From: Phycisphaerae bacterium
GTDB lineage: Bacteria > Planctomycetota > Phycisphaerae > SM23-33
Direction of reading: 5' to 3'
DNA: 41,273 nt
NCBI GenBank assembly: GCA_016931655.1
Contig: JAFGEJ010000173.1
Coordinates: forward strand, 1 to 41,273
In this document: positions 1-41,273 of the stretch, in pieces
How the letters are laid out: the number at the start of each line of letters is the position of its first letter
How positions within the stretch are numbered: position 1 is the stretch's first letter
Program-made: the position numbers and the translations under genes
The notes under the pieces: generated by a model
What the model saw: only the letters and a program-made list of their open reading frames with translations
Databases searched by the model: none
What the model was told of the DNA's origin: nothing

Positions 1-173
1 ATCTATATTATCAGTGGCGTAACGAGGCCTCCTGTCGAAGCCACCGAAAACGTAGTCATAAATTGAAATTGAAGTAGCGCTGTCATACTAGTTTGTCGTT
101 TGGCGGTATTTGTTTATGATACAATCGTCTTCAATATCGCACGTATCCATCTTACAGGGAAAAAAACGAAACC

Positions 174-1337
174 ATGTTGAATCCATACCGGAACGTCAAT
201 TGGGCCGACGTCCATCGTGTGCCGTCCACCACGCACCTGCATTGCAAAACCCAGAAAGAACTGGACAATGCCTACGCCCGCGGCATCCGGCATTTCAGCA
301 TTTCCAACTACTATCCCTCGGCCCCCTACAACGCCGAGACGCGCATCTCCGATTTCTGGTTCCACCAGACCTGGGGCGTCCCAAAACGCGACGGGGAAAT
401 GCTCTCGCCGCCGATTGATTGGACCAAGGTCATTACATGGAAGGACGAGCTGGACGAAGAATGGCGAAACACCATCCCCACCGGCCAAACCGAACCGGTG
501 TTCTCCCACATCCCATCCGACGTCATCCTGAGCAACAATGCCGAACATCACGGCTTTGCCGACGAGGCCCGCAGCCTGCATGTCACCAGCCCCGGTTCGA
601 CGTATTGCTCGGGCAATATCAACGCAGGCAACCGATATCATCTGCTTCATCATGGATTTTTCACCGGTTTCGGCGGTTCCTGGCGGGAGTTGTTTGAAGA
701 CGTTCTTGGCCGACTTGATTATCCCGACGGCGGCGGGATTGTGATCAATCATCCGACCTGGTTCTCGAATTTTTCGGACGAGTTCGTGATGGAGATGCTC
801 GACTTCGACCCGCGCGTACTCGGCATTGAGATTTATAATCATTCTTCCTATGGGTCTACGCAGAACGGCAAGCGATCGCCGGACTCGCAGGACGAGGAAC
901 TCGGATTCTCGCTGAACATGTGGGACCGAATTCTCGCCACCGGCCGGGTGTGCCTGGGCTTTTCCGTACCGGACCACCACATGTCGGACGAGGACAACTG
1001 GCTGGGCATGATGGTCCTGCTCGTGCCGGAATGTACCGACCACGAATGTCTCCGAGCGTTTCGCAACGGCAATTTCTATTCCTGCCTGAAAAACAACGGC
1101 CTGTCGGTGATGGAATTTGCCGTGAACGAACAAAAAGCAGCCGTGCGGTTCAACGCGAACGCCGGCATACGTATCATCGCCGACGGCGAGACGGTTCTGG
1201 AGACAACCGGTGATACGGCGGAGTGGAACATTCCGCAGAAGCAGGGAAAACCCGCCGTCACGTATCTGCGTGTCGAAGCCTCGGACGACACCGGCGAACG
1301 CCTCTTGCTCCAACCGGTGATGATGAAACAAAGATAA
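174..1337 (+). CDS. PHP-domain-like (CehA/McbA-type) metallohydrolase
   Basis: 387-aa ORF with PHP-like metal-ligand motifs: THLHC near the N-terminus, NAEHH, INHP, IEIYN and PDHH. It ends in a small beta-rich domain (YLRVEA...LLQPV). Confidence 0.6.
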   Translation: MLNPYRNVNWADVHRVPSTTHLHCKTQKELDNAYARGIRHFSISNYYPSAPYNAETRISDFWFHQTWGVPKRDGEMLSPPIDWTKVITWKDELDEEWRNTIPTGQTEPVFSHIPSDVILSNNAEHHGFADEARSLHVTSPGSTYCSGNINAGNRYHLLHHGFFTGFGGSWRELFEDVLGRLDYPDGGGIVINHPTWFSNFSDEFVMEMLDFDPRVLGIEIYNHSSYGSTQNGKRSPDSQDEELGFSLNMWDRILATGRVCLGFSVPDHHMSDEDNWLGMMVLLVPECTDHECLRAFRNGNFYSCLKNNGLSVMEFAVNEQKAAVRFNANAGIRIIADGETVLETTGDTAEWNIPQKQGKPAVTYLRVEASDDTGERLLLQPVMMKQR

Positions 1338-1350
1338 CTGAAAGAAGCAT

Positions 1351-1423
1351 CGCCGAACGGTAAACCAATTCTAATATTCCATCAACATTGAGTGTCAACT
1401 TGTCGTTCGGCGCTGTTTTTTTT
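1351..1423 (+). terminator. possible intrinsic terminator (long-loop stem followed by T8)
   Basis: CGCCGAACG (1351-1359) pairs with CGTTCGGCG (1404-1412), followed by a T-run at 1416-1423. It lies between convergent genes, but the loop is unusually long. Confidence 0.35.
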
Positions 1424-1424
1424 C

Positions 1425-1452
1425 CTGACTACCGACTACTGACCACAGACTA
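1425..1452. repeat. four tandem degenerate heptamers (CTGACTA-like)
   Basis: CTGACTA CCGACTA CTGACCA CAGACTA. The last unit contains the araB TAG stop. Confidence 0.7.
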
Positions 1453-3126
1453 CGATCCCCGCGCCTGGGCACGGAGGTCGAGGAGGTCTTTCATCACGTT
1501 GTGGCAGCTTCCCTTCCAGGCCGTCGTGCCGAAGGCGTCGTGAAGCTGCTTGTAGAGGACGTAGAGTTTTTTGTACACCGCAACGGCTGGGGGGTTGGGC
1601 TGGTAGACTTTCGTTTTCAGGCCGGTCATGGCCTTCTGGGCGGCGGGGATGCTCTCATGCGCCCCGGCGCAGACCGCCGCCGCGACGGCCGCCCCCAGCG
1701 CACAGGTCTGAGACGACCGGGAGAGCATCATCGGCCGATTCGTCACGTCGGCGTAAATCTGCATGACCATCGGATTTTTCTCCGCGATGCCGCCGCCGGT
1801 GACAATCCGCTCGACCTTCACGTGATACTGCTCCAGCCGGTTGATGATCGTCAGTGCGCCGAAGGCCGTCGCCTCGACCAGCGCCCGGTAGACCTCCGCC
1901 GGCGTGGTGTGCAGCGATTGGCCCACCAGCAGGCCGCTTAATCGCGGATCGACCAGTACCGTGCGGTTGCCGTGGTTCCAGTCGAGCGCCAGCAGGCCGC
2001 TGGCGCCGGGAGCGAGTTTGTCGGCCTCCTTCGTCAGCGCGGCGTGGGAACCGCTCTTCGCACCACCGGGACGAATGACATCCACGTACCAGTTGAAAAT
2101 ATCGCCCACGGCGCTCTGCCCGGCCTCCAGGCCGATGAACCCCGGCACGACGCTGCCCTTGACGATACCGCACAAGCCCGGAATGTCCGCCAGCGGCTGG
2201 CCGGCTGGGACGATCATCATATCGCACGTGCTCGTGCCGAGAATTTTCACCAGCGTTCCCGGTTCGATGCCTGATCCGACGGCCCCGGCGTGTGCGTCGA
2301 ACACGCCCGTGGCAACGGGGATGCCCGCCGGCAGGCCGGTTTTGGAGGCCCAGGCCTTGGACAATTCGCCGACGGACGTGTCGATGGTCTGGGCGCGCGT
2401 TTTGAGCCGCACGTGCAGGCCGCCGAGTTTCGGATCGAGGCGGGCGAGGAATTTTTCATCCGGGTATCCGCCCCAGTCGGCGTTGAACATGGCCTTGTGC
2501 CCGGCTGCACAGACGCAGATTTTTAAATCTTCCGGCGCTTCGGTGCCGCTGAGAACGGCTGGGATCCAGTCCGCGGCCTCCACCCAGGTATAGGCCGCCG
2601 AGAAGACCTTCGGATTCGTCCGCAGGCAGTGCAGGATTTTGCTGAAGAACCATTCGCTGCTGTAGACCCCGCCGCACTTGGCGAGATATTGCGGGCGCAT
2701 CTTGCGGGCCAGGTCGGTGATCTCCTCGGCCTCGGCGAAGGACGTGTGATCCTTCCACAGCCAGGCCATCGCGTCGAGGTCTTTTGCGAACCGCGGGTCC
2801 ATCGCCAGCGGCTGACCCTTTCGGTCCACGGGAATCGGCGTGCTGCCGGTGGTGTCCACGCCCAGGCCGATCACGTGGTCCGGCTTGAACGTTTTGACGC
2901 TCCGTTTGGCGGCTGCCAGCGCCCGCTTGATGGTGGTCTCGGCGCCCTTGAGATAGTCAGCCGGGTGCTGGCGGGCGAGGTTCGGATCACCGGAGAGCAA
3001 AATCCCTTCCTTGCCGTGAGCATAAGTCCACGCCGCCGAGGCGATCTCCCGCCCATCGGCGACGTTGACGAGTATCGCCCGCACCGAATTCGTCCCGTAA
3101 TCCAGACCGATTGTATACTTGGCCAT
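1450..3126 (-). CDS. araB: L-ribulokinase (FGGY family)
   Basis: Motifs IGLDYGTNSVRA, ARQHPADY, GVDTTGSTP, WKDHT, YSSEWF, GTSTCDM, LEAGQSAVGDIF and LDWNHGNR. An AAGG RBS lies upstream. Confidence 0.93.
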   Translation of the reverse strand: MAKYTIGLDYGTNSVRAILVNVADGREIASAAWTYAHGKEGILLSGDPNLARQHPADYLKGAETTIKRALAAAKRSVKTFKPDHVIGLGVDTTGSTPIPVDRKGQPLAMDPRFAKDLDAMAWLWKDHTSFAEAEEITDLARKMRPQYLAKCGGVYSSEWFFSKILHCLRTNPKVFSAAYTWVEAADWIPAVLSGTEAPEDLKICVCAAGHKAMFNADWGGYPDEKFLARLDPKLGGLHVRLKTRAQTIDTSVGELSKAWASKTGLPAGIPVATGVFDAHAGAVGSGIEPGTLVKILGTSTCDMMIVPAGQPLADIPGLCGIVKGSVVPGFIGLEAGQSAVGDIFNWYVDVIRPGGAKSGSHAALTKEADKLAPGASGLLALDWNHGNRTVLVDPRLSGLLVGQSLHTTPAEVYRALVEATAFGALTIINRLEQYHVKVERIVTGGGIAEKNPMVMQIYADVTNRPMMLSRSSQTCALGAAVAAAVCAGAHESIPAAQKAMTGLKTKVYQPNPPAVAVYKKLYVLYKQLHDAFGTTAWKGSCHNVMKDLLDLRAQARGS

Positions 3127-3361
3127 GACATTGCCTTTCTGGAACTATCCTACAAATACTCATATCAGAAAAACCTGAAACGTGATTCAACATCATCATT
3201 TCGCGGGAATCAATCTTCATTTTGCCAGGATTTTACGTGGAATATCATTTGCAGGATTCGAGGATGGATTGGTACATTCCCGTATCCCCTCAGCCGGCGG
3301 AGAAAGCGGCCCGCGGTTGGGCGTTCTGCCGGCTGGGCGGGCTGAAACAAGGAACAAAATC

Positions 3362-6300
3362 ATGGCGTTGGATCTGGAATGGCGGGATCGGCTGAAGCGG
3401 TGGCGGGACGAATTGTCGCGCCATATCGAATACCGGCTGGGCGACGTGGACTTCGAGTTTTTCGTCACGAAGGACCGGCTTACGTATGACGAGGCGATGG
3501 CTGGCGCCTTTGCCCCCTGCCCCGCGGGCACGAAATGGGGCAGAATGTGGGAGTACGGCTGGTTCCACGCGAACATCACCCTGCCGGCGGAGGCCCGGCG
3601 CCGGCGCGTGTATCTGCGGCCTAACGTCGTCGGCGAATCGCTCGTATACATCGACGGGCAGGTGGCCGGTTCCGTCAGCAGGCAACCTATCGCAATCGCC
3701 CTAACGAGTCCAAGGCCGACAATCGACCTGACACGCAACGGCAAGAGCGGACAGAAAATCTCCGTCCTGATCGAATGCTACGCCGGGCACGGCGTACCCC
3801 GCGGCGAAACGGGGCCCGTCCCGCCGGGCCGACAAGTAGTCCAGAAACCCGAAGGAACGCAACTTGTCGTCGAACAGGGCGAATTCGGCCTGTGGGAAGA
3901 AGACGTCTACCAACTGCACGTCGACGTGGAAACCCTTTTCCAACTGCGGGAAAATATCGACAAAGAATCGTTGCGCGTCTCGGAAATCGACGAAGCCCTG
4001 CGCGAATTCACGCGGATCGTGGACTTCGAGCTGCCCCGCGAGGAATTCCTCGCCACCGTGCGCGAAGCCCGCAAAATGCTCGCGCCGCTGCTGGCGAAAA
4101 CGAACGGGCCGACGGCCCCGACGCTGTACGGCTTCGGGCACGGGCACCTGGACGTGGCGTGGCTGTGGCCGCTGGCGGAAACCGACCGCAAAGAGGCCCG
4201 CACGCTGGGCAACCAACTCGCCCTGGCGGACGAATATGAAGGCTACAACTTCCTGAACTCCCAGACACACCTGTTCTGGAGGATCCAGCAGAAGTACCCG
4301 CAATTCTGGGAACGGGTGAAGCAGGGCGTCAAGGACGGCAAGATCATCGCCGACGGCGCATGGTGGGTGGAAGCCGATACCAACATCTCCAGCGGCGAAT
4401 CGCTCATCCGCCAGGCGCTGTACGGCAAGAAATTCTTTCGCGAGGAGTTCGGCCTGGACAGTCGCGTCCTCTGGCTGCCGGACGTGTTCGGCTACTCCGG
4501 CGCCCTGCCGCAGATTCTCAATGGCTGCGGTGTGGATTACTTCGCCACCGCAAAAATCTTCTGGACGTACCACGGCGGCGATCCGTTCCCCTACAACACG
4601 TTCTGGTGGGAGGGCGTGGACGGCACGCGGATTCTCGTGCACCTGGTGAACGATTACGGCGAACCCGCCAATCCGTACGAACTGATCCGGCGGTGGAATC
4701 AGCGGGTGCAGAAAGACGGCATCACTTCTCGCCTGTTTCCGTTCGGCTTCAGCGACGGTGGCGGCGGCCCGAACCGCGACCACGTCGAATTCGCACGGCG
4801 CTGCGCGGACCTGGAGGGCTGCCCGAAACTGAAACTCTCCACGCCGCGGGAATTTTTCAACGACATCGAAGAGCAAGGCGGCATCGACAACGTCTACGTC
4901 GGCGAATTGTATTACCAGGGCCATCGCGGCACGTACACCTCCCAGGCCAAGACCAAGCAGGGCAATCGCAGGAGCGAAATCGCCCTGCGCGAGGCGGAAC
5001 TCTGGAGCACCGCCGCGGCGGTGCTGAAGAAGCACAGGATCGACAGGGAAACGCTGTGGAACTGCTGGCGGCAGGTGATGCTGCACCAGTTCCACGACAT
5101 TCTGCCCGGTTCCTCCATCGCCCGCGTGTACGAAGAAGCGGAGGCCGAATATGCCCGCGTGTTGAAGGAGTTGGCGGCAGTGACGGGCAAAGCCGCCGGC
5201 GCTCTGACCGACAACGCAAAGGACGCGATTACGCTCTTCAATTCCCTCTCCTGGGATCGCAAATCCCTGATCGCCCTGCCGGCCGGCTGGAATGGCGCGA
5301 CCGACGCCGACGGCGATACGCTGTGCGTGCAGGAGGTTGAAGGCGTGAAATATGTCGAGACGGAAATTCTGAGCATGGGCCTGGCATCGCTGAAGAAAGC
5401 GGACGCATCGGCGTCGGCGGGCTGTCGCGGCTGCGGCGGCGTGCAGGCGGAAAAAACACGGCTGGAAAACGACCTCGTTCGCGCCACGTTCAACGAACGG
5501 GGCGAACTGGTCAGTCTCGTCGCAAAGGACACCGGCATGGAGTTCCTCGCCGGACCGAGCAACCAGTTCCGCATGTACAAAGACGTGCCCAGCCAATGCG
5601 ACGCATGGGACATCGACAGCATGTACGAGCAGACGCCCGTGGAATTGCAGGCCGAGGCCAGGGTCGAAGTCGTCTGCTCCGGGCCGCTGCTGGGTAAGGT
5701 TCGCGTGACGCGGAAGATCAACGGCTCGGAGATGTCGCAGGATATCACGCTGCGACGCGGGCAGCGGCGCGTCGAATTCGCCACGGTGATCGACTGGAAC
5801 GAAAAGCACAAGCTGCTGAAAGTCGCGTTTGACTCGAACATTCACGCGAACGAGGCGATCCACGAGATTCAGTACGGTTACATCGCCCGGCCGAACCATC
5901 GCTCGCGCCCGTTCGATCGAGATCGGTTCGAGGTGTGCAATCATCGTTTCACGGCCCTGTGCGAACAGCGTCGCGGCCTGGCGGTGCTTAATGACTGCAA
6001 ATACGGCGTCAGCACGCTGGGCGGGTGCATTCAGCTCACGTTGCTCAGGAGCGCCCAGGCCCCGGACGACACCGCCGACCTGGGCCGGCAGGAATTCACC
6101 TACGCCGTGACGGCCTGGGAAGGTGCGTTCGGCGACAGCCACCTGACGCGGCAGGGATACGAACTGAACGTTCCGGTTACCGCAGTTGCAGGCTCGGCGG
6201 AGCGAACGAGCCTGTTTTCCCTCGACGCCGATAACGTCATCATCGACGCCGTCAAACCGGCGGAGGACGGCAGCGGGGACGTGATCGTTCGCCTGTACGA

Positions 6301-6472
6301 ATCGCTGCGGACCGCGACGAACTGCATGCTCTCGGCCGCCCTGCCCGTCAAGGCCGCCCGGCAGACGGACATGCTGGAGAATAAAACGGGCGATCTGACG
6401 GTATCGAAGGGAAGCATCGCCCTGTCGTTTCGCCCGTTCGAGATCAAAACCGTTCGACTGCAAACAAAATAA
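3362..6472 (+). CDS. alpha-mannosidase, glycoside hydrolase family 38
   Basis: GH38 motifs GHGHLDVAWLWP, WLPDVFGYSG, HRGTYTSQ and HQFHDILPGSSI, with C-terminal FRPFEIKT. The start is moved to ATG 3362, which follows an AAGGA RBS. Confidence 0.92.
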   Translation: MALDLEWRDRLKRWRDELSRHIEYRLGDVDFEFFVTKDRLTYDEAMAGAFAPCPAGTKWGRMWEYGWFHANITLPAEARRRRVYLRPNVVGESLVYIDGQVAGSVSRQPIAIALTSPRPTIDLTRNGKSGQKISVLIECYAGHGVPRGETGPVPPGRQVVQKPEGTQLVVEQGEFGLWEEDVYQLHVDVETLFQLRENIDKESLRVSEIDEALREFTRIVDFELPREEFLATVREARKMLAPLLAKTNGPTAPTLYGFGHGHLDVAWLWPLAETDRKEARTLGNQLALADEYEGYNFLNSQTHLFWRIQQKYPQFWERVKQGVKDGKIIADGAWWVEADTNISSGESLIRQALYGKKFFREEFGLDSRVLWLPDVFGYSGALPQILNGCGVDYFATAKIFWTYHGGDPFPYNTFWWEGVDGTRILVHLVNDYGEPANPYELIRRWNQRVQKDGITSRLFPFGFSDGGGGPNRDHVEFARRCADLEGCPKLKLSTPREFFNDIEEQGGIDNVYVGELYYQGHRGTYTSQAKTKQGNRRSEIALREAELWSTAAAVLKKHRIDRETLWNCWRQVMLHQFHDILPGSSIARVYEEAEAEYARVLKELAAVTGKAAGALTDNAKDAITLFNSLSWDRKSLIALPAGWNGATDADGDTLCVQEVEGVKYVETEILSMGLASLKKADASASAGCRGCGGVQAEKTRLENDLVRATFNERGELVSLVAKDTGMEFLAGPSNQFRMYKDVPSQCDAWDIDSMYEQTPVELQAEARVEVVCSGPLLGKVRVTRKINGSEMSQDITLRRGQRRVEFATVIDWNEKHKLLKVAFDSNIHANEAIHEIQYGYIARPNHRSRPFDRDRFEVCNHRFTALCEQRRGLAVLNDCKYGVSTLGGCIQLTLLRSAQAPDDTADLGRQEFTYAVTAWEGAFGDSHLTRQGYELNVPVTAVAGSAERTSLFSLDADNVIIDAVKPAEDGSGDVIVRLYESLRTATNCMLSAALPVKAARQTDMLENKTGDLTVSKGSIALSFRPFEIKTVRLQTK

Positions 6473-6485
6473 TCCGGCGGGAATT

Positions 6486-7307
6486 TTATCTTCTTCCATG
6501 CAGACGGCGGACGCCGGCTGCCAGGACGACCAGCAGCGAGGAAACCAGCACGATCACCGCGCCGCTGGGAAGGTCCGTGATTGCCGAAAGGAGAAATCCT
6601 CCCCCGCCGCTGATCGCACCGAGGATCACCGCCAGCAGCGTCACGCGTCGGCCGCCGCGGGTCAACTGGAAGGCCGCCGCCGCGGGATTGGTAATCAGGC
6701 TGTAGATCATCAACCCGCCGACGGCCTGGAAGTTCACGGTCATCAGCGCCGCCGTCAAGACCAGAAAGCCCGTCCAGACGCCCGTGGCGTGAATACCCGC
6801 CGCCTGGGCGTCGGCGCGGGAAAACAGAATCGCCCGCATCTCCTTGCCGAACAGCAGCACGAACGCGCCCAAGGCCGCAGCCGCCGAGAGCATCAGCCAC
6901 ACGTCCGACCAGCGGCAGTACGTCAGGCTGCCCCACAGCAGGCCGCGAACGTCGTTGTCGCTCTTGCCCAGCACGCCGAACAACCCGAAGCCCACAAACG
7001 CCAACCCCATCGTGACGGAAAACAGCAGTCCCATCACGACGTTGGCGTCCATGTGAATTTTTCGCGGATCGGCCAATCCCAGCGCAATGGCGGTGATCAT
7101 CGCCCCGCCCAGCGCCGGCAGCAGAAGAACCGCGCCGGTCAGCCCCGCCAGGGCGCCGAACACCGCGCCGGCCAAGGCCGCGTGGGCCACGCACACGCCC
7201 AGGAACGGAATCCGCATGCCGACGATGTACACGCTCAGCAGGCCGCTGGAGGCCCCGGCGATCAGTCCGCCGGCAAGGACCGGCGCCCAGAACATGAGAT
7301 CAGGCAT
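6486..7307 (-). CDS. metal ABC transporter permease (ZnuB/MntB, ABC-3 family)
   Basis: Hydrophobic multi-TM protein with VAHAALAG, LLWGSL, VGGLMIYSL and DLPSGAVIVL. ATG 7307 has a GGAGG RBS and overlaps the stop of the upstream methyltransferase. Confidence 0.88.
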   Translation of the reverse strand: MPDLMFWAPVLAGGLIAGASSGLLSVYIVGMRIPFLGVCVAHAALAGAVFGALAGLTGAVLLLPALGGAMITAIALGLADPRKIHMDANVVMGLLFSVTMGLAFVGFGLFGVLGKSDNDVRGLLWGSLTYCRWSDVWLMLSAAAALGAFVLLFGKEMRAILFSRADAQAAGIHATGVWTGFLVLTAALMTVNFQAVGGLMIYSLITNPAAAAFQLTRGGRRVTLLAVILGAISGGGGFLLSAITDLPSGAVIVLVSSLLVVLAAGVRRLHGRR

Positions 7308-7905
7308 GATCCGCCTCCCCAGCCGAAACGGCAAACTGGAGAAGGTAATTCATCTCAACGTCCCAATATCCGATCTTCCGAAACCCCGCCGCCGTTGCCA
7401 GCGATTCGACCTTCTCCGGGGACAATCGTATGTGCATCGGCGGGCCGACGGGAGAGCTTGCCTGACACTCAACAACGCCCAGCCGCCCGCCGGGTTTCAA
7501 AACGCGTCGCAACTCGCCAAACAATCCCGCCGCCTCCGCCAAAAGATTCGGCACGTGCAGCACGTTGGCGAGAAGGCACACGTCCACGGAATCGTCGGGA
7601 AGAGGAATCGCCCGTGCCAGGTCGGCGAGCATGGTTGTAACGTTCGAGAACCCCTCGGCCTTGGCCTGGCGATGTATCGCCTCAAACCAGTCCTCCTGCC
7701 GGTCCAGCGCAAAGACGTTTCCCGTCGGCCCGACGACGTTCGCCGCGAACAGTGTATATTCGCCCGTCCCACAACCGGCATCGAGAAACGTGTCCCTTTG
7801 TCGCAATTCCAGCGGATGGAAAATCCGTTCCGGCGCCTGCATCCAGAAACTGCTCGGTGCGTGATGGGCGCCGGCGTGTTCGTTTTTTGAGTCTGTGCTA
7901 CTCAT
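7300..7905 (-). CDS. class I SAM-dependent methyltransferase
   Basis: Motif I FLDAGCGTG, plus VFALD, DSVD, NVLH, RVLKPGG and GPP..IR. The N-terminus is His-rich (EHAGAHH). Both ends overlap neighbouring genes; an alternative start is at 7911. Confidence 0.85.
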   Translation of the reverse strand: MSSTDSKNEHAGAHHAPSSFWMQAPERIFHPLELRQRDTFLDAGCGTGEYTLFAANVVGPTGNVFALDRQEDWFEAIHRQAKAEGFSNVTTMLADLARAIPLPDDSVDVCLLANVLHVPNLLAEAAGLFGELRRVLKPGGRLGVVECQASSPVGPPMHIRLSPEKVESLATAAGFRKIGYWDVEMNYLLQFAVSAGEADHA

Positions 7906-8701
7906 TACCATGTCCCCCGGGCACGACGGCCCATCGGCCGGCGGTGTGCATCACGCCCAGCGTCGGCCCGTAGAGCGACTGAATTCGATCGGCGGTGAGC
8001 GTCTCGGCCGGCGGGCCGTCGGCGGTAAGTCGCCCTTCGTCCAGCACGACCACGCGCCCGCAGCAGGCCGGCAAGACCTCCAGCTCGTGGCAGACCAGAA
8101 CCACCGTGATGTGCGTCTGGCGGTAGAGTTCTTCGACAACCTCAACGATCCGCTCGCGCCAGCCAAGGTCGAGATTGGCCGTCGGCTCATCGAGCAGCAG
8201 AAGCTCGGGATTCTGGACCATCGCACGGGCGATGAGCGTCTTTCGCTGCTCGCCGCCGGAAATTTCGCCGAAACCCCGCCGCGCCAGGTCCGCCAGACCC
8301 AGCCGGTCCAGCCATTCGTCCACGATCCGCCAGTCGGCGGACTTCAGCGGGCGCAGCAGGCCCGCGATTCCGGTTCGGCCGATGGCAACAACTTCCTGCA
8401 CCGTCAGGGGCATTTCGCTTTGCGCGGGTAAAATCTGCGGTACATAACCTATTCGGCGGCGCAGGATCGTCCGTTCGCCGGCCGGCAGCGTTCCGATTTC
8501 CCGCCCGAGCACTTCCACGCGCCCGCGAACATGCCCCTGCATTCCCAGCAGGCAGCGAAGCATTGTGCTCTTGCCCGCGCCGTTGGGACCCAGCAGGCCC
8601 AGAAGCTCGCCCCGCGAAACCCCCAGCGAATCGACGGAAAGAATGTCACGATGTCCCGCGCGAACGAGTAAACCTTCGATATGGACCGCGACGTCGCTCA
8701 A
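7898..8701 (-). CDS. metal ABC transporter ATP-binding protein (ZnuC-like)
   Basis: Walker A GPNGAGKST, IGYVPQ, signature ISGGEQRK, Walker B LLLLDEP and H-loop VCHE. TTG start at 8701 has a GGAGG RBS and forms a TTGA overlap with the binding-protein stop. Confidence 0.9.
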   Translation of the reverse strand: MSDVAVHIEGLLVRAGHRDILSVDSLGVSRGELLGLLGPNGAGKSTMLRCLLGMQGHVRGRVEVLGREIGTLPAGERTILRRRIGYVPQILPAQSEMPLTVQEVVAIGRTGIAGLLRPLKSADWRIVDEWLDRLGLADLARRGFGEISGGEQRKTLIARAMVQNPELLLLDEPTANLDLGWRERIVEVVEELYRQTHITVVLVCHELEVLPACCGRVVVLDEGRLTADGPPAETLTADRIQSLYGPTLGVMHTAGRWAVVPGGHGNE

Positions 8702-9522
8702 TTCGCCTCCAGTAGTTTTTTGATATTGTCTCGCACCATATCGTCGAAAGAGGGTTGTCCCTCGTTCGTCGCGGGGAAATTGTCGAACACCGCGGCCTTC
8801 GCTTCGAGGCGCTCCGCGAGAAAGTCCGCGCACCGCCGGCCTTCGGGACGGTTGGCGACCACGAGTTTCGCCTGTTTTTCCTTCCCCGCCTGAAGGGCCT
8901 TGTCCAGCCGTTTCACGGATTCCACGTCCGTGCCGCGAAACGTCGCGACAACGTCCAGCCCCAACCACCTGCAAAACGCCTCCTGATGCACGCTGCAAAT
9001 GACAGACTCGTTCTTCAAAGGTTCCATCTCTTTTAGGCATTGCACCGAAAGTTTTTTCATTCGATCTTCAATGCGCCTCAGGCGTTCCGCCGCAATTTCT
9101 TTTTTCAGCAACCCAACACCCACCAGGGCCTCGGCGGTCTGTTTGCAGGCGGCGAGATAGCTCGCCGGTTCGCACAACCCGCCGGTGATATGGACGGGAA
9201 CGATTTTCAATCCCGCCTCAGCCGCCCCGGCGAGCTTGGCGTCCATCGACTCCTGAAAATCCATCCGCAGCAGCACGCAGCAGCGGCGAAGCTGCTGTAC
9301 CTGGGAAGGGCGGATGTCAAAGTGGCCCGGACACATGCCCGGCTCCGCCAGCCGCAGTACCGACGCGTCGCCGCCCAACAAATCCTTCGCGGCGCATTCC
9401 AGAAGCGAATTGGACGCCGCTACGTCCGCACCGCCCGGCCCAGCCGATCTCTCGCAGCCCGGTAAGGCCGCCAGGAACAGGATCGTCGGAACAACGACGC
9501 GAAATATCATGGGCTTTTGCAT
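8698..9522 (-). CDS. metal ABC transporter substrate-binding lipoprotein (ZnuA/TroA-like)
   Basis: Lipobox [18 protein letters not shown] sits at the position of the ZnuA-family PH motif, and SVHQEAF is present. It is adjacent to the ATPase and permease. An alternative start at 9510 gives an ATGA overlap. Confidence 0.8.
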
Positions 9523-10199
9523 TGAATACCACCGGTGGTCATGAACCGCACCAGAACACCGGTATCCCCCGGATGGGTATACCAGGTCGCGGCGCTCAAA
9601 GGCGCTTGTTTACTTTCGGATTTTTCGCTGTCAAACACAGGCCCCATGCTCCAGAGAATCCATTGAAGCGGTTGATGCGAGGCGAATGCGGCGTCTCCGG
9701 AATACTTTCCCGTCGTCGATTGACATACGGGGAAATCATCGGGAATCCATATATACCGATAATCTCTGTCGTATCTTGGTTCGCCGTTATCCAGGTACGG
9801 GCGGCCTGTCCTGGCGTATTTGTACGTGAATCCGGGATGAAACGCATCTTCCACTTCGGCGGCAAGCCCCCCGTCGGGCGGCCCTTTGGGAACATATCCC
9901 TCATTGGCGAGCTCCACGGGAAGCTGGCACCAATGATCCAGCAGATCGGTGTTGCAGTTGATGCGTACCGGCGGATATACGCCGTCATGGTCCGGGGCGT
10001 ACATCTCCAGCGCCAGTCCCAGTCCGTAGAGTTCCGCGTGGACCTTCGCGGCGCGAGCCATTTCCTTGGCCCTGGAAACCATCGGAAGCAGAATCGACAC
10101 CAGCAGCGCGATGATTGAGATCACCACAAGCAACTCAATCAATGTAAACGCGCCGCTGGATCGACCTGTCACTATGTTCGACGCCGTTTTGAGAGGCAT
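9507..10199 (-). CDS. prepilin-type N-terminal cleavage/methylation domain protein (pseudopilin-like)
   Basis: GA|[22 protein letters not shown] followed by SRAKEMAR. The variable C-terminal domain has [10 protein letters not shown] and WILWSMGP. An alternative GTG start is at 10172. Confidence 0.88.
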
Positions 10200-11176
10200 G
10201 ACCCAATGATTCCGACGAGCAGAATGGACACGGTAGCCGGTTCCGGTACAACGTCCATAATAAATATTTCGTAGCCGAATCGGCCATCGTTGCCCTTTCC
10301 GGATTCCTGATTGATGATTCCGTACACCTCAAACTCACCGTCCGGAGCGTCGCCCAGGTCGTAAAGCGGCATGCGAAGATTGAATAGGCGGCCCTGACCA
10401 TCGGTAACTTCGCAAAGGCGTTCGTCCCACGCCGTTTGCCCCCACCCTCCATCACCGTTTTCCGTCAGCGTCAAACCCGTAACGTGCACGTACATTCCCT
10501 GGTAATACTCCGCTCCGGTTTTACGCGACGGGTCGAACTTCGGATAGTTCGAATCATATCCAGCCGCGAGGGGATCGGCGTACAAATCGGCAAGGGTCAA
10601 TTCCTTCGCCGTGGGCAGACCGCATTGGGCCTCGACCAACGTAACCGTGAAGTCGTATTGGGGATCCGTATCGTGGTCCTCGTTGATGTTTCTCTTTCCG
10701 CCGTAAAACTTACTGATGTTGGCCGTCACCGTCACCAGATCGCCCTGACGAAACTGCTGAAGATCGTTGTTGATATCGTAATAGTAATTCAGGCGAAGCA
10801 TTTCCGCGGCCCAGGCGTTCCCGTCGTAGGTTCCGTAGCCCCATGGGAGGCTGCTGTAATTCTGACCCATCCACAAGGCCGTTCCGTTGTGATCCTCATT
10901 TTCCCCCTCACCGATCCCCTGGATGAAAATCTGCCATTGGGCGCCCATTCTTCCTTCGGCGTATGCAGCGTCGTCATACGTCGAATCCAGCATATCCTCG
11001 GGATTGTTCAGAATCACGCCGGTGATGGTGATCGGATAGGTTCCTGTCCATGTGGAAACGCCCATGGCATTGACGGCCTGGAAATCCCAGTTCGACACAT
11101 CGGCAGCTTGCACCTGTGATGCGATACCACAAAACAATCCCACCAATACAAACATAGAAATACGAGCGAACTTCAT
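10172..11176 (-). CDS. PEP-CTERM sorting domain surface protein
   Basis: Signal peptide [24 protein letters not shown]; C-terminal [25 protein letters not shown]. The acidic, beta-rich body has OB-fold-like segments ([19 protein letters not shown]). A GAGGAG RBS precedes ATG 11176. Confidence 0.9.
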
Positions 11177-11259
11177 GATGATTCTCCTCTCTATGAGCAA
11201 AATACAACGGGTAAAACGAGCATTCCTTTCGCGTCATAAACCGCGGCGGAGCGACCTTG

Positions 11260-11286
11260 GTATTACGACGCAAAGAATCGTAATAC
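11260..11286. promoter_or_regulatory. putative NikR-type operator, GTATTAC-N13-GTAATAC
   Basis: Perfect 9-bp arms GTATTACGA / TCGTAATAC. It fits the TRWYA-N15-TRWYA NikR operator geometry, lies upstream of a metal ABC operon and overlaps the -10 element. Confidence 0.65.
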
Positions 11287-11305
11287 GACGATCCGGGTTT
11301 TGCAA
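11277..11305 (-). promoter_or_regulatory. sigma70-type promoter of the PEP-CTERM/metal ABC operon
   Basis: TTGCAA (11305-11300), a 17-nt spacer and TACGAT (11282-11277) on the minus strand, about 100 bp upstream of ATG 11176. Confidence 0.6.
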
Positions 11306-11493
11306 GCCAAAATTTCGAAATTCATCAAAATTATTTTGCCGGTATTTCCCTGTAATACCCCCCGCCCGGCTGCGTTTGGCCTTGTGGCGTTCGGATGGTG
11401 GACTCCGCGCGTTTGTTTGAGAACAATCAGACTTGAAGCGACGCCGCATCGGCGGTAGGATTTTTGATTCCTTTTCGGACCAGGAGCAGACTC

Positions 11494-12615
11494 ATGGCGG
11501 AAGTGATTCTCGAAAACGTGGATAAGGTATATCCCGGCGGCGTACAGGCCGTGACGGATTTCAACCTGAACATCCAGGACGGCGAATTTCTCGTGCTGGT
11601 CGGTCCTTCGGGCTGCGGCAAGAGCACGACCCTTCGGATGGTCGCGGGGCTGGAGGAAATCTCCGGCGGCACGATTCGCATCGGCCGGCGCATCATCAAC
11701 GACGTGGCGCCGAAGGATCGTGACGTCGCGATGGTCTTTCAGAACTACGCCCTGTATCCGCACATGACGGTATACAAAAACATGGCCTTCGCGCTGAAAC
11801 TTCGCAAATACCCCAGAAGGGAAATCGACCAGCGCGTCCGCGAGGCGGCGAGCATTCTGGACATCGAAGAGTTGCTGGAGCGTAAGCCCAAGGCCCTGTC
11901 CGGCGGGCAGCGGCAGCGCGTCGCCGTCGGCCGGGCAATCGTGCGCCAACCCAAGGCCTTCCTGTTCGACGAGCCCCTCTCCAACCTCGACGCCAAGCTG
12001 CGCGTGGAAATGCGCGCGGAACTGAAGCGCCTGCACCACAAACTCTCCACCACGACGATCTACGTTACCCACGACCAGGAAGAGGCCATGACCCTCGGCG
12101 ACCGCGTGGTGGTGATGAAGTTCGGCGTTATGCAGCAGGTCGGCACGCCGCTGGAGGTGTACAACCGCCCGCTCAACAAGTTCGTCGCGGGGTTCGTCGG
12201 CACGCCGCCAATGAACTTCCTTGACGGAACCGTGACGTCCGACGGAGGAGACCTCTTTTTCGACGGAACGGATTTTCGGCTTCGTCTGCCGAAGCAACAC
12301 GCCTCCGCCCTGGCCTCGCACGTGTCCCGGCCGGTGATCCTGGGCGTCCGCCCGCAGGCGATGAACACCAACCCCGAAGGCCGATTCGCCGGGAAGGACA
12401 ATTCGATCCCCGTGACGGTGCAGGTGGTCGAACCGCTGGGCGAGAAAATGGACGTCTTCGCCGCCACGCCGACGTTCCCGCATATCGTCGCCCGCGTGGA
12501 CGCGCGAACGGACATAACCACCGAGGCTAAACTCAACCTGTACCTGGACATGAACCGCGTGCATGTTTTCGACACCGACGGCGATCAGGTGAACCTGACT
12601 CTCGCGTCCGCGTAA
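11494..12615 (+). CDS. carbohydrate ABC transporter ATP-binding protein (MalK/UgpC/MsmX family)
   Basis: [44 protein letters not shown] and [12 protein letters not shown], with a C-terminal TOBE region. An AGGAG RBS precedes ATG 11494. Confidence 0.93.
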
Positions 12616-12677
12616 GGCGCAATCCGCCGAAACCGGTTTTGTTAGAGTGCCAAAACCCACGGAAGGAAAGAAACAGA

Positions 12678-13583
12678 ATGTATGTAACCGGATTTGCCGA
12701 CGAAGCCGCCGGCGACATCGAAGGCCAGATTCGCGCCACAAAAGAACTGGGCTGGACCTACATCGAATCCCGCAACATCAACGGGAAAAACATCCACGAC
12801 CTTTCCGATGCGGACTTCGACGTGGCGGCCGGTAAACTCGAAGAGGCCGGCGTGAAAATCAACTGCTTCGGATCGGCGATCGCGAATTGGCAAAAGCTCA
12901 TCTCCGAACCGTTCGATTCCTCCCTCGCCGAGGCGCGCCGCGCCATCCCCCGCATGCGGCGGCTGGGCACAAAACTCGTGCGCGTCATGAGCTTTAAGTG
13001 GTCGCTGGACAACCCGACGGACGACGCCTCGCAGAACTTCGCCGAACGCTGCCGCCGCCTGAGCGAGTTGGTAAAGATGTTCGCCGACGCCGGCATCCAG
13101 GCCGTCCACGAAAACTGCATGAACTACGGCGGCATGGGCTGGACGTTCACGCAAAAGCTCGTGGACAACGTGCCCGGCCTGAAGCTCGTCTACGATACGG
13201 GCAATCCCGTCTTTTCCGACGACCGCGGATACAAGGAACCCTATCCCAAACAGTCCAGCTGGGAATTCTACAGCTTCGTGAAGGAGCACATTGCCTACGT
13301 GCACATCAAGGACGGGCGATGGGACTACGAAAACGAAGAGCAAATCTATGACTGGCCCGGCGAGGGCGAGGGCGACGTGCGGGCGATTGTGAAAGACCTG
13401 CTCACCAGCGGCTATGACGGCGGATTCTCCATGGAGCCGCACCTGGCAAGCGTGTTCCACGATCCGAACGTCAAGGCGCCCGATGAAAACGCCTACCAGG
13501 TGTACGTCGAATACAGCCGGCGGTTTGAACAGCTCGTGCGCGACCTGGGCTTCGGCGAAAAGATCAACACGACCGAAGCGTAG
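12678..13583 (+). CDS. sugar phosphate isomerase/epimerase (xylose isomerase-like TIM barrel)
   Basis: Metal-binding motifs TGFADEA, HEN, YDTGN, YVHIKD and GFSMEPHL. Confidence 0.85.
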   Translation: MYVTGFADEAAGDIEGQIRATKELGWTYIESRNINGKNIHDLSDADFDVAAGKLEEAGVKINCFGSAIANWQKLISEPFDSSLAEARRAIPRMRRLGTKLVRVMSFKWSLDNPTDDASQNFAERCRRLSELVKMFADAGIQAVHENCMNYGGMGWTFTQKLVDNVPGLKLVYDTGNPVFSDDRGYKEPYPKQSSWEFYSFVKEHIAYVHIKDGRWDYENEEQIYDWPGEGEGDVRAIVKDLLTSGYDGGFSMEPHLASVFHDPNVKAPDENAYQVYVEYSRRFEQLVRDLGFGEKINTTEA

Positions 13584-13686
13584 GACGCGTTCGATTTAAC
13601 TTTTGCATGGCGGGACGGCAAGCCGGGTCAGGAATCGGCTTTCCGTTCGGCGTTGTTGGATACATGGTGCAAACTCATGCGGTGGG

Positions 13687-13716
13687 AAAAACCCGTCTAC
13701 CAACAGACGGGTTTTT
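13687..13716. terminator. bidirectional intrinsic terminator
   Basis: AAAAACCCGTCT-ACCAAC-AGACGGGTTTTT between convergent genes. Confidence 0.75.
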
Positions 13717-13758
13717 GATGCGCGTAAAAAAAACGTAATGCGTATGACCTGAGCCTGG

Positions 13759-16700
13759 TTACGCGAGGGAAACGCAGATTCCGACGTAGTTCGAGAGGAC
13801 CTGGCTGATCGACAGCCGAAGCAGGCCGTCGTTGTAGTTGCTGTCCCACGTCCGCCCGTCCACGCCCCAGGGATTGTAGACCGTCACGTAGTTGCTCGCG
13901 TCGATGGAGACCACCTGGTAGGCGTGCCCGCCGACGACCGGGCTGGCGGCGCTGGAGTAGCTGCCCAATGTCACGGCGTGCCCGGCGTTGAGATTGTTCC
14001 GCAGATACGTCGCCAGTGTGCTGGTGGAATAATTGTACGTGTACTGGAACGTCGCCGAGACGCCCGTCACCTCGCGATACACGTCGTCCATCCATCCGCC
14101 GCTGATCGAGGCGTAGCTGTCCTGCCCGTAGCGGAAGTGGCAGTAGGCCTTCTCGATCAGGGGAACCCAGATTTCGCTCGTGTCGCTGGTTCGGGCGTAG
14201 ACCAGGTTGCCGGAGCTGTTGACGGGCAGGTCGCCGTCGATTCGCAGGTAGACTTCCGTCGAACCGCTGTAGAAGCGCACCGCGTACGTGCCGTCGCCCA
14301 GGGCCGTGATCATCTGCTGAATGATCGTCGGGTCGGTCTGGGAGAGGCTGGACACGGCGGCCAGGAAGTAACAGTCGCCCACCGAACCCTGGTTGATGTC
14401 GTCGTACTGCGGGCCGTTGTTGAACACGGCCAGGTGCGAGAAATTCGCGTAGCCGCTGGCGTAGCTGGTGAGCGTCGGGTCGCGGTAGTTCTGGCCGGCG
14501 ATCTCCAGCGAGACGTAATCGCTCGATGCGGGGTTCGTGGTATACGGCTGGTAGAAGCTGGTGATCCGATGCACGCTTTTCGCGGCCGTTTCGACGCTGG
14601 AAGCGTCCGACAGCGCGTCGGTCGAATCCATCCAGAAGCTGTCCGTCCCCGCACCGCCGGCGACCGTATCCTGTCCGCCGCCGACGGAAACGATCAGGTC
14701 GTCGCCCGCCTCGCCGTAACTGTAGCCGTGGCCTTGTCCGTTTTCGTAGATCGTGTCGTTTCCGTCGCCGCTGTAGATTCGCGCCACCGCCGTCACGGAA
14801 TACGTCGTGCGGAGCACGTCATTGCCCGCAAAGCCGTACAGTTCAATGCTGCTGATCACGCCGTTGTAACTGTACGCCAGGCTGCCGGTAACGCTGACGG
14901 ACGAGGCCGTCTGGCTGACGACGATCACGTCGTTGTTGTTCGTTCCCACGATGCGGAGCAGCAGGCCGCTGCCGGTGTTGTACACGACGGCCGTTACGAT
15001 GCTGCCGGGCGTCGGATCGGGAATGTCGGGATTCGGGTCAGGATCCGGGTCGGGATCCGGAACGCTGGTCTGCGCGGTAAGGCGGTAACCGCCCGTTTCG
15101 CTCGTGGCAGCGGCGTAGAGGCGGGCGTAGTACTTGGCGCCCTGGACGGAGGAGAAAGTTACCGAGGCCGGGACGGAGCCTGTCCCGACCCCGGTGGTCA
15201 GCAGTTGTCCGCTGCTGTTGTAGATGGCCAATGTGGGGCGAAGCGTTCCGCTCGTGCGGGCCAGGGACAACGACATATCGCCCGTGTGCGTGGCGAAAAA
15301 GGCGACGTAGTCATTGTCGCCCTCAAAATTAATCGCCCCGGTGAGAACTCCCGCGCCGTTTGCATCCAGCGCCAGCGTGCCGGCTGTGGCGAACGATCCG
15401 CCGTAGTCGTCTCCCGTGAGCATCAGTTCCAGATTATAGGCGCCCTGGCTGTAGGAGTAGGCATGGGCCTGGACGTAGTAGGTTCTCCCGGCCTCGACGT
15501 AGAAACTCACAGCCGAGTTGAGCGTCCCGCCGCTGTCGTCGTTGGAGGCGACAACCGTACCGGCTGCGTTGCGAATGGTCAGATACGTGTCCAGCCGGCT
15601 GCCGGCGGAAGCCTCCATCGTCACGTCCATTCCGCCGCTCTGGGCGGCGGTGAATACGAAGAAGTCGAGGTCATAGGCGTAGTCGATCACGCCCGAAACC
15701 GCCGTCGGCGTGCCCGGAACGACAGTCAACTGCGTCGCGCCGGCGCGGTCGTTGCCGTGATCGTCCACGCGCATATCGAAGCTCAGCGTGTAGTCTCCCC
15801 TTCCGGGCGACAGCGAGGCCGCCCGCACGTAATACGTCCGCCCCGCCGCCACACGGAAACTCGCCGCGGTCGAGCCGCCGTAGTATCCCACGCCGTACGT
15901 GACGCGCTGCCCCAGGTCGTTCCAGATCGACAGGTACGGCCGAATCGACGGATCCACGTCGTGCATCCGGATCGACATGTCCGTATTCTGCTCCGCGGCG
16001 AACACGAACCAGTCCACGTCATAGCCATACTCCAGCGAGCTGTCGATTACGGCGTCTCCGTCTTCATCCAGCGTTACAAACTGGGCGCCGGCGGGCGTAT
16101 TGCCCTGTTGGTCGGGGGAGAAGGTGAAATGAAGATCGTAGTCCCCCTGCGAAACCCACCATCCCCGGGCCTGCACGTAATACGTCTGCCCGGCCTGGAC
16201 GTAGAAGTTCACCGCCGAGTTTGTCTGCCCGGGGGCCACGTCGTCGTTCCAGGTGATGTACCGCCCGGCGGCGTTTTGGACCAGGAGCATGCTGTCCAGG
16301 TAGCTTCCCGCCGCCGCGTCCATGTGGATGGTCATTCCGCCCGTCTGGGCGGCTGTGAACTGGAAATAGTCACGGTCGTACCGGTAGTCGATTCCGCCGG
16401 AAACGTCGGTGGTTCCCTCGCCGAGGGCGACCGCCGTCGCCAGGGCCGGGATATTGCCGTGCTCGTCCACCTTGTGCGTAAAGGTCAGGTCGTATTGTCC
16501 CGCGCTGGCATACATGCCGGCGGCCAAAACGTAATAGCTCTGCCCGGCCTGGACGATAAAGGACGTCTGGGCGTCCCGGCTGCCGTATTGATAATTGTTG
16601 TTGGCGGTAACGTAACGTCCCGCGGCGTTGTACACGAACAGAAGAGAATCCACGCCTGAAGCGTCCCCGGACATGGTCACCGTCATCGCGCCGTTGTCGG

Positions 16701-17259
16701 GAGCGACGAACGTGAACATGTCCTGGTCCCGGGAATAATCAATGGAAGAACTGTGTACGGTCGTGGCTTCGGACGCGACGTTCAGCGCGGTTGCGTTGCC
16801 CCAGCCGGCGCCGTCCTCGTCCTCGGAAAACACCAGCGACAGTTCATACTCCCCCGCGGTGTACCACGCGCTGCGAGCGAAAAGATAATAGGTCTGGCCG
16901 GCCTGGACAAACATGTTCACACGCGCATCGAGTGTGCCCACCGCCATGTTGTTGTTGGCGACCACCAGACGCGGATTTGCGTTGTACGCCAGCAGAACGG
17001 CGTCCAGTCCCCCCTCGCCGTCCATCGTCACAGACAACCCGCCGGTAAGGGGCGCCACGAACTTCACAAAATCGAAATCCCTCGGGGAGGAAATCTCCCC
17101 TTCAACCGTTGTTACCTCGTCCGCCTGTACACTGATTTCGTTCGCCGTCCACAACGTGTTGGCGAAGTCCCCTACGACCGATTCAAGAGAAACAGCGCTG
17201 AGAAACAATCTCGGCTCGAGCGATTCAATGATCGGCGGATTAAACGTATCCTTATTCAT
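13759..17259 (-). CDS. extracellular calpain-like (C2) cysteine protease with LEPRxLL motif, six PPC-like repeats and RTX-like repeats
   Basis: N-terminal IESLEPRLFLSA; six repeats of about 115-120 aa (DxxGN..A ... D.D.F.F.A ... GQTYY ... G.Y.L); a PDPDPDPDPNPD linker; GxxGxD repeats; and the catalytic motifs QGSVGDCYFLAA, GHAY and VYNPWG. Confidence 0.85.
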   Translation of the reverse strand: MNKDTFNPPIIESLEPRLFLSAVSLESVVGDFANTLWTANEISVQADEVTTVEGEISSPRDFDFVKFVAPLTGGLSVTMDGEGGLDAVLLAYNANPRLVVANNNMAVGTLDARVNMFVQAGQTYYLFARSAWYTAGEYELSLVFSEDEDGAGWGNATALNVASEATTVHSSSIDYSRDQDMFTFVAPDNGAMTVTMSGDASGVDSLLFVYNAAGRYVTANNNYQYGSRDAQTSFIVQAGQSYYVLAAGMYASAGQYDLTFTHKVDEHGNIPALATAVALGEGTTDVSGGIDYRYDRDYFQFTAAQTGGMTIHMDAAAGSYLDSMLLVQNAAGRYITWNDDVAPGQTNSAVNFYVQAGQTYYVQARGWWVSQGDYDLHFTFSPDQQGNTPAGAQFVTLDEDGDAVIDSSLEYGYDVDWFVFAAEQNTDMSIRMHDVDPSIRPYLSIWNDLGQRVTYGVGYYGGSTAASFRVAAGRTYYVRAASLSPGRGDYTLSFDMRVDDHGNDRAGATQLTVVPGTPTAVSGVIDYAYDLDFFVFTAAQSGGMDVTMEASAGSRLDTYLTIRNAAGTVVASNDDSGGTLNSAVSFYVEAGRTYYVQAHAYSYSQGAYNLELMLTGDDYGGSFATAGTLALDANGAGVLTGAINFEGDNDYVAFFATHTGDMSLSLARTSGTLRPTLAIYNSSGQLLTTGVGTGSVPASVTFSSVQGAKYYARLYAAATSETGGYRLTAQTSVPDPDPDPDPNPDIPDPTPGSIVTAVVYNTGSGLLLRIVGTNNNDVIVVSQTASSVSVTGSLAYSYNGVISSIELYGFAGNDVLRTTYSVTAVARIYSGDGNDTIYENGQGHGYSYGEAGDDLIVSVGGGQDTVAGGAGTDSFWMDSTDALSDASSVETAAKSVHRITSFYQPYTTNPASSDYVSLEIAGQNYRDPTLTSYASGYANFSHLAVFNNGPQYDDINQGSVGDCYFLAAVSSLSQTDPTIIQQMITALGDGTYAVRFYSGSTEVYLRIDGDLPVNSSGNLVYARTSDTSEIWVPLIEKAYCHFRYGQDSYASISGGWMDDVYREVTGVSATFQYTYNYSTSTLATYLRNNLNAGHAVTLGSYSSAASPVVGGHAYQVVSIDASNYVTVYNPWGVDGRTWDSNYNDGLLRLSISQVLSNYVGICVSLA

Positions 17260-17350
17260 TTAATGGCCTTACAGCAATTAAGAAGCCCCGCCCCGCAGTC
17301 CGTGCAAGCGCAGTGGTCTTATCGGGAAGATAAAATGGGTGGTTTAGTAA

Positions 17351-17366
17351 GCAATTCCGGAATTGC
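17351..17366. promoter_or_regulatory. perfect 16-bp palindrome upstream of the protease gene
   Basis: GCAATTCC-GGAATTGC, about 90 bp upstream of ATG 17259, in the divergent AT-rich spacer. Confidence 0.3.
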
Positions 17367-17742
17367 CGACTGTGATAAAATGAGAGATTCGAGCCGTCTG
17401 ATCAGCCCGTATCACGAGAGTCGGCCGGAACAATTTCTTATATTCCACTGCAATAAAAAGACTTAAGATAGCACCAAACAAGGTACCTGTTCTTGTTCCG
17501 GCTGATGCTATTCCACATATGAAATATATGATTCAAATGGGAAAAATAGTAAATAATGAAGGTGGATTTCAGGCTTTTTGATGGGAATCGCGTGGAATCT
17601 TCTTGCTGAAAAACGGGTATTCAGATTACCATTCTTCGCGTTCTTCAGAGAACCTGAACAGATACCGAATTTTCTTGTATCAGGGATTATCACGGCAGGC
17701 ATAGGCCCTACCTATCAGACAGGGCAAGGAAAGGGTAATGAA

Positions 17743-18840
17743 ATGATTGTCGGTGTTCCACGGGAAATCAAATCGGACGAGTACCGGGTCAGCCTCTTGC
17801 CGGTGGGCGCTCACCTGCTGACGGAAGACGGGCATAGGGTTCTGGTGGAGTCCGGCGCGGGGCTGGGCAGCGGGTTTGCCGACGAATCGTACGCCTCCGC
17901 CGGTGCGGAGATCGTTTCCTCGGCGGAGGAAATTTTCTCGCGGGCGGAGATGATCGTGAAAGTCAAGGAGCCCCAGCCGGTTGAGATCGGGCGTATGCGC
18001 GCCGGACAGGTAGTCTTCACGTACTTTCACTTTGCCGCTTCGCGGGAGTTGACGGAGGGGTGCCTCCGCTCGGGCGCCACCGCCGTCGCCTACGAAACGC
18101 TTTGCGACGGCGCCGGCCGGCTTCCGCTGCTGACGCCCATGAGCGAGGTGGCCGGCAAGATGAGCATCCAGGAAGGGGCGAAATATCTCGAACGCCCGAT
18201 GATGGGGCGAGGCATCCTTCTGGGCGGGGTAGCCGGCGTGGCGCCGGCGAACGTGCTGATCCTCGGCGGCGGCGTGGTCGGATCCTCCGCCGCCCGTATG
18301 GCGGCCGGCCTGGGCGCCAACGTCACGCTCATGGACATCAACCTGGATCGCCTCCGCTATCTCGATGAAATCATGCCCGCCAACGTCGCGACGGTCTACT
18401 GCGACCGCTACGCCATTCTCGACGCGCTGAAGTACGCGGACCTCGTGATCGGGGCGGTGCTGATCCCGGGCCGGCGGGCGCCAAGCCTGGTGCGGCGGGA
18501 CGATCTTGCCCGCATGAAACCCGGGGCCGTCGTCGTGGACGTGGCCGTCGACCAGGGCGGGTGCATCGAAACCACGCATCCCACGACGCACAGCGATCCG
18601 ACGTTTATCGTCGAAAACGTCGTTCATTACTGCGTCGCCAACATGCCCGGCGCCGTCGGGCGCACCAGCAGCCAGGCGCTGTGCAACGCCACCCTTCCCT
18701 TCGCGCGGGAACTGGCGCGCAGGAACGTGGATGGATTCGCCGCTATTTCTCCGGGGCGGGCGGCGGCGGTCAACCTTCGCGACGGGAAGATCATAAATCG
18801 CGACGTTGCGGAAGTGTTTCCGGACCTTTCCGCGGCGTAA
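17743..18840 (+). CDS. ald: alanine dehydrogenase
   Basis: MIVGVPREIKSDEYRV, IVKVKEP, FTYFHFAA, LLTPMSEVAG, GGGVVG, DVAVDQGGC and HYCVANMPGAV. Confidence 0.96.
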   Translation: MIVGVPREIKSDEYRVSLLPVGAHLLTEDGHRVLVESGAGLGSGFADESYASAGAEIVSSAEEIFSRAEMIVKVKEPQPVEIGRMRAGQVVFTYFHFAASRELTEGCLRSGATAVAYETLCDGAGRLPLLTPMSEVAGKMSIQEGAKYLERPMMGRGILLGGVAGVAPANVLILGGGVVGSSAARMAAGLGANVTLMDINLDRLRYLDEIMPANVATVYCDRYAILDALKYADLVIGAVLIPGRRAPSLVRRDDLARMKPGAVVVDVAVDQGGCIETTHPTTHSDPTFIVENVVHYCVANMPGAVGRTSSQALCNATLPFARELARRNVDGFAAISPGRAAAVNLRDGKIINRDVAEVFPDLSAA

Positions 18841-18846
18841 GGATTC

Positions 18847-18968
18847 GTGGCACCTTCAAGCGATTCTTATCGCTTGTGGGTGCCGTTGTGTTTTATCGTG
18901 TTTCCTGCTTCCTGCTGCCATTTTCAAGAGCACCCACAACCAGCGAAGACGCTGGTTGTAGGTGCCAC
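18847..18968. repeat. inverted pair of REP-like hairpins (REPIN-like) with GTGG feet
   Basis: Unit 1 (+, 18847-18884): GTGGCACCTTCAAGCGAT-TCTT-ATCGCTTGTGGGTGCC. Unit 2 (-, 18968-18930): GTGGCACCTACAACCAGCG-TCTT-CGCTGGTTGTGGGTGC. Confidence 0.7.
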
Positions 18969-19037
18969 GGTCCATCCCCGCGTGTTTTCTTTTCCCCAGC
19001 GGGGTCTTGCTATGATACACTTCGGCCTGGAATCACC

Positions 19038-20699
19038 ATGAAAATCGCGTTGGCACAATTCAATCCCGTCGTGGGCGACATCGCGGGTAACGCCCGTCGC
19101 ATGGGCGAGTGGATCAGCCGGGCCGGCGGCGAGGGGGCGGACCTGGTGGTTTTCGGAGAGTTATCCGTCGTGGGCTATCCGCCGCGCGATCTGTTGCGGA
19201 AGGACGGGTTCGTCGCCCAGGCGCAACAGGCGGTGGAGGAACTGGCGAATCGCTGTACGAATATCGCCGCGCTGGTGGGATACGTTCGTCCCACGCCCAG
19301 CCGGGCCGGGCGATCGCTCCAGAACGTCGCGGGTCTGCTGGCCGACGGGAACATTCAGCACGTTCACGTCAAGTCGCTCCTTCCGACGTACGACGTGTTC
19401 GACGAAACGCGTTATTTCGAGCCGGGCGAGGAGCCGGCCTGCATCGAATTCCAGGGCCGGCGGATCGGATTGAGCATCTGCGAGGATCTCTGGGACGCCG
19501 AGGCGCTTCAGCAGGAACTCTATGGCCGCGACCCGGCGGCGGAACTCGCCCACGCGGGAGCGGACATTATCATTAACCTGGCGGCCAGTCCTTACGAACT
19601 CGGCAAGGCCGAGCGGCGCGAGGAACTCTTCCGCCGCCAGGCCGACCGTCACAACCTGCCCATCGTATTCGTCAATCAGGTCGGCGGAAACGACGAATTG
19701 ATCTTCGACGGCCTCAGCGGTGTCGCGGCGCCCGGCGGGCAAATGCTGGGCCGGGCCAAAAGCTTCGAGGAAGACCTGCTCGTGGTGGACCCGGACGCCC
19801 CGCCGGGGCGATGCGAACCCCTGGACGAGCCGATGGCGGGCCTCAGCCGGGCGCTGAAACTGGGCCTGCGGGACTACGTTCGCAAGTGCGGTTTCCAGCG
19901 AGTCGTGCTGGGCCTCAGCGGCGGGATCGACTCGGCTGTGGTCGCCACGCTCGCCGCCGACGCGCTGGGACCGACAAACGTGACCACACTCGCGATGCCC
20001 AGCCGCTACAGCTCCGACCATTCTCTCGCCGATGCTTTGGCCCTGGCCCAGATTCTCTGCGTGGACCATCATGAAATTCCCATCGAAACCGCGCACGCGG
20101 CTTACGAAAACCTGCTGCGGGAAAAATTCTGCTGGAACGGTGAGACGAGCGACGTGACCACCGAAAACATCCAGGCCCGCATTCGCGGCAACCTCGTGAT
20201 GGCCTGGAGCAACGCCTTCGGACACCTGCCGCTGGCCACGGGAAACAAATCCGAACTGTCCGTGGGCTACTGCACGCTCTACGGCGACATGTGCGGCGGG
20301 CTGGCGCCCATCGGCGACGTGCTCAAGACCCAGGTCTACGCCCTGGCGGATCAGTTGAACGCCGAAGGCAACTTCGGCCCGCGCATTCCGCAAAGTACAA
20401 TGCAAAAACCTCCCAGCGCCGAACTGAAGCCCGGCCAGGTAGATCAGGACAAGCTGCCGCCGTATGAGATTCTCGATGACATTGTGCGTCAGTACGTCGA
20501 GCAGGACCGTACCGTCCGCCAGATCACGCGGACCGCCGACGGCAAGGCCCTGAACGCGGACCTGGTCGCCCGCGTGGTGCGCATGGTGGATTTGTCGGAA
20601 TACAAACGGCAGCAGGCGGCGCGGGTGCTAAAGGTCTCTTCGCGGGCGTTCGGCATGGGCCGGCGCGTGCCCATCGCGCAGGGATTCATTCACGCGTGA
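19038..20699 (+). CDS. nadE: glutamine-dependent NAD+ synthetase
   Basis: N-terminal nitrilase domain (ELSVVGYPPRD, K.LLPTYDVFDE.RYF, ICEDLW) and synthetase motifs GLSGGIDS, ENIQARIRG, TGNKSE, LYGD, PSAEL and EYKR. The true start is ATG 19038. Confidence 0.95.
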   Translation: MKIALAQFNPVVGDIAGNARRMGEWISRAGGEGADLVVFGELSVVGYPPRDLLRKDGFVAQAQQAVEELANRCTNIAALVGYVRPTPSRAGRSLQNVAGLLADGNIQHVHVKSLLPTYDVFDETRYFEPGEEPACIEFQGRRIGLSICEDLWDAEALQQELYGRDPAAELAHAGADIIINLAASPYELGKAERREELFRRQADRHNLPIVFVNQVGGNDELIFDGLSGVAAPGGQMLGRAKSFEEDLLVVDPDAPPGRCEPLDEPMAGLSRALKLGLRDYVRKCGFQRVVLGLSGGIDSAVVATLAADALGPTNVTTLAMPSRYSSDHSLADALALAQILCVDHHEIPIETAHAAYENLLREKFCWNGETSDVTTENIQARIRGNLVMAWSNAFGHLPLATGNKSELSVGYCTLYGDMCGGLAPIGDVLKTQVYALADQLNAEGNFGPRIPQSTMQKPPSAELKPGQVDQDKLPPYEILDDIVRQYVEQDRTVRQITRTADGKALNADLVARVVRMVDLSEYKRQQAARVLKVSSRAFGMGRRVPIAQGFIHA

Positions 20700-20717
20700 A
20701 AGTATTTTCAAAAAAAT

Positions 20718-20810
20718 TTGACCACAGAGACACAGAGAGCACAGAGTTTTAGAATCAAGATTTCAAATTTGAGATTCTTCTCTCTGAGTCCTCTGTGTCT
20801 CTGTGGTCAA
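20718..20810. repeat. palindromic element with tandem CACAGAG-type 9-mers (family A)
   Basis: Perfect 20-bp terminal inverted repeat TTGACCACAGAGACACAGAG / CTCTGTGTCTCTGTGGTCAA. Related copies lie at 35251 and 38599. Confidence 0.85.
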
Positions 20811-20819
20811 GAATGATAT

Positions 20820-22277
20820 ATGCAGATCAAATGCGGACAATGCGGCACGTTGCACGATCTGGAGCGGATCGAGGGCATGGAGTCCGTGCGCTGCGCGCAT
20901 TGCGGCCACGCCATCGACTACCTGGACATGGCCGCGGAATCCACCGGCCCGGCCACCGTCTGTGAGGGACGATTCGATAACGACGCCGACGGCTTTGCCC
21001 AGCAGGCCCGCCAGGCGCTGCGGGAGCGAATGCTGGTGGTTTGCACCCATTGCGGCGGCCGAATTCGCGTCGCGAAGCGACTGGCCGGCCAGGTGATCCA
21101 CTGCACCTCCTGCTCGAAGGAACTGCGCGTCCCGGAAGCCGTCGCGGAGGACCAGGTGGATATTTCGTATCTGATTTCCCCCGGTGACGTGGTGATGGGG
21201 CAGGACCCTCACGCGGTCATCGGCTGGCGGGCGCGGGCGGCGAGGCGCCGCCAGTGGGCGTCGAAGCAGCGGATACAACTGGCGATGAAAGTCCTCGCCG
21301 CCGTGGTGCTGGCCGCCCTGATCGGCAGCGTGGTGTGGCACGGCGCTAAATCTTCCTCACCGGAGAAGGACTATCTCAGCCGGGAACCCCTTTCCCCGGA
21401 AACGTATGAATCGCCGTCGGCCCATGTCGCCAACGTAGCGCCGCCGGACGTTCCGAACGCCTCCGCCGCCGTCACGTCCCCGGAAGCGCCCACCGGCCCC
21501 GGCGCGACGCTGGTCGGCGAGCCGGCCTGGTCGGTGTTCGCTTCAGGGAAATACTATCCCGCGCCTCCGGGACGGCGGTATTGCACGATCTCCGTGCGGC
21601 TTCAGTCGCCCGACGAGAAGCCGCTTCGCTTTGCCCCGGCCGAGGCGGCGAAGCTGGTTCTCGGAAATGTCACCCACGCCTGCCTGGGCGAACCCGTCGA
21701 AAACGCCCAACTGCCCGTGCGCTGCCGACAACGAACCATTGAACTTCCTGCCGCACACCACGCGACGGTGCGACTGCTGTTTGACCTGCCCGAAGCGGCG
21801 GGACGCGGAACGCTTCACCTGGACGGGCTGGGCGAACTGGCCGTGGCGCTGGCCGCGCCGGCCGGCGCGAAGGCGTCTCCGGCGGGACGCTTCGTGGAGG
21901 CCCCGCCGCGGAACCTGAAGGTGTTGCTGAGCGATCCGGTGATGGCTGTCATCCAGTCGGCGGCGCAACAGGAGTTGCGAATCCGCAAGAGCGGGAACGT
22001 GTTTGACGTGCGCATTGACGAGGCCGAGGTCATCGGCCAGGCCCGGCCGGCCGGCGGCGACGTCTACACCGTGACCCTCCGTCACGGTCCGCATTCCATC
22101 GAGGGCGCCCTGCGGCTCCTGCCGGACGGCCGGCAGATTGTGCTGTATCTCAGCAACGCCCCGATGCACCAGATTACCTACCAACGGAAACAGGAAAACG
22201 AATCGCCCCCCGCCGACGACGGCGCCAACCCGCCGGCGGAAGAAAACGACAACCAGCCGCAATTCTTCGGAGTGTGA
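20820..22277 (+). CDS. membrane-anchored hypothetical protein with two N-terminal zinc ribbons
   Basis: CGQC...CAHC and CTHC...CTSC pairs, an Arg-rich stretch, one TM helix (VLAAVVLAALIGSVVW), a Pro/Ala linker and extracytoplasmic beta domains. Confidence 0.7.
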   Translation: MQIKCGQCGTLHDLERIEGMESVRCAHCGHAIDYLDMAAESTGPATVCEGRFDNDADGFAQQARQALRERMLVVCTHCGGRIRVAKRLAGQVIHCTSCSKELRVPEAVAEDQVDISYLISPGDVVMGQDPHAVIGWRARAARRRQWASKQRIQLAMKVLAAVVLAALIGSVVWHGAKSSSPEKDYLSREPLSPETYESPSAHVANVAPPDVPNASAAVTSPEAPTGPGATLVGEPAWSVFASGKYYPAPPGRRYCTISVRLQSPDEKPLRFAPAEAAKLVLGNVTHACLGEPVENAQLPVRCRQRTIELPAAHHATVRLLFDLPEAAGRGTLHLDGLGELAVALAAPAGAKASPAGRFVEAPPRNLKVLLSDPVMAVIQSAAQQELRIRKSGNVFDVRIDEAEVIGQARPAGGDVYTVTLRHGPHSIEGALRLLPDGRQIVLYLSNAPMHQITYQRKQENESPPADDGANPPAEENDNQPQFFGV

Positions 22278-22321
22278 ATTTTCCGGGGAGGTAAAATAAC
22301 CGCCGTCTAACAAGGAATTCT

Positions 22322-22408
22322 CCACGGATTACACTGATTTTTAAGAATTACACGGATTTTTCTGTTCAAATAATCCGTGTAATCTATTTTTAATCCGTGA
22401 AATCCGTG
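22322..22408. repeat. palindromic element with tandem CACGGATT-type 9-mers (family B)
   Basis: CCACGGATTACACTGATT...TTACACGGATT on the left; AATCCGTGTAATC...TAATCCGTGAAATCCGTG on the right. Confidence 0.75.
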
Positions 22409-22431
22409 AAGAATTGCCCGGAACAACATTT

Positions 22432-23196
22432 ATGGCTAATACGGTCCGCAAATTTCGCTTTATCGGCTGTGAGGTTCTTTATCGCGAGGCCTGCCACCTG
22501 GCTGCAGCCGGCCCGAACGCGGTGGACGTGGAGTTCCTCGCCAAGGGTCTGCACGACCTGGAGACGGCGGACATGGCTGCCAAAATCCAGGCCGTCGTCG
22601 ATGCGACCGACCCGGCGAAGGGATATGAAGCGATCCTGCTGGGCTACGCCCGTTGCAACGACGGCTTGGTCGGCGTCCGCGCAAGAGACCTTCCACTGGT
22701 GATCCCCAAGGCCCACGACTGCATCACGCTTTTACTCGGTTCACGAACGGCGTTCCGGGCGTACTTCGATAAAAATCCGGGCACGTATTACAAGTCCACC
22801 GGCTGGATCGAACGCGATCCCGAGGAGGGCCTGGATCGCCCCGCCTACGGGATTTCGGGCGTGATGAAAAACCTGGGCCTGACGGAGACGTTCGAAGAAC
22901 TTGTCGCCAAACACGGCCGGGGGAACGCGGAGTATATCATCGAAACCCTCGGCGGATGGGAAAAGGCCTACTCCCGCCTGTGCTACATCGAAATGGGCCT
23001 GTGCGACGAGACGCCGTTTGAAGCCCGCGCCCGCCAAATCGCGAAACAGCATGGCTGGACGTACGAACAAAAAAAAGGCGACCTGGGCCTGCTGCGGAAA
23101 CTGTTCCTGGGCGAGTGGGACGAGGATTTCGTCATCGTTCCGCCCAACCAGTGCATTGTCGCCCGCAACGACGAAGAGATTCTGGATTCACGGTAA
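22432..23196 (+). CDS. DUF1638 domain-containing protein
   Basis: GCEVLYRE, GLHD, ILLGYARCNDGLVG, LVIPKAHDCITLLLGS, PGTYY...GW and GEWDEDFVIVPP match my recollection of the DUF1638 family. Confidence 0.8.
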   Translation: MANTVRKFRFIGCEVLYREACHLAAAGPNAVDVEFLAKGLHDLETADMAAKIQAVVDATDPAKGYEAILLGYARCNDGLVGVRARDLPLVIPKAHDCITLLLGSRTAFRAYFDKNPGTYYKSTGWIERDPEEGLDRPAYGISGVMKNLGLTETFEELVAKHGRGNAEYIIETLGGWEKAYSRLCYIEMGLCDETPFEARARQIAKQHGWTYEQKKGDLGLLRKLFLGEWDEDFVIVPPNQCIVARNDEEILDSR

Positions 23197-23210
23197 GTGG
23201 AAACGGAACT

Positions 23211-23312
23211 TTATTGCACGGCGTCCACCTGAAACGATATGCCTGGCGGAGCACCCGCTCCGCCAGGAAAATGCGCCCGACCGGCAGAACATTATTGCAC
23301 GGCGTCCACCTG
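23211..23312. repeat. 21-bp direct repeat flanking a perfect GC hairpin
   Basis: TTATTGCACGGCGTCCACCTG at 23211-23231 and 23292-23312. The hairpin CCTGGCGGAGC-ACCC-GCTCCGCCAGG lies at 23242-23267. Confidence 0.85.
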
Positions 23313-24407
23313 CATTCGGATAACGTGAAATTCTCGCCGATGCGCCCCGCGGGTGCACAGGATCAACTGGTGTGTGTTATGGACGCACTCCCTCGGCAGC
23401 CAGGCGCCTCGCACCAGAAGGGCCGAATTTTCAGAATCCGCGAACAGGCGGAGTTCCCCGTCGGTGGCGGCGACAAATCGCGTCGCGTCATACCAGCATC
23501 CGGCGCGGGCGCCGGGCTTGAGCTCCACGCGCATCCCGTCGCCTCGCAGGCTCAATAGCACGATGCGATCCTGCAGCACGTCGTAATAGGCGAAGCGTTG
23601 ATCGTCGGGGCTGAGCGCCCGCCCCAGGCCCGCGAAACTCTGAAACCGTCCCATCGGGGTATCCGGTATGGCGGCATCGACGAGGGCTTCGGGAGGAAAG
23701 GCGCCCGGCTTCCAGTGGGCTACCTGGGATTGACTTTCACTCTGGCGGAGAAAAACGATTCGCCCGTCGGCGGTCCACGTCGGCCAGGCGTGCTGCTCGT
23801 TCGGCGAGTTCGTGGGGCAGGGCGTGAGCTTGCGGTCCGCCAGGGAAAGCACGAACAACTGGAAATGGCCGGGCGTTTGCCCCAGGGCCACGAACGCAAT
23901 CGCCTCGCCCGACGGCGAGAAGGCGGGCGTCATGATTCCCCGCAGGGCGACGTTCAGCCGTTCGGTTTTTCCGGAAGCCGTGTCATACAGGCTCAGCGAG
24001 CAGTTTTCCTCGCCTGCGTGGACGACATACGCCAGCCGGGCGCCGTCAGACGACCAGGCCGGCCAAATTGCGCCGGAGGGGCACACTACGCGGGTCTGGC
24101 TGCCTTCGGCCAATTCCCGCAGGTGCAGGCTCATGCCTGAAAGGTTTTCGCCCGTCCAGAGCGACTCCAGCGTCGGCGGCGTCTCGCCGCGATAGTCCAG
24201 GCAGGCGATCCATCGTCCGTCGGGCGAGACGGCCGGTAAGAGCAGGCCGTTGTTGGACGCCTCTCCCAATCCCTGCATCTGCACCCGCACGTGCGTGACG
24301 GCTGCGGGACCCCACGCGCCGTCCACCTTCGAGATTTGTTTCTGTCGCGGTGGAATACACCCCGCCAGGATCACCATCGCCCACGTTACGTAAAAAGTCC
24401 GTTTCAC
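23292..24407 (-). CDS. TolB-like (PD40 repeat) beta-propeller lipoprotein
   Basis: Lipobox ILAG-C. PD40 repeats PAVSPDGRWIA, PAWSSDGARLAY, PAFSPSGEAIAF, PTWTADGRIVF and ALSPDDQRFAY. The GTG start overlaps the gspD stop. Confidence 0.82.
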   Translation of the reverse strand: MKRTFYVTWAMVILAGCIPPRQKQISKVDGAWGPAAVTHVRVQMQGLGEASNNGLLLPAVSPDGRWIACLDYRGETPPTLESLWTGENLSGMSLHLRELAEGSQTRVVCPSGAIWPAWSSDGARLAYVVHAGEENCSLSLYDTASGKTERLNVALRGIMTPAFSPSGEAIAFVALGQTPGHFQLFVLSLADRKLTPCPTNSPNEQHAWPTWTADGRIVFLRQSESQSQVAHWKPGAFPPEALVDAAIPDTPMGRFQSFAGLGRALSPDDQRFAYYDVLQDRIVLLSLRGDGMRVELKPGARAGCWYDATRFVAATDGELRLFADSENSALLVRGAWLPRECVHNTHQLILCTRGAHRREFHVIRMQVDAVQ

Positions 24408-27400
24408 AGGGCGCCTCCCGCGGAGACCTGCACGAACGGTTCAGGCGTCCAGGCGGTCGGTTCGGGCGTTCGTTTCACCGGCGCCGGTGCGGAATCGGAC
24501 GACTCGGAATCCTTCTTCGAAGGGGGCGCGGGCGGACCGACGAATTCATGCTTCCGGGGCTGGGGCGTAGCGGCGTCCTGAACCGGCGCCGCCTCGGGGG
24601 CCTTGCGATCATCCAGTCCGTCCGGCGCGATACTGGACAAGGGCGGTTCGGGCAATTCCGGCAGTGCGGGCGGTTCCTGTACTTCCGGCAAAAACACTTC
24701 TTCAACCCGCTGGAGCACCTCGTTGGGCTGTTTCATCTGCTCCTTCAACTGCTCCGGCGTGTTGACCACCTGCGGCGTGACAAACATGATCATCTCACGG
24801 TTCTGCTTTTGCTTGTCGACGTGGCGGAAGAATTTTCCGATCCCGGGCAAGTCGCCCAGGAGCGGCCACTTGCGAACGTCGTCATAGTCCACCTGCTGAA
24901 TGATGCCGCTGATCATGATCGTCTGGCCGCTTTTGAGCACGACGTGCGTGGTTACCTCGCGGCGGTCGAAGACGGGGTTGTCGAAATACGTCTGGCCGGG
25001 CACGATGCGCGAGACCTCCAGGTTGATCTGAAGATCCACGCTGCCCTCCTTGGTGATGTGCGGGCGAATGCGAAGGCGCGTGCCCACTTCCTCGTAGACG
25101 ATGTTCGTCACGGTGGACGTGCCCTCGGCCGAGGTGCGTCCCTCGGCCAGCACCGGCACGTCCTGCCCGTCGAAGTATTCGGAGGCCTGGTTGTCCGATG
25201 TGGTGAGCGTCGGCGCCAGCAGGACCTTCATGTCGAATTCGCGGATCAGCAGATTCAGCAGGGCGTTGACGCTGGCCTGCGTCTCCAGGGTAAGCACGCC
25301 GCCGAAGACCCTGGCGTAGGTGTCGGAGAAGTCGGACTGGGCGGCGCCTCCGATGGCGGTGTCTCGCTGGGTCAGCAGGGCCGGGTCGGCGGCGATCCGA
25401 AGACCCAGCGTCGTCTGGCCGTCGTGTTGAATCTCGCCGACGCGGGCCTTGATCATGACCTGCCGGCTGAGCTGGTCCAGTTCCTCGATCAGGTTGTGAA
25501 TCGGCTTCTTGTACGCCTCCGGCGAGAGAACCATCAGCGCATTGCGCTGGTAGACCGGAACAATGCGGATTTTACCGATCAGGTTGCTGCTGGGCACAAC
25601 GTCGGCGGGCCGACGATAGTTCTGCCACCAGAAAGGCATCTCTTCGGGAGCGCTCTGCTGGTTGGCCTGGTTGTTGGAATTCTCCGACGATTGGTTTTGA
25701 TTGTTTTCGTTCCGCGGAAGACTGGATCGGCGGTTGCTCGTCAGGCCGCGCTCGGCCCGGCGGATTTTCGCCAGCGTGCCGGGTTCGGAGAGAATCGCGT
25801 TGAGCTGCTCGCACAAGTCTTCCGCGTTGGCGTATTTCAGCTCGATAATCGACGGCAGGCCCGCTTCCGGCGGCCTGTCCAATTCGGCGATCAGTTTGTC
25901 GATGACCTGGTAGTTCCCGGCGCTCTTGGAATTGACAATCAGCCGGCCCGAACTGGGCAACACCTGGAAGGTGAACTGTCCCAACAATCGGCCGACGGGC
26001 TTGATCTCCTTTTCCTGCGACTGAGGCCACCACCACGGAAGGTTGCTTTTACTTTCCCTGGCTGTGAACATGGCGCTCAGAAGATCTCGCATCTCCCCGG
26101 GATCCACGTATTTCAACGTGTATACCTTCGGCTTGACGACGTTGGGATCAATGGGCTTGTCTTCCTTTTTCAGCAGGTCCCGGACTTTCTCCATCGTTTT
26201 GGCGTCGGTAATGACGGTGATGGAGTTACGACGTTTATCCGCCACCACGGAGACTTTTACCGCCGAGGGATCCCGCCGGTAACTGGTGCCCCACGAGGCC
26301 TTGTAGTCAACGTCCATGTTCGAGAAGAGCAATTCGATCCGGTCGGCCATCTCCTCGGCGTCGGCGTGTTGCAGGGAGAAGGTTTCCATAATGCGATGGT
26401 CGGCGCCTTCCACGTCGAGTTTTTCCAGCAGTTCCTTCACGAGCCGTCGGCCTCGCGGCGCGCCGAAAACGATGATCTTGTTCGCCTGGGCGAAAGGCAC
26501 GACGTAGGTCGTCTCGCGGAGTTCAGCACTGGGCATGGACTGGAGCGTGTGCTGGATTCGCTCGGATACCCGATCCACGTCCGCGAATTCCACGTCGAGC
26601 AGTTCGTAGTCCTTTTTCACTTCGCGCGGCTTGTCCAGTTCGCGGACCCACGCCTCGATCTGCGGCATCATTTCCGCCGGCGCGGTGGCGATGATCCAGT
26701 TGCGCGAGATGTGAGGCCAAAGGGTAATGGGCGTTTTGCTGGGCTCAATTTCCGTCACGCCGGCTTCGGCCTGATCGGATTTACCCGCCGGCTGGGGGCC
26801 GCCTGGGGAAGGCATATTCGGCGGCATCATGCCGGGAGGCATCTGCCTCGGACTCGGGCCGGACGGTTTGCCGGCCTGCTCGCCCCGCGCGGTGGTGATG
26901 TCCTTCGCGGGCAGGCCCATTCGTCCGGCGATCAGCCAGCGCAGAATGGCGATAATCTCCGAGGCGTCCTGGTGTTTGACCTCGATGATCTTCGTCGCCG
27001 TCTGATCCGCCATCGGAACATCCATGCTTTGGATGATCTGTTCGAGACGTTCCAGGTTCGCCACGGTGTCGGTGATGGCGATGGTGCGGGTGTCCGGATC
27101 GGCCAGGATGTACCCGTAACTGGCGAGCATGGGCTTGAGGGCGGCGACCATGTTCTTGACGCTGTAGTGCCGGATGCGGAATTCCTTCACGACCACCAGC
27201 AGCTTGTCCTTGACGGTGGAAACCGGCTGATCCGCCGGAATTCGCCGCAGGGGCATGCGCAGAATATCGCTGACGGGGCGAATCCGAATCAGCGTATCGC
27301 CCTCTTCCACCACGGCGTCCTGGGTGAGCATCGCCTGGCGGATCAGAAACAGCGCCTCATTCAGCGGCAGGGGTTTCTTGTTGATGATGGTGATCTTCTT

Positions 27401-27628
27401 TCCCTTGACCTCGTCGGCCACCAGAACGGGCTTGCCGAGTTTTTCGGACAGGAACGAGCCGACCTGCTCCAGGGACATGTCCTTGATCGCCACGGAGATC
27501 GGTTCCGGCGTGGCGGGCTGTGTTTCGCTCGTCGCGGGCGCCTCGGCGGGCGGGGGCGTCTGTCCCCCCGCCGAAACGGCCAGTACCGTCAGCCACAACG
27601 TGCACGTCCATACGGCTTGTGTTTTCAT
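24404..27628 (-). CDS. gspD: type II secretion system secretin GspD
   Basis: Signal peptide, repeated secretin N-domains (DTRTIAITD, RRNSITV, LIAELDRP) and a secretin core (QVMIKARVGE, GTRLRIRPHI, GQTIMISGII, KWPLLGDLPGIGKFF, MFVTPQVV). The tail is Pro-rich. Confidence 0.92.
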   Translation of the reverse strand: MKTQAVWTCTLWLTVLAVSAGGQTPPPAEAPATSETQPATPEPISVAIKDMSLEQVGSFLSEKLGKPVLVADEVKGKKITIINKKPLPLNEALFLIRQAMLTQDAVVEEGDTLIRIRPVSDILRMPLRRIPADQPVSTVKDKLLVVVKEFRIRHYSVKNMVAALKPMLASYGYILADPDTRTIAITDTVANLERLEQIIQSMDVPMADQTATKIIEVKHQDASEIIAILRWLIAGRMGLPAKDITTARGEQAGKPSGPSPRQMPPGMMPPNMPSPGGPQPAGKSDQAEAGVTEIEPSKTPITLWPHISRNWIIATAPAEMMPQIEAWVRELDKPREVKKDYELLDVEFADVDRVSERIQHTLQSMPSAELRETTYVVPFAQANKIIVFGAPRGRRLVKELLEKLDVEGADHRIMETFSLQHADAEEMADRIELLFSNMDVDYKASWGTSYRRDPSAVKVSVVADKRRNSITVITDAKTMEKVRDLLKKEDKPIDPNVVKPKVYTLKYVDPGEMRDLLSAMFTARESKSNLPWWWPQSQEKEIKPVGRLLGQFTFQVLPSSGRLIVNSKSAGNYQVIDKLIAELDRPPEAGLPSIIELKYANAEDLCEQLNAILSEPGTLAKIRRAERGLTSNRRSSLPRNENNQNQSSENSNNQANQQSAPEEMPFWWQNYRRPADVVPSSNLIGKIRIVPVYQRNALMVLSPEAYKKPIHNLIEELDQLSRQVMIKARVGEIQHDGQTTLGLRIAADPALLTQRDTAIGGAAQSDFSDTYARVFGGVLTLETQASVNALLNLLIREFDMKVLLAPTLTTSDNQASEYFDGQDVPVLAEGRTSAEGTSTVTNIVYEEVGTRLRIRPHITKEGSVDLQINLEVSRIVPGQTYFDNPVFDRREVTTHVVLKSGQTIMISGIIQQVDYDDVRKWPLLGDLPGIGKFFRHVDKQKQNREMIMFVTPQVVNTPEQLKEQMKQPNEVLQRVEEVFLPEVQEPPALPELPEPPLSSIAPDGLDDRKAPEAAPVQDAATPQPRKHEFVGPPAPPSKKDSESSDSAPAPVKRTPEPTAWTPEPFVQVSAGGAL

Positions 27629-27638
27629 CGTCGTGTCC

Positions 27639-28244
27639 TCAATTCAGCGCCTTGGTGAGCTGCTCGCGAATGTTCGGCGGCATGTTCTGCATCGCTTTTT
27701 CACGAACCTCAGGCGGTAATGTCTTAAAATGTTCAATCATCTGCGGCGTCAGTGTAAATTCGGGCGGCGGGCCGGAAGGCCTTGCTCCCGGCGGGCCGGC
27801 CATGCCTCTCGGCGACGGGCCGGGCGAGCCCGGACCGCCCGCGAAGACCTGGACTTTTTGTGTTTTCCCCTGAACGTCCAGCTCGACCCAATCCGGGCCG
27901 ATCTTCGTGATCTTCGCGCCGTTGTAGTCGTCCCCGACCTTCAAAGCCGAGCCGTTCTCAAAAAACGCCCACTCGCCCAGCACGCCCACCAGCTTGGCGG
28001 AGAAGGGCTTCTTCGGGCCGGTGAAGAGATTCCTTTCGCTCAGGAATTTCTCCCGCGAATCGCCTTTCTTCGCTGAGTCCGGCGTGGCGGAAGAATTCTG
28101 TTGAAACCGGTCCAACAGCTTCCGGGCCTCGCCTACCGGTTCGTTTCCGCGCAGCAACGACGCGAGGCAGAGGATCGTCATCCATCCCGCCAGGACCAGC
28201 AAGGCTCGCAAGGCCGTTCGAATTGTGCGTTCGTTTCGCGTCAT
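27639..28244 (-). CDS. GspC-like type II secretion protein
   Basis: N-terminal TM helix, RNLF, an HR-like domain (LVGVLG...LKVGD...KITKIGPDWVEL) and a Pro-rich tail. ATG 28244 forms an ATGA overlap with the upstream gene, and the gene sits just before gspD. Confidence 0.65.
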   Translation of the reverse strand: MTRNERTIRTALRALLVLAGWMTILCLASLLRGNEPVGEARKLLDRFQQNSSATPDSAKKGDSREKFLSERNLFTGPKKPFSAKLVGVLGEWAFFENGSALKVGDDYNGAKITKIGPDWVELDVQGKTQKVQVFAGGPGSPGPSPRGMAGPPGARPSGPPPEFTLTPQMIEHFKTLPPEVREKAMQNMPPNIREQLTKALN

Positions 28245-28828
28245 GGGGTGTCGGGCTTCTTCGTTTCCGCCAGCGTCGCCAGTACCAGGGTCACGTCCAG
28301 TTGGCCGGGCTGCTTTTCGTTGTTGGAGATATTCATGCTCTGCACAATCATCAGGCTCTTGGCCTGGGACATCCGGCTGAGGCACTTGGCCAGTTGGGGC
28401 AACTGGCACTGCCCTCGCACCTGCAACGTCACCAGGCTGACGTTGGGAATTTCCCGCAACGGCCTGGCCCGCTGGGGTTGATAATCCGTCAGGCGGACTC
28501 CGCCGCCCTGGAAGGTGTCCTGCGCGGACTGGAGAAGGTCCATTCGCGCCGTCTGCACGTCGGACAGCGGCTGGCGGATCGCCGGCCCGTATACCCGCGA
28601 CAGCCGTTCCCGCTGGCCCAGCACGCGACGCAGCGAACGATTCAGTTTTGTCAACTCCTCGCCGTATGCCTCGCTCCGATCGCGGGCGGAGGACCAACTG
28701 TCCACGAACGGAATCACGGTCAGGCGGAGCAGGACAATCGCGCCCAGGGCCGCGGCGCCCAGGAACAGGGCGCGTCGATCTCGCGCGGAAAGGTTTATAT
28801 TTTTAATACTTTTAATATTCATATTCAT
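28241..28828 (-). CDS. GspM/PilO-like type II secretion protein
   Basis: LSARDRRAL followed by a TM helix, a coiled coil and a ferredoxin-like C-terminal domain (LQVRGQCQLPQLAKCL...LDVTLVL). Operon position fits. Confidence 0.7.
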   Translation of the reverse strand: MNMNIKSIKNINLSARDRRALFLGAAALGAIVLLRLTVIPFVDSWSSARDRSEAYGEELTKLNRSLRRVLGQRERLSRVYGPAIRQPLSDVQTARMDLLQSAQDTFQGGGVRLTDYQPQRARPLREIPNVSLVTLQVRGQCQLPQLAKCLSRMSQAKSLMIVQSMNISNNEKQPGQLDVTLVLATLAETKKPDTP

Positions 28829-30435
28829 GCCCCACCTCCCGTCGGCCGGCTGGCGGGCTGAGACTCCGGTGAAACCGCCGGCTGCGTCGTCGGCGCCGTA
28901 GCCGGTGGGGGCGTAGTGCTTGGCTGGCTCGCGGGTCGGGTTGATGCGCCGGCGCCGGCGAATTGCCGGAAGACCAGATCGATTTCAAACCGGAATTTGT
29001 CGTTGTCAGGCCGGGCGCGGCGGAGTTCCACCTGCCCCAGTTCCGTAAGTTTCTGGAGAAAGTCCTGACATTCCTTTTCGTTGGCCAGCGTGCCCTGGAG
29101 AGTGACCTGCCCGCTTCGCGCATAACTCATCGAAGTGACGATGATCGATTCGCTCGCCGCCCGCGTGATCCGTTCGAGCACGTCCAGAGGCGCGGGCGCA
29201 CCGGTTTCCAGAAACGCTCCGACCGCCGACTGGCGAACCAGGCCGCCCTGGTGATACGTGTCGCGGTACACGGCGTGCACCATTTCTTCCCGCCGCGACG
29301 CCTCGTGCAGATCCAGGGCGTACAGCGTTGCCACGCTCGCCAGCAGCCAGGCGACCGCCCCGGCCCAATGCCGGCGGTTCTGCTTCAAGCCGGCGGGCTT
29401 CTCCTCTTTTGCGCGGGCCAGGCGAATCATGGAGGCCGGGTCCCGCATCTCGCCCAGGGCGGCCCCAACGAGAGTCCCGATCGTATCGAACGAAAGTCCT
29501 TCCTCCAAGCGCAGCGTCGCGGGCGCCGGAGCAACGTCGGCTGGGATGTTCAGCGCCTTGGATACCCGCGCCGCGACGCCCGCAGAGCGACTCGCCCTGC
29601 CGAAGAGCACACATCGCTTCGGACGTGCCTTCGGGGGCATTTCGGCGAGGCAGTCGTGATACGCCTCCGGCAAGCCGCCGGCCCAGGCGAGAATCGCCTC
29701 TTCCAGAGCCTTCGCCGCAGCCGGGTCGTTCCGCTCCGCAGCCTGGAGTTTCCGGCGCTCCGCCTCTTGGCAGGATACACCCAGCGATTTGGCGATGTGC
29801 TCCGTCCAGGCGTCGCCGCCGGCGTCGGCTACCGCGCATCGCCATATCCGCCCGTCGCATATCGTCGCCAGGGCGGTGCTGCGCGCGCCGACGTCCATCA
29901 GCAGGACCGGCTCGGCCGCGTCGAACCATTCCGTCCATGCGTTCGCCAGCGCCGGCAGGGACGGCGTGACGTCCGCTCCGCCCTTTCGCCATCGCTCACA
30001 AACGCCCGAAATCGCCGCCAGCGCGTCGCGTCGCGTCGCGCAGAGCAGCACGCGCTGCAAATCCGTTTCACGCGGATCGGACAGCGTTTTCCAGGCGGCG
30101 GTGAATTTTTCCGCCTGTGTCGGCAGGAGCATTTCCAGTTGACTGCGAACCATTTTTTCCAGCGTCGCGTCGTCGGCCTGGGGAAGCCGAATCGTGCGAT
30201 AAAGCACCAGGTCGTTTCCCAGGCACGCCGCCAGGGGAGCGGAGACGTCCTCCGCGGGCAGTTGCCCCGCCGCGGAGGCCAGGTCCGGGGCAGCCGTCCA
30301 TCGCGCCGGCAAGGGCGCCTCGGCGTATCGATCCGCGCGAAAGCCATCCGCCGTTCGCGTCAGACGAATCCGCCGAACGGCGGAACCGCCGAACTCCAAC
30401 GCCCAGGCAACAGTATGGGTGTTCGTTTCGTTCAT
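28825..30435 (-). CDS. GspL-like protein (PilM-like actin fold + TM + PilN-like domain)
   Basis: WALEFGGSAVR, LLMDVGARST, GGDAWTEHIAKSLGVS..EAERRK, a TM segment and PilN-like VTLQGT. ATG 30435 overlaps the gspK stop. Confidence 0.75.
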   Translation of the reverse strand: MNETNTHTVAWALEFGGSAVRRIRLTRTADGFRADRYAEAPLPARWTAAPDLASAAGQLPAEDVSAPLAACLGNDLVLYRTIRLPQADDATLEKMVRSQLEMLLPTQAEKFTAAWKTLSDPRETDLQRVLLCATRRDALAAISGVCERWRKGGADVTPSLPALANAWTEWFDAAEPVLLMDVGARSTALATICDGRIWRCAVADAGGDAWTEHIAKSLGVSCQEAERRKLQAAERNDPAAAKALEEAILAWAGGLPEAYHDCLAEMPPKARPKRCVLFGRASRSAGVAARVSKALNIPADVAPAPATLRLEEGLSFDTIGTLVGAALGEMRDPASMIRLARAKEEKPAGLKQNRRHWAGAVAWLLASVATLYALDLHEASRREEMVHAVYRDTYHQGGLVRQSAVGAFLETGAPAPLDVLERITRAASESIIVTSMSYARSGQVTLQGTLANEKECQDFLQKLTELGQVELRRARPDNDKFRFEIDLVFRQFAGAGASTRPASQPSTTPPPATAPTTQPAVSPESQPASRPTGGGA

Positions 30436-31883
30436 TCGCTTTGATACCAATACAAAACGCTCGCCGGTTCCGTGCCGCGGTCCACCACGGCAAGAATCTC
30501 CCGGCGAATGCCGTGCGACGTGACGGCGCTGCTTCGGACCTCAAAAACGCTGCTGCGCACCGTGAGGGATTCCGCGACGGCCTTGAACTGCTCTTCGGAA
30601 AGAATTTCGTCCGTCAGCAGTTCGCCGACGCTCTCGAACGGCCCCTTTCCGCCGATCTGCCGGCGGAGAATCGCCTCGACCTCCGCCGAGGTGAGCTTCG
30701 GCAGCGCACGGAGCACTTCCCCAGAGGCGGTGTTGACGTTGATCCTGCCGGGCAGGCGTTCGTCGTCCGTCAGCGTCAGTTCGTCCCAGTGTTCCGCCAG
30801 CCATTTCAGCGTGATCTCGTTGAGCTTGTCCGAATCCTGCCGGTTGTCGTCTTGCTGCTTGCCTTTCATGCCGACGAGTTCCATCCGATTGTTGAATCGT
30901 TGCGCCTGATTTTTCGACGCATTCTTTTGGCTACCGCCGCTTTGCTGGTTGGCTTTGTGTTGTGTAATCGCCTCCGCGAGGGCGTCGGTGAAGTTGAACT
31001 TCTCCTTGAGCGCATCCTTGTCAGCGGTGTTGAAGTTCACGCGTTTTTCGCCCACGGCTGTGAGATTCCGCTCGAAGGAATACACGGTGCACAGCCCTTT
31101 CATGCCGCGCAGCAGCTTTCCGTCGGCGTCGTCCGGCGGCAGAGAAGCCATGCCGTCGTCTTCGCATTCGTCCAGCACGCCGTTGCCGTTGGCGTCCTCG
31201 CCGTCGAGCACCTCCGAATCCATGCCCTTGACCAGGCCCAGCTCGCCGACGGTTTGAAGTTCGCCGTCGCGGATTTCGTAAGGATAGGGCAGGCCCTGGT
31301 AATACGCCCCCTCGGCCCCGCCGGGCGTGACCTGCGAGTCACCGTCGCGCCAGTCCATCAGGGCATCCACCTGCCAGTCCGCCAGGTCGCAGAGGCTTTT
31401 AAGTTCCTCGCGCCCCGCGGTGTTGAGGTTGAGTTTCCCGTTGTGATCCGACAGGCCGAACCGGACCCTCCGCGGAGAGGCCTCCGGGCCGGGCGGCGCG
31501 AGGACGGAAAATTCCCCGCGAAGCAGTTCGACCCGCTGGAAGGAAAGTTTGTCGGAGTACCAGAAGTCCAGCGTGTCGTCCACGGCTGTATCGTCGTCGT
31601 CCAGGATCGCGACGGCCTGCTCCACGCCCGCCCGCGCCAGCCAATGCGCCCGCACGGATTCCAGTTCGTTAAACGCCGTCGCCAGGTTCACGCGCCCGGC
31701 CTTGCGCACGCCCAGCAGGATCAGGCCCGCCAGTATCACCACCCACATCACCGCCACAAGCGCAAAGGCGCCGTCGTGTCGCGGACATCTTGTCCGCGTG
31801 TGTCGAGGGCATCCTGCCCTCGAATATTTCTCTCTTTCGCGGTCAAGATGACCGCGACACATTTTCGCGCCGAGGCGAATCAT
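30432..31883 (-). CDS. gspK: type II secretion minor pseudopilin GspK
   Basis: DG|AFALVAVMWVVIL, ARAGVEQA, DHNGKLNLNTA, DWRDGD, GAEGAYY, ELGLVKG, RINVNTAS and TVRSSVFEV. ATG has a GGAGG RBS and overlaps the gspJ stop. Confidence 0.88.
   Translation of the reverse strand: MIRLGAKMCRGHLDREREKYSRAGCPRHTRTRCPRHDGAFALVAVMWVVILAGLILLGVRKAGRVNLATAFNELESVRAHWLARAGVEQAVAILDDDDTAVDDTLDFWYSDKLSFQRVELLRGEFSVLAPPGPEASPRRVRFGLSDHNGKLNLNTAGREELKSLCDLADWQVDALMDWRDGDSQVTPGGAEGAYYQGLPYPYEIRDGELQTVGELGLVKGMDSEVLDGEDANGNGVLDECEDDGMASLPPDDADGKLLRGMKGLCTVYSFERNLTAVGEKRVNFNTADKDALKEKFNFTDALAEAITQHKANQQSGGSQKNASKNQAQRFNNRMELVGMKGKQQDDNRQDSDKLNEITLKWLAEHWDELTLTDDERLPGRINVNTASGEVLRALPKLTSAEVEAILRRQIGGKGPFESVGELLTDEILSEEQFKAVAESLTVRSSVFEVRSSAVTSHGIRREILAVVDRGTEPASVLYWYQSE
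31776..31860. repeat. cluster of three REP-like hairpins inside the gspK 5' end (family C)
   Basis: GTGTCGCGGACATCTTGTCCGCG (31776-31798), GTGTCGAGGGCATCCTGCCCTCG (31800-31822) and inverted GTGTCGCGGTCATCTTGACCGCGA (31860-31837). The same family occurs at 40344. Confidence 0.8.
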
Positions 31884-32566
31884 GATTTCCCCTCCCGATT
31901 CTCCGCCTGGGTTTCCGCCTGGGGTTCAGGCGGAGCGGGCATGCGGGGGAAATTCACCACGCGCTGGACGGCCCAGGTCGCCCGTGCGTCCCGCGGATCG
32001 ACCGCCAGCAGGGAGATGCGAATCGCCGTCGGCCAGCCGTCCGTCTCAGAGGACCATTCGGGTCGCCACGTTCTGCCGTCGAAATACGCCAGTTCCATAG
32101 CCGCGATATTTTCCGCGATGCACTGCACCACGCCGCCGCCGTCGGGTTCTTCGTTGCGGGTCGGGTCCAGCCGTCGCATGAGCATCGGCGGGCGGTCCGC
32201 ACCGCCCGACTGAAGGAAAAATTCGCATTCCTTCACGTCCGATTCCGGCTGATCGCGGCGAACCGCCAGCGGCGTGATCGTCAGGAACTTCACGCGATCC
32301 GCCGGCAGGGCGTCCGACTCGGCGTCGAGGCCTTCGAAGGTCTTGTTTTTATCCTCGCCGCGGCAGGCGTTGCGCAGGGCGGTGGACATGGTTTCGATCG
32401 CGGCGCGCGTTTCCTGCTGCAAGCCCGTCTGACGCTCCACCCGCCGGCGCGTCTGGTCCGTGCTGCGCAGCATCGCGACGGTGGAAACGGCGATCATGAC
32501 GGTCACCATGACCGCCAGGAGCAGTTCCACCAGCGTAAAGGCGCGTTGTCGCGTTCGTTTCGTCAC
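31880..32566 (-). CDS. gspJ: type II secretion minor pseudopilin, GspJ-like
   Basis: QRA|FTLVELLLAV, ELAYFDGRTW..EW and WPTAIRISL. GTG 32566 forms a GTGA overlap. Confidence 0.75.
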   Translation of the reverse strand: MTKRTRQRAFTLVELLLAVMVTVMIAVSTVAMLRSTDQTRRRVERQTGLQQETRAAIETMSTALRNACRGEDKNKTFEGLDAESDALPADRVKFLTITPLAVRRDQPESDVKECEFFLQSGGADRPPMLMRRLDPTRNEEPDGGGVVQCIAENIAAMELAYFDGRTWRPEWSSETDGWPTAIRISLLAVDPRDARATWAVQRVVNFPRMPAPPEPQAETQAENREGKS

Positions 32567-32994
32567 ACGTCCTCCCAGCTCAGGCCCGATTTGTCCTGAC
32601 TCGGCGGATCGAACAGCAGCGTTTGGGCTTCGACGACCTGCTTTTGCCCGGCGGGGTTCGGCCAGGCGATTCGCACGGTCACTTCGTACAGCCAGCCTTC
32701 CGTCGCGAGAAGTTCGATCTGGCTTTCCCACTCGAACCGTTCGCGCGGCGGATCGAACTGTCCCGCCAGCGGCCCCTCCGCCGAGACGTTGCCCGGACCG
32801 ATCAGGTCGATCTTTGTCATCACGCGGTCCAGAAGCTCCGCCGCCTGCTGATAGTCCCTCGCCGTCTGCAGCGAGCGCAGCGACTGGCGAACGCCCAGGC
32901 TCAGCGCCGCGGCGGCCAGGGCCAAAATCATCCCCGCCGCCAGCACTTCCACCAGCGTAAAGCCGCAGCCAGATTGTCGTCGTTTTCTACGCAT
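32563..32994 (-). CDS. gspI: type II secretion minor pseudopilin, GspI-like
   Basis: CG|FTLVEVLAA, RFEW and LYEVTVRIAW; 143 aa; located between H and J. Confidence 0.75.
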   Translation of the reverse strand: MRRKRRQSGCGFTLVEVLAAGMILALAAAALSLGVRQSLRSLQTARDYQQAAELLDRVMTKIDLIGPGNVSAEGPLAGQFDPPRERFEWESQIELLATEGWLYEVTVRIAWPNPAGQKQVVEAQTLLFDPPSQDKSGLSWEDV

Positions 32995-33547
32995 CCAGGT
33001 CCAATTGATCGTCAGGTAACTGTTCCACGGCGCCTTCGACCATCCGGCAGCGGCCTCGCGAGGGGAACACCAACACCGAACAGGTTCCGCGCCCGTCGGT
33101 GATCTGAACGACGGCGGCGTCCGATCGGCCGGAGGGATAAAACGCGATGCTCTGATCCGAAATCTCGCCGTCTTCCCGCGGAAGCGAAGGTTCGACGCGA
33201 ATGTCCGCGAAGTGCAGGCCCGACTCCAGGCGGTCGGCCTTTCCCGGCCCGCCCTGAATCGGCTCAAAATGGTCCGGGCGATCTTCGGGGTCCGCCTGAT
33301 ACACCAGTTGAAACTGACCCGTTTGGGGATCGAGTACCAGCCGGCAGTCGCAGCGACGGGTCGCGGCGAAATCGCGGGCGTACTGCGCCGCCACCTGCAC
33401 CCGCCTGGCCGCGGCGCGCAGGGACGCCGTCCGTCCCGCGCCCCACAGGCGCGGCGCGATCATCCCCGCCAGCACCGCCACGAGCACGACCACCACGATC
33501 AGCTCGACGAGGGTGAAGGCTTTTTGTCTATTGCCAATTGACCACAT
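32987..33547 (-). CDS. gspH: type II secretion minor pseudopilin, GspH/FimT-like
   Basis: QKA|FTLVELIVVV, AARRVQ...YARDFA and IAFYPSG; follows gspG. Confidence 0.75.
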   Translation of the reverse strand: MWSIGNRQKAFTLVELIVVVVLVAVLAGMIAPRLWGAGRTASLRAAARRVQVAAQYARDFAATRRCDCRLVLDPQTGQFQLVYQADPEDRPDHFEPIQGGPGKADRLESGLHFADIRVEPSLPREDGEISDQSIAFYPSGRSDAAVVQITDGRGTCSVLVFPSRGRCRMVEGAVEQLPDDQLDLDA

Positions 33548-33983
33548 CCGCGTTTTCCTTCTCGCCGCCGACCTGTCCGTCCGCGCCGAGGCTTTGCAGA
33601 TCGTACGGGCCGTGCTCGCCGGGCTGCCGGTAGAGGAACTCCCGGCCCCACGGGTCCAGCAGGTCCTTGGGACGAAGGGACGGGGGGTTCCAGGTTTCTT
33701 CCGGGATGTCGGAAGGCCGATTCACCAACTCGTCCAGGCTCACGGGCAGCCGGCCGTAGTCGTAGCTGAACATATCGACGGCCTTTTCGATCTCGGCAAG
33801 CTTCTGCCTGGCGACGCTCTGCTTCGCCCCGCCGACCCGGCCGAAAAACCGGGGCAGAATCAAACCCGCCAGGGCGGCGATGATGATGACCACCACGATG
33901 ATTTCCACCATCGTGAACGCGCCCCGCCTGTGTGCCGGGTGGCACGGGCTTGAAGCCCGTGTAGTATTGCGTATCGTATTCAT
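33528..33983 (-). CDS. gspG: type II secretion major pseudopilin GspG
   Basis: GA|FTMVEIIVVVIII, LDELVNRP, LDPWGREFLYRQPG and YDLQSLGADGQVGGE.ENADV.NW. Confidence 0.93.
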   Translation of the reverse strand: MNTIRNTTRASSPCHPAHRRGAFTMVEIIVVVIIIAALAGLILPRFFGRVGGAKQSVARQKLAEIEKAVDMFSYDYGRLPVSLDELVNRPSDIPEETWNPPSLRPKDLLDPWGREFLYRQPGEHGPYDLQSLGADGQVGGEKENADVVNWQ

Positions 33984-34000
33984 GGCGTCCCTTTCGTTAT

Positions 34001-35242
34001 CTACATTCCGGGCAGTGCGGTCTCGGCCTCGATAATCGGCAGCAGCACCGCCGCCAGGATAAACACCACCACCAGCGCCAGGGCGACGATGAAGACCGCC
34101 GGTAAGATCGTCATCACGCGCTGAATCGCCGCAGCCGTCTACTTCTCGTAGGAATCGGCGGTCTGCAGCAGCAATTCGTCCAGCCGGCCGGTCCGTTCGC
34201 CCATGGCGATCACCTGAATCAGCAGCGGCGGAAATTCGCCCGTCTCGCGCAGGGGTTCGGCGATGGACTGCCCCTGCTTGATGTCCGCGGCCACCTTGTC
34301 CACCTTCCGGGCCAGGACTTCGTTTCCGAGCGTACCTCGCAACACCTGAAGCGCTTCGAGGATCTGAATGCCCGACTGGCTGAGCGTTCCGAGTGTGCGG
34401 GCGAAGCGTCCCACGGCAATTCGCCGCAGGGCCGTGCCCAGCACCGGAACGCGAAGTTTGAACTTATCGAGGGCCAATCGTCCCGCGGGGCGCTTCCGCC
34501 AGGCGGCAAAGCCCCAGCCGGCTGCGATCAGCACCAGCACCACCAGCCAGCCATAGGATTGCAGGAAACCGCTCAACCACAGAAGCATTCGCGTGGGCAT
34601 CGGCAGCGAGGCGCTTCCCAGGCCTTCCGTCAGCGTGCCCATGACCCGCGGCAGGATCACGGTGATGATCACCACCACCGACACCGCCGCCAGGCCCAGC
34701 ACGAAAATCGGGTACGTCGCAGCCGAGCGGACCTTTTCACGCACGTCCAGATCGTGCTCGGCGAAGTCCGCCAGGTGTCGCATCACCTGATCGAGCACGC
34801 CGGCGGTTTCGCCCACGCGCACCATGCTCACGTCCAGAGCGGAGAAATCCCGCTCGTGGGCCGCCATCGCGTCGGAGAGCGATTCGCCCGCCTGCACGCG
34901 CCGGGCCAGGTCGTTCAGGAGCGTTTTGAGCGCTTCGCTGTCGGCCTGTTCGTGCACCACGCGCAGGGCCGACAGCAGCGGAAGCCCGGCCTGCAGGGCC
35001 GTGGCGATCTGCCGGAGCATCGCGGACCGTGCCCGACGCGGCACGCGCCGACGACGAAGAAAAGAAAGCGACATACCTCCGCCGGCCGACGCGGAAGAAG
35101 CCTCGGCCTTCGCCTGGAGGTCCGTCACAAAGATCTTTCGGGCCGCCAGAAGCGCAATGGCATCGCCGCGATTGGGCGCTTCCATTTCGCCCGTGACCGC
35201 TTGGCCGGCTTCGTCCACCGCGTTGTAACTGAAATTTGCCAT
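34001..35242 (-). pseudogene. gspF: type II secretion inner-membrane platform protein GspF with one in-frame TAG (34139-34141)
   Basis: GspF motifs GESLSDAM, GETAGVLD, AATYP, RFARTLGTL and GERTGRLDELL. The frame continues 45 codons past the TAG, through the last TM helix, to a TAG at 34001-34003, 17 bp before gspG. Confidence 0.85.
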
Positions 35243-35250
35243 AGATTTCT

Positions 35251-35371
35251 ACCACAGAGACTCAGAGATCACAGAGAAGAATTCAGGAGGACAGTAGCTA
35301 AACGTTTCAATATGTAGCTTCCATCTTCTTGCTTCCGCATTTCTTCTCTGAGTCCTCTGTGCCTCTGTGGT
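35251..35371. repeat. family A palindromic element between gspE and gspF
   Basis: ACCACAGAGACTCAGAGATCACAGAGAAGA ... TTCTTCTCTGAGTCCTCTGTGCCTCTGTGGT, homologous to 20718-20810. Confidence 0.85.
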
Positions 35372-35383
35372 CAATTTTCTTTA

Positions 35384-37138
35384 TTACATGATCGCTTCGT
35401 CCACCTGCGTGTCCTGGGTAACGCGAAGGACTTCTTCCAGCGTCGTTAGGCCTTCGACGGCTTTGCGGTATCCGTCCTGCCGCATGGGCTGATGGTCCGC
35501 CGGCGCGACGGCGGAAATCTGGTCGGCGGAGCAGCGTCGCGTGATCGCGTCGCGCACCTCCGCCGTTATCCGCAACAGCTCAAAGATGCCGTTTCGACCC
35601 GCGTAGCCCGACTGGCGACACGACCGGCAGCCTTCGCCGTGAAAAAATTGCTCCTGTTTGGCGTTCGCGGCGCAGGGGCCCATGCGTTGCAGCGCCACTT
35701 CGTCCGGTGGGTACGGCGCTTTGCATTCGGGGCAGATCATCCGCACCAGCCGCTGCGCGAGCACGCCTTCCAGCGAGGAGGCCAGCAGGAACGGTTCGAC
35801 GCCCATGTCCAGCAGGCGCGTCACCGCGCCCGGGGCGTCGTTCGTGTGCAGCGTGCTGAAGACCAGGTGTCCCGTCATCGCGCTGCGGATGGCGATGTCG
35901 GCCGTCTCGCGGTCGCGGATTTCGCCGATCATGATGATGTCCGGGTCCTGGCGCACGATGGCGCGTAGTCCGTCGGCGAAGGTCAGTCCGCGCTTGCGAT
36001 TGACGGGAATCTGGTTGACGCCCTCGAGCTGGTATTCCACGGGATCCTCGATCGTGATGATCTTCTTTTCCGGCGTGTAGATGCGGTTCAGGGCCGCGTA
36101 GAGCGTGGTGGTTTTTCCGCTGCCGGTCGGACCGGTCACCAGCACGATGCCGTGAGGCCGCTGCAACAGGAACGAAAACTGCTTCAGACACGCGGGATTC
36201 AGCCCCAGGTGCTCCATGTCGATCAACGCCGTCGAACGATCAAGGATGCGCAACACGACGGACTCTCCGAAGATCGTCGGAACCGTCGCGACGCGAAGGT
36301 CGACCTTCCCCCGTGGGGAGGTAAACGCGATGTGCCCGTCCTGCGGGACGAACCGCTCGGCGATGTTCATCCCGGCCATCACCTTGACGCGGGAAATGAT
36401 CGCCGGCTGAAGGCGCTTCGGCGGGGGCGACATCTCGTGCAGGACGCCGTCGATGCGATACTTGATCTTGAGAGTCTTCTCGAACGGTTCGATGTGCACG
36501 TCACTGGCACGCGAATCAATTGCCTCCAGCAGAATCAGGTTCACCAGGTTCACGACGGACGGTTCCCTCGCCAGTTCCTGCAGTTGCAGGCTGAGTTCTT
36601 CCTCGCCGCCTTCGCCCGTCGCCGCGGCCGGCGCGCCGTCCAGGTCGGCGATCATCCGCGCGACGTTCGAGCCGTATATCCGCCGGGCCGTCTCCAGAAG
36701 AATCGCCTCGGGACAATAAAACCGCTCGATGCGAAATCCCGTCAGCACCCGCAACGACTCGATGACGCCCCGGTCGAACGGGTCGGCCATCGCAACGTCC
36801 AGCGTGCGCTCGTGCACCGCCAGGGGAAGCACCTTGTGCCGAAACGCCGCCTCCGCGGGAATACATGCCGCCGCCTGCGGGTCGATCGGAAACGTCTCCA
36901 GGTCCACTTCCGGCAGATGGCTTTGACGAACCAGGGCTTCGCGCACCATCTGCTCGTCCACGTGTCCCAACTGGCAGAGCAGTTCCCCCAGCCGCTTGGA
37001 CTGCCTCCGCTGCAGGGCCAGGCCTTCGGAAAGCTGCTCGTCGCTGAGGTACCCCAGCTTCAGGAGCATCTGTCCGATCAGTTCCACTCCCCGTTGCGTT
37101 TCGTCCGGGGAGGCGGGATGTTCATCCGCGTTTTTCAT
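35384..37138 (-). CDS. gspE: type II secretion ATPase GspE (GspE/PulE/PilB family)
   Basis: MshEN-like N-terminus (IGQMLLKLG, RLGELL), ASDVHIEP, GPTGSGKTTTLY, TIEDPVEY, RQDPDIIMIGEIRD, TGHLVFSTLHTND and zinc motif CPEC...CRSC. Confidence 0.93.
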   Translation of the reverse strand: MKNADEHPASPDETQRGVELIGQMLLKLGYLSDEQLSEGLALQRRQSKRLGELLCQLGHVDEQMVREALVRQSHLPEVDLETFPIDPQAAACIPAEAAFRHKVLPLAVHERTLDVAMADPFDRGVIESLRVLTGFRIERFYCPEAILLETARRIYGSNVARMIADLDGAPAAATGEGGEEELSLQLQELAREPSVVNLVNLILLEAIDSRASDVHIEPFEKTLKIKYRIDGVLHEMSPPPKRLQPAIISRVKVMAGMNIAERFVPQDGHIAFTSPRGKVDLRVATVPTIFGESVVLRILDRSTALIDMEHLGLNPACLKQFSFLLQRPHGIVLVTGPTGSGKTTTLYAALNRIYTPEKKIITIEDPVEYQLEGVNQIPVNRKRGLTFADGLRAIVRQDPDIIMIGEIRDRETADIAIRSAMTGHLVFSTLHTNDAPGAVTRLLDMGVEPFLLASSLEGVLAQRLVRMICPECKAPYPPDEVALQRMGPCAANAKQEQFFHGEGCRSCRQSGYAGRNGIFELLRITAEVRDAITRRCSADQISAVAPADHQPMRQDGYRKAVEGLTTLEEVLRVTQDTQVDEAIM

Positions 37139-37451
37139 CCGCACGCATCCGACCCAGTTGGTGCAGGATGGTTATCCATGTAAGAAGTATTCATCCTGAA
37201 ACGTTACAAACTTTTTCCATCACCCAATGCGCAGCCGGGCCGCGTCTCGGCCTCGGACCGGGAAAAGCCGACGGCTTTCCTAACTCTTTGGATTACAAAA
37301 TGTATCGGCGATTCCACTGATTTTTCATCATGTTCATCCCTCGCATGAAAACCCGCCCGGAACGATGTACCGGCTGCACGAAAAACCGGCCTTGTCGAGT
37401 CCGTTCCGGTGAAAGGCAACGGGAGATATCCTTCATGGGCTACTCACTGCT

Positions 37452-37493
37452 CTTGTACATCTGTACAAGGTATTATTCGTACATTTGTACGAA
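37452..37493. promoter_or_regulatory. two tandem TACA-N2-TGTA palindromes (BlaI/MecI/CopY-type operators)
   Basis: CTTGTACA-TC-TGTACAAG (37452-37469) and TTCGTACA-TT-TGTACGAA (37476-37493). Both have perfect 8-bp arms, and their centres are 24 bp apart. Confidence 0.65.
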
Positions 37494-37548
37494 AATACAT
37501 GAGTGTTTTTTATCCCTTAATTCCCCGGAAAGAATGAGCCAGGCCGGC

Positions 37549-38559
37549 TCAATATCCCCCGCCGTTTTCCTCTTCGCAGGGTTGGACGCTCCAGGCCGAC
37601 GGGTCGCGGAAATAGTCCCGCAGGCCCATCGCGGCGATCACACCGTCGCCGGTGGCGGTGGCCAATTGCATCGCGGCGTGCTGCCGGCAGTCGCCGGCGA
37701 CCCACACGCCCGGCGTGCAGGTTTTCATCGTAACCGGATCGGCGGGAATGTATCCGTGTTCGTCCAGCGGCAGCAACTCCGCCAGCCATTTCGTGTTGGG
37801 AACCATGCCCGCGAAGATAAACACGCCGTCCACCTTGAGTTCCTCCACGGCCTGGGTTTCGACGTTTTTGATCTTCACGTGGTCGATTTCCTGCCCGTCG
37901 GCGGACGGAACGATTTCCACGGGCACGTAGGGCAGTTTCACGTCGATGTTGTGTTCCTTGGCGGCGGCGTGGAGTTCCTCCACGAGCACCTTCTGGGCGC
38001 GGAATTCGCGCCGCCGATGGATCATCGTGGTCTTTTGGCAGAATCGCGTCGCCAGGTAGACGGTGTCCTCCACGGCGGTATTGCCCCCGCCGATGGTCAG
38101 GACGTGCTTGTCCTTGTAAAACGCTCCGTCGCAGGTGGCGCAATAGCTGACGCGCGTCGCCTGGCGCATTTGCGCCTCGCCGGGCAGGTTCAGCTGGCGA
38201 TAGTCGCTGCCGGGCGCGAGGATGACGGCCTGGGTGGTGAAGGTCTTTTCGCCGTGGTTGGTTTCGATGACAAATTTCCCGTCGTCCCGCGTGATTTTCG
38301 TGACGGCCTGGTTTGTGACAATCTGGGCACCGAAATTCGTCACCTGCGCCTTCATGTGTTCCACGAACTCGAACCCGCCAACCTTTTCAAAGCCGGGATA
38401 ATTCTCGATGTGTTCGGTGAGCATGATCTGCCCGCCGGGCAGGCCGTTCTTTTCCAGCAGCAGCGTGGAATAGCGGTCGCGTGCGGTGTACAACGCGGCG
38501 GCCAAGCCGGCCGGGCCGGCGCCGATGATGATCACGTCGTAGTGGGTCTGTGAAGACAT
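37549..38559 (-). CDS. trxB: thioredoxin-disulfide reductase
   Basis: IIGAGPAGLAAALY, GGQI...IENYPGF, redox motif SYCATCDG, GGGNTA, HRRREFRA and VAGD. A GAGGT RBS precedes ATG 38559. Confidence 0.9.
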   Translation of the reverse strand: MSSQTHYDVIIIGAGPAGLAAALYTARDRYSTLLLEKNGLPGGQIMLTEHIENYPGFEKVGGFEFVEHMKAQVTNFGAQIVTNQAVTKITRDDGKFVIETNHGEKTFTTQAVILAPGSDYRQLNLPGEAQMRQATRVSYCATCDGAFYKDKHVLTIGGGNTAVEDTVYLATRFCQKTTMIHRRREFRAQKVLVEELHAAAKEHNIDVKLPYVPVEIVPSADGQEIDHVKIKNVETQAVEELKVDGVFIFAGMVPNTKWLAELLPLDEHGYIPADPVTMKTCTPGVWVAGDCRQHAAMQLATATGDGVIAAMGLRDYFRDPSAWSVQPCEEENGGGY

Positions 38560-38598
38560 GCAAACATACCTCATTGTACTATAATGAAAAGATTTTTT

Positions 38599-38702
38599 GC
38601 CACCCCTTAGGGGCAGGCTCCGGGCACAAAGGTCTCAAAGGGAAAAATAACATATCCGTTGTGATTTTCTTCTTCCTTTGTGACCTTTGTGTCCTCTGTG
38701 GC
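38599..38702. repeat. degenerate family A-like element (CACAAAG units)
   Basis: GGCACAAAGGTCTCAAAGGGAA ... TTCCTTTGTGACCTTTGTGTCCTCTGTGGC. The left arm is interrupted by CCCTTAGGGGCAGGCTCC. Confidence 0.65.
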
Positions 38703-38746
38703 TGATTTTCTTTTTTATGTTTCTCAATGATTTTAACAGAGCAATC

Positions 38747-40171
38747 TCATTTCCGTGCAGCCGGCCGATGGGAAGCGTCACGCGGGGGCGGCTGGGTCTG
38801 ATTCATTTGCGTAATAATCGACCGGGCGTTGGGATAGACGCTCAGGACCTCTTCTTCCGACGCCGAGCTACTCACCCACCCGTCCGGGGAACGGCTTTGC
38901 AGAACCCTCCCCGCCGCGTCCACCCAGAACGTCACAGGCTCCGCGTCGGCGGTCGGCTGATCGGTGATTTTAACGGCGGGGACGAGTTTTCCCTTTTGCT
39001 CCACGCGGTCCGGGCCGACCACGGCGACCGTGCGCATCTGGAAATCGTTCACCCGCCGGTCGTACTCGGCGAAGGTGTAGGCGGCGGGTTTCGTCCGGTC
39101 CAGCAGCGACGGCAGGAGCGCCCCGACGAGTCGCGGCAGGTACATGCCGATCACCGCTTCGGGCATGGTTTTGGTTTCGTTGACCTGCCGCCGGCCGTCG
39201 TGGAACGTCGTGAGAATCACCCGCCCCTGGCGCAGGCCGTCTTCCGCGAGCAACGCGGCCTGCTCGCCCGAACCGAGCTGGACGCGGCCGTTCCATATGT
39301 CCATGGACATTTTCGGATCGGTGAATTCCTGCTGGCGGAGCAGGCGCGGCGGCTGCGAGGGCGGCTGATACATCGCCCAGGAGCAGATTTCATATCCGGC
39401 GACCTTGTCGCGCCGCGCGGAGCGCCCCTGGCGGCACAGCCAGCCGATGAGCTTGCCGTCCTGACGGACAAGGAACCAGCGGGGTTTTCTCGGTAGAATT
39501 TTTTGGACGGCTTCGGGACGCAGGGCCTTGAGGAACACCCCGCCCCGCCGGATATGTTCCCGCTGCTCCCGGAGAAATTCCTCGGCGTCGAAAAGTTCGA
39601 CCGACGAGATCAGACCCTTCCACGTTGTCTCCAGCCGGTCGGGGGAATCCTCGGTGCGGACAAAGTCCAGCACGAGAAACTCGCCCGGCCCGCGGAGAAA
39701 CCACGCCTGACGAAAATGCGTGGGCGGCAGTTTCGATTCCATGCCCGTCGCGTCGGTGCGCACCTGCCCGGCGACGCGGCCGGCGAGGTACATGGCGGGA
39801 CATCCCGCGACGTCCCCAAAATCCATCGCGTCGATCGTCGCGCCGGGCCGGAGAGACAGGCGCTCTTTCACCGCCTGGGCGTAGTCGCGGATATTGGCCT
39901 CGTGATTGCGAAACGTCGTGCGGTACACGCGGAGCGTCCAGAGCGTTTGTGCGGTCTTGGGGTCCTGGCGCGTCCACTCGGCCAGTACGCCCGGGATTCG
40001 CTGTTCCGTTTTCTGCGCCCCAGCCGGCGGACGCAGGGCAAAGCCCTCCAGCCGAGCGCGATACATCCCCTGCTCGCCCCCCGCCGGCTCGGCGGACTGC
40101 CCTCCCGCCGTCGCGGCAACGACGAAAACCCACACCATGGCCCGCGTTCCTGTTCCGATTGCTTTGCTCAT
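38747..40171 (-). CDS. secreted hypothetical protein
   Basis: About 474 aa from ATG 40171, with signal-peptide-like AMVWVFVVAATAGG, a beta-rich body and C-terminal TFWVDAAGRVL. I recognise no family. Confidence 0.65.
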   Translation of the reverse strand: MSKAIGTGTRAMVWVFVVAATAGGQSAEPAGGEQGMYRARLEGFALRPPAGAQKTEQRIPGVLAEWTRQDPKTAQTLWTLRVYRTTFRNHEANIRDYAQAVKERLSLRPGATIDAMDFGDVAGCPAMYLAGRVAGQVRTDATGMESKLPPTHFRQAWFLRGPGEFLVLDFVRTEDSPDRLETTWKGLISSVELFDAEEFLREQREHIRRGGVFLKALRPEAVQKILPRKPRWFLVRQDGKLIGWLCRQGRSARRDKVAGYEICSWAMYQPPSQPPRLLRQQEFTDPKMSMDIWNGRVQLGSGEQAALLAEDGLRQGRVILTTFHDGRRQVNETKTMPEAVIGMYLPRLVGALLPSLLDRTKPAAYTFAEYDRRVNDFQMRTVAVVGPDRVEQKGKLVPAVKITDQPTADAEPVTFWVDAAGRVLQSRSPDGWVSSSASEEEVLSVYPNARSIITQMNQTQPPPRDASHRPAARK

Positions 40172-40343
40172 CCGGCGATTCGCTCCATCGAGATGCTTCC
40201 GAAAACGCCCCGGTATTATACGCCCCAACCGTCGCCGACAAAAGTACGGAACTCCATCGGCGTTTGTGTTTCTTCGTTGCGGCATGGGCGGGGAAAAATA
40301 TCGAAATTCCGTTTGAGAGCGTATATGAAAAGTGGCATGCCCA

Positions 40344-40370
40344 GTGTCGCGGGCAGGATGCCCGCGACAC
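40344..40370. repeat. family C REP-like perfect hairpin
   Basis: GTGTCGCGGGCA-GGA-TGCCCGCGACAC. Confidence 0.8.
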
Positions 40371-40422
40371 GATCTTTCGTTATAGTATTAGTACTACAGC
40401 GCGAAGTCGTCATGGGTTAGCC

Positions 40423-40551
40423 GCTCCCATCGCCAATTGTTTCATCGAAAGCTGGATCGGCAGCATCAAAAGAGAGTGCCTGAACTACTTCTTCTGTTTC
40501 AGCCTGCGACAACTCGATTACATTACTCAAAATTACCAACCGCATCGGCCT
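40423..40551 (+). pseudogene. fragment of an IS-type integrase core domain (rve-like transposase remnant)
   Basis: APIANCFIESWIGSIKRECLNYFFCFSLRQLDYI resembles the P..N...E......KRECL catalytic-Glu segment of DDE integrases. There is no start and the rest of the gene is missing. Confidence 0.75.
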
Positions 40552-40677
40552 GATATGGCTCGCTGACAATATCAACTGAGTTGCCGTTCTACTGCCCAAT
40601 CTACCCTGTCGTTGTTTTTGCACTAAACCTATATTTGACATCCCACCACCCATGCTTATGGACTACCTTAAGACCGC

Positions 40678-40724
40678 TTGACGGCGTACCGGCAAAAGTC
40701 TATAAGTGTATTAGTGGAGACTAA
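40678..40724 (+). promoter_or_regulatory. sigma70 promoter and inverted repeat of the ArsR operon
   Basis: TTGACG (40678-40683), 17 nt, TATAAG (40701-40706). The inverted repeat TTAGT-GGAG-ACTAA (40711-40724) covers the predicted transcription start. Confidence 0.6.
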
Positions 40725-41085
40725 AATTACATCCGCCAAAGAAGTTGCTTCAATGCTGAAGGTGCTGTCGGTCGAGACGCGCGTGCGGATCATACAGCTC
40801 TTAAAAGGCCGGGCGCTGTGTGTAAACGCCCTTGCCTCTCGGTTGAATGTGACACAAGGAGCGGTGTCGCAGCATCTTCGGTTTATGCGGGACGCCGGCC
40901 TGGTTGTAGACGAGAAACGGGGCTACTTCGTCCATTATCGCTTGAATGAAGAAACGCTTGCTGTTTGGCGAGCAGATATTGACAAATTGCTGGACCCATT
41001 GCACGGAGCTTGTACAAACACGAAGGGGGCGTCCCGATGTGTCGCGATGAAAAATAAGAAGGCTGTCAAAGATCGGAGAACCTAA
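40714..41085 (+). CDS. ArsR/SmtB family transcriptional regulator
   Basis: LKVLSVETRVRIIQLL, LCVNALASRL.VTQGAVSQHLR and AGLV..EKRGYFVHY. The start is GTG 40714 or ATG 40753. Confidence 0.9.
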   Translation: METKITSAKEVASMLKVLSVETRVRIIQLLKGRALCVNALASRLNVTQGAVSQHLRFMRDAGLVVDEKRGYFVHYRLNEETLAVWRADIDKLLDPLHGACTNTKGASRCVAMKNKKAVKDRRT

Positions 41086-41099
41086 AAGCACACTCATGA
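41037..41099 (+). pseudogene. possible remnant of a small Cys-containing protein gene
   Basis: A G-rich RBS is followed by MCRDEK*EGCQRSENLKAHS*, with an internal TAA. Confidence 0.3.
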
Positions 41100-41119
41100 C
41101 AGGAAAGGACCAACAACAC

Positions 41120-41273
41120 ATGAAACTCGGCATGGTGATTACCCAAACGGACCCGGAGACGGTTTTCAACGCCCTTCGCCTAGCCTCTTACAGTTTGGCC
41201 CAGGGAGACCAGGTGCGGATATTCCTGTCCGGTAAGGGCGTGGAGATCGACCGGATCGAAGACCCGAAGTTCG
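41120..41273 (+). CDS. DsrE/DsrF-like family protein (truncated by the window end)
   Basis: AGGA RBS, then MKLGMVITQTDPETVFNALRLASYSLAQGDQVRIFLSGKGVE. Confidence 0.8.
   Translation, partial: MKLGMVITQTDPETVFNALRLASYSLAQGDQVRIFLSGKGVEIDRIEDPKF

Follow-up and report, generated by a model that had tools for sequence, protein, structure and literature searches.

Two adjacent genes, which encode a secreted acidic protein with tandem OB folds and a type IV pilin-like protein, form the conserved core of NikR-linked loci throughout the PVC superphylum, regardless of which nickel transporter of the inner membrane adjoins them. In the window, that is, the whole 41,273-nt stretch of Phycisphaerae bacterium DNA that we analysed, this pair heads an operon for an ABC-3 importer, and the locus is probably a NikR-repressible nickel-acquisition operon, with the OB/pilin pair acting in envelope nickel capture and the ABC-3 system importing nickel. 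No prior description was found in the literature searched.

Operon organization and the NikR-type operator

All six minus-strand ORFs (6486-11176) listed in a preliminary description of this DNA are present at their positions (Table 1), the product assignments agree with Pfam and NCBIfam (N_methyl, ZnuA, ABC_tran, Methyltransf_*, ABC-3, PEP-CTERM TIGR02595), and the overlap claimed at each of the five junctions is borne out by the ORF table and the junction sequence. Genes 1 and 2 share 10172-10199 and genes 2 and 3 share 9507-9522 (ORF table); genes 3 and 4 meet in TTGA at 8698-8701, the ATPase starting with TTG, not ATG; the methyltransferase ATG is at 7911 or 7905, against a TAG at 7898-7900; and the gene 5/gene 6 junction is ATGCCTGA at 7300-7307, with ATG 7307 the likely start of the permease. 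The true start of gene 1 is the ATG at 11176, preceded by AGAGGAGA. The six genes are translationally coupled behind a NikR-type operator of 27 bp.

Table 1. Features of the operon and of its upstream region
Feature	Coordinates	Strand	Description
Gene 1	10172-11176	minus	secreted acidic tandem-OB-fold protein, PEP-CTERM anchor, 334 aa
Gene 2	9507-10199	minus	dedicated type IV pilin/pseudopilin-like protein, 230 aa
Gene 3	8698-9522	minus	ZnuA-family substrate-binding lipoprotein, atypical site (CPGH motif)
Gene 4	7898-8701	minus	ABC ATPase; PF00005
Gene 5	7300-7911	minus	class-I SAM methyltransferase; Methyltransf_31/25/11
Gene 6	6486-7334	minus	ABC-3 family permease; PF00950, 126 bits
NikR-type operator GTATTAC-N13-GTAATAC	11260..11286		27 bp, 7-nt arms; read directly and by inverted-repeat search
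Second small palindrome GGTATTAC-N3-GAAATACC	11340..11359		third GTATTAC half-site, 72 nt upstream of main box
Gene upstream of operon	11464-12615	divergent	MalK-like sugar ABC ATPase

The palindrome is perfect, as claimed. It lies 84-110 nt ahead of the first ATG of gene 1, and nothing else in the 2.82-Mb genome matches GTATTAC-N13-GTAATAC; looser scoring adds a sole 12/12 N13 match, which falls within an ORF. A -10 element placed inside it by the preliminary description was not confirmed by a sigma-70 scan of 6000-11800, which is not modelled on the promoters of this lineage and returned no promoter-like site. The 7-nt arms and N13/14 spacing match the delta-proteobacterial NikR signal, itself a computational prediction, that is given in PMC545781 (GTGTTAC-N13/14-GTAACAC, 27-28 bp); the half-sites here are AT-richer (GTATTAC/GTAATAC), and D. 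desulfuricans hydAB carries GTaTTAC-N13-GTAACAC according to the same text. The genome encodes one bona fide NikR (105 bits for NikR_C; 150 bits for the NCBIfam NikR equivalog, cut-off 105). Judging from its sequence, the second palindrome may be an auxiliary site; extra tandem half-sites are common in verrucomicrobial loci.

In 94 related loci, boxes with N13/14 spacing that match 11 or 12 of the 12 specified bases were counted in the interval from -700 to +60 relative to the start of the OB gene. These intervals, 68.8 kb altogether, contain 68 boxes compared to 5 in the remaining 1.28 Mb, an approximately 250-fold enrichment immediately upstream of the OB gene. Spacers of 12, 15 and 16 nt, used as controls, yield one site inside the intervals and four outside. 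At least one box is present in 55 of the 94 loci, and 39 have none at this strict threshold. Box architecture, the genomic nikR and the boxes at related loci all back an operator of the NikR type, so that nickel, the metal tentatively named in the preliminary description, was the right call.

The OB/pilin pair across the PVC superphylum

The OB and pilin genes are adjacent in all 14 loci of relatives. In the wider set, this holds for 78 of 80 loci, including all 50 that are flanked by 5 kb or more on both sides (full-flank loci); the range of the pair includes Phycisphaerae, other Planctomycetota, Kiritimatiellia, Lentisphaerota and Verrucomicrobiota. A nikR gene is found within 6 kb of the pair in 45 of the 80 loci (28 of the 50 full-flank ones). 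Pfam-confirmed transporter genes at the same distance in the full-flank loci are ABC-3 (22), NikMQO/CbiM/Q/O-type ECF (13) and NiCoT (2), with none in 13; seven have neither a transporter nor nikR. Ten loci consist of nikR, OB and pilin genes alone. Thus, linkage of the pair to metal transporters, on which the preliminary description depended, extends across the superphylum. The pair and the box are conserved, whereas the six-gene order is not the constant unit: that unit is the OB/pilin pair plus nikR. Among the source genome and 40 relatives, nikR is present in all 14 genomes that carry the pair compared to 17 of the remaining 27. In a sample of 301 genomes spread evenly over the phylum, it is present in 10 of 10 OB-positive genomes and in 93 of 291 others. 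The box enrichment, nikR linkage and nikR co-occurrence therefore point to a nickel acquisition system that belongs to the NikR regulon.

A specific hand-off of metal to the ZnuA lipoprotein was originally envisaged. The pair also occurs beside NikMQO-type ECF and NiCoT transporters and, in one locus (L024), a Peripla_BP_2/FecCD system, or alone with nikR, and because its neighbors vary, such a hand-off is probably not what defines the system. Nor does the pair, which the preliminary description put in the place of a TonB receptor, appear to be simply a substitute for TonB-dependent receptors, given that these coexist with it in 7 of the 14 pair-carrying genomes (41 genomes searched). The Helicobacter proteins FrpB4 and FecA3 are TonB-dependent outer-membrane nickel receptors under NikR control. 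As envelope components that are co-regulated by NikR with nickel importers, they have the role proposed here for the OB/pilin pair, which differs from them in lacking both homology and a beta-barrel.

It is also conceivable, although unlikely, that the pair is regulated by NikR but serves a purpose other than uptake, as a nickel-responsive surface structure involved in extracellular nickel buffering or sequestering, adhesion, or T2SS export of a nickel-related factor. Such a role would suit the 10 loci with nikR and the pair alone, the 13 of 50 full-flank loci without a nearby transporter and the TonB-dependent receptors found alongside the pair, and PMC545781 includes non-transport genes in NikR regulons, such as the Fe-only hydrogenase of D. 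desulfuricans. However, the pair leads an ABC-3 importer operon in 45 of the 94 loci, with overlapping genes in the window; in 13 loci, the pair and NikMQO-type genes diverge from a common intergenic region that carries a box, as do the pair and NiCoT in two; furthermore, uptake accessories are expected to be co-repressed with importers.

Compared to the NikR regulons with NikABCDE, NikMNQO/NikKMLQO and NiCoT that comparative genomics reconstructed in the available part of PMC545781, the pair loci have the same inverted repeat of 27-28 bp ahead of uptake genes, with GTxxTAC arms set apart by N13/14, and nikR in the genome, often adjacent, with NikMQO- and NiCoT-type partners in sister loci. 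In contrast, the importer here is ABC-3 (ZnuABC-type), which is not among the nickel transporters listed in that part of the source, and nothing in the regulons it describes corresponds to the leading OB-fold and pilin-like genes.

The ABC-3 importer and the methyltransferases

The source genome has a single ABC-3 importer, that of genes 3, 4 and 6, gene 6 being the sole ABC-3 permease found there (tblastn, E<=1e-5). None of the four classic nickel importer families searched for is present in this genome; CbiM, NicO, HupE/UreJ and a TonB-dependent receptor were not found. A [NiFe] hydrogenase large subunit is encoded.

The gene 3 protein has a lipobox (LPGC) and matches PF01297 (50 bits), with no PDB match in a single-sequence search. 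C64, P65, G66, H67, H179, C184, N224 and N248 are invariant in ten orthologues, and profile alignments to SitA and Synechocystis ZnuA, which are weak (E 3e-4 to 3e-3), place Asn near the usual Glu/His and Asp ligand positions. Cluster A-I importers (ZnuABC, MntABC/SitABC, TroABC, AztABC) likewise combine a Pfam ZnuA lipoprotein, an ABC-3 permease and an ATPase in one operon; unlike them, gene 3 has CPGH instead of DPH together with these Asn residues, and control is of the NikR rather than the Zur/MntR type. An ordinary Zn/Mn importer of the ZnuABC type, with lineage-typical PEP-CTERM and prepilin genes as chance neighbors and a palindrome arisen by chance, would account for the ZnuA and ABC-3 matches, and PVC genomes are rich in prepilin-type genes (17 N-terminal matches in the source genome). 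This reading is contradicted by the comparative data, where the pair and the box are conserved and nikR is adjacent; the canonical Zn/Mn ligands are not conserved, the NCBIfam Zn/Mn models score far below their cut-offs (AztC, 25 vs 350; ZnuB, 55 vs 284), and we consider it highly improbable.

The actinobacterial 'anchored repeat' cassette (TIGR03770/03771 and partners) similarly links an ABC-3-type importer to a surface protein anchored by a sorting signal. The scores of the present genes are under the cut-offs (ATPase, 167 vs 269; permease, 51 vs 297), the anchor is PEP-CTERM/exosortase rather than LPXTG/sortase, and the cassette contains no pilin and a surface protein unrelated to the OB protein.

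The methyltransferase was originally counted as part of the system, which holds for a different family than that of gene 5. A conserved class-I methyltransferase is encoded within 7 kb of 43 of 45 ABC-3-type loci compared to 8 of 49 other loci, but gene 5 scores only 25-40 bits against this family, and a different contig of the source genome carries the true orthologue. For gene 5, all NCBIfam models stay below their cut-offs. It is an insertion between the ATPase and permease genes that only the source genome shows, a methyltransferase being absent from this position in all other loci examined.

This recurrent methyltransferase might act on a ligand if the substrate were not free Ni(II) but cobalt or a metal complexed by an organic compound (nickelophore or corrinoid-like). 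The Asn residues of gene 3 and the FecCD system of L024 agree with this possibility, as does the ATPase, the orthologues of which are 48-80% identical from residue 1 and which has its nearest NCBIfam matches, below their cut-offs, in corrinoid, haem and F420-0 ABC ATPases. Nevertheless, NikR-type boxes and nikR linkage indicate regulation by NikR, NikMQO and NiCoT as partner transporters are classic systems for Ni2+/Co2+, the window contains neither a cobalamin riboswitch nor any other, and chelator-synthesis genes were not seen in the loci inspected, which makes such a substrate rather improbable.

The OB-fold and pilin-like proteins

The gene 1 protein shows a signal peptide and a VPEP...RRRT tail and scores 19.9 bits with TIGR02595 (cut-off 16); a Pfam search found no domain. 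Its AF2 model (pLDDT 87, pTM 0.83) consists of two OB domains (about 25-185 and 190-315; VIA Z 8-10), and the Foldseek matches are weak. The family includes 462 representatives at E<=1e-3, with D95, Q105, N163, H168, D215, R218, E223, Q226, Q290 and E291 as invariant polar residues. In structure, the protein comes closest to OB domains that bind nucleic acids and to DUF5689 of secreted nucleases. The tandem-OB modules of DUF5689 (PF18942) resemble the OB protein in predicted fold (TM 0.53-0.59), and both are extracellular with lineage-specific C-terminal sorting domains; unlike these nucleases, the OB protein has no Pfam sequence match at E<=0.01, no nuclease domain and an acidic surface.

The gene 2 protein has a prepilin leader with a predicted cleavage site after G and Glu at +5, and exceeds the cut-offs of PF07963 and TIGR02532. 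Its AF2 model (pLDDT 83) comprises a long N-terminal helix and a beta-sheet, with weak Foldseek matches to pilins and pseudopilins. It thus shares the class III leader and the overall fold with T2SS pseudopilins and type IV pilins, and the genes common to such systems are at hand: the source genome encodes a prepilin peptidase and two secretins, as well as an exosortase, and a T2SS gene cluster is located in the window 13-26 kb from the operon. However, the protein is not GspG (36.6 bits vs 88.85), it is encoded in a metal operon away from the machine genes, and the subfamily has a Cys/His loop not seen in the matched pilins (PPVRxNCNxDLxxHWCQxPVEL; C82, N83, H89 and W90 invariant, C91 in at least 90%).

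The combination of a pilin and a small periplasmic or surface protein that binds a ligand recalls the logic of the competence pilus with ComEA, and the tandem OB folds are similar to RPA, MCM, tRNA-synthetase OB domains and DUF5689, so a pilus system that binds DNA or another polyanion has to be considered. The partner here is, unlike ComEA, strongly acidic (mature pI 4.05, 44 acidic vs 15 basic residues), a charge that fits cation binding rather than nucleic-acid binding, although metal-type residues are few (3 His, 2 Cys), and the genes linked to the pair are nikR and those of nickel transporters rather than competence or nuclease genes. Polyanion binding accordingly appears most improbable.

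We infer that the pair works in envelope nickel capture. The acidic tandem-OB protein would leave the cytoplasm through Sec and be anchored to the cell surface by exosortase, or by a different C-terminal module in other lineages, and would concentrate or bind nickel there. The pilin-like protein, once processed by prepilin peptidase, could either join a short T2SS-built pseudopilus that conducts cargo through the outer layers or stay in the inner membrane as a periplasmic nickel-binding partner, via its Cys-x6-His-Trp-Cys loop. The ABC-3 system would then import Ni(II) or a small nickel chelate over the inner membrane, and under nickel-replete conditions, Ni-NikR would bind the box and shut off the operon. 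The presence of the pair beside nickel regulators and transporters in many related bacteria points to a previously undescribed helper of nickel uptake.

A NikR-type operator ahead of a six-gene operon

The ORF table resolves the operon into six co-directional genes (see the feature table), for which the Pfam and NCBIfam assignments agree, and, together with the junction sequences, it bears out the overlap at all junctions that the preliminary description had read from the sequence; the ATPase gene starts with TTG, within a TTGA overlap, and the first ATG of the operon is at 11176. A sigma-70 scan of positions 6000-11800 found no promoter, neither at the palindrome, where the preliminary description had placed the -10, nor elsewhere, and Rfam, at gathering thresholds, matched no family in the whole window, so that a riboswitch explanation does not apply. 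A search of sequencing runs gave no RNA data set containing the locus, and next to none of the sampled sequence words were present in two metatranscriptomes of the same study.

Features of the window and of related sequences (G000, the genome that contains the window; C-numbers, other contigs of G000; L-numbers, related loci)
Feature	Sequence	Coordinates	Strand	Details
Six-gene operon	window	6486-11176	minus	
Gene 1, OB protein	window	10172-11176	minus	334 aa; signal peptide, PEP-CTERM tail
Gene 2, pilin-like protein	window	9507-10199	minus	230 aa; prepilin leader
Gene 3, ZnuA-family lipoprotein	window		minus	PF01297
Gene 4, ABC ATPase	window		minus	PF00005
Gene 5, class-I methyltransferase	window		minus	
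Gene 6, ABC-3 permease	window		minus	PF00950
NikR-type inverted repeat	window	11260-11286		ahead of gene 1
MalK-like sugar ABC ATPase	window	11464-12615	plus	ABC_tran, OB_MalK, TOBE; divergent from operon
1166-aa ORF	window	13759-17259	minus	C-terminal calpain-family cysteine protease domain (PF00648)
T2SS-like cluster	window	24404-37144	minus	13-26 kb from operon
Secretin GspD	window	24404-27628	minus	four Secretin_N repeats
PilM-like gene	window	28825-30450	minus	
GspK	window	30432-31883	minus	
GspF	window	34139-35242	minus	
GspE	window	35384-37144	minus	MshEN domain
nikR of G000	C190 (L001)	1471-1887 (L001)		
DUF89 damage-control phosphatase	L001	599-1462		convergent with nikR
Conserved methyltransferase of G000	C247	3907-4500		63% identical to that of L108
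[NiFe] hydrogenase large subunit, fragment	C34	9602-9835		at or near contig end
[NiFe] hydrogenase large subunit, fragment	C277	6081-6752		at or near contig end
OB-family protein (C-terminal variation)	L031	8480-9553		alignment A1
Peripla_BP_2/FecCD/ATPase system	L024	4878-8009		siderophore, haem or B12 type; after the pair
Secreted FmdE-domain protein (example)	L097	10857-11435		PF02663

The palindrome GTATTAC-N13-GTAATAC is present upstream of gene 1 as previously described, and is perfect. In arms, spacing and length it agrees with the predicted delta-proteobacterial NikR signal, GTGTTAC-[N13/14]-GTAACAC, which Rodionov et al. (2004; PMC545781) present as a 27-28-bp inverted repeat, as in enterobacteria, with GTaTTAC-N13-GTAACAC among the sites given. 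A pattern search of the whole genome (assembly of 2.82 Mb in 289 contigs, about 90% complete) found no second match to GTATTAC-N13-GTAATAC, which left no basis for a wider regulon within the genome. When sites were scored against GTRNTAC-Nx-GTANYAC with no more than one mismatch allowed among the 12 specified bases, the genome (2.8 Mb) contained 10 N13 and 9 N14 matches; a second 12/12 match, at C124:10576, falls within an ORF. The box lies in a 287-bp intergenic region common to the operon and the MalK-like gene.

The same score applied to 94 related loci (1.35 Mb) identified 18 sites with an N13 and 55 with an N14 spacer; N12, N15 and N16 gave 1, 2 and 2 sites, respectively, and N11 gave 21, from tandem extra half-sites. 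Nearly all of the N13/14 sites (68/73) lie between -700 and +60 of the OB gene start, a zone of 68.8 kb in total, and the remaining 5/73 are spread over the other 1.28 Mb; control spacers gave one site inside this zone and four outside. At least one box is present at 55/94 loci (at L102, from a Limisphaera isolate, the only box is degenerate), and where nikR precedes the pair of OB and pilin-like genes (hereafter the OB/pilin pair), the box is found upstream of nikR. In many verrucomicrobial loci, the divergent region common to the OB gene and a nikM or NiCoT gene contains two overlapping sites. In six verrucomicrobial loci (L089, L096, L105, L109, L115 and L145, around 8870-8945), three or four consecutive GTAAYAC half-sites, spaced 21 and 18 nt from start to start, occupy the intergenic region between nikM and the OB gene, an arrangement that suggests two overlapping NikR sites. 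The window's box is an inverted repeat in the 27-28-bp range with 7-nt GTxxTAC-type arms and an N13/14 spacer upstream of an operon, and the site is conserved ahead of orthologous operons to which nikR is genomically linked; by these sequence features, we class the operator as NikR-type.

The genome encodes the regulator and the processing enzymes that the preliminary description had proposed to look for: one NikR (C190; NikR_C, 105 bits; NF003381, 150 bits vs a cut-off of 105), an exosortase (PF09721, 189 bits, C2) and a prepilin peptidase (Peptidase_A24), along with two secretins. The nikR gene is detached from the operon and convergent with a gene for a DUF89 phosphatase; in many relatives, nikR divergently adjoins the operon.

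The OB/pilin pair and its variable neighbors

Full-length homologs of the pilin-like protein, with 37-44% identity, were identified at 14 loci in 13 of the 40 related genomes, and at all 14 a PEP-CTERM-family gene directly adjoins the pilin-like gene. The ZnuA, ATPase and permease genes come next after the pair in 10 of these loci, two of which are cut by contig ends; one locus has a Peripla_BP_2/FecCD-type ABC system instead, and three have no adjacent transporter. NikR is encoded in 14/14 pair-carrying genomes (G000 included) vs 17/27 others. An even draw of 301 genomes of the phylum, in which related genomes are not independent, contained OB-family proteins in 10 and NikR_C in 103 genomes, with nikR present in 10/10 OB-positive genomes vs 93/291 others, and located less than 4 kb from the OB gene in 7/9 OB-positive genomes besides G000.

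A profile of the OB family, which comprises 462 representatives at E<=1e-3 and 353 at E<=1e-10 (50% clustering), retrieved 184 loci from species-representative genomes. The best 80 of the 184, from Phycisphaerae, other Planctomycetota, Kiritimatiellia, Lentisphaerota, Verrucomicrobiia/Limisphaerales and Opitutia, were surveyed by local tblastn with the proteins of the window, the NikR of G000 and sister-locus proteins as queries.

Genes within 6 kb of the OB gene in the wider survey (full-flank loci, those with flanks of at least 5 kb)
Gene or system	Best 80 of 184 loci	Full-flank loci
Pilin gene beside OB gene	78	50/50
ABC-3 importer	35	22/50
CbiM/CbiQ/ATPase (ECF)	13	13/50
NiCoT (NicO)	2	2/50
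No transporter	30	13/50
nikR	45	28/50
Conserved methyltransferase	39	25/50
Secreted FmdE-domain protein	23	19/50

Neither nikR nor a transporter was found at 7/50 full-flank loci; the CbiM+PDGLE, CbiQ, NicO, FmdE, Peripla_BP_2 and FecCD assignments were verified by Pfam on example loci. The predicted link of the OB and pilin homologs to metal transporter genes elsewhere is thus upheld by the ABC-3, ECF and NiCoT counts; of the six-gene order, the OB/pilin adjacency is conserved, and the order with respect to the transporter and methyltransferase genes is not. Among the 94 loci, the recurrent layouts (a slash separates gene groups; MT, methyltransferase) are MT / OB-pilin-ZnuA-ATPase-permease (15, and 5 more with nikR added), nikR-OB-pilin alone (10), NikO-NikQ-NikM / OB-pilin-FmdE-nikR (8) and nikR-OB-pilin-ZnuABC-MT (5). 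Because the layouts vary around it, the constant unit is the OB/pilin pair, usually with nikR, and the inner-membrane transporter next to the pair is, judging from gene neighborhoods, interchangeable. Together, the comparative data firmly support the assignment of the locus as a predicted NikR-regulon nickel locus and of the OB/pilin pair to the predicted NikR regulon across phyla.

In the ECF and NiCoT loci, the gene for the FmdE-domain protein lies between the pilin gene and nikR (23/80 wider loci; L089-L098, L105, L107, L109, L115, L118, L122 and L145), and it was never seen in the ABC-3-type loci examined; this protein may be a periplasmic metal-binding partner. A few contigs with the module bear unlikely taxon labels (L107, L111 and L122: Candidatus Acidoferrum, Terriglobia and Bifidobacteriaceae); mis-binning is likely because their gene content matches that of verrucomicrobial loci.

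A class-I methyltransferase is encoded within 7 kb at 43/45 ABC-3-type loci vs 8/49 other loci; its gene may be divergent, inserted between those for the OB and pilin proteins, or downstream of that for the permease. The locus methyltransferases form one family (28-63% mutual identity), to which the in-operon enzyme of the window scores only 25-40 bits. The G000 ortholog of the conserved enzyme is detached from the operon, which it divergently adjoins in many relatives, and no box was seen upstream of its gene; curated models name neither methyltransferase.

Predicted properties of the encoded proteins

The OB protein has no Pfam domain. Its AlphaFold2 model is confident (pLDDT 87, pTM 0.83) and consists of two OB domains, matched by VIA (Z 8-10) to those of MCM, RPA and Asn/Asp-tRNA synthetases and also to YgiW and CcmE; Foldseek matches are weak, and in the ESM Atlas the protein is close to the DUF5689 modules that secreted nucleases carry (TM 0.53-0.59). 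With a pI of 4.05, the mature protein is strongly acidic, in contrast to nucleic-acid binders. The polar residues invariant in the family include N163, H168, D215, R218, E223, Q226, Q290 and E291. An N-terminal signal peptide and a C-terminal PEP motif, hydrophobic helix and basic tail (TIGR02595, 19.9 vs a cut-off of 16) identify gene 1 as encoding a PEP-CTERM protein. The C-terminus differs by lineage: Phycisphaerae and Planctomycetota proteins have the PEP-CTERM ending, those of Verrucomicrobiota and Kiritimatiellia an extra domain of about 70 aa ending in RLRxx, and a few family members dockerin-like tails, a variation that would fit a surface-anchored protein.

The pilin-like protein has a canonical class III leader with Gly-1, a hydrophobic +1 residue, Glu+5 and a hydrophobic helix (PF07963, 25 vs 21.2; TIGR02532, 21.8 vs 16.3). 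Its AlphaFold2 model, a helix at 20-70 followed by beta-strands, could be that of a pilin, and Foldseek matched it weakly to FimA, PAK pilin and EpsG (E>=0.04); the sole low-confidence stretch is the loop PPVRxNCNxDLxxHWCQxPVEL, invariant in the subfamily. Identity with the major pseudopilin GspG was ruled out, the TIGR01710 match being limited to the N-terminus (36.6 bits vs a cut-off of 88.85). The T2SS-like cluster of the window could be the assembler of this protein. A complex prediction for OB residues 25-310 with pilin residues 42-230 scored 0.00, which counts neither for nor against binding.

The combination of a ZnuA-family binding protein, an ABC-3 permease and an ATPase in one operon places the importer in cluster A-I. 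An anchored-repeat ABC cassette (TIGR03770/03771) was ruled out by the scores of the ATPase (166.6 vs an equivalog cut-off of 268.8) and the permease (51.2 vs 296.8). Invariant residues of the binding protein are C64-P-G-H67, H179, C184, N224 and N248; a single-sequence search of the PDB gave no match and a profile search only weak ones, and the profile alignments with SitA and with ZnuA, which are weak, put Asn near the usual Glu/His and Asp ligand positions.

A candidate surface route for nickel

PVC bacteria, which use [NiFe] hydrogenases, abound in sediments, soils and guts. The large-subunit gene of such an enzyme is present in G000 as two fragments and seems to have been divided by the assembly. 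The ABC-3 system of the window is the single one detected in the genome, and no CbiM, NicO or HupE/UreJ was found in this assembly of about 90% completeness, nor was there any match to TonB-dependent receptors (PF00593) at the same completeness.

In the mechanism that we propose, the OB protein would capture nickel at the cell surface, the pilin-like protein, as part of a pseudopilus or as a periplasmic protein with a membrane anchor, would conduct or chaperone it, and the ABC-3 system would then import it. We infer this sequence of steps from the export signals, the charge, the conserved Cys/His residues, the predicted co-transcription with importer genes and the machinery that the genome encodes. 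Several observations stand against it: some loci lack transporters or boxes, His and Cys are scarce in the OB protein, its nearest fold look-alikes are nucleic-acid binders, and the ligand alignments of the binding protein are weak. Furthermore, the pair coexists with TonB-dependent receptors, which are encoded by 7/14 pair carriers vs 11/27 non-carriers, that is, without anticorrelation. A new TonB-independent nickel route of the PVC envelope, in which the OB protein and its pilin-like partner act via a pseudopilus/T2SS and feed interchangeable importers, is a tentative proposal that we consider somewhat less probable than its failure.

NikR-controlled nickel uptake loci are of a known kind; in this one, we rate the ABC-3 importer as atypical and the accessory pair as unprecedented, and the open-access main-text literature searched describes no OB/pilin module for nickel uptake. 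To our knowledge, the passage of nickel through bacterial outer layers is known for very few lineages. If the proposal is true, nickel would be the first physiological cargo for an orphan prepilin-type protein of Planctomycetota and Verrucomicrobiota, and the ABC-3 system encoded with it would make up a new branch of the ZnuABC family, specific for nickel.

Three independent lines, namely the operator, gene adjacency and co-occurrence, tie the two-gene module to NikR. The comparison offers for testing an ABC-3 importer that is a candidate for nickel specificity and has a predicted, unusual Cys/His/Asn site, allows genes annotated as 'hypothetical', 'PEP-CTERM protein' or 'type II secretion system protein' to be flagged as NikR-regulon members, and provides a testable candidate function for one family of the hugely expanded, enigmatic prepilin-type proteins of Planctomycetota and Verrucomicrobiota.
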